This document shows, piece by piece, positions 1 through 64,000 of a stretch of 64,000 nucleotides of DNA (position 1 is the first letter of the stretch; each line of letters opens with the position of its first letter). The notes below the pieces were generated by a model. The model was not told the DNA's origin. It ran no database searches and was given only the letters and a program-made list of their open reading frames with translations. The translations under genes and the position numbers were made by a program. Source of the DNA: a virus; IMG/VR virus record IMGVR_UViG_3300045988_123906; one strand, given 5' to 3'.

Positions 1-2523
1 ATTTTGTTCGTTTCTGTATGCACGATAGGCAGAAAGTTTTCCATTATTATATTTATTTCTTTCATCTTGAGCTGTTTGAATACTTTCTTGACTCTCTTTT
101 ACACTCTTAGAATCTGCATGACGTAACCGAGTATAATCGACTTCTTTATTTGCATAGCGGAATTTTCTGTCAATATACCATTTATCGCTATCTGTATTTG
201 TGTCGTTTAACAGCTTTACGATTTCATCACGATTTGCTCTTAAATTTTCAAGACACTTTTGAATAGTGCTAACTTCAGCTTCAGAGACATCATCAAGCAA
301 GTTCTTTGTCTCAGCGATTTTTTTATTGACTGTTATTAAGTCACTAATCAAACCACGGCGAGATGTAGAAGTTTTTCTATTAGTAGAAGCTGTTTTAGTA
401 GTATCTTTTGGGTTAGAAGATTTTTCGGATGCATCTCGAATAGCATTAGCAATTTCAGCGTTTTTTAGAATCAGATTACCCTTAACATCAATACCGCCTT
501 CTGGTAACTTGATGTTGTCTTTTGTGACAGTTACTTTGCCATTCATCACTATTGGATCAGGTCGCTCAACATCTTTGTCTTCAAGTTTGATGTGACCTTT
601 CAACTCAATAAGCTCTTGCTTTTCAATATCGTTTTGCGATTTCTTCCTTTTGCCTTTCGTCTCGGTATCAGTAGTTGTTGTGACAATTTTACCTTTAACT
701 TCAACCGGGGTCTTTGGAGGAGTTATATCTGCGGCTTCAAGAGTAACATGGCCTTTGATATCTACTGGTGTTTCGGGTGCGACAACATCATCAGCACTCA
801 AAATAACCTTACCATCAATTGCAGCCGGTTCACCAGTGACCGCGATATTGGAGGTATCGATTTTAATAGAATTAGATTTATCGATATAATTGTTTGTCAG
901 TTCAGAAATGCGAGTAAAATCAGCAATTTGATTCTCTAGTGAATGACTTAAATTATCGACTTCCTGCACTACATACTGGAATGCTGGACCGAGTTCAGCT
1001 ATTTCTGATGCATAGCTATCAGTTTTATTAACGATACTTTGCAATGCTTTTTTTGCAGATGTAATTGAATCGACATTTTTTTGCAATTCTTCTGTATTGC
1101 CAAATTGAACAGCATCAGAATTAACTACAACAATACCAGGAATTTGAACCGGATCTTTGACATCAACAGACACATCTGCATCGGTTATAACGACTTTACC
1201 TTGAATAGAAACAGAAGACAACCCTTCTTCGACTCCTGCTGCGCCATCCTTAGAATCTTCTTGCCCTTTGGAATCAGCAGGAATATTTTTTTGACCATTC
1301 GGTAAGACATCAATTAGAGTCTTTAGCTGTTTTACCTTCTCTTCAATATTGTCAACATGTTTATCAACTTCAACAGTAAGGTTGTTTGAAAAATTTTTAG
1401 ACTTACTCTCTAAACCATCCATTGCGGCACTAACTTCACCAATAGATTGAATGATTTTCTTTGTATTCTCATCGAGAACAGATGAATCAATAGGGATGCC
1501 AGCACCAATAGACTCTTGCTCGGATTTTTTTAGCCCATCTATTTCCTTTTTAGAACGATCGATTGATTGTCCGATTAAATCATTAAGATGAGTGAATGTC
1601 GAAGCATAATCTAATAAGTCTTGATAATCTTCCACTGACTTGGAAAAAACAGAATAATCTCCACCTTGACCTCTGAGATTAGAGATATCTTCAAGGCCAC
1701 CTTTTGCATTATCAATAAAATTTTTCAAGATAGAACCTTTGATGTTAAGATTTTTTAATGCACCAGGAGCATTATACAACTCTTCCAATTGAACAATTGC
1801 ATTTTTTATAGAATCATATGTCTTTTCAAAATCTTTGAATGTGTTATTATAAACAGATTCATCCGCTTCGTCCCATGCTTTGGACATCAAAGAAAGAGAG
1901 TTGCTAAGATTGATCAGCGCCTTACTCATTTGATCAATTGAAGTTATATCACTATCTGCTGAAATCTTGCCCGCTTCTTTTAATTTCGGCATTTCGGAAT
2001 AAATATCATTCAACTGTCGATTTAGTGTTTGCGCTTTTTTAATATCCTTTTTTGAGATTTCATTGAAAATACTATCAACCGTTACATCTCGATTTCCACC
2101 ACCAAAAAGTCCATACGTGGCTTTATTAGCAAGTGCAAGATTAGTTTGCATCTCCTTTAGATAATTAGAAAGAGTGCGATTTACACCACGAAGCTGCTCT
2201 TTTAGTTGCTTTGAAAGGTCATTGCCGAATTCTTTAACGTCTAGTTTGACCTTAATTTGTTGAGCGCCATTTTGTGCGGCAGTAATCTCGTCGTTAATCT
2301 GTTGCGTTAAGTTTTTCTTAAGATTTGGTTCGATATCAACACTATAAGGTCCACCTAATCCTTTTTCAATTTCGTCCTGTAAGTTAGATATATCAGGCGT
2401 AATAGGGACAGCAGGTAATTTTTTTATATTGCTGACTTGCGCCCGTACATCTTCTTCAAGTTTCGCCTTATTGATTTGCGGGTCAACCTTAACTTTGATG
2501 CTCAATTCTGGTTCTCTCGCCAT
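1..2523 (-). CDS. tape-measure-like tail protein (C-terminal part runs off the window)
   Basis: ATG 2523-2521 follows a GGAGGA RBS. By-eye translation stays open for all 841 codons to position 1; it is absent from the ORF track because there is no stop in the window. The product is Lys/Asp/Glu/Asn-rich with recurring I/V-x-G-K/H-V/I-x-L repeats. It lies downstream of the tube and chaperone-like genes and is clearly AT-richer than its neighbours. Confidence 0.55.
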   Translation of the reverse strand, partial: MAREPELSIKVKVDPQINKAKLEEDVRAQVSNIKKLPAVPITPDISNLQDEIEKGLGGPYSVDIEPNLKKNLTQQINDEITAAQNGAQQIKVKLDVKEFGNDLSKQLKEQLRGVNRTLSNYLKEMQTNLALANKATYGLFGGGNRDVTVDSIFNEISKKDIKKAQTLNRQLNDIYSEMPKLKEAGKISADSDITSIDQMSKALINLSNSLSLMSKAWDEADESVYNNTFKDFEKTYDSIKNAIVQLEELYNAPGALKNLNIKGSILKNFIDNAKGGLEDISNLRGQGGDYSVFSKSVEDYQDLLDYASTFTHLNDLIGQSIDRSKKEIDGLKKSEQESIGAGIPIDSSVLDENTKKIIQSIGEVSAAMDGLESKSKNFSNNLTVEVDKHVDNIEEKVKQLKTLIDVLPNGQKNIPADSKGQEDSKDGAAGVEEGLSSVSIQGKVVITDADVSVDVKDPVQIPGIVVVNSDAVQFGNTEELQKNVDSITSAKKALQSIVNKTDSYASEIAELGPAFQYVVQEVDNLSHSLENQIADFTRISELTNNYIDKSNSIKIDTSNIAVTGEPAAIDGKVILSADDVVAPETPVDIKGHVTLEAADITPPKTPVEVKGKIVTTTTDTETKGKRKKSQNDIEKQELIELKGHIKLEDKDVERPDPIVMNGKVTVTKDNIKLPEGGIDVKGNLILKNAEIANAIRDASEKSSNPKDTTKTASTNRKTSTSRRGLISDLITVNKKIAETKNLLDDVSEAEVSTIQKCLENLRANRDEIVKLLNDTNTDSDKWYIDRKFRYANKEVDYTRLRHADSKSVKESQESIQTAQDERNKYNNGKLSAYRAYRNEQN

Positions 2524-2601
2524 GTTTTATTCCTCCTTCTGGAGCAACCAATCTCCGAATCTAAAAAAAGCAGGCTTTAATAAGTCTGCTCATCTTTTTG
2601 A

Positions 2602-3075
2602 TTATTTTGTATTGTCGTGATTGATCCGCTGCTCGACCATATTTACGATATCTTTATTGTGTTTATTGATATCTTTCTGAGTATTCGTCATAAACGGACG
2701 CGGTTTCATCCACCTATAGCGCTTGTGTGTCCATGGATTTCGTATGTTGTCACTTTCAAGCAAGCGGGGGAGTCCATCTGGATTATGATATTCTTTATGG
2801 TTTGCAAGGCGAGGACCTTCAACTTGAGTTTCATTATACACGGTCAAAACGCGACCATGTACAACATCTCTGATATTTGAATCATCCAATAATCCGCCAT
2901 TGGTTTCACGACGTTCATATTCAACAGGGGAATAGGTTGCATAAACATCTTGCTCTACATGAGATTTCATCTTATCTTCCACATAATCTTTAACCTCATT
3001 TTTCAGAGCTTTATTTGCCCGTTTCATAATTTCTCGCTGAAGCCCCTCAACGGTATTGAATGATTTCTTCCCCAT
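2602..3075 (-). CDS. hypothetical protein (tail module)
   Basis: 157-aa ORF with a TAA stop, tightly packed upstream of the tape-measure-like gene. No recognisable motif. Confidence 0.6.
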   Translation of the reverse strand: MGKKSFNTVEGLQREIMKRANKALKNEVKDYVEDKMKSHVEQDVYATYSPVEYERRETNGGLLDDSNIRDVVHGRVLTVYNETQVEGPRLANHKEYHNPDGLPRLLESDNIRNPWTHKRYRWMKPRPFMTNTQKDINKHNKDIVNMVEQRINHDNTK

Positions 3076-3078
3076 AGT

Positions 3079-3627
3079 TTACTCCTTGCTTTCAGCGACT
3101 GCAGAAATAAGCTCTGCCGTATCAATTGAATGGGCACCATCGAGCATTCCTTCAGGAGTTTTAACACTATAGTTATCTTTCTCTACCGGTTTCTTCAGAT
3201 TTTCTTCAGCGATTTTTTCAATCATTTTGTTCATGTCGAACTGATCACCAATGCCGCTCAGTACCTCGGCGGCCAACTGCATCAACTGCTCAAATGGCTG
3301 ATTCTTTGCAGCAGCTTCAAATGCGGCCATATACTGCTGGCGGGCAATCTCGATTTTTTCGCGGCAAGCCTTGTTCAGTGTAGTCAGAATATACTTGCGC
3401 GGAGCCTCGTTCATCAACTTGGTCGTTTCATCAGAGAAAGCCAGTTCACTCATCTGGTCCTGGTCCATCTCACTGGTTTCCAGACCAGTAAACATGATCA
3501 GTGTTGTAATTCGGAAAGCGTAGTCATACAGCGCCGGCTCGTAACGGCCATCGCGCTCAGATAGGCTTACCACGCTGTCAACAAACAAAATTCGTTCAGC
3601 TAAAGTCAGATTATTCTTTGCATCCAT
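3079..3627 (-). CDS. hypothetical acidic protein, possible tail assembly chaperone (position only)
   Basis: 182-aa ORF with a TAA stop. Its size, acidity and position between tube and tape measure fit a chaperone, but no motif proves it. Confidence 0.5.
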   Translation of the reverse strand: MDAKNNLTLAERILFVDSVVSLSERDGRYEPALYDYAFRITTLIMFTGLETSEMDQDQMSELAFSDETTKLMNEAPRKYILTTLNKACREKIEIARQQYMAAFEAAAKNQPFEQLMQLAAEVLSGIGDQFDMNKMIEKIAEENLKKPVEKDNYSVKTPEGMLDGAHSIDTAELISAVAESKE

Positions 3628-3632
3628 AAGTA

Positions 3633-4160
3633 TTAGTCCTCCTGATTTAATTTATTGTTTTCAAGCTCCATCTTTACAGCAGTCGCAATGCACATCGCGT
3701 CAGCTTCATCAGACGAAACATCTTCTCCATAATAGGTTTTCACATAGTCGATGGCCTGCTGTTTTAATTCTGCGCGCTTTACTCGACCCTGTTTAAATCC
3801 TAATATCTTTCGCCACTCGGATGGCTTAATGATCTCATAGGGAATATTGTTTAGCTCACATACCCCCATAATCGCTCCTTGCAGTTGCGCCAGCTGGATC
3901 AATGTTTTTGGCGAGCTTTGCAGTGCAACATCTTCGATCACTACAAGGTCTGGACGATTGTTCTTGATACGGCTCTGGATCATCTGGCGCATCATTGTTG
4001 AGCGTTCCAAGACATCCTTGGTTTTACTCAGGTCGATCAGCGAGTGGTAAACAGTGTCGCCATCAATGGTACAGACACCCGTCTTGCCGAGAGCCTGGTC
4101 AAAAGCAATGATTTTTATAATAAACACTTCCTTTTTCTTTCTGGATGTGGTAAAATTCAA
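3633..4160 (-). CDS. RuvC-like Holliday junction resolvase
   Basis: The RuvC acidic residue pattern is present: IIAFDQALGKTG (N-terminal Asp), LVVIEDVALQ (Glu) and SSDEADAMCIATA (C-terminal Asp pair). Size is about 170 aa. The exact start is uncertain (TTG in the track). Confidence 0.7.
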   Translation of the reverse strand: MNFTTSRKKKEVFIIKIIAFDQALGKTGVCTIDGDTVYHSLIDLSKTKDVLERSTMMRQMIQSRIKNNRPDLVVIEDVALQSSPKTLIQLAQLQGAIMGVCELNNIPYEIIKPSEWRKILGFKQGRVKRAELKQQAIDYVKTYYGEDVSSDEADAMCIATAVKMELENNKLNQED

Positions 4161-4267
4161 ATTTGAAGAACACCTGCGTATCCCTTTTGGGAATTATTAA
4201 AACGGCGAGAATTAGTAGGGGCTTCCCGAAGTCCAGTAGAGAGACTGCTGGCAGAAAGGAGGCCCAT

Positions 4268-4369
4268 ATGATGATTGACTTCGACACCATGTCTAAGTTC
4301 GTTCAATTCGTAGCTGCTTTGGTGACTATCGCCAAGTTTGCTATGGAAGTAAGCCAGCCCCGGGCATAA
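4268..4369 (+). CDS. candidate 33-aa hydrophobic peptide on the opposite strand
   Basis: AAAGGAGG RBS 5 nt before ATGATG. Product is MMIDFDTMSKFVQFVAALVTIAKFAMEVSQPRA. A CCCCG/CGGGG hairpin spans the stop codon. It lies in a 390-nt gap inside the tail module. Confidence 0.35.
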   Translation: MMIDFDTMSKFVQFVAALVTIAKFAMEVSQPRA

Positions 4370-4500
4370 GCGGGGCCAATTGTCCGATTATTCACTGAAG
4401 CTCCTATGCAAATTAGAGAGCGGAAAGTCGCAACGTGGGTGTTCTTCTTATTTGTGAGTTTCCTCATATCAACGCGCAATTGCAATAATTGTGCGCTCAT

Positions 4501-4530
4501 AAAAGGGGCAGAGCCCCGAAAGACTCTGCC
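4501..4530 (-). terminator. rho-independent terminator after the tube gene
   Basis: 7-bp stem GGCAGAG/CTCTGCC (4507-4513 / 4524-4530), followed on the minus strand by CCTTTT. Confidence 0.6.
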
Positions 4531-4548
4531 TCGTGTAAATGCTATGTA

Positions 4549-5286
4549 TCAGCCCTCGTTAGGGAAGATCAAAGAGAACATGTCGCCATTCTCGTCGGCC
4601 AGAACATCGAAGGTCATGGTCAGAGAAACGGGATCGCCGGTGTTCTGCCAGGACAGCTCGAAGCCGGCCTGAGGAGCAGCCTTGTACCAGATGGGATGTG
4701 CCTCGATGATGTCGTCGCTCTCAGTCTTGTAGGGAATGGAACCCTCGACACGATAAGCCTTGGGGAAGTGACGGCTATCCAGGTGCACAACCTGAGCGGC
4801 TGCCTGCTTTGCGTAGTAATAAACAATGTAAGCAGTATTCTCAGTTGCTTCAGCAACGGTAACCTCAGTGCCGCCCTCAGTAACAGTAGCGGTGACCTCG
4901 GTGCCCAGATCGTCATCAGCCTTAAAGACCTGAATGGCGGTGGTGCCAGCAGCAGTAGAAATGGTCAGCTTACCAGCCTCGGTGCAGGTGACCTTCTCGC
5001 GCTTCAAGAAGTTTGCGGTGGTGCCCAGGTCGTTGCCAGACAGCATCTGGAAGACCTTGACGGGGTAAACCTGTGCCTCGATGGTCAGAGTGCCGGTACG
5101 AGAGCCGTCAAACTGCACGCGGTTAGGTGCGCCCTGGCCGCCGGTTGCGAACACGCGGTCACCCTCAAAAGAGGTAGAAGTGACGTTAGCCCAGTCAACA
5201 TTCAGGAACAGCTTCTTGGTGGAGTAGTCGACCAGCATCAGATCGGCGACCTCGCGGTTGGCGAAATTTGCATTCTTGTTAGCCAT
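4549..5286 (-). CDS. major tail (tube) protein
   Basis: 245-aa ORF with strong GC3 codon bias like the capsid gene and its own terminator. It sits after the head-tail joining genes. The sequence character fits tail tube proteins, but no diagnostic motif was seen. Confidence 0.55.
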   Translation of the reverse strand: MANKNANFANREVADLMLVDYSTKKLFLNVDWANVTSTSFEGDRVFATGGQGAPNRVQFDGSRTGTLTIEAQVYPVKVFQMLSGNDLGTTANFLKREKVTCTEAGKLTISTAAGTTAIQVFKADDDLGTEVTATVTEGGTEVTVAEATENTAYIVYYYAKQAAAQVVHLDSRHFPKAYRVEGSIPYKTESDDIIEAHPIWYKAAPQAGFELSWQNTGDPVSLTMTFDVLADENGDMFSLIFPNEG

Positions 5287-5291
5287 AATTG

Positions 5292-6092
5292 TTATCCTCC
5301 TATAGTTTCGTTTTCTTTGTCAATTCGCTCTATCCATTTTGACGGATCGTATTTTCCGCCCCAAACGGAATAGTTCATTTCGGCGATGTTTAGTTGTTTT
5401 GCGCGTAATAGCTGGGAGAACGTATCTCGTATCTGCCCAACTGTCAGCTCAAAGATGTTTGAATAATTCAAACTTGGATGAAAAGTGCATAAAAGAGAAA
5501 TCATGTTCGGCAGCTCGAAATTCGGGTCTGCCTTTTTTGTTTGTTTGAACTTTTTCTTCTTCTTTTGGAACTTCTCATAAAACAAGCGATCTTTTTCGGT
5601 CTTGAATTTTGGAGCTTCTTCAGGGATGTCGCTTTCGTCGATATCAACCATCTGCAAGCAAATCTTTGTTACGGTTGAATAGTTGTTTCTGTCGATATAG
5701 CCACCGATAGAAAATCCTTTTTTGCCGTTATTTTCTTTGTCGATAAAAATTGCTCGATGCTGCTCGTCCCACTCCAATTCCCCAGAAACAAAAAGACCCA
5801 GGGCCGAAATTAGTTCAGCCCTGGATTCATCTGTCGATGTAAGAATATCAAACATCGCAATATTTGCTTTTTGCTCACTTGTCATTTGCTCCCAGATATC
5901 TGGCATTTTCATCATAGTTGCCGCATCGTGGTAGTATTTTTCTGGGGTATATAAAAATAATGTCAGTGCGTATTGATACTGGGTGTATCCTATCTTCAAA
6001 ATGTCTTTCAGAAAAGGGGAGTGGATTCGCCCAACATCTTTTAGCTGCACGCCATATGGGCTCAGATGATCAAGGTACGATATTTTTCTCAT
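5292..6092 (-). CDS. hypothetical protein (neck/tail module)
   Basis: 266-aa ORF. Its ATG overlaps the upstream TGA (TGATG), and an AGGAGG RBS lies inside the upstream gene. Confidence 0.6.
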   Translation of the reverse strand: MRKISYLDHLSPYGVQLKDVGRIHSPFLKDILKIGYTQYQYALTLFLYTPEKYYHDAATMMKMPDIWEQMTSEQKANIAMFDILTSTDESRAELISALGLFVSGELEWDEQHRAIFIDKENNGKKGFSIGGYIDRNNYSTVTKICLQMVDIDESDIPEEAPKFKTEKDRLFYEKFQKKKKKFKQTKKADPNFELPNMISLLCTFHPSLNYSNIFELTVGQIRDTFSQLLRAKQLNIAEMNYSVWGGKYDPSKWIERIDKENETIGG

Positions 6093-6589
6093 CAGCGAGC
6101 CCTCCTAAAAGAGCCAACCTGATAAACAAGTATTCGTCCGTAATAGCATTGCGCTGGCTTATAGATGCTGCTTCCAGCCTATTCAAGCGGTCCAATTCCA
6201 AATTCTTTGTTTCCATTCAGAAGCTTATCAATATCACTGGCCAAAATATCAATGCGTGTCCCAGCCTGTCCTTTCCGATGATATGTCTGCATAAGGTTTT
6301 TACTGCAATATGCAAATACGTAAATGGTCATCATCGTAATAGAATCACCGCTGGTTTGTTCTGGCACGACCTCAACACACAAAAACGTTTTTGAGTTTTC
6401 CTGCGTATCTGGAACATACTCATACTTAAACACGCATCCACCTTCACCCGACCCATTCTTACCAAGCAGAAGAGTTTCGGGATCGTCGATATTATCTGTA
6501 TTGCCCAATAGGACATCAAGGACATTTTCGTCATTGATCAACTTGGAAACGACCCGATTTTTGAATACCCCGATCTCATCGAGATTCAT
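6092..6589 (-). CDS. structural-module protein with in-frame TAG (6179-6181)
   Basis: The track ORF 6179..6589 ends at TAG. The same frame continues 28 codons to a TGA (6092-6094) that overlaps the next ATG by 1 nt. Confidence 0.6.
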
Positions 6590-6590
6590 A

Positions 6591-7631
6591 TCAGATCACC
6601 TCCAATTCGATTTTTTCGGTAAGGCCGGCTGCTTTAACCGTCAGTACCACGACTTGTCCAATCAACTTAGAATCATCCACACAAGTGATCTTGCACTTTG
6701 CACCGGTCGTAGTCGTATTACCGCCTTTGAAACATACTCCCGCAGGAGTACAATCACCGGTAAGCGTCCATTCTGCGCCGTCGTACACTTCGCCATCGAT
6801 TTTTGCAGTAAACAGCTTGCCAAATCCGCCCGTTGGGATGGATGGTTCGCCCGTATACTCTATCGAAAGCACTCTGTCGTCTACGGTGTTATCGTCAGGA
6901 TAGGTGATTTCCACGTTATCGGAAGCATCTTCAGGCACATAATTGCAGATCATTTTCTCTACATTGTCTGTTTCTGCGTTGTAAAGATCCTGTTCAACGT
7001 TAAACGAGAGGAACCCGATCTGGTCATTATCATAGTCAATTCGGCCAGTCATCTGGTCAATCGACGTGATTCGATAGGTCTTTGGTTCTCCATTGACGAT
7101 CTCCAACATCAGCCGTTTTCCAATGTTCAGACGGGCAGAATACTCGTCGAACGGGGTTTGAATGCGGAATTCACGGGTTGAATAACTCATTACCTTATTC
7201 TCACTCAGGTTGGAGTAATACGGCTTTTCCACAGTTGCCCATAGAGATACGATCTTTTTTGTCTGGTCATCCTGCCACACGATTTGTTTCTGGCAGATCT
7301 GAATGCGGCCGCGCACGGTAATCTCATCGTCTGCATCACGTTCTGTAATCAGCCAGTGGCTCTTACCCCAGTACATAATGCTGCCGATCTCAAAATCCTC
7401 ACCAGGTCTTGTGCGGAATATTTTCTGGTTTGTAACAGTAGATGATATAATATTTACCCAGCGGGGTACGTCATCTATCGTTACTTCTTTATAAGAAGGA
7501 TTGACTGGCGCTAAAAAGCGCGTATCATGGAGTGCCTTATTGATCACCCTGTCGCGCTGTGTCTCTCCATCCTGTTTCAGCATGGCTCTATATTGAGATC
7601 TTGTCATATCCCACCGCCTTACTGTGTCCAT
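6591..7631 (-). CDS. neck/head-completion-type protein with a C-terminal Ig-like region
   Basis: 346-aa ORF in the head-tail joining position. The last ~90 aa (GEVYDGAEWTLTGD...KITCVDDSKLIGQVVVLTVKAAG) look like a Big_2-type Ig domain. Confidence 0.45.
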   Translation of the reverse strand: MDTVRRWDMTRSQYRAMLKQDGETQRDRVINKALHDTRFLAPVNPSYKEVTIDDVPRWVNIISSTVTNQKIFRTRPGEDFEIGSIMYWGKSHWLITERDADDEITVRGRIQICQKQIVWQDDQTKKIVSLWATVEKPYYSNLSENKVMSYSTREFRIQTPFDEYSARLNIGKRLMLEIVNGEPKTYRITSIDQMTGRIDYDNDQIGFLSFNVEQDLYNAETDNVEKMICNYVPEDASDNVEITYPDDNTVDDRVLSIEYTGEPSIPTGGFGKLFTAKIDGEVYDGAEWTLTGDCTPAGVCFKGGNTTTTGAKCKITCVDDSKLIGQVVVLTVKAAGLTEKIELEVI

Positions 7632-8053
7632 TCAGAAACACTGTTTGACTTAAAGGAATACAAGTTCATCTCAGCAGTCAATTTACGCTGCGACTGCGCC
7701 AAAAGGTCTTTCATCTGCTCCAGTAGCTTAGCAGGGGAGAAGAAAGAAAAGTCCTTGGTGCTCATAGCGTTCTTCAAAGCGTCAGAGTTGTAAACATACG
7801 GCTCCAGCCAATGCACAATCATGCTCAACGCCAGAATACTCTGTTCCTTGCGGGTCAGAGTAACATTGAACTGCTGCAGCTCATCATCATAGTCAGTCAG
7901 GTCTTGCACGCAAATGTCAGCAAAATCATCAATGGCGGCCTGAAGCAAGTCGCTCTCTGCATCTGCAAACATCTCGTCAGTATATCCTTCCTTGTCATAA
8001 TCTCGAATGCGCCCACGACAGCGGGCATAGATACTTTCAAAAGTGGTTGCCAT
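7619..8053 (-). CDS. head-tail connector/adaptor-like protein
   Basis: 144-aa acidic ORF, two genes after the capsid gene. Call rests on size and position only. Confidence 0.45.
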   Translation of the reverse strand: MATTFESIYARCRGRIRDYDKEGYTDEMFADAESDLLQAAIDDFADICVQDLTDYDDELQQFNVTLTRKEQSILALSMIVHWLEPYVYNSDALKNAMSTKDFSFFSPAKLLEQMKDLLAQSQRKLTAEMNLYSFKSNSVSEWTQ

Positions 8054-8070
8054 GACCCGCCTCCTTTACA

Positions 8071-8586
8071 TCAAATTGTGTCTTCCAACTCAACAGACAG
8101 GGAGTCCTCCAGCGCCTTAATCGCACTGCGGCTGTCCAGCTCACCGGTTTCGATCTTTTTCTTAGCCTCAGATGCAATCGCATCCTTGGTGCCGCCCGGC
8201 AGTGTCGGGACGATCTTCTTAATCTCATCGGCGGGCATTGTAAACACGTCATTGAAGTTGTCGGTGGTCAGACTATTTTTGTAATAGCGCTCAACGCCAA
8301 GCTTCTTGATAATGGCGGGATCATCGATCAAAATCCAATTTTCCTCAAAGAACCGGCGCTGATTACCGCGCATAGAAACCAGCTCGCGATACTCCATTTC
8401 CTGAACATCGCCAAAAGCCTCCCACTCAACGGTATAGCCTGGATTCAAGGTGGACTTATAGATTAGATTACCAGCTGTGCCATTGCGGCACTCCACCATG
8501 GTCTCGTTTGTAATTTCGACTACGGGCTCGGTCGCTACTGGAGCAGCAGCTTTCGCGGCTGTAGTCTTAGTTGTACGTCTTGCCAT
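8071..8586 (-). CDS. hypothetical head-module protein
   Basis: 171-aa ORF with an Ala/Thr-rich N-terminus, immediately downstream of the capsid gene terminator. Confidence 0.6.
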   Translation of the reverse strand: MARRTTKTTAAKAAAPVATEPVVEITNETMVECRNGTAGNLIYKSTLNPGYTVEWEAFGDVQEMEYRELVSMRGNQRRFFEENWILIDDPAIIKKLGVERYYKNSLTTDNFNDVFTMPADEIKKIVPTLPGGTKDAIASEAKKKIETGELDSRSAIKALEDSLSVELEDTI

Positions 8587-8602
8587 TCGTTCCTCCTATT
8601 TA

Positions 8603-8636
8603 ATAAAAGAAGCGGCAGGGTTGTTGCCCCACCGCT
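8603..8636 (-). terminator. terminator after the major capsid gene
   Basis: Hairpin at 8611-8636 (AGCGG..GGG / CCC..CCGCT), followed on the minus strand by TCTTTTAT. Confidence 0.5.
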
Positions 8637-8655
8637 ATTCAACTCAAATTATCGA

Positions 8656-9651
8656 TCAGGCCATCTTATATGCGCCGAAGTCACGATCAAACACAATGGC
8701 AATGCCGGTGCGCTTCATCATCAGGAACTCCTGGCTCATATCGGCGTTGTTCATCGAGGTGCCCATCAGCATAGTGACATCACCCTCGGTAACGCGCTTA
8801 ATGGGCTTGGTGTCGCCAGCAAACACGTACAGGGTCTTGTCATCCAGGATGAAATCGGTGGTGCCGGTGGCGTGACGCTGCTTCACAGCAATCAGCTCAG
8901 TACCATTGAAGCGGCCAAAGTGACCCATTGCGTACATATCTTCCTTGGCGGAATCAGACACAACGGCAGTCTTGATCTGACGCAGAGCCTTACGGGTGCC
9001 AACAATCACAGCGGTCTCGCCAGTAGAAGCCTCAACGTGCTCGATCAGGTCCAGCAGCTTGTCCTCGTCAAAAGAGCCGGTCTCAATGTAGGGAGCATTC
9101 AGCTTGCTGAACATGCCAACGAATGCAGCATATGCAGAATCCAGCTCATCCTTGGTGAAGGACTTGGAAACGATATCAACAAACTTGTTAAAGTCGATAC
9201 GGCCAGCCAGAACACGGTTCAGCTCCTCGTAGATCTTAATAGCGTGCAGCTGAGTATTGACGGTGATGTCAGTACCAGCTTCCAGACGCTGACGGCGCAC
9301 GCCCTGAGTACCCTCGGCGATATCGGCAACAGCAAACAGGCACTCGCGCTCGATGTGGAACTTGGGAGTGTCGCCCAGAGCCAGGTTGCGATCCTCGACC
9401 ATGTTCATAAAGAACTCGTCGCCCTTCAGACCTTCCTCAGAAATAACATTGACCAGCTCCTCAACAATAGCGAACACCTTGGAGCAGCTGCCATCACGCA
9501 GAGCCTTAATGTCCAGCTTGGTGGAACCGCCATTTGCCTCAACCAGAGCCTTGCGCAGAGCCTCCTGGGTGTCGTTCACAGAATAATCACCAGCAACGTG
9601 GCCCTTGTAGCCATCGAGAGCCAGCTTGACCAGATTAGAATCAATAGCCAT
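8656..9651 (-). CDS. major capsid protein (HK97-fold type)
   Basis: 331-aa ORF with very strong codon bias, flanked by terminators. It follows the portal, protease/scaffold and 170-aa genes in order. Confidence 0.7.
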   Translation of the reverse strand: MAIDSNLVKLALDGYKGHVAGDYSVNDTQEALRKALVEANGGSTKLDIKALRDGSCSKVFAIVEELVNVISEEGLKGDEFFMNMVEDRNLALGDTPKFHIERECLFAVADIAEGTQGVRRQRLEAGTDITVNTQLHAIKIYEELNRVLAGRIDFNKFVDIVSKSFTKDELDSAYAAFVGMFSKLNAPYIETGSFDEDKLLDLIEHVEASTGETAVIVGTRKALRQIKTAVVSDSAKEDMYAMGHFGRFNGTELIAVKQRHATGTTDFILDDKTLYVFAGDTKPIKRVTEGDVTMLMGTSMNNADMSQEFLMMKRTGIAIVFDRDFGAYKMA

Positions 9652-9670
9652 GGTATAAACCTCCTATAAT

Positions 9671-9700
9671 AAAAATGGCCGCCCGCTTTAAACGGACGGC
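9671..9700 (-). terminator. rho-independent terminator
   Basis: Stem GCCGCCCG/CGGACGGC (9678-9685 / 9693-9700), followed on the minus strand by CATTTTT. Confidence 0.6.
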
Positions 9701-9728
9701 TTTATGTTGATTTCTTAAAACTTCGGAA

Positions 9729-10241
9729 TCACTTCAGGGTGATCATGTAGTAGGTATAGCGACCATCGCCAAAACCAACAGTCTCAACGAAGTCAATGCA
9801 GCCAAAGGTCTTGTCATCAGCAGCTTCCTGAATCTTGATCTTGGTGTCATCGGCAGCAAAACCGACATACTTGCCCTTTGCGGGGGTGCCGTTAAATGCC
9901 TCGGCAGTAGCAGAGAAGCCACCCTTAGAAACATTCAGAGCATAAACACGCACGGGCTTGCCAGCCTCGTTGACCCACTCGGGCAGATAGTGTGCCACGG
10001 TCTGATCATAGAACAGCTCAACGCCAGCGGTCAGATACAGGTCAGCAACGGTGGAAGTTGCGGTGGGAGCGGTAGCCTTATAGACCTCGCGACCCAGCTT
10101 CTCGCCCAGAACAACCAGCTGAGCGTTATCGATCTCAGCAGCATCGGACTTCTTGTAGAAAATAGCACTCTCCAGCTGAGCACCATCCAGGGTGCCACCC
10201 AGCTTGTCAATGCGCACAACAGCATGCTTATTATTAGCCAT
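9729..10241 (-). CDS. abundant head protein (decoration or scaffold-like)
   Basis: 170-aa ORF, codon-biased, with its own terminator, located between the protease/scaffold and capsid genes. Confidence 0.5.
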   Translation of the reverse strand: MANNKHAVVRIDKLGGTLDGAQLESAIFYKKSDAAEIDNAQLVVLGEKLGREVYKATAPTATSTVADLYLTAGVELFYDQTVAHYLPEWVNEAGKPVRVYALNVSKGGFSATAEAFNGTPAKGKYVGFAADDTKIKIQEAADDKTFGCIDFVETVGFGDGRYTYYMITLK

Positions 10242-10269
10242 AATTATGTACCTCCTAATTTTTGGTAAA

Positions 10270-11898
10270 TTACTTATTGCCGAGATAGTGTTCGATCAGA
10301 CCACCATACGCGACATCTGAACCGTTCTGGGTGCCACCCACGCCAAAGCGGACAGTTCCTTTGTTGTTTTTATTGGGAACATAAGAAAACTCAGCACTCT
10401 TACGGCCAACCAGCGCATAGCACTTAGTCTCCAGATCGGAGTAGCTGATCTCCTTGTTCTCTTTCAGTGCGATATACTCAGCATCTGCGCCAAGCTTCTC
10501 GTCAAAGGTGGCAAACAGAGCGTTGCGCTTTGCTTCCATCTCAGCGGCTTTTGCGTCAGCTTCAGCCTGCTGATATGCTTCTAGCTTTGGTTTGATCTCG
10601 CTAACTTCATTGGCCGCTTTAGTAAAGCTGTCAGACAGTTCAACAAGTTTGTCAGTCAAAGTAGAAAACATAGTGATTAGGCCAGGCATTACGTCGCCAT
10701 TATCCCAGTCCTCATAAATAACTTTTTTGCGTTTAATATTCTCGTACTCCAGAACAACATTGTCACCGTTCATAGAGTAGGGAATACCCATCAGTTGATA
10801 TGTGCCAGAATCGGTTACAATAACTTCGCTGCCCTGAATATCAGTAAGCCAATACTTAGGAATCATGCATTCATTGTCCCAACGAGAAGGAACCTGAACC
10901 TTAAGCAGCGCATTATAAACTTCATCACGAAGCTGATTAGCGGTCAAAGTAAATTCGCTGGACGTAGCGGGTTCGTCTTCTTCGGCTGGCGCAGTATTCT
11001 CAGCGGGAACCTCAGTTGTTGCATTTTCTGCACCTTCTTCAGGTGCGGCGTTTTCGGCAGGAGCAGCCTCAGATTCGGTCTTTGTCGCAGTATTCTCTGC
11101 GGCGGGAGTCTCAATCTCAGGATTCTCCACAGCGCCTTCTGCCACGGCATTTTCAGTCATAGCAGGATTCTTTTCATTTTCATTCATTGGCGTTGTATCT
11201 CCTTTCTCCTCATCGGATGGATTATCATTTTGCGCAGTATAGTTCTGCTGAATTGCTTGATACTCATAGAGCCGATCGCGGATCTGAGCAGTAATATCTT
11301 CAACAGAAAAATTGGCAGTAACGCAGCTGCCTGTCATAGCGGGCTTGATACTCGGATCAGTCGTAGACAGAATGCAGCAACCGTCAAATTTAAAAGACCC
11401 CACAGGAACGTTGCCGTTCTTATCTGCGGGGCCACAAGCCATATCGGTCAGCTCAACACTGTGATTCTTCGTACCATCACGGGTGAAAATATCTACAGGA
11501 TCGCTAAATTTTGTCCAAATCAAACCATCAACACGCAAATACTCCCGTTCAATACCGGTGCCGTCATCCTTAACGATCCAGCGAGGATTACAAGATTCAG
11601 GGATAACACCATAAGCTTGACCAGCATAGACGTACTTCACGTCTTTGTCGGTGATCCGCAGTTCATGTTCATGTCCTTTAAAGTCCTTGTCTTCCTCGTC
11701 AAGTTCATCTACAACGTAGCCCAGGATCGGCGTATTACGGATTGTCGGTACTGCTTTGTTGATCGCGTCTTTTGTGAAACTTGTCTTATTGAGGTTTGCT
11801 CCAGTGTGCATTACATCAATGCTGACATCAATGAAGCGAAAATCAGAAGATTCGTATTCGCCCTTCTTAATAAAAGAAACCGGATATTGTTGATTCAT
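10270..11898 (-). CDS. putative prohead protease / scaffolding fusion protein
   Basis: 542-aa ORF directly after the portal region. It has a globular N-terminal part, a central Ala/Glu/Pro/Thr-rich linker (ENPEIETPAAENTATKTESEAAPAENAAPEEGAEN...) and a coiled-coil C-terminus. Confidence 0.45.
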   Translation of the reverse strand: MNQQYPVSFIKKGEYESSDFRFIDVSIDVMHTGANLNKTSFTKDAINKAVPTIRNTPILGYVVDELDEEDKDFKGHEHELRITDKDVKYVYAGQAYGVIPESCNPRWIVKDDGTGIEREYLRVDGLIWTKFSDPVDIFTRDGTKNHSVELTDMACGPADKNGNVPVGSFKFDGCCILSTTDPSIKPAMTGSCVTANFSVEDITAQIRDRLYEYQAIQQNYTAQNDNPSDEEKGDTTPMNENEKNPAMTENAVAEGAVENPEIETPAAENTATKTESEAAPAENAAPEEGAENATTEVPAENTAPAEEDEPATSSEFTLTANQLRDEVYNALLKVQVPSRWDNECMIPKYWLTDIQGSEVIVTDSGTYQLMGIPYSMNGDNVVLEYENIKRKKVIYEDWDNGDVMPGLITMFSTLTDKLVELSDSFTKAANEVSEIKPKLEAYQQAEADAKAAEMEAKRNALFATFDEKLGADAEYIALKENKEISYSDLETKCYALVGRKSAEFSYVPNKNNKGTVRFGVGGTQNGSDVAYGGLIEHYLGNK

Positions 11899-12110
11899 TC
11901 TGTTTTCACCTCCTCGTCAGCAAAATAAAAGCCCTGGCGAATCGCAACCTGCAACTCAGCCAGAGCATTTTCAAACACAGAATCGTATACAAAAACATAC
12001 TTGTTTGTTGGGTCTATTCGTAGCATCAGAGCGCCACGGTCGGTCAGGAACTTTGCCATCCCGGCGGAGTGTGCTCCGTGTACGATAACTTCATAAATCT
12101 CCTGACTCAT
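11895..12110 (-). CDS. hypothetical protein
   Basis: 71-aa ORF, coupled on both sides (4-nt overlap downstream). Confidence 0.55.
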   Translation of the reverse strand: MSQEIYEVIVHGAHSAGMAKFLTDRGALMLRIDPTNKYVFVYDSVFENALAELQVAIRQGFYFADEEVKTE

Positions 12111-12111
12111 C

Positions 12112-13635
12112 TTATGCCTCCTGTCTATCGGCGCTTACATTGCCAGCATCAGACAGGCCCTCGCCCTTACTTGCATTTGTTGGGCGGCCACCTTCATCCC
12201 CGGCGGAACCGGACTGAGTATTGGAGCTCTTGAGCGGTGTTTCACCAGCACTAAGTCCCAGGATTTCATTTTCAAGATAAGTCATGTTCTCATAATCGCT
12301 ACCCGCATAACCAGTAGTTGCAAGAGCGGCGGTTCGAGTCGGCATACCATAGGTGGCATCCTTGAGATATCTTTCATGCATCTCAGTCACGTTATAATGA
12401 GTGACTGGTAGGAAGTTTAGGCGGAACTTATAAGAACTGGAAACGCTCTTCAGCTTGCGATTGATCCAGCGCTCCAACTGTCGCATCACCGCAAACACGA
12501 TCTCCTGGTCATTCACGGTACACAGCTGCAGGGTAGTAGCAGAAGGATCTTCGCCACCGCCGAACAGATTCTTATTCACGCCAGCGCCTGTAAAGAATGT
12601 GGCCTCAGCATTTGCGACCTCTTTAGAGTCACTGTTCACGCCGCTCTTTTCAAAGTTCCAGCTACTGATCTTCATGGGAGTAAGAATTGCGCCAATATTC
12701 GGCGGAAGTACATTACTCATCATGTCATAGAACTCTTTTGCTGTATCATAGTCGATCAGGAAAGAGCCGTCAGCATCATTCACTGGAATCTCCATTGCCA
12801 GCGCCTTATAGTTATTGGTCTCACTTGCGTTTTTACTGATGGCACGGTAGTCTTCAATATCGGCAAGCGCACTAAACAAACTCACAAATGGGGGAATGGG
12901 GATATAATCGTGCTCGTTTACTTTGATGCAGATGGATTTGGAACTGTCCAGCTCTTGCCACTTGTAGTTCTGCGAGTCAGCCTTATATTGGTTATACATC
13001 GTCTCAAACTCTGGCGGATAGTTGGGCAGCTTGTCTTTGTTGGAATCAAAATAAGAAAAATCAAAAGCAAAATTATAAACGCCGTCTTCAATGCTGCTTA
13101 TTTTACAATAGTCGGCATCAAGATTTTGGAAAGCAAAACTGTCATTTGTCTCCCACGCATAGCCATAGTAAACATCATCGCGGAATGCAATTGTCAGTAT
13201 CTTCGTAGCTTCGTGCGGGATATTCATCAGCTCAACTGCTGTTACAGCGGAATAATATGCTTTCTTAAATTTATTGGCGTTAATTGTCTTAGAGCGATCA
13301 AGTCCATACGGAGAGATCGTGTAAGAGTATGTAGACATATTCGCAAAATACTGAATCAGTCGGCGATAGTAATTTGAAATATTGAATAGATATTTACTCA
13401 TATTTCGTAGCTGCTTCTCATAGTTGGCTGGGTTGCCAAGATAGGTTACGATCTGATTTTTCGTATATTTTGTATATGTTGGATTTGTGTCGGTACTCGA
13501 TGCTAGATTACGGATACCGATATGTGACAGGTTCGCATAAACGCCATTGACAAGATCCTGATATGTTACATAAGAGGTCTTACCATCTTTGGCATTTGTT
13601 ACGCGGACCTTTTTCTGCATTTTATCTTCAGCCAT
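12112..13635 (-). CDS. portal protein
   Basis: 507-aa ORF immediately after the large terminase gene (TAATG overlap). Size and position are typical, and the Gly/Ser-rich charged C-terminus is common in portals. Confidence 0.7.
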   Translation of the reverse strand: MAEDKMQKKVRVTNAKDGKTSYVTYQDLVNGVYANLSHIGIRNLASSTDTNPTYTKYTKNQIVTYLGNPANYEKQLRNMSKYLFNISNYYRRLIQYFANMSTYSYTISPYGLDRSKTINANKFKKAYYSAVTAVELMNIPHEATKILTIAFRDDVYYGYAWETNDSFAFQNLDADYCKISSIEDGVYNFAFDFSYFDSNKDKLPNYPPEFETMYNQYKADSQNYKWQELDSSKSICIKVNEHDYIPIPPFVSLFSALADIEDYRAISKNASETNNYKALAMEIPVNDADGSFLIDYDTAKEFYDMMSNVLPPNIGAILTPMKISSWNFEKSGVNSDSKEVANAEATFFTGAGVNKNLFGGGEDPSATTLQLCTVNDQEIVFAVMRQLERWINRKLKSVSSSYKFRLNFLPVTHYNVTEMHERYLKDATYGMPTRTAALATTGYAGSDYENMTYLENEILGLSAGETPLKSSNTQSGSAGDEGGRPTNASKGEGLSDAGNVSADRQEA

Positions 13636-15392
13636 TACAGTCCTCCCTTCTTTAATACAGGCGCTCTAAAGTTAAACGTGAGCGAAGTTGGCTTTTTATT
13701 CTTCTTCTCCATGCTTCGTTCAACTTGCTGCGCAATGTAATAGTTGTAAGACAGGGAAGAGTAGCGGTCTTTACGGCAGCCGGATTTCTCCTTGACTTTG
13801 ATAACGTTATTCACGGTTTCGTAGCCCAGATTTACAAGCTCGTTTACAGCAAGTCCGGTATTGATATATGGCATCTGTAGTGCGGCTCGTTCAGTAGGCG
13901 ACATTTTATCATAGCCTTTATAGATTTTGCGCAACTGGTCTTCACATCCGTACTCACTCTGAAGCAGATGGATACGTCCTTGCTGGAAACCGCTGCGTAA
14001 TCCAATGGCTACATCGCTATTAAACTGGGAGCTGCCCATAATAGCCTAGATGACCTTGCGAGCATTTTTGTCAGCACAGCGAGATGCGATTTCTTGATTG
14101 TTACAGCAGCTAATCGCAGGATACGTTTCGCCTGTTTCTGGGTCATACATATCGCGCATTAACAGGTCGACCAGAGGTAATCCAACGCCTCTACAGTCAA
14201 CCCCGATATAATCACAGTTGAAGTAATCGAAATACCGTCGCAGTTTTAGTGCCTGGTCTTGCGCACTCATACCCTCAACGTTCTCTGAATAGACAAAGTT
14301 GCTGGTATAGCGCCCTGATTTATTCGGCAGCATACAGTTCAAGAATATACTGGTTGCGTCGTTGTCGTTTTTGCGACTGCTCATCAATGCAATATCGGCA
14401 GTAAGAATTCGCACTTCACCATTTTTCTTTTTCGGCACATCCATAGCAGCTTGATTAAGTAAAAGATTCGGTGCGTAGAACGCCTTTTCAATGACGCGCG
14501 TTTTGTTGATGTCATCAAATTGAAATAAGCCGCCTTCGGTAGCACCAAGCCACTTACATTCGTTCTCCATTGCAAATGTCAAATCAGAAAAACTGGATTC
14601 ACTCATTTCATCTTCTACAGCCTCCTTCAACAGCAAGCCGCTCTTGATTGACATTTGATACGGGAAGGATACGCAGAAATATTTTTTATTAAAGTCGATC
14701 ATATTTACGAAGTAGTCCTGACATTTTTCATAGCTCCAATGGTTTTGGAACCAAGCAGAACTTAGATAGAATTCTTTATTTCGCTCTGCAAGATGTGCAT
14801 ATTGTGGCTTGTCCAAATATCCAGGATGACGAACAATATTCAGGAACTTCTTCAAAATCAAATCAATAACATCTTTAGATAGTAATCTATATTCATCACA
14901 GATAAGAAGTGTAGCTCGACTACCACGACTGCTATCTGTTGCAGTGACAACTTTGATATAGCTACCGTTCCTAAATATAATTTCTGCCTTTTGATTATTG
15001 ATATCGACCTTTTTGATTTCAGATCGTAGAAGGGGACTATTGGGGTAGATCTCCTTCATTATCTTTTCATCCAAAATACTGATAGATTGGCTTCTTACCT
15101 TACAGGCAATACAAACCTTGGAACCAGGCCATAGAATACATGTAATCACACAGAAAACTGCGGTTAGAAATGACTTACCAAGGCCACGAGCAGCAATGAA
15201 GCAGAAGCCGGTACATCTTACCATCAAAAACAATAGTAGCTCTTGGAATGGCTTCAATGTCAGGTTTAAATAGTCTTTTGCAAACCGCTGAGGATTCGCC
15301 CTATAAAATGACGCCCTCAGGGCAACTGCGTTCATTATTTTTTCTGATTTTGTATTCGCTACTTCCTTATCTGTTAATTTCTCTTTACTCAT
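13635..15392 (-). CDS. terL: terminase large subunit, with in-frame TAG (14046-14048)
   Basis: Walker A is AARGLGKS and Walker B is LLICDEY. The track splits it into 448 aa and 134 aa. Both pieces are in one frame, separated by TAG plus 2 codons. The joined protein is 585 aa and ends in a TAATG overlap with the portal start. Confidence 0.85.
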
Positions 15393-16387
15393 GCGGAACC
15401 ACCGCCTTCGCCAATACCGAAAATAGTTTCGCGGAGGCTAGTATCTGTGGCATCGTCCTCATTTGTCTCTGGTTTATGAGCAGTATATCGTTCAAACTCT
15501 TCGTCAAATTCGTCTTGATATGGATTCTTTAAGTTGAACATCTTAAGCAACGTGCCCAACACCCATACTCTGAAATACTTACCGATACCATCAACGTCCT
15601 GCCACTCTGGCGACGGCTCTGGAATCGGTTCTTCCTCTTCCTATTTCTGAATCAGCGTGCCAAAAGTATTCGTCTCAGCCAGTGCGTTATCGTTCGTCTG
15701 GTTCGGCTTGATTTGGGCAGAACCCATTAGGTTTTGTAGGTTATCGTTTGCCTCTTTGATCTTTTTGGTATCACCAGTGGCATCAGCCTTATCGCAATTA
15801 AGTTCTGCCTTTGCAATGCGTTTGAACAGAATTTCTTGTGCGGCCGTCTTACATTCATGTCTAGTGATAAGATTTTGATAGTGCTCATCAAGGAATAAAT
15901 AATCTTTTTCATCCAGACCAGTACCCCAGAATTTTCTCATCTTCAGAGTGACCTTTGTCCCCTTTGTATCACCGGCAGCCAAAGCGTCTTTTTTCTTCTG
16001 GTCGATCACATCGTCATAAGATTTATCTGCATACTGACGTATATTAAGCCGTCCCATATAGGTGTTAATTTTTAAAGCAGATGCCACAGAATGTTCTGAA
16101 GCGTCAAGCAATTTATCATTTACATAGGTATCGAACATCATAGCCAGACGGTCAATCGCTTCATCTTCATCGTTATACTTCTTAACATAAAACTCAAACA
16201 TCTTCTCACGGCACTCATTGCACCACGGGAGGTATCCGTCGTTACCAATAAACCATTGACTCTTCGTTTTTGAGAAATTACCTTTGCGCACGTCATAGAT
16301 TTTTCCGCAACACATACATTTACCACCACTCCAAGAGGGCGGAACCTTGATACGAGGCGGTTTCTTATCTGCGGCAACTCTGGCCAT
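15389..16387 (-). CDS. terS: terminase small subunit candidate, with in-frame TAG (15641-15643)
   Basis: Lies directly upstream of terL and has a CxxC...CxxC zinc ribbon (CMCCGK...WCNEC). The frame continues 83 codons past TAG to a TGA inside an ATGA overlap with the terL start. The start is probably ATG 16387 (TTG 16393 in the track). Confidence 0.6.
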
Positions 16388-16628
16388 AGCCAATCACCAC
16401 CGTTCCATCGTCCATCATATCATCGAAGCGATATTTGATCTGATCCTATAGTTTTAAAACTTCATTCAGTTTTTTCGTCTTGCGGAATTTTGTATATACA
16501 GAGCCGGTTACCGGGTGCTCTCCAATCTCTTCGTAAAAAATTCCCATAGCGCGAACAAACAGCGCTGTCCGTCTGGAATAGCAGTAGAAGTAATCGCCTC
16601 CTAAATCTTTGTGATATTTTTCTTCCAT
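16365..16628 (-). CDS. hypothetical protein (60 aa if TAG 16446-16448 stops, 87 aa if read through)
   Basis: Track ORF 16446..16628. The read-through version would overlap the terS start by 23 nt, so this TAG is ambiguous. Confidence 0.45.
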
Positions 16629-16745
16629 CTCTAATTTGGAACCCTCCTTTTTAACTTATTTTTGTGGGTACAGGTATGCGAGTTGAACGCATCCAAACAC
16701 AGCTTATGAGGCTGGTCAGCACACCGGCGCTGTCACCTGCGACAT

Positions 16746-16777
16746 ATAAAAATGCCCCAGGCCGTAGCCCAGGGCAT
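16746..16777 (-). terminator. rho-independent terminator
   Basis: Hairpin TGCCC..GGC / GCC..GGGCA (16753-16776), followed on the minus strand by TTTTT. Confidence 0.55.
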
Positions 16778-16788
16778 CAAAATCTCTA

Positions 16789-17973
16789 TTAAATTACTAT
16801 CTTTGCTGGCTTCTCCAGCTTGACATCGTACAGACATTCTAGGCCGCTGTCATCGATTACAGCCACTGCCTGTTGCGGCACATCATTCTTGCGCAGTCCA
16901 ATTGCGTAGGAATCGCTGCCACAAACGCAGCCGCTCTCAATAACCTTCGCACCATGCACCGTTGTCATGCCGTTTGTGTGGCGGTGACCAAGGAACGCCA
17001 TGTCAATTGGCTGCTTCACCATCAGTGTCAGGTGCTCAACGACGTTAGCAGGGGAGTCTTTATCTCCATGTGCGTACATCACAAGACTATTCCTAGCTTT
17101 AAAGCCACCAAAGGTCGGATCGAGCTTCTCTGTTTTAATATCAATGCCAGCCAGATTTTGCAGCCGTGCCTTCATATAGAACGGGATCAGTGCCTCAAGT
17201 TCATCGCCTGCTACCTGATCCTCTTTGCTGGGGAATACTCGTGAATGATTGCCACTCACAGAATACACGTCAATATGCTGGCATACCTCGTACAGTGTAG
17301 CAACAAAATTACTTACCAGCTCTGCAGCCGTCATAACCTGCTCAATGCTGTTTTCATTGTTCTGCACGCGGGTATTAACATGGATATGCCCATTGATCAG
17401 GTCGCCCAACAGCAGCACATGAATCTTTTCGGCTGTATGTCGCGCTACGATATTGAACACCTGTGCAGCATAACTCTCAAGCCTAGCTTTCAAGATATCT
17501 TTGTTGAACTTATTCCACGCCGAATCAATACCCGCGCCAGCATGTAAATCAGACAAACACACAATCACATCGTGACCGCTGTCTTCGTATTGCACAACAT
17601 TCAGAAAGTTGTCAGGGTTATACGGAGCAACGTTCTTCAGAATCAATTCCTTAACGGATTCGGCACGGGCAACATCGCGATACACTTTGTTTGCTGCATT
17701 GCGTTCATCTTGTAATTTGATCTTTTCAATCTTCAGTCGCTGTAGTTCATCCTGGATTGTTTCTTCGTTGGCGTGATCAATAGCGTAGTCATAACCATCT
17801 TTCCACGACTTATAGGTCTTGCGGTATCTGCATTCGCCATAGTCTGAGCCGGTTGCTTCATTCAGCAGTTCTGCTGCCTGATTCTAAGTCAGCTTACGTT
17901 CGCTGCATGCCTCACCAATCCGCATCATATATTCATCAAAGGTCTCGCCGTCCGCTTTCTTAAATTCGTCCAT
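16789..17973 (-). CDS. calcineurin-like metallophosphoesterase, with in-frame TAG (17884-17886)
   Basis: Motifs present: LSDLHAG, GDLINGH, SGNH and GHRH. The track ORF starts at an internal GTG. The same frame runs up to ATG 17973, 8 nt from the upstream stop, through one TAG at codon 30. Confidence 0.8.
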
Positions 17974-17981
17974 GCGCCACC

Positions 17982-18179
17982 TCAGATCTCAAAATTGGTG
18001 TTGGTACGCTGGGTGCGGTTCAGTTCGCGTAGCGCCTCTTCTGCCTCGGGATTGCCAGGCAGCTGAGTCAGCACAGACTTGATTTCCTCCGCATACCAGT
18101 GATGAACGGTACGAGTGATATGGACACCGGGAATAACCTTACGCAGATACTCTGCCTCACGCTTAGTAATTTCAACCAT
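17982..18179 (-). CDS. hypothetical protein
   Basis: 65-aa ORF with a TGA stop, tightly packed. Confidence 0.55.
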   Translation of the reverse strand: MVEITKREAEYLRKVIPGVHITRTVHHWYAEEIKSVLTQLPGNPEAEEALRELNRTQRTNTNFEI

Positions 18180-18255
18180 TATAATAAATCTCCTTTGTAA
18201 TTTATAATCGAAAGGGAAATATACAACACCCTTTCATATATTAAGAACTTAAAGT

Positions 18256-19068
18256 TCATTTCGGTCGTTTGTTTCGATTCGCATTCTTTTTCGCTAGACG
18301 TGCCTGTTCTTTCTTTGCCGCACATCCTTTGCAATATCTGCTGGCATTTGGCTTTTCTGAGTGATACTGTTCGCCACACACGATGCAATAACATTCCTTC
18401 GGGTCAAACAACTCTCGCACTATGGCGCTTAGATTCAGCCGATTGTTTTCAAGCATCACATTGAACGTGTACGCAATCGTGTCATTCTTATCAAGGGCAA
18501 AATTTGGGTACTGGTATAAGCATCCAATGTCGTCAGTGCCGGTTCTGTTCAGCAGGTGATAGTCGTCAGAGATCTCTTTCATGCCCCGCACTGTATTATA
18601 GCCGTCGTCCTAGTTCTTCCCAGCGCAATACATGATCTCTGTCTGCTCTTCAAAGCAGCCACCAAAACGTTTCATCTTAAACTCAGTATCCAAGGCAAAG
18701 GTATCACTTCCATACAGTCGGCAGAAGAATATTACCCCAAACAGAACACGTAATTGTGCGTAGTTGATATGATACTTTTGGCGCGCCTCTGTGATATAGT
18801 CCAGATCTTTCTGATAAAGCACAACTTGATGTACGTCAAGTATGGGCGCGTTATTTTTACGGCCTCTGCTGAACGTCTGGATCAAGTGGCTACGGTCATA
18901 GCTGACAGACTCAGGATTTTTCATCCGCTCATAATAAATGGTGGCGCATTCAATAGGGGAGAGGGAGGTTCGCTTCAGCAGATTTCGCAGCATCAGATTT
19001 GACTCGTGATAGTCCTGCCAATGATCGAGCAGCATATTCTCATTACAGTAGAAAGTTGTATATGCCAT
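18256..19068 (-). CDS. hypothetical protein with C-terminal zinc ribbon, with in-frame TAG (18610-18612)
   Basis: Track ORFs 18610..19068 and 18256..18591 are in the same frame, separated only by TAG and 6 codons. The C-terminus contains CIVCGE...YCKGCAAKK. Confidence 0.6.
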
Positions 19069-19077
19069 TTAACCTCC

Positions 19078-19362
19078 TTACTCGATTGGTATAATTTCGC
19101 CATCAATATAGCGGCAAAGTTGTCCATGTGCATTATAGTATGGAGACATATATCCACTATGTAGCCAATAATATATAACTCTTGTATTCTCATCATAGAT
19201 AAGTTTCGTATTAGAAATACTATACAAAGAACTTCCATTATAAACAGCTTTATCGCCTACATTGTTTTTACGCGGAATAGATGCCCAAATTCCAATACCT
19301 AAACATAAACATATTATAGCTATCAAAGTAATTATTGTTATTTTAAAACACCGATAACTCAT
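19078..19362 (-). CDS. membrane-anchored small protein
   Basis: 94-aa ORF with an N-terminal TM helix (ITIITLIAIICLCLGIGIWA). AT-rich. Confidence 0.55.
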   Translation of the reverse strand: MSYRCFKITIITLIAIICLCLGIGIWASIPRKNNVGDKAVYNGSSLYSISNTKLIYDENTRVIYYWLHSGYMSPYYNAHGQLCRYIDGEIIPIE

Positions 19363-19607
19363 TCTGTTTCATCCTTCTCATCAACTGCTTCGTGAACATA
19401 ATTTGAAATACGCTCGAATTCGGTATAATCAAAATACATCTCGCCACAATCACCGCATACCATCGCCGTGATATCCGGCACATGAACCATCTGATTTTTA
19501 TAAGTAAATTCGTGCTCCAGTCCAGTCTGCTTTGTCAACAAGCCGCCACATGTAGGACACTTGGTTATTTTCTGCAGTTTCTTTATTTTCTTCTCAAACC
19601 AACCCAT
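19359..19607 (-). CDS. zinc-ribbon protein (YgiT/MqsA-type zinc-finger pattern)
   Basis: 82-aa ORF with CPTCGG...CGDCGE. Confidence 0.55.
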   Translation of the reverse strand: MGWFEKKIKKLQKITKCPTCGGLLTKQTGLEHEFTYKNQMVHVPDITAMVCGDCGEMYFDYTEFERISNYVHEAVDEKDETE

Positions 19608-19608
19608 A

Positions 19609-22152
19609 TTATTTCACCATCGCTTCATATATTTTCGGTTCAGCCAGACTATATCGCTGGCCAAGATATTCGTACTCGCCGTTCGGATCGTGAACTGGCA
19701 GCTGAACAGGAACCGGCTTGATATTTTCGACCACACCAGCGCCGGCCATGTGCCACAAGAACTTCTTGAATTTATTGGGATACTTCTCATAGCAAAGCAC
19801 TACAAGAATATTCGCCAGCTCTCTCACATCAGGACACACCAGCTTGCACTTGTTACGGTAGACATTGTAGATCGCCTGCCAGTTCGTTTCATATGTCTTG
19901 GCCTCTTCTTTGGTAATACGCGACTCAATGTCCTTATGATATAATTGCCAGTTGCGGCATTTCTTTTCGAACTCAAGTTGTTCCTTACGGCATTTGTTGA
20001 AGTCCAAGAAAATGGCCTCGATCTCGTCAAAGACTGCCTGGTCATAGGAGACCTCTGGGTCGTACATGATATGCCAATCAAAGCTGCCTGCGGGCTCTTT
20101 GCGCCACCGTACACCGCGCTCCCAACGCTCCAGACTCATGCAAAGCAGGTTCATATTGCTATGTGCCTTGCTGAGATTATGTAAACGTGCGTAGTAAGGA
20201 CCTGCATACTTCATAAAGTAGGGTAGGGGACGACCATAAGCTGCTACATTACGCGGGATCGGATACAGAACACCGGTTTTAGCATAATCGATAGCTTTTC
20301 CGTTGCAGATGCTCAAAAGCGAAATATTATCGTGATAAAGCTTCTTGGTCTTTTCCATGGTCGGAACCTTATTATGGTATGCAGTTGCGTAATTTGAAAT
20401 CTCGCCAATAGAACTCTTCAATCCGCGAATGGTGCAGGCGACTTTGTTCTTCACAATATCACATTCTGCTAACGCAGTGATCTTATCTTCAACATCGAGT
20501 GTAATAGGGATATTATCAGGAACACCACTCATCATCAGTGGATTATCGATGATTAGAACCAGGTCGCCGTCAAAATCAGAACCATTGAGTCTGGAAGCCA
20601 CGATGGATTTGATATTTACCATAGCAACATTCTGAAGATGGCTGCAGTATTTGCGGGTGTATTCGTTGTCTACAGCCTTGGCCTTTACATGCTCGGCAAC
20701 AGAAATATGGGGATTGCGCTCAATTAAGCGGTTTCCCTCCATCACACCACGACGATCAAAGCTGTAGAATTCACCGTCTTCAAGGCAGCCAGTCACAGGA
20801 AGGCCACCAATATGCTGTAACAGTGCAATAAGGTCAGGGGCCCAGAACTTAAAAGTAGCATTCATCCAAAGCCGACCGCACTTCATCTCATTGCGATATT
20901 TATCAAGCAGCGAGTGAATATAATCTTTGATTGCCGGCTCTTTTACCATCACTGGGTTGCGCAGGGCAGCAGCCATGTAATGATTCATTGGGTCGTTGTT
21001 CTCAGCAAGTAAACCAAGGAAGCAGTATGTATAAATCGGGTCGCCTTTGACAATATTCTGATACCAGGTAATGCTGTCATCAGCTAGATGCTTAAAAGAC
21101 TCATTGTCGAGCTGTAGATCTTGAATAACCTGATAGTTACTACGGGTGGAAAGCGGTTCTTGTTCAAGCGTAAAGTTCCATTTAGCCACACCAAGGCAGT
21201 TATCGTACTTCTTGAAAAGTTCCCAGTATCTCTCCCAGTCAGAATAGGTACCAGTTTTCTTGAAATATTTGAGACCCTTGTACATTGAAGCAGTAATAAT
21301 AATCATTGGTTCGCTGCCAGGTGTTACATCATATTCCATGCCCCAGATGTCCTTGATTTTTGTAACGCCGTTCTCTTCAAAAAAACGCTCGTAATCAATC
21401 TCGTGTAAACAACCCTTGATATATGGAGCACGCAGAATCAAACTGTTCATCCGTTCAGAAGTGCCGATACGCTTTTCAAATTCGCGCATGATACTTGGGT
21501 GGCAGATTCCAGCACCATCAAATGCGTTGATATCAATGTCGACTGTTTTTGTGGCGATATCTTTCTGAGTCCAAGTACGTTCTTTACCTGTTTTGCGGTC
21601 ATTAAACGTCACAGTCTTGTCTACCAGATACTCGATCCACTGATTTTTGATCGTTGTCATATAGTCTGGAACAACAATCATTTTGGGGTACCAGTTCTCC
21701 AGGCAGTGGCAGCTGCTCAGCATCAAACCACGATAAGCATAATACTTACTCAGGACGGTTGGTGTTTCAGAAAAATCTAGTTCCATGCTTACACGGCGGT
21801 CGAGTTCAGGGTAGATATGTCGCTCAACAAAACTTAACATGCTCTGACGGACCATACTTGCACTACGTTCACAGAACAGATATTTTTGGCCATTAAATTT
21901 GAATCCATGCTCTACTAAATGATCGATAGCATCAGGGTGGTTCTGGCCGCCTGTTGCATCAACAAAGATAATAAAGCGCTGGAATTTATTCTAATCATCG
22001 GAAATGAGCCGAATCTGTCTAAACAGCATATCGTCACCCTGCAAGACCTTATACTGCTCCATCTCTTCTGGTGTCAGTTTGAAATTATAGTTATGAGAAA
22101 CGATATAATTCAAGTTAAATTTTAGTACGCTATATAATGGTGGACTAAACAA
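19609..22152 (-). CDS. single-subunit double-psi-beta-barrel RNA polymerase (YonO / cellular RdRP-like), with in-frame TAG (21991-21993)
   Basis: Contains NGSDFDGD, which matches the universal beta-prime NADFDGD / DxDGD catalytic loop. The track ORF gives 748 aa. The frame continues upstream through one TAG to a TTG at 22152, 9 nt after GGAG, giving about 847 aa, the size I recall for YonO. Confidence 0.7.
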
Positions 22153-22165
22153 ATAATATCACTCC

Positions 22166-22528
22166 TCAATGAATCAAATTATTCCAGTGGTCGTTAAAGT
22201 GGTCATCGCCGTCATCTTCACCATCGCCGCCACCCATATCATCGTCGCCATACATGATCTCATCGTAGGCCGCCAGACACTTACTGATAAACACAACTAA
22301 AATGGGCGTAACCACCAGGGCAGTAAAGAGCACACGTCCTAGAATCTGATATGTAAGCACAAATACAACAAGCATTTCTGCGATAGTAAACATCCAATCA
22401 ACAAAGTCAACGGAACTTAAAACACCAGCGATAAGTACCATCAGCGGAATAGAGTTAACGCGGATCTCCTGAATATCGTCTCGCTCTGTATCGTTCTCTC
22501 TGCCCGGCTTCTTAGGCTCTTTGTCCAT
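22166..22528 (-). CDS. membrane protein (3 TM segments, acidic C-terminus; holin-like topology)
   Basis: Start taken at MDKEPKK after a GGAGG RBS. Has three hydrophobic helices and a DDDMGGGDGEDDGDD tail. Confidence 0.5.
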   Translation of the reverse strand: MDKEPKKPGRENDTERDDIQEIRVNSIPLMVLIAGVLSSVDFVDWMFTIAEMLVVFVLTYQILGRVLFTALVVTPILVVFISKCLAAYDEIMYGDDDMGGGDGEDDGDDHFNDHWNNLIH

Positions 22529-22544
22529 ACTATTGTGTACCTCC

Positions 22545-22727
22545 TTAGTCCTCGTCGTCGTCGTCCCACATTGTGCGCCGCTTCCGCCGCTCTGATTGCC
22601 GCTGGCGTTCGCCGCTTTCCTGAGCCTTCTCAACTTCCTGCAAAAACTGATTCTCGATCATACGCTGTTTGCGGGCGTTACGCATATAGCTGCTCTTAGA
22701 TACCTTATCACGCTTGCGATCACTCAT
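22545..22727 (-). CDS. small highly charged protein
   Basis: Start MSDRKRDK after a GAGGAGG RBS. Arg/Lys/Glu-rich, ending in DDDDED. Confidence 0.5.
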   Translation of the reverse strand: MSDRKRDKVSKSSYMRNARKQRMIENQFLQEVEKAQESGERQRQSERRKRRTMWDDDDED

Positions 22728-22995
22728 CGTCGCCGTCCTCCTCATCATAACCATAATCATCTGGGCAGTACATCTCATGGAACAAATATCGTGTCAAAGA
22801 AGGGGACATAGGTGTACCATCTTCCATCCACAACGTATCATAAAGCGATGCATTGCCGATCAGTTCCTGCTATTCTGCATATACCTGAATCGCGTCAAGG
22901 ATATCCTCGTAAGTTACATCATAATCGCGCACAGCATCAGCTACGGCAAATCCAATATTATAAATATCCTGTTTTGAAAAGTCGTTTTCTTTCAT
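22720..22995 (-). CDS. hypothetical protein with in-frame TAG (22870-22872)
   Basis: ATG 22995 follows a GGAGGAAC RBS. It has 41 codons, TAG, then 49 codons to a TGA inside an ATGAGTGA overlap with the next gene. It is invisible in the standard-code track. Confidence 0.55.
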
Positions 22996-23006
22996 ATAGT
23001 TCCTCC

Positions 23007-23276
23007 TTATATCAGCGGCTCACAAATACATGGTCCTGTCAGTAAATCTATTTTATGTTCAAGTTCTGCGATCCGAGCTTGTAATTGATCAATCGCAGTT
23101 TGATACGAGGTTGTTGTTGCTCTTATAGTATCTATACGTTCTACTGCAAAATGCGACAGAGTATTTGCTTCATCGACTTTGATAATCGCATGGTTTACTG
23201 TATCGTGCATAGAAAATAAATGATTATCTATTTCTTCAACTCTTACAGTTAGCTCTTGTTCATCCAATATTTTCAT
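23007..23276 (-). CDS. CxC-tail family member M7 (coiled-coil body; tail GPCICEPLI)
   Basis: 89-aa ORF with a degenerate version of the shared C-terminal tail. Confidence 0.6.
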   Translation of the reverse strand: MKILDEQELTVRVEEIDNHLFSMHDTVNHAIIKVDEANTLSHFAVERIDTIRATTTSYQTAIDQLQARIAELEHKIDLLTGPCICEPLI

Positions 23277-23281
23277 CTCCT

Positions 23282-23596
23282 TTACAATAGACTTTCACAA
23301 TAATATTCACTATTTGTATTGATATCTCCATTTATCAGTTTAAGATATCGTCTGTACATCTGTTCAGCATAAGGCCCAGCAATTTCGAATTCAAATCCGT
23401 TATTTAATAAGAAAAGTCTTACTTTCCTTTTAACTACAAACGTTTCATCTGGTTCTCCATAGCGGCAAACCGTCATATCGTCTTCGTCTATTTGAAATCT
23501 GAAATTATCAAATTCTATTTTACAATCATTTTCAATTTCGATATGTAATTGTAGGGCTGCTTGTTGTTGTACTTCTTCACTGATATATTTTTTCAT
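23282..23596 (-). CDS. CxC-tail family member M6 (tail SEYYCESLL)
   Basis: 104-aa ORF. ATGA overlap with the upstream gene. Confidence 0.65.
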   Translation of the reverse strand: MKKYISEEVQQQAALQLHIEIENDCKIEFDNFRFQIDEDDMTVCRYGEPDETFVVKRKVRLFLLNNGFEFEIAGPYAEQMYRRYLKLINGDINTNSEYYCESLL

Positions 23597-23886
23597 AATA
23601 GACTCTCACAGTAACACTCATTGTGAATAGATACATTGTATTCTTCTTTTGGAAAATTTTTCGATATATAGTCTTTGATAAGCTTTTGTAAAGTTTCATC
23701 AGTAACTATGGTGTTATAATCAACCCATTTGTCGAATTGAATAGTGTGATGTGAATTGCCATGATTTACAGTGTCTATGGTCGATCCATTTTCAAATTGA
23801 ATTCGTACAGGCTGCTTCCAATCTGATGGATATATGTATATCTTATCATCGGGTATCAATAATTGATTGTTCATATCGTGCCTCAT
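23593..23886 (-). CDS. CxC-tail family member M5 (tail NECYCESLL)
   Basis: Start taken at the ATGA overlap with the upstream stop (MRHDMNNQ...). Confidence 0.65.
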   Translation of the reverse strand: MRHDMNNQLLIPDDKIYIYPSDWKQPVRIQFENGSTIDTVNHGNSHHTIQFDKWVDYNTIVTDETLQKLIKDYISKNFPKEEYNVSIHNECYCESLL

Positions 23887-24209
23887 AATAGTGATTCGCA
23901 GACACACTCGTTTTCTGCCTCGACAACATTAGGAATTGCAATCGTCCACAGTGTGTCGTGTCCCATTCCATAGTATTTTACTTCCGCTTGAACTTCACGC
24001 TGGTTACCATTTGCGTCAATGTAAGATACGATTTCGTTTGTGGTTCGCAGTGGTTTATCGCTTGGCAGAGCCCATGTGAATCCATCTTTCGCCCAGTCAA
24101 AAGTAAACTCGCCACTGTTGATATCATCGGGATATCTGTACTTACACCATCGCAACGTGCGATCATCATGCAGCGTATCAAATCTATTCATTGTTGGCAC
24201 CTCTGTCAT
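23883..24209 (-). CDS. CxC-tail family member M4 (tail NECVCESLL)
   Basis: 108-aa ORF. ATGA overlap upstream. Confidence 0.65.
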   Translation of the reverse strand: MTEVPTMNRFDTLHDDRTLRWCKYRYPDDINSGEFTFDWAKDGFTWALPSDKPLRTTNEIVSYIDANGNQREVQAEVKYYGMGHDTLWTIAIPNVVEAENECVCESLL

Positions 24210-24670
24210 ACCAAGCTGTCACACACGCATTCATCCCGCTGCACTTCTTTAGGCGCAGTTGGCGGTGTAAACTCAACCTCGCTCGGATCGTATGTCATCA
24301 AAGAACAGGCATCGATTCGCACATTCGGGAAGCACATGAACTTAAAGCATCGGTCAATATCATCAACAACAAGTGGCTTATCCTCTAAGTGCAATCCACG
24401 ATAATTATCGGGAGGACAAGTAGTTGTTATCACGTGAATACTGTATTCTCCGCGAGCTCTGCTTTGTAAATCCACTATAAGGCATTGATGATCAACCCTA
24501 TACCCCTAATATTGAATATCAAGGTTCCTTGCGATTTCCTTGATATAGTCCTGTGCACATAATATAGCCGTCCCGCCCATCGGCACCAAGATGTTACAGT
24601 TGTTCTTAACAGCGTATTCGCAGATCGCATATGTACGTCCACCGCCTCGTGGCGCTAATATTCTTTCCAT
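24206..24670 (-). CDS. CxC-tail family member M3 (tail DECVCDSLV), with in-frame TAG (24506-24508)
   Basis: ATG 24670 follows a GGAGGGTG RBS. It has 54 codons, TAG, then 100 codons. The N-terminus begins MERILAPRGGGRTYA. Confidence 0.6.
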
Positions 24671-24682
24671 ATTTCACCCTCC

Positions 24683-25255
24683 TTACAATAGCGGTCTGCA
24701 CACACATTCGCACTGTTGATCAGCCAGAGCATCACGGATTACATCGTCCAGACATTCTGGTGTGATGGAGAACTGCTGGAACAAGTCAAACTGATTGTTG
24801 TTCATCAAATAGTTCATGGTGATCCGCCGCATTTTGTTCTCTGAAATATACTTCGCATCCTCTTCACCATACAGCCGCACGATCTCCTTGAAAAATTCAA
24901 AAGTATCGGTCAGCGCCAGCCTATCGTCAAAATAGAATGTCGTATATTGTGCGCCGAATTTATCTTTATTGAATATATTCCAAAAATCTTCGGGTGATTT
25001 ACAGATTGCGGTCTCCTTGCGATGCTTTTGCACAGTATCCATGCGTTCATACCAGTCACACACTGTGTCATAGATCGATGGCCTTACGAATAAAACGCGC
25101 ATTATTTCTTCTCCTTCAAAAACTGTTTTTGAGTTATGATATTGCGCTCCATATTTCAACGTCCTGAGTTGGTTCCTTTTCTTATGGAGTCTAGCACCAG
25201 ATGCATTTGCTAAGGCTCTATATGTGTTAATCAAATTATTTATTCTGTCTGTCAT
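24683..25255 (-). CDS. CxC-tail family member M2 (tail QCECVCRPLL)
   Basis: Start taken at the ATGA overlap (MTDRINN...). The body is 190 aa. Confidence 0.65.
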   Translation of the reverse strand: MTDRINNLINTYRALANASGARLHKKRNQLRTLKYGAQYHNSKTVFEGEEIMRVLFVRPSIYDTVCDWYERMDTVQKHRKETAICKSPEDFWNIFNKDKFGAQYTTFYFDDRLALTDTFEFFKEIVRLYGEEDAKYISENKMRRITMNYLMNNNQFDLFQQFSITPECLDDVIRDALADQQCECVCRPLL

Positions 25256-25488
25256 AATAAGCTCTCGCATATACATTCGTTTTCTGATTCTGGATAGTAG
25301 GGGATTGGATAACTGTATTGAGCCGCACGTCGATCTTCAGAGCAATTTCCTGGACGAAGTATATGTCGCGGATGAAAAGATAAGTCATGACCAAGCTCCC
25401 AGCGAAATCCTTGATAATCGAACCAGGTAGTATCTTGATTTTTGCTTAGAGTATCATAGAGATTGTTCATCACTTTATCGATTGTCAT
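25252..25488 (-). CDS. CxC-tail family member M1 (tail NECICESLL)
   Basis: 78-aa ORF. ATGA overlap upstream. Confidence 0.65.
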   Translation of the reverse strand: MTIDKVMNNLYDTLSKNQDTTWFDYQGFRWELGHDLSFHPRHILRPGNCSEDRRAAQYSYPIPYYPESENECICESLL

Positions 25489-25589
25489 ATACTGTACCCT
25501 TTGTTACTCATACGACCTTCGGTATCATCAGGTTTGCGCCGCGCTCTTTTACGAACTTGTCGATGAAATACTGCTGACCCTTCTGTCAT
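25485..25589 (-). CDS. small basic protein (34 aa)
   Basis: Product is MTEGSAVFHRQVRKRARRKPDD... ATGA overlaps on both sides. Below the ORF-track size cutoff. Confidence 0.4.
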   Translation of the reverse strand: MTEGSAVFHRQVRKRARRKPDDTEGRMSNKGYSI

Positions 25590-25759
25590 GTTTGTTCTCC
25601 TATGTATTTCTTGAATAACTCTACTATTTGTTCGAATTCCGCTTCTTTGTAACGGTCATACAAAGCTTTCGCCAAACCGTCAATCGCTTCATAGTTCCAG
25701 TCGCCAGTAGGAGAGATGTAATCCATTAGTCGTAAGCCGTCTATTCTTACTTTTATCAT
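25586..25759 (-). CDS. hypothetical protein (57 aa)
   Basis: Product is MIKVRIDGLRLMDY... AAGGGG RBS. ATGA overlap downstream. Confidence 0.45.
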   Translation of the reverse strand: MIKVRIDGLRLMDYISPTGDWNYEAIDGLAKALYDRYKEAEFEQIVELFKKYIGEQT

Positions 25760-25772
25760 TCTGCTGCACCCC

Positions 25773-27164
25773 TTAGTCTAACAGGTCAGCCAGTTGTGCT
25801 GTCTCGCTGCGTTCCGTCTTGTTCAGGTAGACATATCCAAAGTGCGGGTTACCAGCCAGACACTGAATTGCTTTACGCATTCCGCTGTTATTTTCAAACA
25901 CGGCCTCGTCAGTCTGCTTCAGGTCACCATCAAGCCACAGCATAGATCCCTCACCAACACGGCCGAGTAACAGCTGTACATGCTCTTTGGTCAGATTCTC
26001 AGCCTCTGAAACCATAATAATTGCATTCTTGTAGTCGCGGCCACGAATAAATCCAAGGTGAGCTACTTCTACCTGCCCATTATTGATCCAGTATTCCAAA
26101 CCAGCCTTGCCGCCCAAGTGATCAGCCAGAGGGCCAGCAAAAGAAGCAGCGCCGAGCTTCTCTAGTAGGGTACCGGGTAGTGCGCCCAGCTCCTTGGTAT
26201 TCTTGACTTCGATGTTATTGCGAATCCAGATCAGCTTCTCAACTTTGTGCTTCTCGATCATATCAATAGCAGAGGACACCATAAGCATTGTCTTGCCGCT
26301 GCCGAATGTTCCAGCCAGCATTTTAACGGTAATATCGTCGTTCTGCAGCATATCAAATGCGAGCTTCTGTTGATCATTGAGTGGTTTTACGTCGCCAGTG
26401 AAGCGATTACTGATCTTTTTGTATTTGAGTGGTACATATTTCTTGCCATTCCATCGTAGCCAGCCTACCGCATTACCTGCCGGCATATCATCGTCTACTG
26501 TGTCTGGATCACGAACAATCAGATAGCCATTCACTGGAGTGTCAAACAGATTCTGATATGTATAGCCTTCATCGTGGGTCTGATATGCCATCGCCATGGC
26601 TTCCTCGCCGCCTTCATCAAGAGTGACTTCGGTCTAGCCAGTGTAGTTATTGTTGGCGCTTACTGCTGCATCGGGATAGGTGAATTCGATCGGCAGGTAA
26701 AGAATGCCGCTGGCAATATTGGCGCAACTTAGGTCGCTGGTAACGAACTTGAAAGAATCAATGTTGGCCTGGATCTGTCGCTGTGCTTCCGGGAGCCCGG
26801 CTTCAATCGCGTCATCCAGGTTGCGCTGCATCTCGTCCAGATACCAGCGGGCGGTTGCCATGATTGTCGCGTCGTTGTTGTCACTAATCGGTTTGCCATC
26901 CAGAATATAGAACAGGGAAGACATTGGGACTGCCACTACCATAAAGGTGTTGTCGTCGTGATGCTCGGCCAGCAGGCGGGTTACAGTACGGGCCTTATAG
27001 CGGATCTCTTCGCTCTTCTTGCCGCTTGTTTTGATCTCTTCCAGCTCATGCAGTGTCATATCGGCAATCAGAAACGGCTCTGTTGCACCAGAGGCTGTTG
27101 CACTGGCAGGTTCGAAAGCGGCGGCTCCCAAATCAAGAAGCGCGGAGGTGTCATAAAACTTCAT
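25773..27164 (-). CDS. phoH: PIN-PhoH (PhoH2/YlaK-like) ATPase, with in-frame TAG (26634-26636)
   Basis: The N-terminal ORF has PIN features (FYDTSALLDLG, LHELEEIK). The C-terminal ORF has P-loop GTFGSGKT and Walker B-like VSEAENLT. The two are in one frame, joined by TAG and 12 codons, reproducing the known fused PIN-PhoH architecture. Confidence 0.8.
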
Positions 27165-27225
27165 TAACGGGTTATCCTCCTTTAATAATGATATTGTAAA
27201 GTGTGATTGACTACTGAAAAGATAA

Positions 27226-27260
27226 GCTCGCAGCTGTGGAGAGAACTGCGGGCTTTTTCT
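27226..27260 (+). terminator. terminator-like hairpin in the control region
   Basis: 8-bp stem GCTCGCAG/CTGCGGGC with a 12-nt loop, followed by TTTTTCTTT. No annotated plus-strand gene lies upstream, so it may end a short RNA. Confidence 0.35.
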
Positions 27261-27495
27261 TTATACCTTATTATACACCAATGACGTGGTAAAAGCAATA
27301 GTTTTGTGCAAAATACCGGAATAAAATAATCTGTTGTAAAAATAAATAAAATATAGTAAAAATGGCAGAAAAATTATTAAAATTAAGCAAAAATGAGCAA
27401 AAATAATGCATTTTAAGCGTTTCTGCGGCGCTTTTGGGGCGCTGTTACGCGGCGATCAAGATACAACTGCGTGAAGATTGGGGTGAAAAACATTA

Positions 27496-27525
27496 TTGAC
27501 GCGGAGCGTTTTATAACGATAATAC
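27496..27525 (+). promoter_or_regulatory. sigma-70/sigma-A-like promoter candidate
   Basis: TTGACG, 18 nt, TAATAC. The -10 hexamer is the same as in the candidate at 39147. It points into the G-rich block. Confidence 0.35.
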
Positions 27526-27530
27526 GTTGT

Positions 27531-27800
27531 TTACCGGAGACAAAATCGGGGGTTAAATATGGGCGTTTTACGGGTGCGCAGATAGGGGAGATGACGGAAG
27601 ATTATGGGGTGATCAACAGGTGATTTTGGGTGCTGGTGACTGCGAATGAGGGGCGAATGTGGATGGATGATTGTTGCGTGGAGGAGGTGAGTGAGAGGCG
27701 GGTGAGGTGCGAAAACCGGGTGATTTGGTACGGGCTGGGGAGATGGAATAACTGGTACGCACGACCCAAACTCGACCCCTTTTCCAATTTTTAACATCCC
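27531..27800. repeat. G-rich, C-poor block with GGTGA iteron-like repeats
   Basis: Top strand is strongly G+T-rich. GGTGA recurs at least 6 times (GGGGTGATC, CAGGTGATT, CTGGTGACT, GAGGTGAGTGAG, GGGTGAGGTG, CGGGTGATT), and there are many G3-G5 runs. The minus-strand ORFs here are low-complexity artefacts. Confidence 0.5.
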
Positions 27801-28425
27801 CCCGGTATGGCCCGAAAAGTCTAGGACTCATGCGGGTTTTCGGTGAATGCTACCTTCCGTTATTAGGTAGTATTCGAGTGCTGGAAATCTGGAATTTTCT
27901 TTTATACCTTATCTATATATAGGGGAAATCCTTGCATGGATGTTTCGTGCAAAAAATTTAATATGCTATTATGTAGTCACTCCAAGGGGCTACGGAAACA
28001 AGGCCCCGGGGAGTAGTCGCACCTTGAAAATTGCAAAGTTTGGATTTTCCCATGTGGGCGGTTTATACCGTGCCGGGTTTTCCGGTCAAGTGGTTATCCC
28101 TTGCCATTCCAAAACATGGGTCTCCTATCTGAGCAATTAGTGCGCCCAAACCCCCGATGGCCAAACATTACTGGCATAATTCCCAAGAACGTGGGAGAAG
28201 TTGCGGGGATGGTGTACCTTGACAACAGAATACAGGCAGTTCCGAGAACAACACAATAGGAATTGTTGCAACAAGGTCAGAGCTACTGTTGTAGAGCATG
28301 GAAAACGCCAAGGTCAGAGCTGGCGACAATTAACAAGCTCCAGAGAAATAAGTGTTTGATGGGTTTGGAACCCTAGAGGAGAAAGAAACCTTACTTGGTT
28401 ACAATTGTAGCCATTTTACATAAAG

Positions 28426-28463
28426 CCGGGCGCTTGGTAGTACCGGGGGAGACGTAACTACCA
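28426..28463 (+). ncRNA. pseudoknot motif copy 1
   Basis: CCGG-GCGCT-[TGGTAGT]-A-CCGG-GGGAGACGTA-[ACTACCA]. The stem is 7 bp. The 5' CCGG pairs with the loop CCGG. It lies 59 nt upstream of ATG 28522. Confidence 0.6.
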
Positions 28464-28521
28464 CCAACGGCAAAACGCCGTGTCCGATATACACCAACTG
28501 AGAAAACAAGAGGTAATAACT

Positions 28522-29373
28522 ATGCTGAAAGTTTATGCTGACTACGATGCAATCGCCAAGGCTGGCAAGCTGAACGAGCTGACCATCCCCGAGCTGGTGA
28601 AGTTCCTGAACGAGCAGAAAACTGTTCTGACCGCTGAGCAGTCTCAGAACGTCACCACCACGCTCAACAAGGCTGTTGAGAACAACAACAAGGCCGCTTG
28701 CGACAACAAGTGCGCTGAGTTCTGCGCCATGGAACGTTCTGAAATGTGGCGTTCCTACGCTCCGAACCCCTACTACATGGGTATCAAGATTACCACTGAC
28801 CCCAAGAGCGGTACTCTGTCCACCCAAGATGCCAAGATGCTCATCAAGTTCAAGGCACTGGAGAAGTATTACCAGACCCTGAACGCTGTCGAGACCAACG
28901 ACAAAGGGGAGCCTATGCCCAACAAGAGCGTAACTCTCTGCCGTGATGGTCACTATGAGAAACTGGTTATGCTGTTCAACGGTATGCTTTCTGAAGAGAC
29001 CGCAAGCGAGCTTGGTGCTGACAAACTGACCCGTAGCGCCAAGGTGGAAGAAACCCTCAAAGATATGGGGCTGGATTGCTTTGTCGGTCATGTCAACAAG
29101 GGCAAGCGCCTTGCTCAGCTCCAGGCTATCTGGAACGCCATGCTTCCTGAAGAGCTGGCAGCGGCCTGCACTGCGCTGTCCTGCGATATTAAGTATCTCA
29201 AGATTGCGGCCAATCGGGCAAAACAGGGCTCTGTCAAGGGTCTCGGTGATAAGGCCATGATTGACGAGATTGTTGTCACTATCTCCAAGGGCCTCTCTTT
29301 CGATGGCAAGACACGTTCTTCCAAGTACGACTTTGCAAGCAAGAGCAAGTTCTTTGCCAAAGCCGAGCAGTAA
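28522..29373 (+). CDS. hypothetical protein (first gene of the plus arm, strongly codon-biased)
   Basis: ATG follows an AAGAGG RBS. 283 aa with a TAA stop. The long antisense ORF 28399..29478 is a shadow. Confidence 0.7.
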   Translation: MLKVYADYDAIAKAGKLNELTIPELVKFLNEQKTVLTAEQSQNVTTTLNKAVENNNKAACDNKCAEFCAMERSEMWRSYAPNPYYMGIKITTDPKSGTLSTQDAKMLIKFKALEKYYQTLNAVETNDKGEPMPNKSVTLCRDGHYEKLVMLFNGMLSEETASELGADKLTRSAKVEETLKDMGLDCFVGHVNKGKRLAQLQAIWNAMLPEELAAACTALSCDIKYLKIAANRAKQGSVKGLGDKAMIDEIVVTISKGLSFDGKTRSSKYDFASKSKFFAKAEQ

Positions 29374-29496
29374 CACGCAATAGTCGGATACCCTTTCGGG
29401 GTCGCACCGTTCAAAGCGGCCCCTTTCCAGCTCCGCAATAGGGGCGTAGCGCCTTAGAGTGTGGCGCATTGTAGACACTCAGAAAAGAGGTTCACT

Positions 29497-30069
29497 ATGG
29501 ATTGTCCTTACATCATTCGTGAGAACATTGGCTTCGGCCGTGTTCGTGAGCATGGTTACTATCAGCTCGATGAGATGGCCTATGACCTGACCCACGACTT
29601 TGCAAACGCAGATGTCGAGGTCATCACTCGCACTCTGTACAACGTCACCATGGAGAGCGGCGAAGAGCTTTCCCAACTGGATGACGACACGGTGTTCAAG
29701 ATGTTGAGTGCCGGTCTGCCTGTCAAGTACATTGAGAACGCAAGGGATGGGTACATCATGTACTCTCGTCCTGAGAGCAAGCCAGCTGTCGAGGTTAAGA
29801 GAGTCGGCGGTATCACTCGTGCAAGCGCAAGTCGTGAACAGTACGATGATGCAATCATTATCCCCATGGCAAAAGAGTGGGCGGTTCTTGACCGTGCAGA
29901 CATTGGCGACCATTACCGCGTTATGGAATTCAAAGACAACGCCATCAATATGTTTGAACAGAAGACCGAACGTAAATGGTGCAATCGTCCGTTCTATGAT
30001 GAAGTCCGCCTGTATCACAATGGGATGCTTGTGCGGCTTTCTGTAAACGGACACGAGTTCATTTTTTAA
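29497..30069 (+). CDS. hypothetical protein
   Basis: ATG 29497 follows AAAGAGG. 190 aa. Confidence 0.65.
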   Translation: MDCPYIIRENIGFGRVREHGYYQLDEMAYDLTHDFANADVEVITRTLYNVTMESGEELSQLDDDTVFKMLSAGLPVKYIENARDGYIMYSRPESKPAVEVKRVGGITRASASREQYDDAIIIPMAKEWAVLDRADIGDHYRVMEFKDNAINMFEQKTERKWCNRPFYDEVRLYHNGMLVRLSVNGHEFIF

Positions 30070-30189
30070 CATCGTCGTTTTCGTCCCGGGCATGACGTTA
30101 AACTACCTACCCCTACAATCGGAACGCCTTGACGTGGCGCAGGGGCTTTAAACTAAGAGTCCGAAAGAAAGAGAAAGGAGCTATCTTTG

Positions 30190-30783
30190 ATGTACAAGGA
30201 CAAAAACGGAATAGTCATTCAGTGTGTCAACCGCAAGGGTATGACGTACAACGGATGCAAAGTGCCGTACATGGGATTGTATGGCACTTTTGGCCACTAT
30301 GAATTTGTCGCAGAGCCGCGTTTTAACCCTCAGACGAAAGAAATGCGACTCAAGCATCGTGATATGAAAACGAAAACCAGATGGGACGATATGCCCAGCA
30401 AGGAAATCGTTTCGCATATCATCGATGCAGCACGAGTCAAGTGTGTCAAACTTTACAAGTGGGAAACCAAAATGGTAAACCCAGACCGGGATGAAATGAA
30501 AAAAGATTTCGAGATTTGGCGCAAAGAAGCATCCAATCCCGACTGCATTCGTCGTAAAAAATTCAAAATGAAATACCGTCAATCGTCCATGAGTGGTCAT
30601 GGATATTCTGAACTTAGCTGTACTCTTTATGGTGAATCCATTGAGATGAACGGAAAGCAGAAAAAATTGAATCGCTCTATGCAGACATATATGGACGGTA
30701 CCGGAATGGGTTCACGTTTCGATAATAGTGACCGTAGACCACTTGAACCGCAATTTCCAGTTAAATCTGGTAAACGCAAGTAA
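30190..30783 (+). CDS. hypothetical basic protein
   Basis: ATG 30190 follows AAAGGAG. 197 aa. Confidence 0.65.
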   Translation: MYKDKNGIVIQCVNRKGMTYNGCKVPYMGLYGTFGHYEFVAEPRFNPQTKEMRLKHRDMKTKTRWDDMPSKEIVSHIIDAARVKCVKLYKWETKMVNPDRDEMKKDFEIWRKEASNPDCIRRKKFKMKYRQSSMSGHGYSELSCTLYGESIEMNGKQKKLNRSMQTYMDGTGMGSRFDNSDRRPLEPQFPVKSGKRK

Positions 30784-31035
30784 TTATTTATTGTTCCTAT
30801 GATTCCATTGTCCATCTGGGCCAATTTTGGAATCAGAATTTAAGCCAAGATTTGAATTCAAACAAGCTATTTTGTCTGAATTTTTAAGTTCTTTCTTTGA
30901 AAATTTTGTTTTGATAAAGATACCCTCACGCTTGTTTAGGGCACGTCTTTTTCGGCACAAATGTTTATAACAAAGTCCATCCTGAAAAACAGGTTCATTA
31001 CATTTTGGCTTAGAACAAGTTAATTTTGGCTTCAA
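30784..31035 (-). CDS. orphan opposite-strand zinc-binding protein (C-x4-C-x9-C-x2-H)
   Basis: TTG start 7 nt after AGGAGG. Contains CSKPKCNEPVFQDGLCYKHLCRKRR, a pattern I recognise from N-termini of phage HNH-type proteins. AT-rich. Confidence 0.5.
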   Translation of the reverse strand: MKPKLTCSKPKCNEPVFQDGLCYKHLCRKRRALNKREGIFIKTKFSKKELKNSDKIACLNSNLGLNSDSKIGPDGQWNHRNNK

Positions 31036-31156
31036 AGTTATCGCCTCCTATTGGTATTATAAACGAAAACAATTCTATAATCAATTAGCGTACTCGTCAC
31101 ACCAAAAATGTGGCGTTTTCTTTTTACCTCTTTTCTCTGCTCCGCAAGGAGCGATA

Positions 31157-31194
31157 CTGGGCGATTTACGGTACCAGGGCAGACGTAACCGTAA
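31157..31194 (+). ncRNA. pseudoknot motif copy 2
   Basis: CTGG-GCGAT-[TTACGGT]-A-CCAG-GGCAGACGTA-[ACCGTAA]. The 5' CTGG pairs with the loop CCAG. It lies 37 nt upstream of ATG 31231. Confidence 0.6.
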
Positions 31195-31230
31195 CCACAA
31201 CCAAACAAAAATTGAAAGGAGCTTAGCAAA

Positions 31231-31419
31231 ATGAAATTCGTCAGAATCAACGGCGAAAACCACGCCGGTTACGCTCTGCTTGATATCGTCGAGCACAAAA
31301 CCACGAGCATGACTGTTGCAGAGCTGATGGAAGCTCTGTCCAAGTGCAGCCCGGACGCATACGTTACGTTCGGCAATAATTACGATGATTATGTCATCGA
31401 AACCGTAAACCAGATTTGA
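31231..31419 (+). CDS. hypothetical protein
   Basis: 62-aa ORF with an AAAGGAG RBS. Confidence 0.6.
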   Translation: MKFVRINGENHAGYALLDIVEHKTTSMTVAELMEALSKCSPDAYVTFGNNYDDYVIETVNQI

Positions 31420-31444
31420 GTATCAAACGAAAAGGAGAATCATC

Positions 31445-31561
31445 ATGGATTACTTTAGCACTGAATTCATTTTCGCTTGCGGCATCATCGTTGGCATTGC
31501 TTTGGCAATCGTAGCGCAGTCTATCTGGCATGATTTCCGCCGGGCAGCACGGCACCACTAA
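31445..31561 (+). CDS. small single-TM protein (38 aa)
   Basis: AAAGGAG RBS. Product is MDYFSTEFIFACGIIVGIALAIVAQSIWHDFRRAARHH. Confidence 0.45.
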   Translation: MDYFSTEFIFACGIIVGIALAIVAQSIWHDFRRAARHH

Positions 31562-31643
31562 GCGCCGCTGTCACTAAGCGATGCAGTCGTAGTAAGCGTC
31601 GCTGTTCGAATCTAAACCACAAAAAAGAAAGAGGTATATCGTT

Positions 31644-32054
31644 ATGAAATCCATTTTGAAATCGCTGAAGTCCATGGCAGTGACAATCGCCGCTGTCTTT
31701 CTGATGGCCGCAATCTTTGCTCTGCCTGTTCCCACTACAAGCGCCGCAACTCCGCGTGATGTGGGTCTCCGTGGGCGCTACGTCCTCAGCGCAACCGTCT
31801 CTCAGCAGAATCTCCTTCATACGATGGATTCGAAAGGGATTTATCGGGATGTTCTGTACTGTTTCTTTGACGACGAAAACGGTGATGCCTGGTGTTATGC
31901 CTACGAATGCGCCGACGAAACTGTTGTTGTTCCTCCCATGAATCAGAGTGTTACGCTCATCATGAATTCGAATGGCACTCCTGATGATATCTTCGATGAT
32001 ATCATCGAAGATATTCTGTGGTGCAACTGTGAAAACGCCGCTGAGGAAGATTGA
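31644..32054 (+). CDS. exported protein (signal-peptide-like N-terminus)
   Basis: N-terminus is MKSILKSLKSMAVTIAAVFLMAAIFALPVPTTSAA. 136 aa. Confidence 0.6.
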   Translation: MKSILKSLKSMAVTIAAVFLMAAIFALPVPTTSAATPRDVGLRGRYVLSATVSQQNLLHTMDSKGIYRDVLYCFFDDENGDAWCYAYECADETVVVPPMNQSVTLIMNSNGTPDDIFDDIIEDILWCNCENAAEED

Positions 32055-32103
32055 AATGGCATTTGCTGCCATTTAATAAAACAAAAAAGAGAGGTAAAAC
32101 AAA

Positions 32104-32613
32104 ATGGATAACATGAAACTGCTCAGATACGCTCGCGCCGCCGCCGTCGACAAGTGGTGGTGCTATGACAAGATTGCTACTCAGTATGCAGGTCACCGCG
32201 CTGAAAGCCTGGCTCGTAAGCTGGCTGATGAAGCAAAGGCGGATGTGAATGCAATCGCCGAGATGATTCGCGCCGAAGAAGCCAAGCGGCGTCTGAATGC
32301 CGATGTGATTGCAGAGCTGAAGAATCTGGTCAAAGAGCAGGTCAAGCCGCAGCAGTCTCCCAAAGCACCGCAGACCGGGGCCCAGCGCATGAAACAGGCC
32401 ATCAAAGAAGCTCCCTACGTCCTTGTTGTCAAGTGGAATAATCCTATCATGGGCGAAATGGAATACCCCTGCAAGAGTTACGCCGATGCTGAGAAAAACT
32501 TTGAAACCGCCAAGCGTGAAGTTCACAATGGCAACGTAACCGAAGCCCATGTGTACGAACAGAGCGAAGGTCAGCGTGTTCCCGTGATGGGCATTTTGAG
32601 TGGCAAGCTGTAA
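32104..32613 (+). CDS. hypothetical protein
   Basis: 169-aa ORF with an AGAGAGG RBS. Confidence 0.65.
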   Translation: MDNMKLLRYARAAAVDKWWCYDKIATQYAGHRAESLARKLADEAKADVNAIAEMIRAEEAKRRLNADVIAELKNLVKEQVKPQQSPKAPQTGAQRMKQAIKEAPYVLVVKWNNPIMGEMEYPCKSYADAEKNFETAKREVHNGNVTEAHVYEQSEGQRVPVMGILSGKL

Positions 32614-32647
32614 GAGTGTCGCTCCACAAGAGAGGAAATGAAATCGA

Positions 32648-33130
32648 ATGCTGACTGTGAAACAAGTTTTTGAATTCGCTCGTGATGGTGCGTTCGAGAC
32701 GTATAAGTTTGCAACTAAGTGCGAGAATTTTGACGCAGCACATGCGCTTGCCCAGATTATCAAAGAAATTCAGAATGTCATTGACAACCTCGACAAAAAA
32801 GAAAACTATATCGCCAGCTCGAATCCAGGCACTGAAACCGCTGTTCTCTTTGCTCTGAATCTGAAAGAAGGCGATGTACAGAAGCTCAAAGCGGCAAAAC
32901 GTCCACAACCAGTGCAGCTGTATCAAGTTCGCGTCACCCATTTGACGGGCGACGAACAGGTGTTGCGATTTCCGATTCTGGCCGCAGCCAGTTCTACGCT
33001 CGAGCTGCTCAAATATGAGTTGGAAGTCGGGCGAATCCGTGGGGCAAAAATCGTCAGGGTAATTCCCAGTGTCGGCATGAAAGAAACTTTGGTAAGCATT
33101 GGCGAAACTGAAGGGGAGGACACTTTCTAA
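32648..33130 (+). CDS. hypothetical protein
   Basis: 160-aa ORF with an AGAGAGG RBS. Confidence 0.65.
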   Translation: MLTVKQVFEFARDGAFETYKFATKCENFDAAHALAQIIKEIQNVIDNLDKKENYIASSNPGTETAVLFALNLKEGDVQKLKAAKRPQPVQLYQVRVTHLTGDEQVLRFPILAAASSTLELLKYELEVGRIRGAKIVRVIPSVGMKETLVSIGETEGEDTF

Positions 33131-33507
33131 TGATTTTGTCAGAGATCTATCAGATGCATGACAGATTGTGCGCCGTTGTGCTGGACCCGGAAAGCGAAAC
33201 TCTTACGCCGATTCGTGTCGTAAATTTGGATACGAAAGAGCTGACCCCGCAGTTTTTCAGTGATGCGAGGGCTGGATTTCCTGATGCGAAACCATTCCGA
33301 CCGTACAATCCCAGCAGCCTGAACTGGCTCATCATTGAAAAATATGGTCTGCTGGTTGCATCTATCAATAATCGGGGCGGATTTATCGTGTTTGAAAGTC
33401 CTGATATGTCTTCGCTGACAAAATCTCTATTCAGTAAGAAAGCGAGATTGAATTATGAGAGACGTTTTTCCTCCAGAGAAACATGCAATCGCCGTGTATC
33501 CGCTTAA
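33130..33507 (+). CDS. hypothetical protein
   Basis: 125-aa ORF with a TAATG overlap upstream. Its 3' end overlaps the next ORF by about 50 nt. Confidence 0.55.
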   Translation: MILSEIYQMHDRLCAVVLDPESETLTPIRVVNLDTKELTPQFFSDARAGFPDAKPFRPYNPSSLNWLIIEKYGLLVASINNRGGFIVFESPDMSSLTKSLFSKKARLNYERRFSSRETCNRRVSA

Positions 33508-33685
33508 CAACTGGGGCGGGCTTGAGATCACAGCGATTGAAGAGGCGTGTGTTGAAGTCACAATCAACAATGGTGAGCGCCGCAAGCAGGCTGGCCGCCA
33601 CAAAATCTATCAGACGAACAAGGGCCATGCGTACTTCATTATGCATGGCTCTCGTTATTATCTGGACGAATTCACAAGAGTATAA
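33455..33685 (+). CDS. hypothetical protein
   Basis: 76-aa ORF. Confidence 0.5.
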   Translation: MRDVFPPEKHAIAVYPLNNWGGLEITAIEEACVEVTINNGERRKQAGRHKIYQTNKGHAYFIMHGSRYYLDEFTRV

Positions 33686-33744
33686 GCGCCGCAGCAGCCG
33701 TAAGAAGCGCCGCAGCGCAGCAGTCGAAAGGAGCAATATGAATT

Positions 33745-33933
33745 ATGTTCGCAACATACCTTAGTGATACGGATTCCACCTGGATGCAAGAGCGCCGTCA
33801 TAAGCGCCGCATCGAATTGGCTGACCCGTACTTCCTGCCCTATAGCAGACTCCGGCCGCGTGTTCAAATCGAATTGCAGTTTCACATTCTGACTCTGCCA
33901 TTCACAGTAAAGGAGGGTGATTTGATTGTCTGA
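33745..33933 (+). CDS. hypothetical protein
   Basis: 62-aa ORF. Confidence 0.45.
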   Translation: MFATYLSDTDSTWMQERRHKRRIELADPYFLPYSRLRPRVQIELQFHILTLPFTVKEGDLIV

Positions 33934-34159
33934 GCATCCTATTGTCTGGGTGTTCGCCGCCATGTTGCTTCTGGTGGGCGCACTCCAGCAAATCGGAACC
34001 GGCCTGTATTATCTGGGGTGTTTCCGCCGCTACAATCAGGTGATCGACACCCTGGCACGCTGGTTTGATACCGTAGATCCGATCGAAATGACGGAAACGA
34101 TTCGCAATTTCTTCCTCATCTCGATTGCCCTGACTCTGTTGATTGCTGTGGTCGTCTAA
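33926..34159 (+). CDS. membrane protein (2 TM)
   Basis: TTG start 8 nt after AAGGAGGG. The 77-aa product contains hydrophobic helices. Confidence 0.5.
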   Translation: MSEHPIVWVFAAMLLLVGALQQIGTGLYYLGCFRRYNQVIDTLARWFDTVDPIEMTETIRNFFLISIALTLLIAVVV

Positions 34160-34371
34160 GCGGCACGCAGTAATACATAAACGCAAAAAAGTGAAAGAGG
34201 TAATAAAATGCTGTACTATCGTACCAAAAATGAAGCCAACAACAAGCCCATGTATATGGGAAAGAGGCGGGACCGCAGATGATATAATCTATGAAATTTT
34301 GGTGTGATTCAAAATAATGCTTTGCAGTGGCGCTCTGGTAAAAATCGGAGCAAAAAACTGCGGAGCCCATG

Positions 34372-34409
34372 TCGGGCGACTGGTGGTACCGAGGCAGACG
34401 TAACCACAT
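34372..34409 (+). ncRNA. pseudoknot motif copy 3
   Basis: TCGG-GCGAC-TG[GTGGT]-A-CCGA-GGCAGACGTA-[ACCAC]AT. The 5' TCGG pairs with the loop CCGA. It lies 96 nt upstream of ATG 34505. Confidence 0.55.
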
Positions 34410-34504
34410 CCAATACAATAACATAATAAAATGTGCAAAAACGCGTGCCAATTCAATTATAGACTGCACGAAAAATTGCACAAACAGGAAAGGAAAACGC
34501 GGTC

Positions 34505-34807
34505 ATGGATATCTATATTGTCATGCAGAACGTCAAAGTCAATGATTCTGAATTTAATAGATGGCGCGACAATGGTACTTGTCCACTATCTGCTCATCGT
34601 AGTTTTGACGTGGCATTTGATACTATCTTCAAAGAATATTGTTCTATCAGAAAGCATAAAAACGTTTCGGATGTGAATTACAAAGACGGCGATGATGCTA
34701 GTCTTGAGTATACTTTTACAGACCCTATGTTTGGAGTTCAATACAAATTCGAACAGTGGGTTAGTTGTATTGAGTTAAAAGACGAGGAGGCTCTGCAGCA
34801 TGACTGA
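34505..34807 (+). CDS. hypothetical protein
   Basis: 100-aa ORF. Confidence 0.6.
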   Translation: MDIYIVMQNVKVNDSEFNRWRDNGTCPLSAHRSFDVAFDTIFKEYCSIRKHKNVSDVNYKDGDDASLEYTFTDPMFGVQYKFEQWVSCIELKDEEALQHD

Positions 34808-34991
34808 CTATGCAGACGCTGGCTATCAGCTCCAGCATTACAAGATCACATTCTATGCCGACAATAATGGCAAAATCCCGCTCAAGGTGGTTCGCCGTGC
34901 ATTCGCCAGTTACGATTGTGCCAAAATGTGGGAAGCTAATGTGATGTATCAAACCCCTGAATATAACAGTGTCACGATCGAAATGGAATGA
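34800..34991 (+). CDS. hypothetical protein
   Basis: 63-aa ORF with an 8-nt overlap upstream. Confidence 0.55.
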   Translation: MTDYADAGYQLQHYKITFYADNNGKIPLKVVRRAFASYDCAKMWEANVMYQTPEYNSVTIEME

Positions 34992-35007
34992 AAGGAGGCG
35001 GCGCAGT

Positions 35008-35352
35008 ATGTTCGTTTGGGGAATTTTTATGTCCCATGAAGACCGTGACGAAACTATTCACGACGACAAGTTTCATTACGATCTTTTTGCTACTGAAGAA
35101 CGAGCACTTGAGTATCTTAAAGAACAAGAAAAATGGTGGCATAACATCTACAATGATCCTTGTATCACAGATGCGGCTAAGAAGGAAATCTTTGGTGGTA
35201 AAAAGCCAGACGAATCCATTCGCTTATTCAAAGAGCCTGCCGAAATCTGCGGCGAAGAAGATGTATGGGTTCTTACTCGCGATTACATTTCCTCAACTGG
35301 AGCCGAAATGCGCGAAAGAATCATGGCAAAAGAACTATCAGTAAAAGAATAA
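35008..35352 (+). CDS. hypothetical protein
   Basis: ATG 35008 follows AAAGGAGG. 114 aa. Confidence 0.6.
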   Translation: MFVWGIFMSHEDRDETIHDDKFHYDLFATEERALEYLKEQEKWWHNIYNDPCITDAAKKEIFGGKKPDESIRLFKEPAEICGEEDVWVLTRDYISSTGAEMRERIMAKELSVKE

Positions 35353-35368
35353 GGGGGCAAACGTAGCA

Positions 35369-35683
35369 ATGGTTCTCAACATGACTGAACTTTCTATCGC
35401 CCAATGGTCCAATACCCAGCTCGATGCAGCTCGCAAGCTGTGTACAGATGGCACTCTTCATGATTGTGCGCTACCTATTATCGTGCCGACTGATTCCTCT
35501 GTCCGAGTCAGAGTTCTTGCATGGGATACGGCTGATACAGTTATGACCATGAAACCGGAAGCTGTAATTCTTCAGGGCGAACCTGTTTTTGTAAACGCAT
35601 TCCTTGAGCGATACGGTACAAGAATTCAGTGTTACTCTCCTTGCTACGCTGATGGCAAGTTCGTGCAGTTCAGGAGGTTCTGA
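35369..35683 (+). CDS. hypothetical protein
   Basis: 104-aa ORF. Confidence 0.6.
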   Translation: MVLNMTELSIAQWSNTQLDAARKLCTDGTLHDCALPIIVPTDSSVRVRVLAWDTADTVMTMKPEAVILQGEPVFVNAFLERYGTRIQCYSPCYADGKFVQFRRF

Positions 35684-35684
35684 T

Positions 35685-35912
35685 ATGTGTCAAAAATGCA
35701 GTTGGACATTAAATAACCATATTCTCTGGAACAGTAAGGGAAAATGGCTGTTCACATCAAAGAAAAACTATCTAGCAGAAGACATTGATATGAGTTTGGT
35801 TGAAAATTTTGGCACTGATTATACTGCTGCATTACTTAGTATTATTGATAAGCACGGATTCGATGTATTCAATGATACCTGCGTTATGAGTGGTAATACG
35901 CCACAGGTATAA
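35685..35912 (+). CDS. hypothetical protein
   Basis: ATG 35685 follows CAGGAGG. The 75-aa product begins MCQKCSW... Confidence 0.55.
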   Translation: MCQKCSWTLNNHILWNSKGKWLFTSKKNYLAEDIDMSLVENFGTDYTAALLSIIDKHGFDVFNDTCVMSGNTPQV

Positions 35913-35943
35913 GTGCCGTTGGCGCAGAAAGGAGACCCGCAAG

Positions 35944-36210
35944 ATGTCTGACTGGAAACTCGGTAAGGATATGATTCCCAGCGATACGATTCTTGATCCT
36001 GTCACATTTGATGACTTGATCCTGGCTCTGAAATGCAACTGTGAGCGCATCACGCCGGATACGGTCATTATTCAGGCGACGGAGATTATCAATCAGCGGC
36101 TGGAAGATTGGAAGTATCTGCTCGAAAATAACATGGAAGAAATCATTGCGCTGGCAACGGATGAACCGCTTGAAGACGCTGGCCACGATGATATCACACT
36201 CGAAGAGTAA
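35944..36210 (+). CDS. hypothetical acidic protein
   Basis: ATG 35944 follows AAAGGAG. 88 aa. Confidence 0.55.
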   Translation: MSDWKLGKDMIPSDTILDPVTFDDLILALKCNCERITPDTVIIQATEIINQRLEDWKYLLENNMEEIIALATDEPLEDAGHDDITLEE

Positions 36211-36231
36211 CAGGAGAGGAGGTTTTGCCAG

Positions 36232-36567
36232 ATGACATTCAATGAAGCAGTCGGTGTTCATTTTTGTGATATTGACAACGAAACCGATAAGCGGCTTACG
36301 TTCCGCGAACTCAACATTCGTTATATCAATCATCTTGGAGGTTTGGATGCGGTCAAACCGTACATCCCGTTCGAACTTGACTACTTGATTCCGAAATATC
36401 AACAAGATCGTCATCTTAACAATACCTCTTTAAGAATCTGGGATGATGCTGCGAATGGAATTAAAGATCTTTGCTATCAACACCATGTCACATGCACAAG
36501 TCAGGCCGAACGAGTTAGTGTGCTGAAAGAAGCGGCCGCGATTCTGTGTGAACGAGTGGCGCAATAA
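36232..36567 (+). CDS. hypothetical protein
   Basis: 111-aa ORF with a GGAGAGGAGG RBS. Confidence 0.6.
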   Translation: MTFNEAVGVHFCDIDNETDKRLTFRELNIRYINHLGGLDAVKPYIPFELDYLIPKYQQDRHLNNTSLRIWDDAANGIKDLCYQHHVTCTSQAERVSVLKEAAAILCERVAQ

Positions 36568-36580
36568 GAGGAGTGTTAAT

Positions 36581-36862
36581 TTGTATACGATCAAAGTAAC
36601 ATATCGTGCGGCAATCGCAACAAGCACGCGGCTCGATTATAAGAAGGCTACTTACCAGTTCGAATCTGTGCCGAATGATGTGGTCGATACGCTGTGTGCT
36701 GCCATTGATACAGAGTATAAGAAGCGATCAAAAGATCAGCATAGTGTGATGATTCACCTTGAGGCAGCGCTTGAGACCATGGAACGATTCAGAAAGCGCA
36801 TGTACGTGCCGAACTCCATCGAGAGCGTTGAGATCGTTGACGCAGAAGAAAATGGCGACTAA
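36581..36862 (+). CDS. hypothetical protein (paralog of 36927..37190)
   Basis: TTG start follows AAGAGGAG. The 93-aa product shares the outline I-x-V-T-Y ... F/Y-I/V-P-x-S-I with the next gene. Confidence 0.5.
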   Translation: MYTIKVTYRAAIATSTRLDYKKATYQFESVPNDVVDTLCAAIDTEYKKRSKDQHSVMIHLEAALETMERFRKRMYVPNSIESVEIVDAEENGD

Positions 36863-36926
36863 TCAACGCCTGTTAGTTGTTGAGCAAAACTCCAAACGGT
36901 TGTATAATGAAAAGGAGCGTAACAGT

Positions 36927-37190
36927 ATGAAGTCAGTACAGATTACATACGATGCAAAAGTTAAGATCGGAACCAGCTATGAGCGCGGCGAAGCATGTAC
37001 GCAGCTCGATTTCCTTGACGATAAGGTTGTGGAGAGCCTGATCGCTGATGTGAATGCGGCACCTGCTGAACAGAGTTCGCACTGGTTCGATCTGCTTCAG
37101 ACGCTTACCTTTATGAACATGCTGCAAGGACGAATCTTCATTCCGACTTCAATCAAGATGATTCAGGTCGTTGCTGAGATTCCGAATTAA
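36927..37190 (+). CDS. hypothetical protein (paralog of 36581..36862)
   Basis: ATG 36927 follows AAAGGAG. 87 aa. Confidence 0.55.
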   Translation: MKSVQITYDAKVKIGTSYERGEACTQLDFLDDKVVESLIADVNAAPAEQSSHWFDLLQTLTFMNMLQGRIFIPTSIKMIQVVAEIPN

Positions 37191-37450
37191 GTCATAAAAG
37201 AACGAGTGATACTACAAGATTGTTGAAAACTCACTTGTTCAAAATGTTGAAAACTTAATCGCTGATTCATTCTTTCGCTTGCAACAATAATTCATTCCTA
37301 TTTCGAACTCAAACTCAATTACGCAATCGCCAATGAACAAGCGACGCGAAAATAAAATTGATGATTAAGTTTAAGAGGATTATAGGAGATAAAGGAGATT
37401 GTTAAGGGGAAAAAGAACCATCAGGGAGAAAAAGAGAAAGAAGGGTTTTT

Positions 37451-37807
37451 ATGGCGAGCTTAGATCTTGGCGTACACGAATTCAAACCGGAGGACTTCCT
37501 CAAGCTGGTCCAGCAGCACGATGACTTCACGATTGTGTGCGGCTCGAAATCTTATCTGCAGATCCATGTGCCTACAAAGTGGGTTCAGCTGGGCAAGACC
37601 ACTCGTGGGACGGATTACCTGACCTGCCGCAACAAACGCAAGAGAGACGGTCATCTGTTCAAAATTTACGGAAGTAAGTTTGTTTTCGAGATCACTGACA
37701 CCGTACATGGATTGAGCGGAGTTTTGAAAACTGATCGAAGCGACGATGAATTTGTTGTTTCGATGTGGAAGGCAGAAGGTTTTGTCTTTGACAGTGATGA
37801 CGAATAA
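37451..37807 (+). CDS. hypothetical protein
   Basis: 118-aa ORF, the first gene after a 260-nt gap. Confidence 0.6.
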   Translation: MASLDLGVHEFKPEDFLKLVQQHDDFTIVCGSKSYLQIHVPTKWVQLGKTTRGTDYLTCRNKRKRDGHLFKIYGSKFVFEITDTVHGLSGVLKTDRSDDEFVVSMWKAEGFVFDSDDE

Positions 37808-37820
37808 GGAGCGATAAATC

Positions 37821-38201
37821 GTGGAAGAAATCATAATGAAAGCCATTCCTGAGCATGGCGGCGTTTCGATGTCCCGGGCTGAGCAGGAGACCATCATCAC
37901 CATTGGCGCTCTGGATAAGACGGCCGATGTGTGCACCAACGATCCTGTTTACTGGCGCAAGCTTGATGCCATGTGCGAGAAGCATCCTGACGAGTACAAG
38001 CTCACCAAGATCCATCGCACGAAAGACGGGTTGATCCTGTGTAAGTGGTATTCGGTGCCGCGTAAGCTGGTTCGGTTCGGAACGCCGATAGCGCCTCGCG
38101 AACTGACCGATGAACAGCGTGCAGAACTTCGTGAGCGAATGAAAAAGGTACAAGCGGCTCGACAGAATAAGGCCAGCATCGATTCTCAGCCGAATTCATA
38201 A
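37821..38201 (+). CDS. hypothetical protein
   Basis: GTG 37821 lies 8 nt after AAGGAG; ATG 37836 is an alternative start. About 125 aa. Confidence 0.6.
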   Translation: MEEIIMKAIPEHGGVSMSRAEQETIITIGALDKTADVCTNDPVYWRKLDAMCEKHPDEYKLTKIHRTKDGLILCKWYSVPRKLVRFGTPIAPRELTDEQRAELRERMKKVQAARQNKASIDSQPNS

Positions 38202-38418
38202 AGAGTTTGACTGTATTCTAAACATACATCATGGTTCGGTAATGAAATTACTCTACTGAGATGTGTTAGGTGTTTTTGCCTTGTAATTCTATTAAAGAAA
38301 ACAGCAAGGTTTGAATCAGGAGGTGAATGAGATGAACGCAATGCCCTTCGACGATTCCGCATAGCGCAAGCAGAGTCGCCGCGAAACAGATTGAGATGAA
38401 TAGCAAGTCGAAAGGTTT

Positions 38419-38681
38419 GCACGTTTAGGCCAAGCCGAACGGAACGAATTGTTAGAGTGAGATACCCCCACCCGTGGCTGCCACTGGAGGACCGAGGAGC
38501 TCAGCAGGTGACCCTACAGGGAGGAACTCACGGTACTTACGGTAGAGCCCAAATAGAAATACAGCGATGATGCGTCACTCCGAAATCCCGAACTGCGCTC
38601 GCAGCTCAACCGCAGCTCATCAACGCTGCCGGCTGCAGCGATCGCATGTGAGGCACAGGACTCCACAGATATTTAGATCTC
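38419..38681 (+). ncRNA. repeated noncoding element A
   Basis: The 5' box is GCACGTTTAGGCCAAGCCGAACGGAACGAATTGTTAGAG and the 3' box is ATTTAGATCTC. It has a GC-rich structured interior and no convincing ORF. Confidence 0.45.
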
Positions 38682-38815
38682 AATTTGAAACAAAAGTACA
38701 TAATCAAATAAGAAAGCGAGTTGAAAACTATGTTGAAAACCGGTCCTCCCATGTGAGGAATCTCGTATTTTACGAGCAGATTTGTGATGAATTGTTATCT
38801 GGTTTTACCATGATA

Positions 38816-39058
38816 GCACGTTTAGGCCAAGCCGAACGGAACGAATTGTTAGACTGAGGGGACACCCCCGAGGAAGGCGGAAGACGCGTCGACTGCAGGT
38901 ACCAGACATCGCTGGCCACACCGAACGGTGCCATCAGGGGGTCAAATGAAACTTAAAACACCCCAACCGACGCATCCAACAACCAAATTTGGGCCACAAC
39001 CCCTGGTTCATGAAAGATCTCCATCTCCAGCTAGTAGCTTCAGACAGATTTAGATCAC
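38816..39058 (+). ncRNA. repeated noncoding element B
   Basis: Its 5' box matches that of A over 37 nt. This is followed by a GGGG-ACA-CCCC hairpin. The 3' box is ATTTAGATCAC. Confidence 0.45.
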
Positions 39059-39146
39059 AAATCGCCTATATTATAATAATGAAGGTTGTGATAAGAGCAA
39101 CAAATACAAACAAAATGTAATGCTGTCATTTGTGAATATTTTCCAA

Positions 39147-39174
39147 TTGACAACGATACGTTTTTGTGTAATAC
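39147..39174 (+). promoter_or_regulatory. sigma-70/sigma-A-like promoter candidate
   Basis: TTGACA, 16 nt, TAATAC, with a TGTG just upstream of the -10. It lies about 55 nt before ATG 39229. Confidence 0.45.
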
Positions 39175-39228
39175 TTGTTTCAAGCGAAACACACTTTACA
39201 ATACCAAACGAAAAGGATGAGGTAAAAA

Positions 39229-40629
39229 ATGAATGCGAATGTAGTAATGCAAGTAGCCACCACCAAGCAGTTCGGTGACATGGAGATTCAGGTCTATGAG
39301 AATCCGGCGGTCGATCACACCAGAGCTCAGGATGATTTCTATATGACCCGTGAGCAGATTGGCACGGCGTTGGGATATAAGAATCCTTCAATTTCGATTG
39401 GAACGATTCACAAGCGCAATGCGGCTCGTCTCGACCCGCTTTCAGGGTTAATCAATTTGATTAACCCTTGTGGAAAACAGCAGACCTACGTATATAATAT
39501 GCGTGGTGTCATGGAGATCTGCCGTTACAGCACTCAACCCAAAGCGAATGCTTTCATTGATTTCTGCTGGGATGTGATCGCCGCTCTGATGCGGGGTGAA
39601 ACCGTATCGCTGAATGCCAATCAGACTGAGCTCAAGCGGCAGGAGCGATTCGACAAGATGACTCAGACGCTGACGGAGATTCATTCTAAGATGGACGCTC
39701 TCGAAGCCGCACGCCAGCAGGACCGCAACGCTCTCGACAATGTGTTGTTCGTCTGTAAGCAGCTGGAACGAAAGCTTATCTCGATGGGTCAGCCGCAGAA
39801 GCAGCCTGAGCAGACCGCCACAACTGCCACAGTCACCGCAAAGGAAACCCACACCACTACATACAAAGGACGCAGCGAATGGCGGACTGAGATTTACAAG
39901 CTCGGCAACTCTATCGCTCGCATGACTGGTCTGACGCTGAATGCGGTTCTGAAACAGGCTTATGATTATATCGGTCGCAACTATGGCTGGTATTTCAAAG
40001 ACGAACGCAAGGCGTATGTTGAGCGGGTCGGCTACATGGGTGACATCAAGAACCTCAGCGGCTTGGACATTATCGAGGACAGCGAAACGTGGAAGTCGAT
40101 CTTTATGTCGATCATGAAGGATCGGTATGATAACGAAAAGCATGACGCTGAGGTCCGAAAGGGGATTAAGTCTGCACTCACCAAGAAGCCGCCTATGATC
40201 CCTGCTGATATGATTCCTACTCGCCACAGAGTAGAACCTGCTCCCGAGGTCGTTGCTGAAGAACCCGCACCGGTCGTTGTGGCCGAGGCTCACGCGGTCG
40301 AGATTGAAACACCGGCGGCTGAAACACCGGCAGTCGAAGCTCCTGCGGTCGAAGAGCCGAAAAAGAAATATTATTACTACAAGCCGAGTATTACGCTTCC
40401 GATCGTTGAACCCATTGCAAAAAAGCTGGGCGATAAGACGCTTGGGTATTGGGTTACCTATGCAAAGATCTATGACGCAATCGGCACTGCAAAGATGGAC
40501 CGAATGCGTAAAGCGTATGTACGTTCTCACAATAAGCCGCCCAAGTCTACTCCTGATATCTTCCAGAATTCTGATAAGAACATGAAAGTGTTTAAGGAGG
40601 CTGCAAAGATCGTGGCGGCAGCTATCTAA
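39229..40629 (+). CDS. Bro-N/antirepressor-like protein with Ala/Glu/Pro/Val repeat linker
   Basis: 466-aa ORF. The N-terminus (FGDMEIQVYENP...FYMTREQIGTALGY) resembles Bro-N-type domains. The linker is VEPAPEVVAEEPAPVVVAEAHAVEIETPAAETPAVEAPAVEEP. Confidence 0.5.
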   Translation: MNANVVMQVATTKQFGDMEIQVYENPAVDHTRAQDDFYMTREQIGTALGYKNPSISIGTIHKRNAARLDPLSGLINLINPCGKQQTYVYNMRGVMEICRYSTQPKANAFIDFCWDVIAALMRGETVSLNANQTELKRQERFDKMTQTLTEIHSKMDALEAARQQDRNALDNVLFVCKQLERKLISMGQPQKQPEQTATTATVTAKETHTTTYKGRSEWRTEIYKLGNSIARMTGLTLNAVLKQAYDYIGRNYGWYFKDERKAYVERVGYMGDIKNLSGLDIIEDSETWKSIFMSIMKDRYDNEKHDAEVRKGIKSALTKKPPMIPADMIPTRHRVEPAPEVVAEEPAPVVVAEAHAVEIETPAAETPAVEAPAVEEPKKKYYYYKPSITLPIVEPIAKKLGDKTLGYWVTYAKIYDAIGTAKMDRMRKAYVRSHNKPPKSTPDIFQNSDKNMKVFKEAAKIVAAAI

Positions 40630-40687
40630 GCTATCTACTTCCTCCATTAGCCTTTGAGGCTGGCAGCCGGGAAAGACCGGCATATAA

Positions 40688-40766
40688 CCGGGTGTGGCGA
40701 AGTTGGTATCGCGCTAGGTTTGGGACCTAGAGATTTTCGCCCGTTCGAGTCGGGTCACCCGGACCA
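40688..40766 (+). tRNA. tRNA-Pro (anticodon TGG)
   Basis: Cloverleaf by eye: acceptor CCGGGTG/CACCCGG, D arm GCGA-AGTTGGTA-TCGC, anticodon arm CTAGG-TTTGGGA-CCTAG, T arm GCCCG-TTCGAGT-CGGGT, encoded CCA. The variable region is unusually long at about 8 nt. Confidence 0.65.
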
Positions 40767-40789
40767 CAGCATAGGGCTTTATCCTTTCT

Positions 40790-41319
40790 CCCTGTGCAAA
40801 AAAAGCGAAGTTTTTTCTCTTTCACTTTTCCTTTTTCTTCGCTCGTGGCTGAAAATGCCGGGCAGGTACGATAATCCTGCTTTGATATGGAGCTGATGGT
40901 CGTACAACAGTTCGATTCTGTTGGGCTCCAGCTAGGTTCGATGCAGCGGCGTAGTGTAGTACAAAGCTGCTGGGGTGGCGCAATTCCACCGTGGGTGATC
41001 ATACTCCCCCTCTGACACACCCATAACGCTCTGACCGAAAATAATATCCATGATGCAACGGGAGTAGCTACCCGCCACAGTGGATGTGCATGGCTCTATT
41101 ATGAGTAGGCGAATTTGGCACTGCCTGCGAAAGTGGCATAGATGCTCGGTGCCCAGAGTATCGGAGAGTGATTTAAAAGGGCAGCCTTTGAGGATGGACA
41201 CCATAAGAGACCAATTCGCTTATGTGTTGTATCCGCTGACGCGACTGAGTATTGCGCAAACTTTGTAAGCCGCTTGCTCCTCGCCGATGCCGTTACATGG
41301 TTAAATCCTCCTCTCTTAT
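40790..41319 (+). ncRNA. candidate large structured noncoding region between tRNAs (class unknown)
   Basis: About 530 nt with no credible ORF. It contains an acceptor+T-arm minihelix (GGAGCTG...AACAG-TTCGATT-CTGTT-GGGCTCCA, about 40891-40933). It also has nested helices such as GGCAC-TGCC-TGCGAAAG-TGGCA...GTGCC (41117-41153). Confidence 0.3.
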
Positions 41320-41410
41320 GCCGGTATCGCTCAGCGGCTAGAGCACTGGGTTTATACCCCTTGGTCCAGATAAGACAGAGGCGCGGGTTCGAGTCCTGCT
41401 ACCGGCACCA
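41320..41410 (+). tRNA. tRNA-like gene with aberrant anticodon region
   Basis: The acceptor (GCCGGTA/TACCGGC), D arm (GCTC-AGCGGCTA-GAGC), T arm (GCGGG-TTCGAGT-CCTGC) and CCA are all good. The 37 nt between the D and T arms cannot be folded into a 5-bp/7-nt anticodon arm. Confidence 0.45.
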
Positions 41411-41443
41411 TTTTTAGTAACATTTTGAAAGAAGGTATGAATC

Positions 41444-41698
41444 ATGGCAAATCTGAATATCAAAGAAATCGTTGAATGGATGATCGAAGAAGCGAAAAAT
41501 AAGGCTTCCGATAGCATCGCAATCATTGATGAAGGAGAAATCGTTAAAAAGTTCGGAGTGGAGTCTGGATGGCTTCAGAGCCATGGTCCAGAAATTTATC
41601 ACGAGTGCGATCAGCACTCAGAAGTTTTGGACTCTTTGATTTACACTGGAAATGATAGAGATTATTGGTCTATTCAGCTTACTATTAACAAGGAGTAA
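41444..41698 (+). CDS. hypothetical protein
   Basis: 84-aa ORF. Confidence 0.6.
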   Translation: MANLNIKEIVEWMIEEAKNKASDSIAIIDEGEIVKKFGVESGWLQSHGPEIYHECDQHSEVLDSLIYTGNDRDYWSIQLTINKE

Positions 41699-41704
41699 AT
41701 CAAA

Positions 41705-42376
41705 ATGGCTGATAAATATCTCAGTATTATCACGAACTTCGGGTGCCACTACAGCTGCCCTGAGTGTATCGTCCGCAATAATAAGCTCAAGATGACGCCG
41801 ACAGGGGAGTATTCTTCTTACGCTCCGCTGTGGCAAGTTCTTCATAACGAATGCAAAGACTGCAACTGGGTATCTGTGTCTGGTGGCGGCGATCCGTTGT
41901 ATCACTGGTGGGAGCATCAGGCATGGTGGCTTGGCTTTTTCGAGATGTGCCAACGCTCTGGACGCAGGACCGAACTGCATACCAGTTACTTCGACGCAGA
42001 AAACAATCACGAGATTATGTTGTTTCCGTTTGGTAAGTTCGACCGTGTTGTATATCACCTGCATACGACAGATGAGATGGACAATGTTTGTCGTCGAGGC
42101 AACGAAATCGTTCGTGTGGTCTTTGTTGTGGACGACGATATGACTGAGGACGAAATCAATGGAATCGCTGATTATGTCGAAACGTCTAACGAGATCGACG
42201 AGCTTACCTTCCGGCAGCGTGTGGACGAGCACTACAAAGAAACTTACCATCTGCACGACTTCCTACTGGCTGGTCATCAGAAACGCTGGTGGTATGTCAC
42301 CCAGTGCGATTACAATACCTACTTCCATAACGGTAAGCTGTATACCAAGTATACTGATATCTTTGATAAGGAGTGA
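41705..42376 (+). CDS. small radical SAM enzyme
   Basis: The CX3CX2C cluster motif is present near the N-terminus (NFGCHYSCPEC), plus a GGE-like SAM motif (VSVSGGGDPLY). The 223-aa size is that of an activase or QueE-class enzyme, with no SPASM-type extension. Confidence 0.65.
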   Translation: MADKYLSIITNFGCHYSCPECIVRNNKLKMTPTGEYSSYAPLWQVLHNECKDCNWVSVSGGGDPLYHWWEHQAWWLGFFEMCQRSGRRTELHTSYFDAENNHEIMLFPFGKFDRVVYHLHTTDEMDNVCRRGNEIVRVVFVVDDDMTEDEINGIADYVETSNEIDELTFRQRVDEHYKETYHLHDFLLAGHQKRWWYVTQCDYNTYFHNGKLYTKYTDIFDKE

Positions 42377-42690
42377 TTCAGATGTACATCGTCGTAAGCG
42401 ATTACACCAACGAGAAAGCTGATATCTACAAGTCGGTAAGTATCGATAAAGCATTCAAATCAAGAGACGATGCGATTGCTTTTGCCGCTGTCAGCTTTCA
42501 GTGTTTTCTCAATGGGATGCCTGAAGATGAGGCCGCTCGGTATGAAGATGCAGTGAAAGTTGACACTGAATCATACGCTGATTTTTGCGGATGCGAGTTG
42601 AACCCATATCCTGAGTATGTTATCGGTGCGGCAGTCGGCGATGGTGAAGATAATCACATGTACTACATGGTGTTTGAAGTAGAGGAGTGA
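42373..42690 (+). CDS. hypothetical acidic protein
   Basis: 105-aa ORF with a 4-nt overlap with the radical SAM gene. Confidence 0.6.
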   Translation: MIQMYIVVSDYTNEKADIYKSVSIDKAFKSRDDAIAFAAVSFQCFLNGMPEDEAARYEDAVKVDTESYADFCGCELNPYPEYVIGAAVGDGEDNHMYYMVFEVEE

Positions 42691-42730
42691 CCTGCGCAAG
42701 CAGTGGCGGCTCGGAAAGACGAGCGTATAT

Positions 42731-42810
42731 GGCCCCATGGCGAAATTGGCACACGCGGCAAGTTCAAACCTTGCTTATTGTTCCCGGTTCAAATCCGGGT
42801 GGGGCTACCA
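42731..42810 (+). tRNA. tRNA with anticodon CAA (Leu codon UUG) but a short variable region
   Basis: Acceptor GGCCCCA/TGGGGCT, anticodon arm GCAAG-TTCAAAC-CTTGC, T arm CCCGG-TTCAAAT-CCGGG, encoded CCA. The variable region is about 8 nt rather than a class II arm. Confidence 0.55.
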
Positions 42811-42897
42811 CCGGCTCGATCGAGTCGGGAGCTTATTGGGTGAAACGGTTTGGCAAATCGGAAAGACGGTTGACTGCTGGACAGACAGCTTTGATAT

Positions 42898-42986
42898 GCC
42901 GCTATGGTGAAATCAGGCTAGACACATCGAACTTAAGATTCGACGGTAGTAATATCATCTGGGTTCGAATCCCAGTAGCGGTACCA
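42898..42986 (+). tRNA. tRNA-Leu (anticodon TAA), class II
   Basis: Acceptor GCCGCTA/TAGCGGT, 3-bp D stem, anticodon arm TCGAA-CTTAAGA-TTCGA, about 15-nt variable arm, T arm CTGGG-TTCGAAT-CCCAG, encoded CCA. Confidence 0.7.
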
Positions 42987-43074
42987 CCCCGAAAGGGGTA
43001 ACATAATAACTCTTGTCAATTATTCTCGGCTCGCTCGAAAGGGTGCAATTGGCCTTGTAAGCCGAGTATCTTAT

Positions 43075-43146
43075 GCGATTGTAGCTCAGTTGGTAGAGCA
43101 GCAGGCTGAATGCGCGTCGGTGGTTCAAGTCCATCCAATCGCACCA
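43075..43146 (+). tRNA. tRNA-like gene, Phe(GAA)-like but with a 4-nt-short anticodon arm
   Basis: The acceptor (GCGATTG/CAATCGC), D arm (GCTC-AGTTGGTA-GAGC), T arm and CCA are all good. The anticodon region GCAGGCTGAATGC looks like GCAGG-CTGAAAA-CCTGC with 4 nt missing. It may be a pseudogene. Confidence 0.4.
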
Positions 43147-43279
43147 GGGTTCCTGTCTTTTTGGTATGTTACTCAGCAGGGACCTTTTACCTCATTCTTG
43201 TTATTCCCGGCTCTTTTAATACGATGCTTCGGTCTATATCGTATCGAAAGCAACAAGGCTTTGTAAGCCGGGTTTATAT

Positions 43280-43354
43280 GCAGCGGTCGTATAACGGTGA
43301 ATGTGCCAGCCTTCCAAGCTGGAGATGTGGGTTCGACTCCCATTCGCTGCTCCA
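43280..43354 (+). tRNA. tRNA-Gly (anticodon TCC)
   Basis: Acceptor GCAGCGG/TCGCTGC, anticodon arm CCAGC-CTTCCAA-GCTGG, T arm GTGGG-TTCGACT-CCCAT, encoded CCA. Confidence 0.7.
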
Positions 43355-43543
43355 TGCCGCAAGGCAAGACAGCTTTGCCCATTAGGTCTCTAACAAAATG
43401 GGGAATAGGTACATGGTGGTAAAAGTACGATCAATAAAATAGCCACGACTTCCTTGTTGCGCCCTAATGTTTCGGATATTGTGGTCCGAAATGGAAGTTG
43501 TCCTGCTTGGAGAATCGGGAGAGCAGGTGTACCTAATTTATAT

Positions 43544-43624
43544 GCGGCTATGGTGGAATAGGCAGACACGCCAAATTTAGGATCTGGTCTTCGGGTGAGG
43601 GTTCAAGTCCCTCTAGCCGCACCA
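43544..43624 (+). tRNA. tRNA with anticodon TAG (Leu codon CUA), 9-nt variable region
   Basis: Acceptor GCGGCTA/TAGCCGC, anticodon arm CCAAA-TTTAGGA-TCTGG (one A-C mismatch), T arm GAGGG-TTCAAGT-CCCTC, encoded CCA. This is not a CUA suppressor. Confidence 0.55.
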
Positions 43625-43661
43625 TGTTCGAATATCAACACACAAAAAGAAGGAACGCAAA

Positions 43662-44024
43662 ATGATTTATCTTTATAAAAGTGATTTGACAAGAGCAAAA
43701 GAAATGAACCAAAAATGCCGGGAGGCTGGTGTGATTGCTCTGGATTGTGAGGGCAATGATTCCGACATGTATGGATGGCCTGATACTTTTTACCTGTATT
43801 TCCCCACAGAGGAATCTATCAAGCTATTCAACGATCTTTCTGATTACCTTCACATTGAGCGGACTGGCTTGTATATTATCCATAACGATAGTGGCGTGTT
43901 TTGTATTCCGGTTGACTATTATGCAGCCCAGTTTAAGGCTTTTACGCAAAACAATAATCGAGGAAAAACGAAACAGCTTATGAGGGTTGAGAATTTCAAA
44001 GAAGAGGAGGGCACAGCCGTATGA
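43662..44024 (+). CDS. hypothetical protein
   Basis: 120-aa ORF. Confidence 0.6.
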   Translation: MIYLYKSDLTRAKEMNQKCREAGVIALDCEGNDSDMYGWPDTFYLYFPTEESIKLFNDLSDYLHIERTGLYIIHNDSGVFCIPVDYYAAQFKAFTQNNNRGKTKQLMRVENFKEEEGTAV

Positions 44025-44395
44025 ACTCCATTATCAATCCTTGGGTGTTCTACTGGATTGGCATCGTAGATAGTGTCAGAACACTACTAATCGTCATTCT
44101 AACCGTGCTTATGATCGGAGGAGCGATTATGTTCATATGTACTATGAGCGATGCAGACGATCGTGGCTTTAAAGACAAAGATGTAGCCGAGGAAGTAAAA
44201 CTCTGCATCAAGGTTGCAATTGCAACTTTTGTTGTCGCGGTTCTGGTTTGTGTGGTTCCTTCTGAAGATACCTGCTATAAGATGCTCGCCGCTGATATGT
44301 TTACGCAGGATAACATCAACAACGCCACTGAGTATGTCACTGACGTGATCGATTATGCGGTCGACAAGGTCAAAGAAATGGATAGAAAGGACTGA
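44021..44395 (+). CDS. membrane protein (3 TM)
   Basis: 124-aa ORF with hydrophobic helices and a 4-nt overlap upstream. Confidence 0.6.
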   Translation: MNSIINPWVFYWIGIVDSVRTLLIVILTVLMIGGAIMFICTMSDADDRGFKDKDVAEEVKLCIKVAIATFVVAVLVCVVPSEDTCYKMLAADMFTQDNINNATEYVTDVIDYAVDKVKEMDRKD

Positions 44396-44400
44396 GTAAC

Positions 44401-44649
44401 ATGGACGAGAGAAAATTCTGTATCGGTGATCGCGTAAGGCTTGAGTCTCCGTGGGGTCCTGATGATCCCAATGAGGGTAAAGAGGGAATTGTTGTTGGGT
44501 ATACAGAAGATACCGATTGTCTTCAAGTGCAGCTCTGCGATGGGTACACATGGAGCAAGCCAGAATTTCGCCTGATCGAGCACCTGCATGATGATTGGTG
44601 GGCACCTGTAGAGTCAACCAGTGAATGCCGCTGCGAGTCTCTGCTTTAA
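44401..44649 (+). CDS. CxC-tail family member P8 (SH3-like-looking body; tail SECRCESLL)
   Basis: 82-aa ORF, a solitary copy far from both arrays. Confidence 0.65.
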   Translation: MDERKFCIGDRVRLESPWGPDDPNEGKEGIVVGYTEDTDCLQVQLCDGYTWSKPEFRLIEHLHDDWWAPVESTSECRCESLL

Positions 44650-44702
44650 TTTTTTTCGCCATCCAAACACACTTTACACTGTCAAATGAAAGGAGAAAAC
44701 GG

Positions 44703-44831
44703 ATGCATATCAAGTATGTGGACGGCCATTATGAAATCGTGTCGGCGGATAATGGCCAGTTCATTCAGTCGGCCGACACATGGGACGAGGCTCTTGACGA
44801 TATGAAAGAGCTGCTAACAACAACGGTATAA
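44703..44831 (+). CDS. small hypothetical protein (42 aa)
   Basis: ATG 44703 follows AAAGGAG. Product begins MHIKYVDGHYEIVSADNGQF... Confidence 0.45.
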   Translation: MHIKYVDGHYEIVSADNGQFIQSADTWDEALDDMKELLTTTV

Positions 44832-44886
44832 CGAGCAAACCGGCTCGTTTACATAACATTTTTTTATTATAAAGGAGATCAATATT

Positions 44887-45318
44887 ATGAAGGCAACTGT
44901 TAAGTACAACAACGTTTTCGTCACTTCCGCTTACGACATCGAGACCCTGAAGAAGGTCAAGAAGTTCCGTCCCGAGGCTCTGGTTCTGTACAAGGGCGAG
45001 GGCAAGGAGAAGGAGCCTGTCTGCGCTATCGGTGTCAGCGGTTCTGCTTCTGCCAATGAGATGGGCGTGACTTTCGCAAAGAATTCTGTCACCACTCCCA
45101 AGGTCGCTACCATGAGCATCGAGCTGCCCAACGGCAAGACCACCGTCGAGGAGATTAACGAGTTCGTTCGTGAGAAGCTGGGTCTGGCCATCGTGAACTG
45201 CACCAAGATCGAGGAGCAGATCGCCGAGGCTATGAGCTCTATCGCTGCTGATGAGGCCGCTATGAACGCTGCTATCACCATCGAGAACGACGCTGAGCCT
45301 GAGGCCGCCGCTGAGTAA
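44887..45318 (+). CDS. abundant hypothetical protein (possible PRTRC-E-like position)
   Basis: 143-aa ORF with capsid-like GC3 codon bias and an acidic Ala-rich C-terminus. Confidence 0.65.
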   Translation: MKATVKYNNVFVTSAYDIETLKKVKKFRPEALVLYKGEGKEKEPVCAIGVSGSASANEMGVTFAKNSVTTPKVATMSIELPNGKTTVEEINEFVREKLGLAIVNCTKIEEQIAEAMSSIAADEAAMNAAITIENDAEPEAAAE

Positions 45319-45361
45319 GAGCGCCGCCTGGTAAGAGCGCCGCCTGGTAAGAGCGCCACTG
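45315..45361. repeat. 16-nt tandem repeat x3 at the stop codon
   Basis: GTAAGAGCGCCGCCTG, GTAAGAGCGCCGCCTG, GTAAGAGCGCCACTG. The first unit contains the TAA stop of the 44887 gene. Confidence 0.8.
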
Positions 45362-45470
45362 TGGTTCCACGCCGGATGTTCCAGCGCAATACGTCCGGCA
45401 TTCGTTTTAGATGATTCGTCAATCCGACGTTTCAACAATAAATTTTTCAAATTAAAAAGGAGTACATATT

Positions 45471-45701
45471 ATGCTGAAGATCACTGTGGGTACCAACACC
45501 AACCGTAAGACTGTCATGGCTACTGAGGACACTACCCTGCGTCAGTGCCTGGAGGAGAACGATATCAACTACTCTGCTGGTCAGACCTCTCTGGATGGCT
45601 GTGTTCTGCAGCCTGGCGACATGGATAAGACCTTTGCCGATATGCACGTTACCGAGAAGGCTTATCTGGTCTGTGTTCAGAAGATGGACAACGCCCGTTA
45701 A
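45471..45701 (+). CDS. ubiquitin-like (beta-grasp) small protein candidate
   Basis: Its 76 aa equal ubiquitin in length, and the strand-helix-strand outline is compatible (MLKITVGT..RKTVMATEDTTLRQCLEEN..). It is codon-biased and lies two genes upstream of the JAB and E1-like genes. It has no C-terminal GG (ends KMDNAR). Confidence 0.45.
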   Translation: MLKITVGTNTNRKTVMATEDTTLRQCLEENDINYSAGQTSLDGCVLQPGDMDKTFADMHVTEKAYLVCVQKMDNAR

Positions 45702-45887
45702 GGAATTAACGGAGTCTGATCCTGAATCTGTTCGAGCGAATCTCGAATAAAGTCCGAATGTAAATCTGTTCTGGTTACAACAGATAAATAGCATTGCAGC
45801 CGCTGGCAGGCCGGTTAAAGTCTGCCTTATATGTGTCCAGTATCTGGGCTTTTAAATGCAAGATATGAATTTAAGGAGGAAGTAACT

Positions 45888-47363
45888 ATGGCATTCACTG
45901 GTTTGCTGACGAAGCTCGGCTCGAACGAATGCAACGAATTTTTCTCTGACATCAAGAGCAGGAACAAATTCGAAACCGAAGATAACACTGTCCTGACCGT
46001 TCTCCGGGCAGTGATGAACGAGGAGCGGCTGGCGACCTTTACCGTTGATCCCGAGAACAAGGGCATCATGCAGTCTCTGGTGGTCGAGAACGAGATCCGG
46101 CTTCCGGACGATGAGAAGCTGACAGCAGCCTATTACGCTGGTGAGCGTGGTCCGTTCACAAAGATCAAGCTCGGTCTGTATTTCCATTTCATCCCCAACA
46201 AGAAAGCAGCCGATTACATCAAGCAGGTGAAAATGTTCGACGAGGACTATAAGAAGGCGGGCTGGGTTCGTCTTGAGGATGTCTCTCTGTATGTCGATCG
46301 CAGCGGTGACGCTCTGGTCTATCAGAACGAAACCAAGCAGGCGACTATGGTGTTCGCTCCTTCGCCCAAGAGAATCCAGGTCATGCAGATGATGATGAGC
46401 TGTCTGCCTCGTCTGCTTCCGTGGGCATTCAAGGATCACCCGGCAACCAGGGATGAACTCGATCTGCTGAAGATGCTGGCTGAGCAGAAGTATGACAAGT
46501 TCAATGCGGCAATCGACAAGATCTGTGCAGCTTATGACTTCTACGGCAAGAAAGTCGAAAGCATGCTCAAGGGATTCTGCAGTCAGAACTTCACCCGCTC
46601 GATCCACGATCAGGAAGAACGTGTCCGCCGGGCAGAGAACAACGTCAACGATTATATGAGCAGCGCCCGCAATGCCATGAAGCAGGTGGATGAAGAGCAG
46701 ATGAAGCTTCTGGTGCTCCGGAATCGTGCCTGCAACTCTGGAGACGATGAGAAGGAGCTGGTCGATTTCTTCAAGGCGAACAAATCTCTTATCGCTCTGG
46801 ATAAGTCCGGCAATCAGCTGTGGGTCGGCGTGAACTGCTATCTGAATGACTACAACGAAGATATCTTTAAGCAGTATGTCGAAAAGCAGGATAAGATGTC
46901 CAGCTACATCTACGAGGAGAGCCCGTATGATATGGATCTCACCAAGAAGCTGTTCCTGGCTATCTGGAAAGAGCACCGGTTCAATCTGCGTGTCTACTGC
47001 GAGTGGATTGTCTATGATGACTGCCGCGTCGAAGCCGTCAGAAGCACTAACATGAATCACCGAGAAGACCTGATGAAGAATCGTTTTCCTCAGCCGCATA
47101 TCGACCGGTTTACCTGTTACGGCGGCTATCGCGGTATGCTTCAGGATCTGGCTCTCCGCCGTGATTACATCGGCGTTTTGTCTACTCTGGTGACTTCTTC
47201 TTCCTATATCAACTGGACGGATTCTACGGTCGTCGAATGGATGATGGAAAAGCTGTTCGGCGATTATAGTAATCGGAAGTGTCTGGAAGATAAGGATGGT
47301 AATCTCTACACCATCAAACAGGTGGTTGAGATCCTGGAAAACGAAAGCAGAGAAACGGCATAA
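45888..47363 (+). CDS. large hypothetical protein of the Ubl-JAB-E1 cassette
   Basis: ATG 45888 follows AAGGAGG. 491 aa with no motif recognised by eye. The antisense ORF 45852..47099 is a shadow. Confidence 0.65.
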   Translation: MAFTGLLTKLGSNECNEFFSDIKSRNKFETEDNTVLTVLRAVMNEERLATFTVDPENKGIMQSLVVENEIRLPDDEKLTAAYYAGERGPFTKIKLGLYFHFIPNKKAADYIKQVKMFDEDYKKAGWVRLEDVSLYVDRSGDALVYQNETKQATMVFAPSPKRIQVMQMMMSCLPRLLPWAFKDHPATRDELDLLKMLAEQKYDKFNAAIDKICAAYDFYGKKVESMLKGFCSQNFTRSIHDQEERVRRAENNVNDYMSSARNAMKQVDEEQMKLLVLRNRACNSGDDEKELVDFFKANKSLIALDKSGNQLWVGVNCYLNDYNEDIFKQYVEKQDKMSSYIYEESPYDMDLTKKLFLAIWKEHRFNLRVYCEWIVYDDCRVEAVRSTNMNHREDLMKNRFPQPHIDRFTCYGGYRGMLQDLALRRDYIGVLSTLVTSSSYINWTDSTVVEWMMEKLFGDYSNRKCLEDKDGNLYTIKQVVEILENESRETA

Positions 47364-47376
47364 GGAGGTTTGAAGT

Positions 47377-48354
47377 ATGCAGCCGGTTAAGATGAATGAC
47401 GAACTGATCCAGGGAATTTTGCAGGAGTTCTATGCACAGGCTTCTGCGTTGGGTAATCTGCAGGCGGATAAGTTCTCCTTTAACAAGAATTTTTCCAAGC
47501 CTGCCAAGGACGCAGTCGAGGTGAATTTCACTCTGGAAGCTTATCACGAGATGTGTGCCCTGATCGATCACTTCAGTACCGAGGTCGCCTGGCACGGTCT
47601 GGTGAATCGCATTGATAAGACTCACTTCCAAATCACCAAGATCCTGGTTTATCCGCAGCAGGTCACGGGCGCAACAGTGAATACGGACCAGGAAAAGTAT
47701 ACGACCTGGCTGTATGAGCTGGACGATGAATCCTTTAATACGCTGCGGTTCCAGGGCCACAGTCATGTGAACATGAGCACTTCTCCCAGCGGTGTGGATA
47801 TGCAGAATCAGTGGGATCTCATTGATACTCTGAGCTCTGAGGATTACTACGTCTTTATGATCTGGAACAAGCGGCGGGAGTATAACGTCCGTGTTGTGGA
47901 CATGGCGGACAATGTCATCTACAGCGGCGATGATGTCAAGGTGACGATTGGAGAGGCCGATACGAAAGGGTTTCTCGAACAGGCGGAAGCGCTCGTCCAA
48001 AAGCCGGTCACAACCACATACAGCGGCTACAACAATGGCTACAGCGGCAACTACAATGGTGCAGCTTACTCCGGCAACTACAGCGCGGGTACAGCAGCTT
48101 ATCAGGGAGGCGCGTTCGTTGGTAACACAAGCTCCGCAGCCGCGTCCACGAAAACAAAAGCAGAAACGAAACCGGCAGCCACGACGAACCCGGCGCTGAA
48201 AACTGTCACGGGTGGAGCCGCCCCTAAGATCGATTCAGCCAAGAGCAAGGGAAGCGAATCCAATCTGATGAAGTATTATCAGGAGAATCCGAACGACCTG
48301 ATGAACAATTGGAATTCGAGCTGCTATCCCTACGCTGACGCATTCCAGGACTAA
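47377..48354 (+). CDS. JAB/MPN (JAMM) metalloprotease with Tyr/Gly/Asn-rich C-terminal region
   Basis: The JAMM motif H-x-H-x7-S-x2-D is present as HSHVNMSTSPSGVD, with an upstream Glu (EVAWHG). The C-terminus is low complexity (YSGYNNGYSGNYNGAAYSGNYSAG). Confidence 0.7.
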   Translation: MQPVKMNDELIQGILQEFYAQASALGNLQADKFSFNKNFSKPAKDAVEVNFTLEAYHEMCALIDHFSTEVAWHGLVNRIDKTHFQITKILVYPQQVTGATVNTDQEKYTTWLYELDDESFNTLRFQGHSHVNMSTSPSGVDMQNQWDLIDTLSSEDYYVFMIWNKRREYNVRVVDMADNVIYSGDDVKVTIGEADTKGFLEQAEALVQKPVTTTYSGYNNGYSGNYNGAAYSGNYSAGTAAYQGGAFVGNTSSAAASTKTKAETKPAATTNPALKTVTGGAAPKIDSAKSKGSESNLMKYYQENPNDLMNNWNSSCYPYADAFQD

Positions 48355-48368
48355 GAAAGGAAACAACA

Positions 48369-49049
48369 ATGGATCTGAGCAAAATCGAAATGGTGTTTGA
48401 CCCTGCGTCTGTTAAGGGTCGCATTCATATCATCGGCTGTGGTTCGGTCGGCTCTACTGTGGCTGAACTGCTGGCACGATACGGTCTGACCAAGTTCACT
48501 CTGTGGGATATGGACTTTGTCGAACCCAAGAATATCGTCAACCAGATGTTCTTCCAGCAGGATATCGCCCATCCCAAGGTGGAAGCTGTGGGGAACATTC
48601 TGTGCAATGTGAATCCTGATATCAAAGAGGATCTGGTTCTGATGCCCAATGGCTGGCAGGGCGAAACCGTCAAGGGTTATGTGTTCCTGGCCGTGGACAG
48701 CATCGAGATCCGCAAGCAGTTCCTGGAGAAGAATAAGTACAATCCTGAGCTGCTCGGTGTGTTCGATATCCGCACTGGCCTGTATGATGCACAGTGCTGG
48801 TCGGCCGATTGGAAGGATCGCAAGCAGATCGACAATCTGAAGAACTCCATGAACTTCACTCACGAGGAAGCAAAGGTAAGTACGCCGGTGTCTGCATGTG
48901 GCATTGTTCAGGGTGTTGCACCGACCGTTCGTTTCATCTGCTGTCTGGCGGTTACGAACTTTATCAATTTCGTGGGAGGCAACCAGCTGAAGAAGCAGAT
49001 CGTTGCAACCCCGTTCATTCTGGGTGAAGAGAGCGTCATGGCGTTCTGA
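48369..49049 (+). CDS. ThiF/E1-like adenylyltransferase
   Basis: Rossmann motif IIGCGSVGS followed by WDMDFVEPKN (the E1 D-x-D-x-V-x3-N pattern). 226 aa. Confidence 0.7.
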   Translation: MDLSKIEMVFDPASVKGRIHIIGCGSVGSTVAELLARYGLTKFTLWDMDFVEPKNIVNQMFFQQDIAHPKVEAVGNILCNVNPDIKEDLVLMPNGWQGETVKGYVFLAVDSIEIRKQFLEKNKYNPELLGVFDIRTGLYDAQCWSADWKDRKQIDNLKNSMNFTHEEAKVSTPVSACGIVQGVAPTVRFICCLAVTNFINFVGGNQLKKQIVATPFILGEESVMAF

Positions 49050-49097
49050 TAAAATCGTAAATAAAAAAATCGTGATGAATAGTTGTTTTTATAAACA

Positions 49098-49329
49098 GCG
49101 CACTTAGGCCAAGCCAAGTGTATCGAATTGTTAAGAAGAGGGGGTCCTCCCCCTGTGGCATCAACATTGCAAAACTAAACGCGTGCCGCCGGATGACGGT
49201 GCTACCACAGGGTTCGAAACGATCTTCCTGGGTCACCCGAATGCGGTTATATAGCCAATTTCAGCATCCAATCATGATCGGGACCTCCTACAGCATGCAT
49301 TATAGCCTCAAGAAACCCATTTAGATCAC
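49098..49329 (+). ncRNA. repeated noncoding element C (immediately upstream of the RT gene)
   Basis: The 5' box is GCGCACTTAGGCCAAGCC..TCGAATTGTTAAGA. This is followed by a GGGGG-TCCT-CCCCC hairpin. The 3' box ATTTAGATCAC lies 23 nt before the RT ATG. Confidence 0.45.
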
Positions 49330-49352
49330 GATGAAATCATAAAGGAGAAACA

Positions 49353-50585
49353 ATGTACATTACATATCTGAATCCTCCTAAGACTCGGCAGATCACTTTT
49401 GATGAGATCCTTGCCGGTGTCCAGAATGTAGAAGCACTGCACTATGGCGGCAGCAACACATCTACAATGACCGTGTGCCGCAATGACTTAACCGCCAAAC
49501 TTCGCGCTATCACAAATGTTCCTGAGATGATCGAGAAGTTGGTGGACTACAACGTGAAATATGCGACGCTTGAATCCAGCGATATCCCGAGTCACTATTC
49601 TCACTTTGAGATTCCAAAGAAATCTGGTGGCTGGCGACCCATTGATGCGCCAGATGAAACTCTTTCTGATGCACTGATCGAGCTGCGGGAACTGCTGAAG
49701 AGCTTTATGATCGCAGATTATCACACGAATGCTTTCGCATATATTCCCAATCGCAGCTTTATCGATGCGGTCCGTAAGCATCAGGCAGGTCACAATAAAA
49801 CCGTCGTTGATGAGGCGACCGGCATGAAAAAGGTCGTCAATTATCAGAATCATTGGGCGGTCAAGTTCGACTTCCATGGTTTCTTTCCCAGTACGACACC
49901 GGATTTTCTGCTCGGCATGATGAGTGTGATCTATCCATTTGCTCTGATCATGCGGGATGCACATGGCCGAGATGAACTGGCAAAGGCGGTCAACCTGTGC
50001 TTTCTTCGCAACGGCCTGCCGCAGGGAACTCCCATCAGTCCGTGGCTTACCAATGTGATGATGATTCCGTTTGACCACTGTATCACTCGCAAGCTGTGCT
50101 ATGGCTACAAAGCAAAGGACGGCATCGATCGCGAGTTTACTTTCACACGATATGCAGATGATATCCTCATCAGCTGTTATCATCACTTTGACCCGATGGA
50201 AATTCAGCAGATCATCATTGATGCGTTGAACTTCTTTCATGCGCCGTTTACTCTGAACGAAACGAAAACGCATTACGGCAACCGGCACTCCAGCAAGAAC
50301 TGGTGTCTCGGCTTGATGTGGAATAAGGACAATCAGATCACGGTTGGCTGGCGCAATCTTAAAATGTTCCGTTCGGCTATGACGAACTATATCGATACAA
50401 AGCAGCATGGCAGGACCTGGGAGCTGGAAGATCTGCAAAAGTTCAATGGCAAGCTCAACTATTATCACATGGTCGAGCCTGAGGTGATCGACGAGCTGGT
50501 TCGTCGTTACAATGCAAAGTTCGGCACTGATATTATTGCGATGCTCAAAGAAGATCTTCGTCCCAAAGAGGGCGTTGTTGCATAA
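49353..50585 (+). CDS. reverse transcriptase (retron/UG/Abi-like, not DGR-like)
   Basis: RT motifs present: IPKKSGGWRPIDAP, KFDFHGFFPS, GLPQGTPISPWLTN, YADDILIS and NETKT. 410 aa with no endonuclease domain seen. Confidence 0.85.
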   Translation: MYITYLNPPKTRQITFDEILAGVQNVEALHYGGSNTSTMTVCRNDLTAKLRAITNVPEMIEKLVDYNVKYATLESSDIPSHYSHFEIPKKSGGWRPIDAPDETLSDALIELRELLKSFMIADYHTNAFAYIPNRSFIDAVRKHQAGHNKTVVDEATGMKKVVNYQNHWAVKFDFHGFFPSTTPDFLLGMMSVIYPFALIMRDAHGRDELAKAVNLCFLRNGLPQGTPISPWLTNVMMIPFDHCITRKLCYGYKAKDGIDREFTFTRYADDILISCYHHFDPMEIQQIIIDALNFFHAPFTLNETKTHYGNRHSSKNWCLGLMWNKDNQITVGWRNLKMFRSAMTNYIDTKQHGRTWELEDLQKFNGKLNYYHMVEPEVIDELVRRYNAKFGTDIIAMLKEDLRPKEGVVA

Positions 50586-50617
50586 AAAATGGAGACATAC
50601 ACAAGGAGTGATGATCT

Positions 50618-50965
50618 ATGATTGAAATTATGTGCCGGGATGGAAAGGTCCCATCGAAGGAGCTCGAAAAGGTCGCGGATATGATCTACTATTCCACGGG
50701 CATCGAAACAGAGGTGGTCTACGAAGAGGATCGGAGAGCCCTAGTGTTCTGGGGCCCTGAGGATGTCAAAGAGATCGTGGAAAGTTTGAATCTGAAATCG
50801 ATCAACACAGACGATACCAATTTCTGCGATACCATTGTGGCCGCCGCAGAGCCGCGCATTCACCAGGCAATGCTGGAAGCCGGCAGAGATGTCCTGTTTG
50901 ATGAAGTCTGTGAAACGGCTGCATCCATGGGCGAACAAATCGAATTCGATGAGCCCAATCAGTAA
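50618..50965 (+). CDS. hypothetical acidic protein
   Basis: 115-aa ORF directly after the RT gene. Confidence 0.6.
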   Translation: MIEIMCRDGKVPSKELEKVADMIYYSTGIETEVVYEEDRRALVFWGPEDVKEIVESLNLKSINTDDTNFCDTIVAAAEPRIHQAMLEAGRDVLFDEVCETAASMGEQIEFDEPNQ

Positions 50966-51017
50966 TCAGTAAACAAAAAATCACTTTGCATATCGTTCCA
51001 AAAGAGCGAGCATCACG

Positions 51018-51218
51018 CCCAAGGCGGATGTTAAGAAGAATACCCCAGCAATCGGCCGCTGCACTCCGCCATAGGCCCCTGATCGTGCAGCTGGCCTCAA
51101 ACAATCCTTGTCAAGAAACACTCGTCCTTCGATCCGGGACGAAAGTCACGCGCCAGGTCGCGTGACAGAAGTCCCTGATCGTGCGTCCTCCCGTTTCCAG
51201 AGCATCGGATTTAGAAAG
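51018..51218 (+). ncRNA. repeated noncoding element D (divergent copy, downstream of the RT unit)
   Basis: Partial 5' box CCCAAGGCGGATGTTAAGAAGAA. Internal direct repeat CCCTGATCGTGC x2. Hairpin GTCACGCG-CCAG-GTCGCGTGAC. Partial 3' box GATTTAGAAAG. Confidence 0.35.
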
Positions 51219-51250
51219 TGATTTTGATAAAAAGAAAATGAGGTAGAAAT

Positions 51251-51517
51251 ATGGAATTGATGTATAAGCCAGGCGATAAAGTAATGATTCGCCCGGATCT
51301 GAACTGCCGTGAAATTTATTGCATGAGATCAGGTCGCCACAATGGGGACTATACCTACAATGTGGTTGATCAAATGGTAGATCAGGCTGGAAAGGTTTTT
51401 ACGATTCAGGGTCCTCGCCACGGAGGAGCTGGATATACTCTGGAAGAGTCTGATTATGGCTGGACCGACGAGATGTTTATTTCTATCAATGAGTGTTGCT
51501 GTGATAGCATTCTGTGA
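51251..51517 (+). CDS. CxC-tail family member P1 (tail NECCCDSIL)
   Basis: The 88-aa body shows Y-x-P-GD-x-V-x-I-R-P-DL ... M-R-S-G ... W-T-D-E-M-F. Confidence 0.7.
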   Translation: MELMYKPGDKVMIRPDLNCREIYCMRSGRHNGDYTYNVVDQMVDQAGKVFTIQGPRHGGAGYTLEESDYGWTDEMFISINECCCDSIL

Positions 51518-51525
51518 GGTGAACT

Positions 51526-51801
51526 ATGAAATACAGATACGATGTCGGTGACGCAGTGGTCGTAAAGCGAGATCTCAGAAAGAATTGCAGCTACTTTATG
51601 ATGTTCGGCCCCAATCCCAAAACATACAACACTGTTGTCGACGAAATGAAAGAGCTCGAAGGCAAGACCGTTCATATCGCAGAACATATTGATGGTCAAT
51701 ACTTCATTGAAGAAGACAATAAATCATATGCCTGGACGGATCAGATGTTCCTGACGCAGGACAAATACAGCGCTGCTTGTGTTTGCGAAAGTTTACTATG
51801 A
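51526..51801 (+). CDS. CxC-tail family member P2 (tail AACVCESLL)
   Basis: 91 aa, same body family (WTDQMF). Confidence 0.7.
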   Translation: MKYRYDVGDAVVVKRDLRKNCSYFMMFGPNPKTYNTVVDEMKELEGKTVHIAEHIDGQYFIEEDNKSYAWTDQMFLTQDKYSAACVCESLL

Positions 51802-51817
51802 TTGGAATGATTTGAAA

Positions 51818-52021
51818 ATGCAGAATCCCTGCCATTATTGTGTGGCTCCCAAGCGTTATCCCGGGTGTCACGATCACTGTCAGGAGCGCCAGCAGTACGT
51901 CGAAACTGAGCTGACACAGCAGCACCAATACAAAGAAAAGTGCCGCATGATCAACGATTTTGATAATGAGCTATACACTCATAACCTGCGTTACAGAGAA
52001 AAATATCAACACAGATATTGA
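51818..52021 (+). CDS. small Cys/His-rich protein
   Basis: Begins MQNPCHYCVAPKRYPGCHDHCQERQ. The start is uncertain (the track ORF begins at 51779). Confidence 0.5.
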   Translation: MQNPCHYCVAPKRYPGCHDHCQERQQYVETELTQQHQYKEKCRMINDFDNELYTHNLRYREKYQHRY

Positions 52022-52045
52022 TTTACATAGAAAGGATGAAGATCA

Positions 52046-52867
52046 ATGGCAGAACCGGCACGTAAGCGCAAGGATCGCGTAGTTCAGTTCCCGCAACAGC
52101 CTGGTTCCGAAGCTCACATCACCATGAGCGAAGCCGAGCTGAAGGAAATGATTTGGGACATCGTGGCTGCCGCTCGCAAGAAAAAGCGCAAGACAAAGCC
52201 AACCAACAGCCTTTATACAAAGGATGGCCGCATCAAACCTTCGCCTGCTGATCCGATTCGTTCCAAAGAGGATTTCCAGAAACTGGCGAATTATCTCGCT
52301 TCCAACGGCGACCCCAAGTTTCGTCTACGCAACAAGGCGATTTTCGTGTTCGGGTGCAGTCTGGGTATTCGTTGTGGCGATCTTCTCAGTCTGAAAACGG
52401 CCGATGTTTACGAACAGGATGGCAGTGTGAAAGAGCATGTCGAACTGATCGAAGAAAAGACCCGTAAGCGCAATGTGTGCAAGATCCCTAAGATGGCAGC
52501 TGACATTCTTGAGGATTATTTCGATGAACAGAATTTCGAGATTAGTCAATCTGATTATCTGTTTCGCAGTCGCAAGGGTGGTCCTCTGACAGTGCGCGGA
52601 TTTTATCGGATCTTGAAAGAAGCAGGGAAAGCGTGTGAGCTAGATATCGATCTGTCCACTCATACCATGCGCAAAACCTATGCAATGGCTGCACTTCAGA
52701 CAGCGAAAAAAGCTGGTACATCTGGGCAAACGATCGAGATGCTTCAAGAAAAGTTTAAGCATAGCAGCCAGCGTGTCACGATGCATTATGTCAAGGCAGA
52801 CCAGGATAAGATGGACGAAATGTCTGATCGTGTGTCGGACTGGTTCGATGATGGAGGAACGGAATGA
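52046..52867 (+). CDS. int: tyrosine recombinase / integrase
   Basis: Catalytic pattern present: GIRCGDLLSL (Arg), HTMRKTYA (H-x-x-R) and HSSQRVTMHYV (His...Tyr). 273 aa. Confidence 0.8.
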   Translation: MAEPARKRKDRVVQFPQQPGSEAHITMSEAELKEMIWDIVAAARKKKRKTKPTNSLYTKDGRIKPSPADPIRSKEDFQKLANYLASNGDPKFRLRNKAIFVFGCSLGIRCGDLLSLKTADVYEQDGSVKEHVELIEEKTRKRNVCKIPKMAADILEDYFDEQNFEISQSDYLFRSRKGGPLTVRGFYRILKEAGKACELDIDLSTHTMRKTYAMAALQTAKKAGTSGQTIEMLQEKFKHSSQRVTMHYVKADQDKMDEMSDRVSDWFDDGGTE

Positions 52868-53139
52868 CTGATTACATGTATCACCCAGGCGACAGAGTCC
52901 GCGTTCGACTTGATCTTTCGGAACATGAAGAATATAAAATGTTGTCTGGCGAAAATAAAGGTCAACGCTGGGTGATTTTTGACTGGATGAAAAAATACGC
53001 AGGACAAGAGATCGTCATTCAAAAGATCGCACAAACTAGTGGTGTTTACAGAGCACAAGGAATCGATGGCTGCATCTGGGCTGATGAGATGTTTGAGCCG
53101 CTTGTCGTGGACGAGTGCGTTTGTGATTCATTGCTGTAA
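52864..53139 (+). CDS. CxC-tail family member P3 (tail DECVCDSLL)
   Basis: 91 aa with WADEMF. It has a 4-nt overlap with the integrase stop. Confidence 0.7.
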   Translation: MTDYMYHPGDRVRVRLDLSEHEEYKMLSGENKGQRWVIFDWMKKYAGQEIVIQKIAQTSGVYRAQGIDGCIWADEMFEPLVVDECVCDSLL

Positions 53140-53160
53140 TGGAATGGAGGAAGTAGAGCA

Positions 53161-53433
53161 ATGTCAAGATATTATCAGTATAAAAACGGAGAGGAAGTGT
53201 TTGTTCGACCTGATCTGGAGCGCGGTGTTCAGTATTATATGCGTTCCGGTTACCGAGCAAATGATGTCAGTGTCACCCTTACTTATTCTCAGGCGCAGCG
53301 GCTTGGCACTGTGGTTCATATTGCCGGCAAGCGCAATGGCCGCTATTACATCGATGAAGATTATGGGTGCGATCGGTGGACGGACGAGATGTTCGCAGCA
53401 CCCAACGAATGTATCTGTACGCCGCTGCTGTGA
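53161..53433 (+). CDS. CxC-tail family member P4 (tail NECICTPLL)
   Basis: 90 aa with WTDEMF. Confidence 0.7.
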   Translation: MSRYYQYKNGEEVFVRPDLERGVQYYMRSGYRANDVSVTLTYSQAQRLGTVVHIAGKRNGRYYIDEDYGCDRWTDEMFAAPNECICTPLL

Positions 53434-53441
53434 GGTGAATT

Positions 53442-53705
53442 ATGGAAGGGAAATACCTGTACGAAATTGGCGACCTCGTAAAAGTTCGCGACGATATTGA
53501 TCGAAACATGTAGTATCGTATGCGTTCCGGTCCCAAAGCTGGACGCGAACCCGGGACTGTATATAATATCGGAAAATATAAGGGGTCAGTCCACAAAATC
53601 ATTTCTTATGAGCAGGGTTATTACAAAATCGATAATGACCCTGATCATCTGTACTGGTCTGATGAAATGTTTGAGCCGATGTCGGTAAACGAAAGCCAAC
53701 AGTAA
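53442..53705 (+). CDS. tail-less paralog P5 with in-frame TAG (53511-53513)
   Basis: Same body family (GDLVKVRDDI..[TAG]YRMRSG..WSDEMF) but ends MSVNESQQ without the Cys tail. The TAG aligns with Gln in paralog P4 (GVQYYMRSG). Confidence 0.55.
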
Positions 53706-53721
53706 CATTGTGACATTGGAT

Positions 53722-53871
53722 ATGTCGGAACTTCATGGGCAGTTGGTTCATATTAAAGATTATTCTTCTCACGGGCACTATATCGTAGAAGAAACATATG
53801 ATTTTAGATGGACTGATGACATGTTTTCTGGTTTGGCAAACAATGAGTGCTGCTGCGAATCTCTGTTATAA
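53722..53871 (+). CDS. half-length paralog P6 (tail NECCCESLL)
   Basis: The 49-aa product matches only the C-terminal half of the family (GQLVHIKD...RWTDDMF) plus the tail. It is below the ORF-track cutoff; GTG 53710 is an alternative start. Confidence 0.45.
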   Translation: MSELHGQLVHIKDYSSHGHYIVEETYDFRWTDDMFSGLANNECCCESLL

Positions 53872-53882
53872 GGAGGCACAAG

Positions 53883-54173
53883 TTGCAAGATACAAAATAT
53901 CATGTAGGCGATGTCGTTATTGTCCGCCAGGATTTAGATTTTAGAAAATGTTATTGGATGCGATCAGGTGGAAAAGAAAACGCTCCTTGGAGGAACGTTG
54001 TTTCAGATGTTGTAACTGAAGACATGATAGAGCTTTGTGGACAGACTATCGAAATCGAAGAAATAGTCGATACGGTCGATGGTAAAAAATACAGAGCAAG
54101 AGGTCGCTACTGGACAGACGACATGTTTTCTGACCAAATCGGCAATGAATGTTACTGTGAATCACTTCTGTAA
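53883..54173 (+). CDS. CxC-tail family member P7 (tail NECYCESLL)
   Basis: TTG start 6 nt after AGGAGG. 96 aa with YWTDDMF. Confidence 0.65.
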   Translation: MQDTKYHVGDVVIVRQDLDFRKCYWMRSGGKENAPWRNVVSDVVTEDMIELCGQTIEIEEIVDTVDGKKYRARGRYWTDDMFSDQIGNECYCESLL

Positions 54174-54193
54174 ATTTGAAAGGAGAAATTATC

Positions 54194-54577
54194 ATGGAAA
54201 AGAATCTGTTTGAAATCGCAACTCGTAATCGCTATCGCTTTAACTACAAGGGCGTTATGACCGTAGAGGATCTGTGGAGTCTGCGGGTCGAGGATCTGGA
54301 TGCCATCTTCAAGATGCTGAACCGTCAGAAGAAGACCGCCGATGAGGATTCTCTGCTGGCCACCAAGAGCGCCGAGGATCAGGATCTGGCCAATAAGATC
54401 GATATCGTCAGGTATATCGTGTCTGTCAAGCTGGCTGAGGCAGCGGAGCGTGTGTCTGCCGCAGAGAAGAAGGCACAGCGCGATAAGATCATGGAGATCG
54501 TGGCAAAGAAAAAGGATAAGGCGCTGGAAGACATGGGCATCGAGGATCTGATGAAGAAGCTGGAAGAGCTGAACTGA
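54194..54577 (+). CDS. hypothetical coiled-coil protein
   Basis: ATG 54194 follows AAAGGAG. 127 aa. Confidence 0.6.
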   Translation: MEKNLFEIATRNRYRFNYKGVMTVEDLWSLRVEDLDAIFKMLNRQKKTADEDSLLATKSAEDQDLANKIDIVRYIVSVKLAEAAERVSAAEKKAQRDKIMEIVAKKKDKALEDMGIEDLMKKLEELN

Positions 54578-54594
54578 GAAGGGGAGTATCAAAA

Positions 54595-55698
54595 ATGAAA
54601 GTTGTTGAAAGCGCAAGCAATCTGTTCCTGTATGGCGACGATATGAAGGCGTATGACAAGATCCCGGCGGGTACCTATGATATCCACTGTTCTGAGATGA
54701 CCGGTTTCTATCTGTCCCGCCGCCCTGATATGGTCATCAACGAAAAGGTGTATGGTGTCCAGAGCAGCAAGGTTGCCAAAGTGCTGAATTCGTTCAAAGT
54801 GTTCAACCGCAACCTGGGTGTCATCCTCAGCGGCAACAAAGGCATCGGCAAATCTCTGATCGCTAAGATGATTGCAATCGAGGCCGTCAAGCAGGGCTAT
54901 CCTGTCATTCTGGCTAACCGCTATATCGGCGGTATCGCCAATTTCATTGAATCCATCGATCAGGAAGTTATGATCCTGTTTGACGAGTTTGATAAAACCT
55001 TCAAGTCCCGGGATAATGAAAATCCGCAGGATACGATGCTGAGTCTGTTCGATGGCACCAGCGCGGGCAAAAAGCTCTTCGTTGTCACCTGTAACCAGCT
55101 CAATGGTCTGAACGATTATCTGGTCAACCGTCCCGGCCGCTTCCACTATCACTTCCGCTTCGATTACCCGGGCGCTGATGAGGTCGAAACCTACCTCAAG
55201 GATAAGCTCGAAGAGAAGTATTACGATCAGATCCCAGCTGTGGTCGATTTTTCTGGCAAGATCGATCTGAACTATGACTGCCTGCGGTCTATCGCCTTTG
55301 AATTGAATCTGGGCACTCCATTCGCAGAGGCCATCAAGGATCTGAATATCATCAATATGAACGAGACCAGCTACAAGCTCACTGTTATCTTCAAGGATGG
55401 TTACCGTGCGTCCAGCACCAAGCGTTTTGATATGTTCAATGGTGCACAGCGTATCTGTTTTGATGTCAAGCTGAAAGATGGCTACTGGCCTGATTTCTAT
55501 ATCAATACTGAGGATATCCAGTATAACCCCGCCAACGGTGAGCAGTTCATTGATGGAAAGAAGATTGATGTGGATAATCCGTATTCCAAGAGTGATGACG
55601 ATGAAAAGGATCGTTATGAAGCTTTTGAAAAGGACAACGGTGTGGTCAAAGTCATCATCTCTCGTACTCGTGAAAGAGACATTCACTACATGGTCTAA
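54595..55698 (+). CDS. AAA+ ATPase
   Basis: Walker A is GNKGIGKS, Walker B is MILFDEFD, and the sensor/Arg region is NRPGRFHYHF. 367 aa. Confidence 0.75.
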   Translation: MKVVESASNLFLYGDDMKAYDKIPAGTYDIHCSEMTGFYLSRRPDMVINEKVYGVQSSKVAKVLNSFKVFNRNLGVILSGNKGIGKSLIAKMIAIEAVKQGYPVILANRYIGGIANFIESIDQEVMILFDEFDKTFKSRDNENPQDTMLSLFDGTSAGKKLFVVTCNQLNGLNDYLVNRPGRFHYHFRFDYPGADEVETYLKDKLEEKYYDQIPAVVDFSGKIDLNYDCLRSIAFELNLGTPFAEAIKDLNIINMNETSYKLTVIFKDGYRASSTKRFDMFNGAQRICFDVKLKDGYWPDFYINTEDIQYNPANGEQFIDGKKIDVDNPYSKSDDDEKDRYEAFEKDNGVVKVIISRTRERDIHYMV

Positions 55699-55709
55699 GG
55701 AGGCTCAAT

Positions 55710-56537
55710 ATGGTTAAAGCAAATCATTATAAAATCAGTTCTTTTCCTGACGGTACTCCGCTGATCAAGAAGGATCTGACCATCAATTATCTCAACGTGA
55801 TCAGTATCGTCTGGACGTTTGAATCTATGGCCGAGCTTCCAACGGTCATTATGATCGCAAAGGATGCAAAGGATAACGGTGCAGAAGTTGAGCTGTTCAT
55901 GCCGTATATCCCGAACGCTCGTATGGATCGCGCCTATCACGACGAAGATGTGTTCACCCTCAAGTGGTTCGCTGACGAGATCAATCGGTGCGGATTCAGC
56001 TGCGTTACCGTGTTTGACCCTCACAGTGATGTGGCCCCGGCATTGATCAATCGGTGCGAAGTACATACTCCGATTCGTGAAATCTGTCAGGTAATCGAGG
56101 AGAGCAAGCCAGATGTGATCTATTTTCCGGATACCGGCGCAATGAAACGATATGAAGGGACTGTTCACTGGGCACTGGATCGAGCAAAGTGCAGTGCCTA
56201 TATCATCCATGGCGATAAAAAGCGGGACTGGGCAACGGGCAAAATTCTCGGTTTGGATGTTGTTGGTGAAGTGAAGCCTGGTGAAAAGGTTTTGATGATC
56301 GATGATATCTGTTCTTACGGTGGCACTATGTTCTATTCGGCCAAGAAGCTGAAGGAACTGGGTGCTGGTGATATCGATATGTATGTCAGCCACTGCGAAA
56401 ACAGCATTCTGGATTCTGAGCGTGGCCATCTGTTTGATGATCCAGAACTGATTCACAAGGTTTATACCACAGACAGTATCTTCACCGGCCATCACGACAA
56501 GATCACTGTTTTAGAGCGTCATTGGGGCGAGGACTGA
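55710..56537 (+). CDS. ribose-phosphate pyrophosphokinase (Prs) homolog; candidate ADPR-pyrophosphate synthetase (Adps) of an NARP1-type pathway
   Basis: PRPP-binding loop VLMIDDICSYGGT. N-terminus is Prs-like (SSFPDGTP). It is adjacent to the NAMPT homolog. Confidence 0.65.
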   Translation: MVKANHYKISSFPDGTPLIKKDLTINYLNVISIVWTFESMAELPTVIMIAKDAKDNGAEVELFMPYIPNARMDRAYHDEDVFTLKWFADEINRCGFSCVTVFDPHSDVAPALINRCEVHTPIREICQVIEESKPDVIYFPDTGAMKRYEGTVHWALDRAKCSAYIIHGDKKRDWATGKILGLDVVGEVKPGEKVLMIDDICSYGGTMFYSAKKLKELGAGDIDMYVSHCENSILDSERGHLFDDPELIHKVYTTDSIFTGHHDKITVLERHWGED

Positions 56538-56538
56538 T

Positions 56539-56796
56539 ATGAAGTATGCAAAAGGTGAAATCCTTAGTGCATATCAGCGCTTAACGAAAAGTATCAAATA
56601 TGGAGATGCATACTGGTCTGAAAAAGCAATGATAAGTGATGTTCTGAGTGATTACTTCAATCGGATCGAGAGCAAGAAAGTTGTAATCGATCCAAAATAT
56701 GAAAGCTATAGATGTCCAAAGTGCAATACAACGTTAATTGGTCAATATGATCACTATTGCGGACAATGTGGTCAGAAATTGGACTGGAGGATTTGA
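56539..56796 (+). CDS. small zinc-ribbon protein
   Basis: Contains CPKCNT...CGQCGQ. 85 aa. Confidence 0.55.
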   Translation: MKYAKGEILSAYQRLTKSIKYGDAYWSEKAMISDVLSDYFNRIESKKVVIDPKYESYRCPKCNTTLIGQYDHYCGQCGQKLDWRI

Positions 56797-56797
56797 A

Positions 56798-58276
56798 ATG
56801 ATCAATATCAACCCGATGCTGCTGTGCGATTTCTACAAGACGACTCACAGTAAGCAGTTTCCGGCCGGCACTACCAAGCTGGTCAGTTATTTTACTCCAC
56901 GCATGAGCCGACTGGATGGCGTGGATGAAGTCGTTGTGTTCGGCATTCAGGCGTTCTGCAAGGATTATCTGGTACGATATTTCAACGACAATTTCTTCGA
57001 CGAACCAAAGTGTATTGTAGTTCCTCAGTACAAGCGTGTCCTGGATGCGACCATTGGTAAGGATGCTTACGATCTAAGCAAGATTGCAGCGCTACATGAT
57101 CTGGGATATCTTCCTGTTGAAATCAAGGCACTGCCAGAAGGTACTCGTTGCCCAATCCATGTGCCGTTTCTGGAGATGAGCAATACGCATCCTGATTTCG
57201 CATGGGTTCCGCAGTTCCTCGAATCTTTTATGAGTTCTGAGCTGTGGCATCCAATGATTTCTGCAACGGTCGGAACTCTGTATCGCGATATTGTGGACAA
57301 GTATTACGATGAAACCGTTGAGGATGGCGTGCCTCATGCTCGTGCTTTGGGTGATTTCAGTTTCCGTGGTCAGGAGTGTATGCAGTCGGCAGTTAAGTCA
57401 AGCGCCGGTTGGTGTCTGAGTTTTCTGAATACGGCTACTGTCCCTGCGATTCCGTATCTGGAAGAAATGTATCGCTGCAATTGCGAAGAAGAGCCCGTTG
57501 CGTTTGGCGCTGTCAGTACCGAGCATAGTGTGATGTGTTCTAACTTCGCTGTCGATGGCGACGAGATCACTTTCATCCGCCGGGCGCTGACGGAGCTGTA
57601 TCCCAATATGAGCTTCAGTATGGTGTCTGATTCCTACGACTACTGGAATCTGGTCGATAATATCCTGCCGCAGCTCAAGGATGAAATCATGGCTCATAAT
57701 GGTACGCTGCTGATCCGTGGCGACTCTGGCGAACCGGTCGAAATCGTCACGCAGACGGTCTATCATCTGTGGGATATCTTCGGCGGCACAGTCAACAGTA
57801 AGGGCTACAAGGTGCTCGATCCTCATGTGAAGGCTCTGTACGGCGATTCCATCACTGTGCAGCGCTGCGAAAAGATTTATGCCGAACTCAAAGCACACGG
57901 TTTCGCCTGCAACAATGTCAGCCTGGGTGTTGGCTCTTTCTCTATGCAGTGCATCGAGCAGAATGGCCAGTTGAAGCCGTTCACTCGCGATACGTTCGGC
58001 ATGGCAGTCAAGGCAACTTATGGCGTGGTCAACGGCAAAGAGATTCAGATCTTCAAGGACCCCAAGACCGACACCGATCATTTTAAGAAGAGTCTGAAGG
58101 GTATGTGTTATGTCACTAAGGATGATTCTGGAAAGCTGGTTTGTACTGATGGTCTGATGGATCACGCTGCTCATTCGGATGGTAACCTGTTGCAAACCGT
58201 ATTCCGTAATGGCGCGATGGTCAAGGAGTACAGTTTAAAGGAAGTTCGTGAGCGACTGTGGGGAGGGAAGTTCTAA
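56798..58276 (+). CDS. nicotinamide phosphoribosyltransferase (NAMPT/NadV) homolog; candidate Namat of an NARP1-type pathway
   Basis: The N-terminus NPMLLCDFYKTTH is typical of the NAMPT/NAPRT family. About 492 aa from ATG 56798. Confidence 0.7.
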   Translation: MININPMLLCDFYKTTHSKQFPAGTTKLVSYFTPRMSRLDGVDEVVVFGIQAFCKDYLVRYFNDNFFDEPKCIVVPQYKRVLDATIGKDAYDLSKIAALHDLGYLPVEIKALPEGTRCPIHVPFLEMSNTHPDFAWVPQFLESFMSSELWHPMISATVGTLYRDIVDKYYDETVEDGVPHARALGDFSFRGQECMQSAVKSSAGWCLSFLNTATVPAIPYLEEMYRCNCEEEPVAFGAVSTEHSVMCSNFAVDGDEITFIRRALTELYPNMSFSMVSDSYDYWNLVDNILPQLKDEIMAHNGTLLIRGDSGEPVEIVTQTVYHLWDIFGGTVNSKGYKVLDPHVKALYGDSITVQRCEKIYAELKAHGFACNNVSLGVGSFSMQCIEQNGQLKPFTRDTFGMAVKATYGVVNGKEIQIFKDPKTDTDHFKKSLKGMCYVTKDDSGKLVCTDGLMDHAAHSDGNLLQTVFRNGAMVKEYSLKEVRERLWGGKF

Positions 58277-58749
58277 TGGCTGTTGTAATCAAAGAAGGTA
58301 ATGTGTTTGATTCTGACGCTAAGATCATCTGTCATCAGGTGAATTGTCAGGGCGTTATGGGGTCTGGTGTTGCCAAAGAAGTTCGTGAGCGGTATCCAAA
58401 GGTGTACGAGAAATATCACACTTACTGCGAAAGCAACAAGGATTGTCCTGAACGAATGCTGGGTGTCGCTCAGATGGTTCCAGTTGATGAAAAAGGTTCT
58501 CGATGGATCGTCAATTGCTTCGGTCAGAACAGTTATGGATATGACGGAAAGCAGTACACGTCTGTTGGCGCACTGTTTGAAGCATTCAAAGAAGTGGCCA
58601 AAATCGCCAAGGCATCAGGAGTTAAAGTAGCTATGCCGTATGGAATCGGCTGTGTTCGTGGCGGCGCAAAATGGCTGCTTGTGAAAGAAATTATCGATTT
58701 TACATTTAAAGACGTTGACGTGGAACTGTGGAAACTGGAGGGTAAATAA
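58276..58749 (+). CDS. macro domain protein (ADP-ribose binding/hydrolase type)
   Basis: Contains KEGNVFDSDAKIICHQVNCQGVMGSGVAKEV, typical of macro domains. TAATG overlap upstream. Confidence 0.65.
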   Translation: MAVVIKEGNVFDSDAKIICHQVNCQGVMGSGVAKEVRERYPKVYEKYHTYCESNKDCPERMLGVAQMVPVDEKGSRWIVNCFGQNSYGYDGKQYTSVGALFEAFKEVAKIAKASGVKVAMPYGIGCVRGGAKWLLVKEIIDFTFKDVDVELWKLEGK

Positions 58750-58750
58750 T

Positions 58751-59515
58751 ATGCGCAAGTATGAATTTGACGCAGCAAAAACCAAGGATGAAATCGTCGA
58801 GTGGATTCGGAACTATTTCCGCAAGAATGGCCCCGACTGTAATGCGGTGATCGGTATCTCTGGTGGCAAGGATTCCAGTATCGTGGCTGCTCTGTGCTGT
58901 GAAGCGCTGGGCAATGGCCGTGTAATCGGTGTTTTGATGCCCCAGGGTGCTCAGAGTGATATCGATGTGGCACGGGAACTGGTCGCCCATCTGGGTATCA
59001 AGTCCTTCGAGATCAATATTGCGGAAACTGTGAATGCGCTGCTGGCCAATGGACGGGCAGCTGGTCTGTGCGATTCCAAGCAGGCTCGTGTGAATCTGCC
59101 GGCACGAATTCGTATGGCGACTTTGTTCATGGTGAGTCAGAGTATGAATGGGCGAGTAGCTAACACTTGCAACGCTTCAGAAAATTTCGTCGGATGGCAA
59201 ACTGTGGGAGGGGATGGATTTGGTCAGTTCAGTCCTCTCAGTAAGCTGACTGTCACTGAGGTAAAAGCCGTTGGTCGTGAGTTGGGTCTTCCTGAAAAGT
59301 TCATCGAGAAAGCGCCTGCAGATGGACTGACTGGCAAAACCGACGAGGATAATTTCGGCTTTACCTATGACTTCCTCGACAAGTACATTCGCACTGGTGA
59401 TTTCGGCGGTGACACTGCAACTGCAGCCAAGATCGATCGAATGCACGATGCGAACGCATTCAAACTGTTGCCGATGCCTGTGTATAAATCTAATTTTTAC
59501 AAGGTTGAGTGGTAA
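58751..59515 (+). CDS. nadE: NH3-dependent NAD+ synthetase
   Basis: The PP-loop is GISGGKDSS. At 254 aa it is the size of NadE. Confidence 0.75.
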   Translation: MRKYEFDAAKTKDEIVEWIRNYFRKNGPDCNAVIGISGGKDSSIVAALCCEALGNGRVIGVLMPQGAQSDIDVARELVAHLGIKSFEINIAETVNALLANGRAAGLCDSKQARVNLPARIRMATLFMVSQSMNGRVANTCNASENFVGWQTVGGDGFGQFSPLSKLTVTEVKAVGRELGLPEKFIEKAPADGLTGKTDEDNFGFTYDFLDKYIRTGDFGGDTATAAKIDRMHDANAFKLLPMPVYKSNFYKVEW

Positions 59516-59527
59516 GGGAGAGTTTTT

Positions 59528-60094
59528 ATGGGAAAAGAAAAAGTTGATGTTCTGATCGTTGTCGATATGCAGAACGATTTTGTCACCGGTCCGCTGGGTA
59601 CTCCTGAAGCGCAGGCCATTGTGCCGAAGGTTGTGGAGAAGATCAAGAACTGGAAGGGTGAAATTCTGTATACCAGAGATACTCACCATGAAAACTATCT
59701 CGAAACGCAGGAAGGCAAGCATCTTCCAGTGAAGCATTGTTTGTTCGGGACAAGTGGCTGGCAGCTTGTGAATGAAGTTGATGAAACGATTTCTGACGAG
59801 CAATGGTGTGAAGATAACCCGATTTATGATAAACACACTTTTGGATCGGCTGGGCTGGCGGATGATCTTGTATTTTTCAACAACAAAGAAAACTGCGAAA
59901 TCACTTCCATCACGTTGGTCGGCCTCTGCACTGATATCTGCGTTATCTCGAATGCGCTTCTGCTCAAGGCCGCACTTCCCGAAGTCCCTATCATTGTGGA
60001 TGCAAGTTGCTGTGCCGGTGTGACTCCTGAGTCCCACAAGAATGCACTGGCAGCTATGAAGATGTGCCAGATTGAGATCGTGAACGAGGAATAA
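59528..60094 (+). CDS. pncA: nicotinamidase / isochorismatase-family hydrolase
   Basis: Contains VVDMQNDF and LVGLCTDICV (catalytic Cys context). 188 aa. Confidence 0.7.
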   Translation: MGKEKVDVLIVVDMQNDFVTGPLGTPEAQAIVPKVVEKIKNWKGEILYTRDTHHENYLETQEGKHLPVKHCLFGTSGWQLVNEVDETISDEQWCEDNPIYDKHTFGSAGLADDLVFFNNKENCEITSITLVGLCTDICVISNALLLKAALPEVPIIVDASCCAGVTPESHKNALAAMKMCQIEIVNEE

Positions 60095-60095
60095 A

Positions 60096-60284
60096 ATGCA
60101 CTACGTTAATAGCGATATTATTTTGGACGCAGACGAAGCAAGACGGTTTCAGTATCTTCTAAGGCATCCAAACGTAGAGGAAATACAAAGGAAGTTAAAG
60201 GCTTGTAACGATGCTCTCGCTGAAATGAATTATCGAGAGAACGAAGACGGGACCGCTTCTTTTGATATTGATCTTGAGGTGTAA
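60096..60284 (+). CDS. hypothetical protein
   Basis: 62-aa ORF. Confidence 0.5.
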   Translation: MHYVNSDIILDADEARRFQYLLRHPNVEEIQRKLKACNDALAEMNYRENEDGTASFDIDLEV

Positions 60285-60287
60285 ATC

Positions 60288-60443
60288 ATGCGCTGCCGAG
60301 TAGATGTGAAAGTCGAAGGATACATTCTGGTTGAAGCAAACGATCCTTTTGAAGCTCATAAAATCGCAGACATGCACCAAGAAGATATCGTTTGGGACAA
60401 CTGGATGACATCCACAAGCTGTAAAAAGATTCAAGGAGCTTAA
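60288..60443 (+). CDS. small hypothetical protein (51 aa)
   Basis: Product begins MRCRVDVKVEGYILVEANDPFEAHKIADMH... Below the track cutoff. Confidence 0.4.
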   Translation: MRCRVDVKVEGYILVEANDPFEAHKIADMHQEDIVWDNWMTSTSCKKIQGA

Positions 60444-60481
60444 TATGGAAGAGATTATTATTTTCGCTTAAAGTCTGAATG

Positions 60482-60519
60482 CCAGGTGATTGGCGGTACT
60501 GGGGCAGACATAACCGCCG
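60482..60519 (+). ncRNA. pseudoknot motif copy 4
   Basis: CCAG-GTGAT-[TGGCGGT]-A-CTGG-GGCAGACATA-[ACCGCCG]. The 5' CCAG pairs with the loop CTGG. It lies 23 nt upstream of ATG 60542. Confidence 0.6.
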
Positions 60520-60541
60520 CCAGAATAATTTGCAAAGGAGA

Positions 60542-61108
60542 ATGGATATGAACGAAGAAATCAAAAAGAAACAGGACGAGCTCAAGGGCGAGATCTATGA
60601 AGACTTGAAGAAATATCTGCCGTGGGGTGATTATCTCAAACTCACACAATGGCTGAACGAACATGAGTTTTGGTTGGCTCCTGCGTCTACAAAATATCAT
60701 GGCTCTCATCCATGTGGTTTGGCCGAGCATAGCATTGCCGTTGTAAAGGCTCTTGTTTTGTTGACAGATAAATTAGGACTGAAATGGGAAAATCCACGCT
60801 CTCCGTATCTAATTGGGCTGCTGCATGACGTTTGCAAAACAGATCAGTATCTTTTTATTCCGGATAAAGGAACATATGAGTATCTGAATGACTCTATTTT
60901 CAGTCATCACGGTGAGAAGTCGATCTGTATGCTGGCAAGCATCATCACTCTGACTGAGGAAGAAGTCGCGTGTATCCGCTGGCACATGGGCGCATATGAA
61001 ACCGACACCAATGAGTGGAAGTATTACGGCAATGCCATTGCAAAGTACCCCAATGTACTGTGGACGCACACTGCCGATATGATGGCCAGCCATATTGATG
61101 GTGTATAA
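60542..61108 (+). CDS. HD-domain phosphohydrolase
   Basis: Shows the H...HD pattern (AEHSIAV, GLLHDVCK) with later His residues. 188 aa from ATG 60542. Confidence 0.65.
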   Translation: MDMNEEIKKKQDELKGEIYEDLKKYLPWGDYLKLTQWLNEHEFWLAPASTKYHGSHPCGLAEHSIAVVKALVLLTDKLGLKWENPRSPYLIGLLHDVCKTDQYLFIPDKGTYEYLNDSIFSHHGEKSICMLASIITLTEEEVACIRWHMGAYETDTNEWKYYGNAIAKYPNVLWTHTADMMASHIDGV

Positions 61109-61120
61109 GGAGGAATTACA

Positions 61121-61399
61121 ATGTCGCCCTGTTTGATGTGCGCCGAAAAGAACTGTCACAACTGTCCATGTGCAATCTGTGAGGTCGTCAATGGCAAGCT
61201 GCAGGATAATTTTGTAATGCAGACAGCAATGAAGAATAAAGCGGACTGCAAGAAATTCATGGTGCGTCTTTCAGTAGAGCTTCAGCAAATCGGCCAGATG
61301 AAATCCAGGAGCTGGACGGATAAAAACAACTGGCGCGGGTTCCCGGCGGGCTGGTTCAAGCATGATGATCTGGTTTCGTGGTTGCTCTGTCATTGTTAA
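61121..61399 (+). CDS. Cys-rich small protein
   Basis: Begins MSPCLMCAEKNCHNCPCAIC... 92 aa. Confidence 0.55.
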   Translation: MSPCLMCAEKNCHNCPCAICEVVNGKLQDNFVMQTAMKNKADCKKFMVRLSVELQQIGQMKSRSWTDKNNWRGFPAGWFKHDDLVSWLLCHC

Positions 61400-61413
61400 A
61401 AGGAGATGGCAAG

Positions 61414-61584
61414 ATGGGATACACAGTATATATTACAGCAAATCGCTATTACGAAGTACATATCAAGGATGCAAAAGATACAGACGATGCAATGCAGCAG
61501 GCTTTGGAAAAGTATGATAACGGAGAGCTCGAAAGCTATGAGGACGAGTTTGAATCAGCGTTCGCGGAATCGGAGGATGATTGA
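61414..61584 (+). CDS. small acidic protein
   Basis: ATG 61414 follows AAAGGAG. 56 aa. Confidence 0.5.
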   Translation: MGYTVYITANRYYEVHIKDAKDTDDAMQQALEKYDNGELESYEDEFESAFAESEDD

Positions 61585-61899
61585 TTGGCAAGCAAGTGGC
61601 AAACCTGTCGGCTATCAGAAACTCAGGATCGTCGGGTGAAGTTGACCAAGGCCAAAAAGGAAGAAATCGCCCGTAAGTTTGAAACCGGTGAATACTCACT
61701 CCGGGGTCTAGCGCGGGAGTATAACGTCTCGCACAAAACGATTTCGCTCATTGTCGATCAGCGGGCAAAACGAAAGAACGATGAATACAACAGAACACAC
61801 TGGATGTATTATCGTCCGGATGTAGAAACAATGCGGGAAGCGCACCGAAGATCAAAAGAATATAAAAAGCGACTGTACGAAAGAGGAGAGTTGAAATAA
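61585..61899 (+). CDS. helix-turn-helix DNA-binding protein
   Basis: TTG start follows GGAGGA. Contains YSLRGLAREYNVSHKTISLIV, which is HTH-like. 104 aa. Confidence 0.55.
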   Translation: MASKWQTCRLSETQDRRVKLTKAKKEEIARKFETGEYSLRGLAREYNVSHKTISLIVDQRAKRKNDEYNRTHWMYYRPDVETMREAHRRSKEYKKRLYERGELK

Positions 61900-62477
61900 T
61901 GGGACAGCGGTTGGTGATTACGGTCCATGCGTTTGACGAGGATATCGCCACGATCTATTATCACTGGTCTGCATATACAACCAGCGCACTGGACGAAGCT
62001 CAGAAGATCCTTAAAAATGTCAAATGGGAAGATACCACGTCAAAGGATGAATTGATCCTGCGTATCGTTCGCTTCATGGAATCCAATGGAGGCTGTATCG
62101 ATTTTGAGGATAAGCCGGAGTTCAATAAGCGTTTCCCGAATGTTGAGTTTAAGGACGATGGCTCCCGCAACGATGGTCTTGTTGCAATCTCTGAGCAGGT
62201 AATGGACAAGCAAAAATACTGGTCTGAGGGCGATTTGACCATTGATTTTGATAACGAAATGATTTGTAACTCGGTTTTCTGGTGGTATGATTCGGACGAC
62301 TCTCTTCGAGATGAACTTGGCGAGGATTGCGATATTGATTTTGACACTATTCCAGAGCTCGAGATCGATCCTGGCGAATTCTCGTTCGATGATCTTACAT
62401 ATATGATTAAGACGTTTACAGATGGCTATAGTTATCATCGCTATCATGGGGAAATCTGGGAAAGTATTGATGGTTGA
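61899..62477 (+). CDS. hypothetical protein
   Basis: 192-aa ORF with a TAATG overlap. Confidence 0.65.
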   Translation: MGQRLVITVHAFDEDIATIYYHWSAYTTSALDEAQKILKNVKWEDTTSKDELILRIVRFMESNGGCIDFEDKPEFNKRFPNVEFKDDGSRNDGLVAISEQVMDKQKYWSEGDLTIDFDNEMICNSVFWWYDSDDSLRDELGEDCDIDFDTIPELEIDPGEFSFDDLTYMIKTFTDGYSYHRYHGEIWESIDG

Positions 62478-62489
62478 GTGAGGTGAGTT

Positions 62490-63005
62490 ATGATTACAAT
62501 GTATCGCGGTAAATGGAAGTTTTCTGTGATGAGCGCCGACGAAGCAGAAGACTTTATTCGGCAGCCACATTCTGAACGAATCCGATTTATCTCTATCACT
62601 GAAGCTAATGGCTATCATATTGATTTTCAGAAATGCGAAGGAAACATCACGTTCTTGCCACTGAAGTTTGATGATTGCACCACTGATCTGGAGGGTACAT
62701 GTATTACGGGTGTTCAAGCTAGGAATATTGTGAAATTTGTCTTGGATAACCACGAAGCAGATAAGACCGATTGGTTCTGTGTGAATTGCGCTGCTGGCGT
62801 ATCGAGATCTGCCGCTGTGTGCGCTGCTATCATGAGGATTCTGTGTAATGACGATATGCCGGTATTCACCAACAGTCATTTTTGTCCGAATATGACAGTG
62901 TATCGTGAAGTGCTCAATGCTTGGATCGATAAATTGTCGGATGATGGCGAAAATACATCTCAAGAAATTTGGAATTCAACGAATCCGAATCTGATTGGAG
63001 AATAA
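62490..63005 (+). CDS. dual-specificity/Cys-based protein phosphatase-like
   Basis: The CX5R(S/T) signature is present as VNCAAGVSRSAAV. 171 aa. Confidence 0.6.
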   Translation: MITMYRGKWKFSVMSADEAEDFIRQPHSERIRFISITEANGYHIDFQKCEGNITFLPLKFDDCTTDLEGTCITGVQARNIVKFVLDNHEADKTDWFCVNCAAGVSRSAAVCAAIMRILCNDDMPVFTNSHFCPNMTVYREVLNAWIDKLSDDGENTSQEIWNSTNPNLIGE

Positions 63006-63007
63006 AT

Positions 63008-63853
63008 ATGACACACGAATGGGTTGAACAAGAAAAGAAACGGCTGGCTGAGAAGTTTAATAACTATCCACAGCGACTTCTCGATGAATGGTATGCAATC
63101 CCTGAAGAGTATCGGGATGTTCGCTTAAAGAAATATAATCTCTGGCCAGAAATCGCTAACATTGAAGCATCTATCAGAGAGGGAAGTCCTGTAAAACCAG
63201 TTGTTATCCACCTGCTTTTCACATATACAGATGAAGATTTCCTTGATTTTTACTTCAAAGATCGCGAGGAGTTTATTCCTGCTGCGGCAAAGTATTACGC
63301 TCATTTTCATAAAAATCTAGGGCAATATTATGAGTATCTGGAGTACGGCACAGTGTCGGTTGAAGAGGTCGAAGACAAAGTTATGGAGTTCAACGGCGAT
63401 ATTATCATTACAGATCCGTGTTATCTGTCTGTAAATATGACGAACGAAGAACGTCGCAACTTTGATTGTACTTGTATGATCAATTATGGAATTATCGGTA
63501 TTGAATCTGATACCTATTATGGCGATTGGGATTGCTCAACGTTTGACCGGCTTTCTTTTGACGAAAACGATTGCCCGAAACTAATCGGCAAATTTTGCGC
63601 AGATAGTGGCATGGTCTGTGTGGCGGATTTGCGGTCGGTCTTAAGGTTTAATCCGAAGTATGATTATCACATCAAGAAGGATTGGACTGCTACGTTAATC
63701 AGAAATTTCAAAGGTACGGTTCGTATCAAGATTGACCTGGCCAATGGTGGCAATGAAATCTATCCTGCTTATAACGCTAGTGTAATTGGCCATGGTGTCA
63801 ATATTAAAACTGGGGAACCAATCGAATTTTATACGAGGCAAACGGGACTATGA
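63008..63853 (+). CDS. hypothetical protein
   Basis: ATG 63008. 281 aa. Confidence 0.65.
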   Translation: MTHEWVEQEKKRLAEKFNNYPQRLLDEWYAIPEEYRDVRLKKYNLWPEIANIEASIREGSPVKPVVIHLLFTYTDEDFLDFYFKDREEFIPAAAKYYAHFHKNLGQYYEYLEYGTVSVEEVEDKVMEFNGDIIITDPCYLSVNMTNEERRNFDCTCMINYGIIGIESDTYYGDWDCSTFDRLSFDENDCPKLIGKFCADSGMVCVADLRSVLRFNPKYDYHIKKDWTATLIRNFKGTVRIKIDLANGGNEIYPAYNASVIGHGVNIKTGEPIEFYTRQTGL

Positions 63854-63981
63854 TGGACTATATTTTGAGATTATTATCTCGATTTGTTGATTTTTATCTT
63901 GAGTGGGCATGGTTTATTCTCCCGTTATGGGCATTTTATTTTATTGCAGTGATGTTGATAATCTCTAGTGTAAAGAGGTGA
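63853..63981 (+). CDS. small membrane protein (42 aa)
   Basis: Product is MDYILRLLSRFVDFYLEWAWFILPLWAFYFIAVMLIISSVKR. 1-nt overlap upstream. Confidence 0.4.
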   Translation: MDYILRLLSRFVDFYLEWAWFILPLWAFYFIAVMLIISSVKR

Positions 63982-63987
63982 TAAAAA

Positions 63988-64000
63988 ATGACACGAGAAG
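63988..64000 (+). CDS. start of next gene (truncated by the window)
   Basis: ATG 63988 follows AAAGAGG. Only 4 codons are visible. Confidence 0.3.

Follow-up and report, generated by a model that had tools for sequence, protein, structure and literature searches.

Ec67 and Ec73 are prophage-borne retrons, each with a single msr-msd and an effector, either fused or adjacent; both act in host defence. By the definition of Mestre et al. (2020, PMC7736814), a retron has terminal inverted repeats, a conserved G as branch point, an msr with one to three hairpins and an msd that forms a stem-loop. In the retron reverse transcriptase (RT), the region X motif NAXXH lies between RT2 and RT3, with H as its most conserved residue, and the region Y triplet VTG lies in RT7, with G as its most conserved residue (PMC7736814). 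The occurrence of retrons in prophages is described in PMC8867640 and PMC7736814. Synthetic retron arrays, termed 'multitrons', have been engineered for multiplex genome editing, and a natural counterpart is not mentioned in the paper that describes them (PMC10370050). The window analysed here is the whole 64-kb stretch of DNA, part of a phage genome of ~145 kb, for which an original prediction had proposed four related noncoding elements (A to D) and an RT with motifs of retron/UG type.

Results

The RT gene (49353..50585, + strand) encodes a retron-type RT of 410 aa with an intact YADD motif; no other RT was found in the window, and no paralogue was detected by tblastn. The protein matched Pfam RVT_1 at E 1.5e-15. 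In PADLOC, the best 25 of 67 matches were all RT models, 24 of these 25 being named retron types, and the best match was RT_II-A (E 2.5e-37). Among NCBIfam models, retron_St85_RT was the best (E 1.9e-41), compared with group II intron RT (73 bits), Drt2 (39 bits) and Drt3a (27 bits); since its score of 142 bits is below the curated NCBIfam cutoff for the St85 family (235 bits), the RT represents a separate subfamily. The best PDB matches were the retron RTs Ec83, Ec78, Ec67 and Ec86. By its sequence matches in PADLOC, NCBIfam and PDB, the RT belongs to the retron family, in line with the type originally assigned to it. In region X, LDNAKIH of Ec83 was aligned with IDAVRKH of the phage RT, with replacement of N and A, and H143 was invariant in 16 diverse members of the RT family. 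In region Y, VTG of Ec83 was aligned with CLG, with replacement of V and T and retention of G; the family consensus was NWxLG(L/V)M, in which L319 and G320 were invariant. The phage RT exceeds classical retron RTs by ~100 aa and has an N-terminal extension.

All four elements lie on the + strand and were confirmed at the predicted places, but their borders had to be revised, the true starts lying 30-41 nt further upstream and the ends 3-7 nt later. Element A (38387..38687), a putative retron-type msr-msd RNA gene, consists of a1 (38387-38397), a candidate branching G (38398), hairpins P1 (38403-38420) and P2 (38422-38441), a GAAUUGUUAGA box to ~38458, a variable interior (putative msd, ~38459-38676) with the end UUUAG, and a2 (38677-38687). 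Element B (38779..39063) stands in tandem with A and comprises a1 (38779-38788), a candidate branching G (38789), P1, P2 and the box to ~38855, an interior (~38856-39053) and a2 (39054-39063). Element C (49069..49332), with a1 at 49069-49076, a candidate branching G at 49077, P1 at 49082-49099, P2 at 49101-49120, the box to ~49137, an interior at ~49138-49324 and a2 at 49325-49332, occupies the canonical retron position 20 nt 5′ of the RT start codon, where a gap of 23 nt had been claimed. Element D (50977..51225) is a diverged member with a1 (50977-50987), a candidate branching G (50988), P1, P2 and a UUAAGAAGA box to ~51039, an interior (~51040-51214) and a2 (51215-51225).

The 5′ box common to A and B (GCACGTTTAGGCCAAGCCGAACGGAACGAATTGTTAGA) was identical over 38 nt; it had been rightly recognised as shared, although with a length of 37 nt. 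By blastn, the two boxes were aligned over 43 nt at 97.7%. The core TTAGGCCAAGCC was limited to exactly three copies in the 64-kb window, one each in A, B and C, and ATTTAGA had five on the + strand, four of them at element ends. A covariance model of the 5′ module (R1) gave 73.7 bits for A, 60.9 for B, 86.9 for C and 58.2 for D, and found exactly four copies in the window. Because these four copies scored 58-87 bits against 17 bits for the next best match, D is a true, diverged member, as had been predicted. The original prediction had overlooked the terminal inverted repeat, the hairpin P1 and the invariant G that follows a1; together these features point specifically to a retron.

The a1/a2 terminal inverted repeat of A-D was 8-11 bp long (A, 11 bp; B, 10 bp, with a sequence unlike that of A; C, 8 bp; D, 11 bp), and its sequence differed in each copy with complementarity always kept. 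Stems of 8-12 bp were found in all but one of 32 elements, the exception being a copy of relative L067 with 5 bp. In 28 distinct elements, 86% of a1/a2 cells were paired, compared with 32-48% when the partner was slid, and 11 of 12 pairs had changed on both sides; this count is biased by the choice of a2 as the best complement to a1, and the position of a2 is independently fixed by the conserved UUAG box. The G directly after a1 (28/28), the closing U-A pair of the stem and the AG directly before a2 were invariant in these elements, and AAUG was conserved in at least 80% of 150 family-wide matches. The msr part has two hairpins, which covaried strongly; a conserved GUUAGA-type box follows them. 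P1 and P2 were 87.7% paired versus 31-45% when slid, and in 14 of 15 pairs both partners had changed; the family-wide values were 96.7% versus 36-49% for 138 distinct sequences in an alignment fitted to the model structure. The 5′ box itself folds into a hairpin that has a bulged A and the loop CAA and that covaries between A/B, C and D; in D, the shape of P2 is retained with the inner stem GGC/GCC swapped to GCC/GGC. Minimum free energy (MFE) folds of the elements closed a1/a2, and that of element A also formed P1 and P2. By RNAalifold with 37 C orthologues, a1/a2, P1, P2 and local interior hairpins were recovered, with compensatory changes. In a search of Rfam release 15, no element was matched at gathering score and nothing was found within the elements at E≤10, the gathering-score matches in the window being tRNAs and RAGATH-5 only.

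In related phages, 163 covariance model matches at E≤0.01 were obtained in 80 loci with related RTs (37-98% identity), all on the RT strand, and 12 weak matches in loci without strong ones were likewise all on the RT strand and at the RT flanks; the RT homologues are thus accompanied by neighbouring elements. An element was always present directly 5′ and directly 3′ of the RT gene in relatives, and the matches clustered at the RT flanks even at 37-45% RT identity with differing downstream genes. Relatives had from two to at least eight units, frequently in tandem, with arrays of up to seven; the seven tandem units of L283 each had their own a1-G...AG-a2. The positions of orthologous elements were stable across relatives, and the system was found in a family of ~145-kb gut phages.

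The interiors are variable, GC-rich and 175-220 nt long, and are unrelated between copies that share a conserved 5′ module. Their folds are GC-rich and branched, with a basal stem as closure in B, C and D, and do not form one long hairpin; fold z-scores against shuffled sequence were +0.97 for A, -1.4 for B, -0.25 for C and -3.2 for D, so that only D was more stable. Interior diversity was 0.27 for A, 0.185 for C, 0.116 for B and 0.09 for D, compared with 0.06-0.10 at third codon positions of neighbouring genes (0.06-0.07 in the genes flanking A); the A and C interiors are 2-4 times as diverse as third codon positions in adjacent genes. The diversity of the 5′ module was 0.016-0.06 for A, C and D (0.03 for C), and the value for B, 0.146, was inflated by loci without one copy. 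Between phages with at least 98% RT nucleotide identity, interior identity was as low as 60%, and interior divergence had a correlation of 0.17 with RT divergence. Stop-free frames were not enriched in the interiors and 1-nt indels separate close relatives, so that a Neo-like gene is not supported; a protein-coding reading of the elements was rejected. No second copy of, or homology to, an interior was found in the rest of the 64-kb window. Among strains, the variable fraction was 0.53 for adenine, 0.47 for cytosine, 0.62 for guanine and 0.72 for thymine, without adenine bias.

Between the RT gene and element D, a protein of 115 aa is encoded (50618..50965, + strand), which is restricted to this phage group; it had no match in Pfam, PADLOC, PHROG or NCBIfam, just 25 homologues, all close, and an AF2 model (pLDDT 72) without significant fold match. 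The gene is missing at more distant RT loci, e.g. L205, and is not conserved with the RT. Upstream, a conserved cassette (45831..49049, + strand) keeps synteny with the RNA-RT unit throughout the RT family, in ~57 of 62 loci having sufficient upstream sequence. It is composed, all on the + strand, of genes for a 510-aa protein (45831-47363), a JAMM/MPN+ metalloprotease-like protein (47377-48354), assigned by motif and fold matches, and a ThiF/E1-like adenylyltransferase (48369-49049), assigned by ThiF domain matches. The JAMM motif E69...H128-S-H130-x7-S138-xx-D141 was invariant in 34 homologues, and fold matches to Rpn11, CSN5 and archaeal JAMM1 reached E 7e-9. No known retron effector adjoining the RT was found by PADLOC, and E1-like and JAMM-like proteins are reportedly not among the retron effector classes distinguished by Mestre and co-workers in 2020. 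Neither are they among the classes named in PMC8867640. In relatives, the RT neighbourhood has a counter-defence-like character.

Discussion

The RNA anatomy and its covariation, the exclusive co-occurrence and co-orientation of elements and RT and the rapid divergence of the interiors were directly observed, and we consider it likely that A-D are noncoding RNA genes of the retron msr-msd type, all four served by one phage retron-family RT. The proposal that structured noncoding RNAs may act as template or primer for the adjacent RT was supported, with every in-silico test in agreement. Each RNA would be transcribed from the + strand, and its ends would pair via a1/a2. The RT would recognise the common 5′ module (P1, P2 and the GUUAGA-type box), prime from the 2′-OH of the invariant G directly after a1, and copy backwards from the invariant ...UUAG directly before a2 through the variable interior; with this start of copying, all four cDNAs would begin with 5′-CTAA. 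The predicted products are four distinct branched RNA-DNA molecules (msDNAs) of ~170-215 nt, for which C would be used in its classical place before the RT gene and A, B and D in trans. That the RNAs are transcribed and primed, and that cDNA is made between these end points, is here inferred from sequence.

It appears unlikely that the elements are RT substrates copied without retron-style branch priming, either from another primer (protein, 3′-end or DNA) or into repetitive or coding cDNA as in DRT2/DRT9. The departure of the RT from canonical retron motifs, its N-terminal extension, its weak matches to Drt2 and Drt3a and the greater length and branching of the interiors relative to classical msd hairpins would fit such a mode, but an a1/a2 stem abutting an invariant G, together with an invariant AG at the template start, is retron-specific anatomy, and retron models scored ~100 bits above Drt models. 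Similarly low is the probability that A-D are small, stable RNAs that are released from long phage transcripts and act independently of the RT, with a1/a2 as an RNase III-type processing stem and RT proximity as mere conserved gene order. Stems that enclose structured RNAs at their ends typically signal processing, A and B are 10 kb away from the RT gene, and the synteny of the upstream E1/JAMM genes with the RT indicates a conservative gene order in this phage family; however, all 163 matches are on the RT strand near the RT even where RT identity is 37-45% and downstream genes differ, and units vary in number yet remain attached to the RT. Processing also leaves the invariant G exactly at the stem end unexplained, and the family of the adjacent RT has known substrates with identical anatomy.

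Miniature mobile elements (MITE-like or IS-derived) resemble A-D in unit size (250-300 bp), in terminal inverted repeats of 8-12 bp and in their several copies of variable number. This reading is highly improbable and was rejected because it conflicts with the covariation data: the repeats stay complementary although their sequence changes from copy to copy, which points to base pairing and not to a transposase binding site, the interiors are unrelated around a structured 5′ module conserved with compensatory changes, orthologous positions are stable across relatives, and neither a transposase nor a target-site duplication was seen. There is equally little to expect from the possibility that the conserved boxes are transcription signals (a 5′ phage promoter and a 3′ terminator) around unconstrained spacer DNA, for which AT-rich flanks and one sigma-70-like match (TTTAGA-17-TATAAT, 39049-39077), overlapping the 3′ box of B, might be cited. 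No 5′ box carried a promoter-like site and no 3′ box a + strand terminator-like site, the counts of such sites equalled those in shuffled sequence, and promoters need neither box hairpins with compensatory changes nor long-range a1/a2 pairing. Least probable of all is a diversity-generating retroelement (DGR) with the elements as template repeats, although the phage RT gene has a small, accessory-sized neighbour downstream (the 115-aa protein) and hypervariable sequence lies nearby. The absence of interior matches elsewhere in the 64-kb window and of adenine bias in the substitutions bears out the earlier statement that there is no TR/VR pair and no DGR; moreover, the best RT matches are retrons, with no DGR RT family in the Pfam, NCBIfam or PDB results, and the hypervariability resides in the noncoding element itself.

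For the proposed retron-type msr-msd RNAs, we speculate that the msDNA repertoire has a role in a phage-host or phage-phage arms race, with counter-defence as the leading idea; the basis for this is the hypervariability of the interiors, the changing number of copies and, in relatives, a neighbourhood of counter-defence-like character. The msDNAs might conceivably counter host immunity by acting as decoys or by mimicking antitoxins, or they might be sensors in superinfection exclusion.

Like DGRs, the locus combines a phage-encoded RT, a putative noncoding template and local hypervariability, but it differs from them in having no TR/VR pair or adenine-specific changes and in an RT of another clade. 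A stand-alone RT with a structured noncoding template RNA immediately upstream is also found in the defence RTs DRT2 and DRT9, from which the phage system is set apart by its RT scores (Drt2 39 and Drt3a 27 versus retron 142 bits) and by the lack of a Neo-like stop-free frame signal; the a1/a2-plus-G anatomy is retron-specific and distinguishes it from DRT/UG RTs in general. With bacterial retrons (Ec86/Eco1, St85/Sen2, Ec83, Ec78) it shares an RNA encoded on the RT strand directly 5′ of the RT, the a1/a2 repeat and a conserved G at the 3′ end of a1, an msr of two hairpins and a variable, putatively templated region. Unlike bacterial retrons, which have one RNA, it has four RNA genes for one RT, and two to at least eight in relatives; it is carried by a large phage and not by a defence island, without recognisable effector; AVRKH and CLG replace the literal NAXXH and VTG; and the RT is ~100 aa longer, with interiors of 175-220 nt that are branched and hypervariable. 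Prophage-borne retrons are likewise located on a phage genome, but Ec67 and Ec73 differ from the present system, which has several RNAs, lacks a known effector and is conserved across a whole family of ~145-kb gut phages. The use of several related RNAs by one phage RT had been called unusual, and no report of natural multi-RNA retrons was found in the literature. The phage elements differ from multitrons in being natural and in having interiors without homology elsewhere in the window; in the combination of several retron RNAs or msd units with differing templates and one RT, including use in trans (predicted for the phage system), the two are alike, and the system looks like a natural retron array.

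Borders and layout of the elements

The four noncoding elements of the original prediction (A, B, C and D) were all found where it had placed them, with 38 nt identical between the 5′ boxes of A and B. The core of the 5′ box, TTAGGCCAAGCC, had three exact occurrences in the window, one each in A, B and C, and ATTTAGA was present at five sites on the + strand, four of which were the 3′ ends of elements. The 5′ box folds as a hairpin with a 5-6-bp stem, a bulged A, a 3-4-bp inner stem and a CAA loop, and carries compensatory substitutions between elements (CGUUU...GAACG in A and B, CACUU...AAGUG in C, and CAUC.CGCC...GGCGGAUG in D). Upstream of the reverse transcriptase (RT) gene, the sequence ATCGTGAT, conserved in relatives, was located approximately 30 nt 5′ of the 5′ box, and its reverse complement, ATCACGAT, was located directly 3′ of the 3′ box in the relatives. 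By scanning of the window, the same arrangement of terminal inverted repeats (a1 and a2, respectively) was detected in all four elements, each with its own sequence: ATTGAGAT and ATCTCAAT in A, GATTTGTGAT and ATCACAAATC in B, ATCGTGAT and ATCACGAT in C, and AAAATCACTTT and AAAGTGATTTT in D. In every element a G stands immediately 3′ of a1 and an AG immediately 5′ of a2, and an extra hairpin (P1) lies between this G and the 5′ box. The elements themselves were therefore retained, whereas their original borders, which had overlooked the terminal repeat, the G following a1 and P1, were extended to the wider spans of 38387-38687 (A), 38779-39063 (B), 49069-49332 (C) and 50977-51225 (D).

From 5′ to 3′, each element consists of a1, the G, (A/C)AUA, the two hairpins of the 5′ module (P1 and P2), a box of the (CG)AAUUGUUAGA type, 175-220 nt of variable, GC-rich interior, UUUAG, and a2. 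With the corrected borders, the minimum-energy folds of all four elements had a1/a2 closed and both P1 and P2 formed. No Rfam family matched the elements at gathering or permissive thresholds. In the msr-msd RNA of retrons (Mestre et al. [quoted passage not shown] Elements A-D carry this anatomy of retron RNA.

Covariation

In an alignment of 16 diverse 5′ modules, 87.7% of cells in P1 and P2 were paired, versus 31-45% when the partner strand was slid; both sides had changed in 14 of the 15 pairs, and the covariation score was 0.65 versus at most 0.16 for the slid versions. For a1/a2, 12 positions flanking the G and the AG were compared among 28 distinct elements, and 86% of cells were paired (32-48% slid), with both-side changes in 11 of the 12 pairs, a count to be read with the fact that a2 was found as the best complement to a1. 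The position of a2 is independently fixed by the conserved UUAG box, and by chance fewer than 1% of elements would be expected to have an 8-pair run beside an AG in a stretch of 340 nt. All 28 elements kept the G, the AG and the closing U-A pair unchanged. Family-wide, 96.7% of cells were paired versus 36-49% slid in a model-fitted alignment of 138 distinct sequences.

The reverse transcriptase

The RT gene (window 49353-50585, + strand) begins 20 nt 3′ of C and encodes a protein of 410 aa with an intact YADD motif. The 25 listed of its 67 PADLOC matches were all RT models, 24 of them named retron types, with RT_II-A as the best (E 2.5e-37). In NCBIfam, retron_St85_RT scored 142 bits, versus 73 for the group II intron RT and 39 for Drt2, and the best PDB sequence matches were the RTs of retrons Ec83, Ec78, Ec67 and Ec86. 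The protein originally called retron/UG-type is thus retron-type by its best matches in all three collections. It has AVRKH and CLG in place of literal NAXXH and VTG; the H of AVRKH and the G of CLG were invariant among 16 diverse members of the RT family, and the H of NAXXH and the G of VTG are the most conserved residues of those motifs (PMC7736814). No second RT was found in the window.

Association of the elements with the RT

When the 64-kb window was searched with R1, a covariance model of the 5′ module, exactly four hits scored 58-87 bits, and the next candidate reached 17 bits. In all of 66 related viral contigs (approximately 145-kb gut phages, RT identity 41-98%), an element was located directly upstream and another directly downstream of the RT gene, and one or two further elements were located upstream of a Bro-N-like gene, as in the window. 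Another 76 loci, in which the RT was 37-98% identical, came from scanning 185,579 species genomes; most were on contigs of phage size that had been binned with Clostridia of the human, ruminant, rabbit or termite gut. With a second covariance model (R2), 80 loci gave 163 elements at E ≤ 0.01, all 163 on the RT strand, and a filter-free rescan of 7 of the 11 loci without a strong hit gave weak hits, every one of them flanking the RT gene on the RT strand. Since elements flank the RT across relatives, always on its strand, the occurrence of RT homologues lacking such neighbours, which would have counted against the original prediction, is decisively contradicted.

In more distant phages the units form tandem arrays, in which every unit differs in its interior and has an a1/a2 pair of its own. 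Seven tandem units of the form TTTGTAAT-GGATA...CAG-ATTACAAA immediately follow the RT gene at locus L283 (L283:395-2640), at L228 the RT gene has one unit on its upstream side and three on its downstream side (L228:5673-7970), and four units lie within 21 kb at L205 (L205:9664-12340 and 18797). The contigs L210-L285 carrying this RT family, many of them 95-150 kb long, were binned into taxa that included Clostridia, Bacteroides, Alistipes, Prevotella, 'archaeon' and Betaproteobacteria; bin taxa so different on contigs of such length make the bin names unreliable for host assignment and suggest phage contigs mis-binned into MAGs.

A sigma-70-like match (TTTAGA-17-TATAAT, 10/12) at window 39049-39077 overlaps the 3′ box and a2 of B and sits upstream of the Bro-N-like gene, and the B 3′ terminus may also act as the promoter of this gene.

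The interiors

The interiors of A, B, C and D were mutually unrelated, as originally described, and are U-poor and C-rich. They are noncoding, because stop-free frames were not enriched relative to shuffled sequences and the interiors of close relatives differ by 1-nt indels. Among phages with RT proteins 96-98% identical, nucleotide diversity, somewhat inflated by the scoring of gaps as differences, was 0.27 in the interior of A, 0.185 in C, 0.116 in B and 0.09 in D, as against 0.06-0.10 at third codon positions of neighbouring genes, 0.016-0.06 in the 5′ modules of A, C and D, and 0.014-0.04 in other intergenic DNA. The value computed for the 5′ module of B (0.146) is gap-inflated, since one tandem copy is missing at some loci. 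Being more diverse than third codon positions, the A and C interiors either change more rapidly than roughly neutral sites or are swapped among phages. Where two phages had RT genes at least 98% identical in nucleotide sequence, their C interiors could be as little as 60% identical, and interior divergence was barely correlated with RT divergence (r = 0.17). The changes had no adenine bias, and transitions were about as frequent as transversions.

The interiors had no similarity to anything else in the window, and a comparison with 50,697 phage records gave matches in orthologous regions only. Neither enrichment of GATC (Dam site) nor shared k-mers other than ATTTAG were found in them.

Neighbouring genes

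No known retron effector was found at the RT locus. The 115-aa neighbour is an orphan that is not conserved with the RT, and gave no family hit and no significant fold match (AF2 model moderate, pLDDT 72). An upstream trio is conserved with the RT in approximately 57 of 62 loci, even at approximately 40% identity. Its first member (window 45831-47363) is a 510-aa protein, approximately 500 aa in the family, which had no match in PHROG, NCBIfam or PDB sequences and, in Pfam, only a ZapA match (E 5.7e-4) that fell short of the curated cut-off; the other two (47377-49049), directly upstream of C, resemble JAMM/MPN+ metalloproteases and ThiF/E1 adenylyltransferases, respectively. The JAMM-like protein has a perfect JAMM/MPN+ motif (invariant E...HSH-x7-S-xx-D) and a predicted Rpn11/CSN5-like fold. 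The persistence of the trio with the RT suggests a ubiquitin-like conjugation/deconjugation module that may be coupled to the retron or may only be syntenic with it.

In the relatives L205 and L209, genes for RtcB, RNA ligase, NAMPT/NAPRTase, NAD synthase, Macro, Fic and Band_7 proteins neighbour the RT. Functions of these types, Band_7 aside, are typical of phage counter-defence islands, and the island in these relatives is counter-defence-like.

Several further features of the window were recorded. A small tyrosine recombinase/integrase (273 aa, 52046-52867) lies approximately 800 nt downstream of D, a position kept in closer relatives only. Approximately 4 kb downstream of D, genes for an AAA/STAND-type NTPase (367 aa) and then for a 275-aa protein with a weak match to a phosphoribosyltransferase domain occupy 54595-56537; PRTase-like proteins are effectors of type III retrons. 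Between A/B and the RT is a tRNA gene cluster (40688-43624) with seven genes by Rfam versus six by ARAGORN (Pro, Ile-UAU, three Leu and Gly), the extra Rfam match being at 43075-43143, and several of the genes are unusually long (79-91 nt). A RAGATH-5 match (29384-29436, + strand) scored 52.1 against a gathering threshold of 50 bits (E 1.1e-5), and a simple greedy ORF map places the longest open frame at this site on the other strand.

Interpretation and comparison with known retrons

Several other readings of the elements were considered. Promoter or terminator signals, named in the original prediction as an alternative for the boxes, were rejected, as no sigma-70 site was found at any 5′ box and no + strand intrinsic terminator site at any 3′ box, and site counts equalled those of shuffled sequence. 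A DGR, already dismissed originally, was rejected given the absence of a TR/VR-like partner in the window and of any adenine bias; a coding or Neo-like gene, given stop-free frames at the level of shuffles and the 1-nt indels in close relatives; and a MITE, given terminal repeats that covary instead of keeping their sequence. Two alternatives are serious. The RNAs may be substrates of the RT through a non-retron mechanism, or they may be processed RNAs independent of the RT that merely travel with its gene; the latter is at odds with the strict adjacency and co-orientation with the RT across very distant phages and with the invariant G at the stem end.

Retrons are known as bacterial anti-phage systems of one RT, one RNA and one effector. 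Here, a retron-family RT and retron-type RNAs probably form a multi-template array in a family of large gut phages, with the canonical effector absent. An arms-race role, as counter-defence decoys or superinfection-exclusion sensors, is plausible from the hypervariable interiors, the variable unit number and the counter-defence-type genes in relatives; a templated part that changes faster than third codon positions and is shuffled among near-identical phages would have the signature of an arms race. It is conceivable, if rather unlikely in its full form, that these natural arrays, in a widespread family of large gut phages and with the RT in a conserved E1-like/JAMM-like cassette and two to at least eight fast-evolving, interchangeable templates, provide an msDNA repertoire used offensively, as decoys or antitoxin mimics against host retrons or other nucleic-acid-sensing immunity. 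If so, offensive phage msDNA would reverse the known host-defence role of retrons. The retention of arrays with no recognisable effector throughout whole lineages of large gut phages, which probably infect Clostridia, would point to a new biological use of msDNA. An RT naturally taking many interiors of approximately 200 nt in cis and in trans would also be an attractive scaffold for in-cell ssDNA and multiplex editing.

Single-RNA retrons in prophages are known (PMC8867640, PMC7736814), and the 'multitrons' (PMC10370050) are engineered arrays of retron RNAs with one RT, described with no mention of a natural precedent. In the literature accessible as full text, no description of natural multi-RNA retrons or phage retron arrays was found, and an earlier report elsewhere is possible. 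The present finding would mean that nature itself builds on one RT the RNA arrays that have so far only been engineered. The arrays differ from known retrons in having several template RNAs per RT instead of one, and no recognisable effector where an effector is part of the known system, and they differ from the multitrons in being natural rather than engineered.

Follow-up and report, generated by a model that had tools for sequence, protein, structure and literature searches.

Several bacterial ubiquitin-like (Ubl) conjugation systems, namely Bil, CBASS Cap2/Cap3 and probably Bub, serve antiphage immunity (PMC11601596). The PRTRC cassette, known from plasmids and ICEs, resembles the locus described here in gene order and is likewise carried on mobile elements. 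For comparison we used the cassette of the Pseudomonas nitroreducens plasmid pPniHBP1_2 (NZ_CP049141.1), in which ParB is followed by a 155-aa protein, a 70-aa PRTRC_C, a 459-aa protein, a 233-aa PRTRC_B and a 250-aa ThiF. The 64,000-nucleotide stretch of viral DNA that we analysed (the window) carries five genes in the same order and of nearly the same sizes, encoding p143 (143 aa), a Ubl (76 aa), p491 (491 aa), a JAB/JAMM metallopeptidase (325 aa) and an E1/ThiF-type enzyme (226 aa); all five were found in the ORF listing of the window, on the plus strand. We consider, with a probability of about 0.55, that this cassette is a self-contained phage module for Ubl activation, conjugation and deconjugation.

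Gene order and relation to described systems

The window encodes a portal protein and a large terminase, indicating that the cassette is carried by a phage, and a reverse transcriptase (RT) gene at 49353-50585 places it directly upstream of an RT, both as originally predicted. The carrier is a large gut phage with a contig of about 140 kb; the window matches the p491 locus of one IMG/VR contig (IMGVR_UViG_3300045988_134837, 139.7 kb) at 100% identity. Among the diverged loci in which all five genes are present, the order p143, Ubl, p491, JAB, E1 was identical in 38 of 38, an arrangement far beyond chance. In several distant loci the genes on either side of the cassette have no homologues in the window. 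The p491, JAB and E1 genes are separated by gaps of only 13-14 nt. A tyrosine recombinase gene lies near the cassette, and seven phage tRNA genes are found 1-4 kb upstream.

The resemblance to PRTRC cassettes noted in the original prediction holds for order and sizes but not for family membership. The NCBIfam models for PRTRC A-F gave no match to the cassette proteins even at E<=1-10; PRTRC_ThiF, of the one type that matched, scored 20 bits with the phage E1, against a cutoff of 144.75. Comparison of the cassette with real PRTRC proteins, by HMM and hhalign, was null. Position 4 is held by the E2-like PRTRC_B in PRTRC and by the JAB in the phage, and PRTRC_C ends in Gly. ParB was looked for in four relatives, and none of their called neighbouring genes matched that family. 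As no non-ThiF PRTRC model matches and position 4 differs, we regard PRTRC as a parallel. A very distant homologue, sharing a putative PRTRC role in establishing or maintaining a mobile element once it has entered, would account for the order, the near-equal sizes and the mobile location of both cassettes, but is unlikely in view of these differences. Type I Bub shares its logic with the phage cassette, but by sequence the cassette does not belong to Bub.

The Ubl, its partner p143 and p491

The 76-aa protein (45471-45701, plus strand) had been proposed to be ubiquitin-like but to lack a GG end, and both proposals were borne out. Its AlphaFold2 model (pLDDT 89.2) predicts a beta-grasp fold of beta-beta-alpha-beta-beta topology with a floppy tail, and ubiquitin or Ubl chains or complexes made up all 50 of the 50 Foldseek matches listed against the PDB, with TMq mostly of 0.54-0.71 and a probability of 1.0 in 48 of the 50. 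The C-terminus reads ...MDNAR. Across the family, K71, D73, N74 and A75 are near-invariant (...K-x-D-N-A); about half of the members end exactly at this Ala while the others add one to four variable, unconserved residues, and the window's Ubl follows ...K-M-D-N-A with a single extra residue, Arg76. Because half of the family stops at Ala and the rest carry variable extras, the mature protein probably ends at Ala75 rather than at a Gly, Arg76 being removable. Ubl precursors in general show this pattern of a conserved end with a variable extension. Conjugated Ubls, however, usually end in Gly-Gly, and an Asn-Ala end is unusual.

The gene for p143 (44887-45318, plus strand) has a good ribosome-binding site, and its product is a candidate abundant partner of the Ubl. 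Its C-terminal tail is acidic and Ala-rich, and the 155-aa protein of pPniHBP1_2 has an acidic Ala/Pro-rich tail. Ser14, Phe63, Gly99 and Glu109 are invariant (46/46) and Lys26 is near-invariant (45/46); searches with p143 against Pfam, NCBIfam, PDB and E2 gave no match. The codon bias reported for this gene is real and extreme (100% CTG, AAG, GAG, CGT and AC[CT]) and matches that of the putative major capsid gene (8656-9651). The Ubl gene also has an extreme, capsid-like bias, and within the cassette p143 was the gene of lowest ENC in 30 of 34 loci. This capsid-like bias of the Ubl and p143 genes argues for action in productive infection on abundant proteins, and not for a silent prophage gene.

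Apart from fused loci, the p143 gene is always directly upstream of the Ubl gene, and the pair is tandemly duplicated as a unit in loci L080 and L082. In two loci, L077 and L182, the Ubl and p143 are fused in frame, the Ubl coming first (...VVKADNA joined to AVIKIVG), and p491, JAB, E1 and RT lie downstream; the phages bearing them are independent and only 58% identical. From such a fusion the Ubl must be released by cleavage. Cleavage of a Ubl fusion by a JAB has been demonstrated experimentally for type I Bub (PMC11601596).

Although the reading frame of p491 (45888-47363, plus strand) extends upstream to 45831 (510 aa), a start at 45888 is favoured by an AAGGAGG ribosome-binding site, by homologue alignments and by two terminator-like hairpins in the Ubl-p491 gap (45805-45849, plus strand). 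These hairpins may be an attenuator between the highly expressed p143-Ubl pair and the enzyme genes; they come from a consensus scan only, and the evidence for them is weak because the number of terminator-like sites in this region was no higher than in shuffles. The AlphaFold2 model of p491 (pLDDT 89.4, pTM 0.51) points to a multi-domain protein with a central helix of 53 residues. First described as an unknown, p491 is indeed unlike known folds. There was no significant match to PDB folds, one uncharacterised viral match in BFVD, no match to Pfam or PDB profiles and none to E2/UBC by Foldseek, HMM or hhalign. The family is large (at least 1916 clusters at 50% identity), and in 48 sequences with a median identity of 22% the only invariant residues were Asn298, His404 and Cys410. 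A family motif, y-x-P-N-P-H-I-D-x-y-x-C-l, aligns with the E2 motif Y-H-P-N-x7-C-L, without statistical support. The original prediction allowed for a hidden E2 in this protein; p491 is a candidate for a transfer enzyme, E2- or ligase-like, that depends on Cys, or for a second peptidase.

The JAB peptidase and the E1-like enzyme

The JAB (47377-48354, plus strand) has a core of about residues 1-210 and a variable, low-complexity tail rich in Tyr, Gly and Asn, which is missing in some homologues (e.g., P0136, 219 aa). Its JAMM motif is complete (E69...H128-x-H130-x7-S138-x2-D141), with HSHVNMSTSPSGVD forming residues 128-141 and Glu69 lying upstream; E69, H128, S129, H130, S138 and D141 are invariant in 51 of 51 family members, so that the identification of a JAMM protease with such a tail stands. 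Profile matches were weak in statistics but concordant: PADLOC JAB at E=1.2e-4, RPN11 at E=0.027 and aligned on the motif, and Prok-JAB with 4 of 22 family members. The predicted roles of the JAB are to trim the C-terminus of the Ubl and to undo conjugation.

The E1 (48369-49049, plus strand) is a minimal, single-domain enzyme. Its assignment as ThiF/E1-like is upheld by the presence of IIGCGSVGS and WDMDFVEPKN and by a match to Pfam ThiF of 69.4 bits (cutoff 28.1; E=3.3e-19). The invariant residues are G23-C-G25-x-x-G28, D47, D49, N55, K70, D110 and C177, the last placed in the crossover loop by a weak alignment, and there is no CxxC zinc motif. The adenylation site is retained except at one canonical position: the Gly loop, D47, D49, K70 and D110 are all invariant, but the Arg of N-x-x-R-Q is replaced by Asn (Asn58) in every family member, and the adenylation chemistry may therefore differ. 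The best matches of the family profile were the active adenylation domain of Uba1 (4.5e-16) and UBA5 (2.5e-15), conjugating E1s that it matched better than MoeB or ThiF.

The best NCBIfam match of the E1, however, is a ThiS adenylyltransferase, and its minimal ThiF/MoeB-like form would also suit a pathway with a sulfur carrier of the ThiS/MoaD/CysO/TtuB type. In such a pathway the E1 would adenylate the Ubl, and the thiocarboxylate made from it would pass its sulfur to a small molecule, to a phage tRNA or to DNA; the JAB would only mature the carrier and p143 would act as MoaE. JAB-E1-Ubl triads are known from sulfur assimilation clusters (PMC1779556). The pairing of a small Ubl with a protein of about 140 aa is reminiscent of MoaD-MoaE, and seven phage tRNA genes lie upstream. 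Yet the conserved block lacks a rhodanese, a cysteine desulfurase and a PP-loop thiolase, p143 matches neither MoaE nor any other Pfam family and the E1 profile favours Uba1 and UBA5. No characterised sulfur carrier is known to have an end other than Gly-Gly, whereas this Ubl has D-N-A. We consider this pathway improbable.

The PDB relatives of the E1 include MccB and PaaA, which raises the prospect of a non-conjugating adenylation that turns a small-protein C-terminus into a toxin or signal instead of a tag, for example a peptide-nucleotide or a product cyclised at the conserved Asn74. MccB requires a terminal Asn in microcin C biosynthesis, and the Asn beside the Ubl C-terminus recalls this. 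The conserved terminal residue is nevertheless Ala, the substrate is predicted to be a folded beta-grasp protein of 75 residues and not a short peptide, the block holds no export or immunity genes, and a JAB with fusion precursors is better suited to Ubl systems; such chemistry is very improbable here.

The retron-like unit and a proposed mechanism

About 20 nt past the E1 stop codon begins a retron-like ncRNA (msr-msd; 49069-49332, plus strand), with the inverted repeats ATCGTGAT (49069-49076) and ATCACGAT (49325-49332) at its two ends. Its predicted fold pairs both ends (z = -2.1). Comparison of diverged loci shows conserved ends and a variable middle, with two 5' hairpins that are conserved and a central stem that is hypervariable; the terminal repeats differ in sequence by locus but keep their complementarity (e.g., TCGTGGT/ACCACGA, ATTAACTGTAAT/ATTACAGTTAAT and CGCTTGTAAT/ATTACAAGCG). 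No Rfam family matched. The RT that follows on the plus strand is of retron type (RVT_1, E=1.5e-15); its best matches were the retron St85 family RT (1.9e-41, under that model's cutoff) and PADLOC RT_II-A (2.5e-37). The ncRNA and RT lie downstream of E1 in 36 of 40 informative loci, and the best 80 RT relatives in IMG/VR all have the cassette upstream (80/80). In three loci (L056, L080 and L082) the cassette is present but no RT lies within 7-9 kb of it, and the link is therefore not obligatory. Neither this tight link nor the pairing of the Ubl with p143 had been part of the original prediction.

It is customary to treat genes conserved beside a retron RT as its effectors, and by that custom the cassette, on the same strand and directly adjoining the ncRNA and RT, would be one. 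With a lower probability than the conjugation module, the cassette may be the effector module of a phage-borne retron for defence, with the same biochemistry but another biological role. The RT-msDNA would restrain the Ubl machinery, and a competing phage that perturbs the msDNA would trigger conjugation; tagging of competitor or host proteins would then lead to Bil-like interference or abortive infection. The antiphage role of bacterial Ubl systems (PMC11601596) and the tyrosine recombinase gene close by are in keeping with this. Capsid-grade codon bias of the Ubl and p143 genes would, however, be unexpected for a guarded effector or toxin of a quiescent prophage, three loci lack the RT, the RT falls below curated retron cutoffs and the msDNA is a prediction.

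For the conjugation module that we favour, the phage would make the Ubl in quantity; in some phages it would carry a short extension at its C-terminus, in others it would be joined to p143 as a fusion, and the JAB would cleave after ...D-N-A, exposing Ala75, as the family anatomy suggests. By homology, the minimal ThiF/UBA5-like E1 would adenylate this C-terminus and probably load the Ubl onto the invariant Cys177. Transfer is more speculative: it may proceed via Cys410, His404 and Asn298 of p491 as an E2- or ligase-like carrier, or without an intermediary, in the manner of the archaeal SAMP systems, which have no E2, and the equally abundant p143 may be among the acceptors or select them. The JAB could also reverse the modification. 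Modification of host or phage proteins and interference with immunity, the functions originally proposed, would be candidate roles. The module would be transcribed and evolve together with the downstream ncRNA and RT, with which it probably acts as one unit; the Ubl machinery may serve the retron as its effector arm, or it may itself be regulated by the RT and msDNA. We found no published description of a five-gene Ubl set combined with a retron-type RT, and we read the cassette as a new, widespread, phage-borne form of the bacterial Ubl conjugation systems.

The cassette and its phage carriers

The five-gene cassette is a real, widespread and unannotated phage module, of the kind represented by prokaryotic systems of a ubiquitin-like protein (Ubl), an E1 and a JAB protease. 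All five open reading frames named in the original prediction, which was made from the sequence alone, were found on the plus strand of the window: p143 (44887-45318), the 76-aa Ubl (45471-45701), p491 (45888-47363), a 325-aa JAB-like protein (47377-48354) and a 226-aa ThiF-like E1 (48369-49049). The motifs quoted there are also present, HSHVNMSTSPSGVD at residues 128 to 141 of the JAB-like protein and both IIGCGSVGS and WDMDFVEPKN in the ThiF-like protein. The frame of p491 is open from 45831, which would give 510 aa, but the 491-aa reading from the ATG at 45888 is preferred because an AAGGAGG ribosome-binding site lies 5' of this ATG, because homologues align from that methionine and because two hairpins are located at 45805-45849.

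The minus strand of the first 26 kb encodes a portal protein (phrog_2739, 4e-113) and a large terminase, and the window is therefore phage DNA. From about 26 kb onward the plus strand carries accessory genes, seven tRNAs and a nicotinamide phosphoribosyltransferase; the cassette is in this accessory region, on the strand opposite to the structural genes. One homologous p491 locus (L001, on the 139.7-kb IMG/VR contig IMGVR_UViG_3300045988_134837) is 100% identical to the window. The relatives of the window are gut phages of 70-150 kb, and the sole GenBank phage among them is MT835544, from human faeces, with 73% nucleotide identity. The tRNA cluster (40688-43624, plus strand) comprises Pro-UGG, Ile-UAU, Leu-CAA, Leu-UAA, Gly-UCC and Leu-UAG, together with a seventh tRNA at 43075-43143 that was found by Rfam and missed by ARAGORN. 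Rfam also matched RAGATH-5 at 29384-29436 (plus strand), barely over the gathering score (52.1 bits versus 50). On the 3' side of the cassette, an ATPase gene (phrog_2376; 54595-55698, plus strand) and the nicotinamide phosphoribosyltransferase gene (phrog_448, 4.7e-163; 56738-58276, plus strand) suggest an NAD-salvage or accessory-gene neighborhood.

Further cassette loci were collected by searching genome collections with a JAB alignment and then scanning every ORF with the family HMMs. The order p143, Ubl, p491, JAB, E1 was kept in each of the 38 loci holding all five families. Such conservation might arise as a by-product of whole-genome collinearity; however, the 10-kb flanks of several distant loci contain no homologue of the window outside the cassette and the reverse transcriptase (RT) gene that follows it. 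These unrelated flanks rule out that explanation, and the block is therefore not kept simply by genome collinearity. In the window, 13-14 nt separate p491 from JAB and JAB from E1; the ORFs of other loci touch or overlap by their coordinates. At 90% identity the JAB proteins form more than 1400 clusters, and the carriers are gut phages of humans, ruminants, horses, rabbits and termites. As the contigs come from MAGs that are mostly of Clostridia (Oscillospiraceae, Ruminococcus, Acutalibacteraceae, Lachnospiraceae and termite-gut Defluviitaleaceae), the probable hosts, judged from binning only, are Bacillota.

The modifier, its partner and the enzymes

Scans of Pfam, NCBIfam and PHROGs produced no match of the Ubl to any sequence model. 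Its AlphaFold2 model, derived from a 25-sequence alignment (pLDDT 89.2), is a beta-beta-alpha-beta-beta beta-grasp in which the last six residues are floppy. When this model was compared with the PDB by Foldseek, ubiquitin or Ubl chains or complexes made up 50 of the 50 matches listed, with TMq mostly 0.54-0.71, a probability of 1.0 in 48 of these 50 and E values of about 1e-3. The ubiquitin-like character of the 76-aa protein, for which a structural comparison had been proposed as the check, is hence supported by predicted structure. The absence of a GG end, also noted in the original prediction, extends to the whole family, which ends in K-x-D-N-A rather than in the C-terminal Gly or Gly-Gly expected for activation. 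K71, D73, N74 and A75 are each conserved in 43-45 of 45 diverse members (Ala75 in 44). Approximately half of the members stop exactly at ...D-N-A, while the others add one to four unconserved residues (R, A, V, C, LAA, VVM, NVK, YAA, GNDV or RVIV). A conserved D-N-A followed by variable extras is the signature of a Ubl precursor that is trimmed to a defined C-terminus, with alanine and not glycine at its end. A weak match of the Ubl HMM to an ORF 5' of p143 in one locus (L053) was attributed to an apparently chimeric protein (P0054) in alignment A1.

A precursor form, as known for Ubl modifiers, is indicated not only by the zero to four variable residues after D-N-A but also by two in-frame fusions of Ubl to p143, with Ubl first, in locus L077 and the IMG/VR phage locus L182, which share 58% identity. 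The junction reads ...VVKADNA/AVIKIVG... (the slash marking the boundary) and is followed by p491, JAB, E1 and RT. In these fusions, cleavage after Ala would therefore be needed for Ubl activation, and p143 is functionally tied to Ubl. The closest precedent is Type I Bub, where BubAB, a fusion of Ubl and E2, is cleaved behind a conserved Gly by the JAB domain of BubCD (PMC11601596).

Searches with p143 in Pfam, NCBIfam, PHROGs, PADLOC and PDB profiles, and by hhalign against E2s, returned nothing usable. Its family has invariant Ser14, Phe63, Gly99 and Glu109, a near-invariant Lys26 (45/46) and an acidic, Ala-rich C-terminal tail. The codon bias ascribed to the 143-aa protein was borne out: p143 and Ubl in the window use 100% CTG, AAG, GAG, CGT and AC[CT], like the putative major capsid gene, whereas p491, JAB and E1 are free of such extreme bias. 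The gene in question, a 331-aa ORF at 8656-9651 on the minus strand (phrog_4088) with an extreme codon bias equal to that of p143 and Ubl, presumably encodes the major capsid protein or some other virion protein made in large amounts. The effective number of codons had a median over the loci of 36.6 for p143 and 39.9 for Ubl versus about 50 for the enzymes and RT, and p143 had the lowest value in 30 of 34 loci, this measure being noisy for short genes. The p143-Ubl pair is tandemly duplicated as a unit in two loci, L080 (713-2209) and L082 (4987-6481), both of which are without RT in the 7-8 kb 3' of E1. Tandem copies of TAAGAGCGCCGCCTGG (2.5x) extend from the p143 stop codon of the window (45316-45365).

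The JAB protein contains a complete JAMM site, E69...H128-S-H130-x7-S138-x2-D141, that is invariant in 51 of 51 members; the JAMM protease of the original prediction is thus intact in its full motif, while its Tyr/Gly/Asn-rich tail varies in length and is missing in some members. Profile statistics are weak overall. The window protein has no Pfam match and matches the PADLOC JAB profile with an E value of 1.2e-4; the family profile reaches RPN11, aligned on the motif, at a weak 0.027, and Prok-JAB weakly matches 4 of 22 members (best 0.0098). An optional, extremely acidic protein of 150-190 aa, not present in the window, is encoded between JAB and E1 in locus L048 (8983-9510) and at the same place in about 12 distant loci (L069, L075, L078-L082, L089, L092 and L098 among them). 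It has the pattern MTRxEF...W.EL.DFC..., long Asp/Glu runs and no conserved Cys, and may be a DNA mimic. Its acidity and its lack of a conserved Cys rule it out as a missing E2.

In the E1, the ThiF domain PF00899 scored 69.4 bits against a Pfam cutoff of 28.1. With the family profile, the best matches were the active adenylation domain of Uba1 (4.5e-16) and UBA5 (2.5e-15), followed by UBA6, TcdA, MoeB, MccB and Cap2, and the best matches in the defense libraries are PADLOC E1-E2 (Cap2-like) models. Invariant residues include G23, G25 and G28 of the Gly loop, D47, D49, N55, K70, D110 and C177; there is no CxxC zinc site. In every member an invariant Asn58-Gln59, aligning with N-R of UBA5 and N-R-Q of Uba1, stands in place of the Arg of N-x-x-R-Q. 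The proposal of a ThiF/E1-like protein therefore holds for the domain, the Gly loop and the conserved Asp and Lys residues, but not for this Arg, which is replaced throughout. Cys177, invariant in 47 of 47 members, is a few residues before a helix that aligns only weakly with the helix after the catalytic Cys250 of UBA5.

The p491 family is large, with at least 1916 clusters at 50% identity having E values of 1e-3 or less and 732 having 1e-30 or less. Its AlphaFold2 model (pLDDT 89.4, pTM 0.51) places a 53-residue helix between two alpha/beta domains, one N-terminal and the other C-terminal. The 48 members compared, whose median identity to the window protein is 22%, have just three invariant residues, Asn298, His404 and Cys410, and p491 is therefore likely to carry an enzymatic Cys/His site. 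It had been suggested that the 491-aa protein could hide an E2. Nothing significant was obtained in support of this by Foldseek against the PDB (best E value 0.49) or BFVD (where the sole match was one uncharacterized Siphoviridae protein), by a profile search of the PDB and Pfam scans of 28 members, both of which were empty, or by hhalign against UBE2D2, UBE2N and PRTRC_B. A UBC fold or profile was recognized neither in p491, by Foldseek and profiles, nor in p143, by HMM and hhalign only. What remains of the suggestion is a likeness to the E2 active-site loop: hhalign sets the p491 consensus y-x-P-N-P-H-I-D-x-y-x-C-l-G on the Y-H-P-N-x7-C-L loop of UBE2D2 and UBE2N (P of about 0.5 each), with equal Asn-to-Cys spacing, and also on the equivalent loop of PRTRC_B (P of about 0.5). 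This P-N-x7-C-L resemblance is statistically unsupported, and we regard it as a lead and not a finding.

The retron-like neighbor

The 303-nt spacer between E1 and RT has conserved ends and a hypervariable middle, and its predicted fold has the layout of a retron msr-msd RNA (49069-49332, plus strand). In this fold, a 5' ATCGTGAT (49069-49076) pairs with a 3' ATCACGAT (49325-49332) and encloses two conserved 5' hairpins and a long, hypervariable central stem. The terminal repeats differ in sequence among loci yet stay complementary, a compensatory change that is in keeping with the a1/a2 inverted repeats of retrons. An Rfam search of this RNA produced no family matches. The RT (49353-50585, plus strand) is most similar to retron RTs, yet falls under the curated cutoffs, its best NCBIfam match being the retron St85 RT (142 bits versus a cutoff of 235) and its best PADLOC match RT_II-A (2.5e-37).

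The placement of the cassette directly upstream of the RT unit, as originally described for the window, proved to be common: an RT of the same family follows E1 in 36 of 40 informative loci, and within 150-600 nt in 25 of them. L056, L080 and L082 have no such RT within 7-9 kb, and that of L099 is fragmented. Conversely, the cassette was found upstream of all of the best 80 of 521 IMG/VR relatives of the RT, a sample that reaches down to 43% identity only. The association of cassette and RT is therefore strong but not obligatory.

Just 3' of RT, six paralogous small ORFs of 53-108 aa (51251-54173, plus strand) flank a Phage_integrase-type tyrosine recombinase gene (52046-52867). Each has a W-(T/A)-D-(E/D/Q)-M-F motif and ends in C-x-C-(D/E/T)-(S/P)-(L/I)-L; a seventh related ORF (53520-53705) has WSDEMF and no Cys-rich end. 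Small ORFs are also present on either side of the recombinase in two related loci, L046 and L051.

Related systems and possible role

A resemblance to the PRTRC cassettes of plasmids and ICEs had been proposed. Like these, the phage cassette is carried by a mobile element, the gene order is the same and the sizes are very similar: an acidic-tailed protein (about 150 aa) comes first, then a Ubl (about 70 aa) and a large protein (about 460-490 aa), and an enzyme and the ThiF-type E1 complete the set. A real PRTRC cassette (NZ_CP049141.1) encodes ParB, an acidic-tailed 155-aa protein, the 70-aa PRTRC_C, a 459-aa protein, the 233-aa PRTRC_B and a 250-aa ThiF; hence 155-70-459-233-250 aa compares with 143-76-491-325-226 aa in the window. 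The resemblance in order and sizes thus stood, but every sequence test except that of ThiF failed to support it. PRTRC_ThiF scored 20.2 bits against the E1, far from its cutoff of 144.75, and the NCBIfam PRTRC models A, B, C, D, E, F and ParB did not match the other cassette proteins of the window. Membership in PRTRC was rejected on the basis of NCBIfam searches of the window proteins and 22 JAB members, together with hhalign and hmmsearch against the real cassette, all null except for ThiF, so that a sequence relationship is detectable only in the ThiF Rossmann region. Plasmid tblastn searches with the E1 found generic ThiF or Cap2-like matches only and no PRTRC, and no ParB-family protein is listed among the called genes flanking the cassette in four relatives (the scan covering those relatives and not the window flanks). 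In addition, the fourth gene encodes the E2-like PRTRC_B in PRTRC but a JAB in the phage, PRTRC_C ends in Gly and the phage Ubl in Ala, and only the phage cassette has an attached RT and ncRNA. In the PRTRC locus of this Pseudomonas nitroreducens plasmid (L101; 41967-44034, minus strand), the unannotated 459-aa protein has V-H-G-C-G-Y near its C-terminus, at about the place, relative to length, where p491 has its His404/Cys410 motif, and PRTRC_B has the E2-like loop G-N-V-Y-Q-D-G-N-F-C.

Type I Bub (6E.1) operons encode BubAB (a Ubl-E2 fusion), BubCD (a JAB-E1 fusion) and BubE (PMC11601596). They share with the phage cassette the fusion-and-JAB logic but not the components. In some phage members the Ubl is likewise fused to a partner of about 130-140 aa from which JAB must release it, JAB is encoded adjacent or coupled to a minimal homodimeric-type E1, and catalytic residues are non-canonical. 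However, the fusion is confined to two loci, and most members have the partner as a separate gene 5' of Ubl; p143 is not recognizably an E2, and its invariant Ser is residue 14, outside the C-terminal third. The phage encodes JAB and E1 as two proteins, and its E1 keeps an invariant Cys. No DUF6527 (BubE) was matched in Pfam scans, p491 and RT are extra, and the setting is a phage instead of a bacterial defense island. Bil (BilABCD) and CBASS type II Cap2/Cap3 also have a single operon that encodes an E1 and a JAB deconjugase together with a Ubl (or Ubl-like C-terminus). These systems are host-encoded, whereas this one is phage-encoded; they have recognizable E2s, including the separate BilB, whereas no E2 domain or gene was recognizable in the phage cassette; and their E1s are of the IAD-AAD-CYS type (BilD) or are fused to E2, whereas the phage E1 is a single ThiF domain of 226 aa.

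In the archaeal SAMP/UbaA/HvJAMM1 and Thermus TtuB/TtuC/JAMM systems, a minimal E1 is combined with a JAMM protease and a small modifier of beta-grasp fold, and conjugation is possible without a dedicated E2; should p491 not be an E2, these systems are the closest precedent in mechanism. Their modifiers, however, have Gly-Gly ends and also serve as sulfur carriers, nothing in them corresponds to p143, p491 or RT, and they are cellular and not viral. The only pairing of Ubl and JAB in phages that we found in the searched literature is that of the lambdoid and T1-like tail assembly proteins TAPI (Ubl) and TAPK (JAB plus NlpC/P60), in which JAB is predicted to cut behind the Ubl (PMC1779556). That pair differs in having no E1, in belonging to a tail module and in a Ubl that ends in Gly, whereas the phage cassette is in the accessory region.

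The phage element resembles retrons in an RT that is most similar to theirs, in an ncRNA directly 5' of RT with covarying terminal inverted repeats, and in a conserved neighboring protein module; it differs in that its RT is below the curated retron cutoffs and in being carried in a large phage. Effectors of the Ubl, E1 or JAB kind are, to our knowledge, not part of any described retron type. In full-text literature searches, neither a retron partnered by Ubl, E1 or JAB nor any link of retrons to ThiF or Ubl was found, and these searches gave no description of a phage Ubl-JAB-E1 cassette. The cassette is new in being phage-encoded, in its Ala end, in an E1 without the canonical Arg, in two new protein families and in its coupling to a retron-type RT.

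A mechanism can be proposed from these elements. JAB would trim Ubl, or cleave the Ubl-p143 fusion, after Ala75, and E1 would adenylate Ala75 and form a thioester on Cys177. More speculatively, Ubl might then move via Cys410 of p491, or directly as in the SAMP and TtuB systems; its targets might include, or be chosen by, p143; and the RT and its msDNA might regulate the Ubl machinery or be served by it. The capsid-like expression of Ubl and p143 argues for action on abundant proteins in productive infection, while the retron link argues for a role in defense or exclusion. It is possible, at a probability that we would put at only about 0.3, that the Ubl conjugation machinery and the retron form a single new system, either a retron with a Ubl-conjugation effector or regulatory arm or a Ubl system gated by, or directed at, RT-msDNA. 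Such a system would be used during infection by large Clostridia-associated gut phages and would include p491, as a Cys/His enzyme family not seen before, and a Ubl whose activation takes place at an alanine end.

In summary, descriptions of bacterial Ubl conjugation to date present it as an antiphage weapon of the host (Bil, CBASS Cap2/Cap3 and probably Bub), and here the complete machinery is in a phage. The cassette would give access to a Ubl activated at Ala, not Gly, by an E1 without the canonical Arg, and to two protein families, one of which has an invariant Asn/His/Cys set. Through their common layout, it may also illuminate the long unexplained PRTRC cassettes of plasmids and ICEs. 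The physical and evolutionary link between a retron and protein tagging could reveal a new retron output, a phage counter-defense or a strategy of virion modification.
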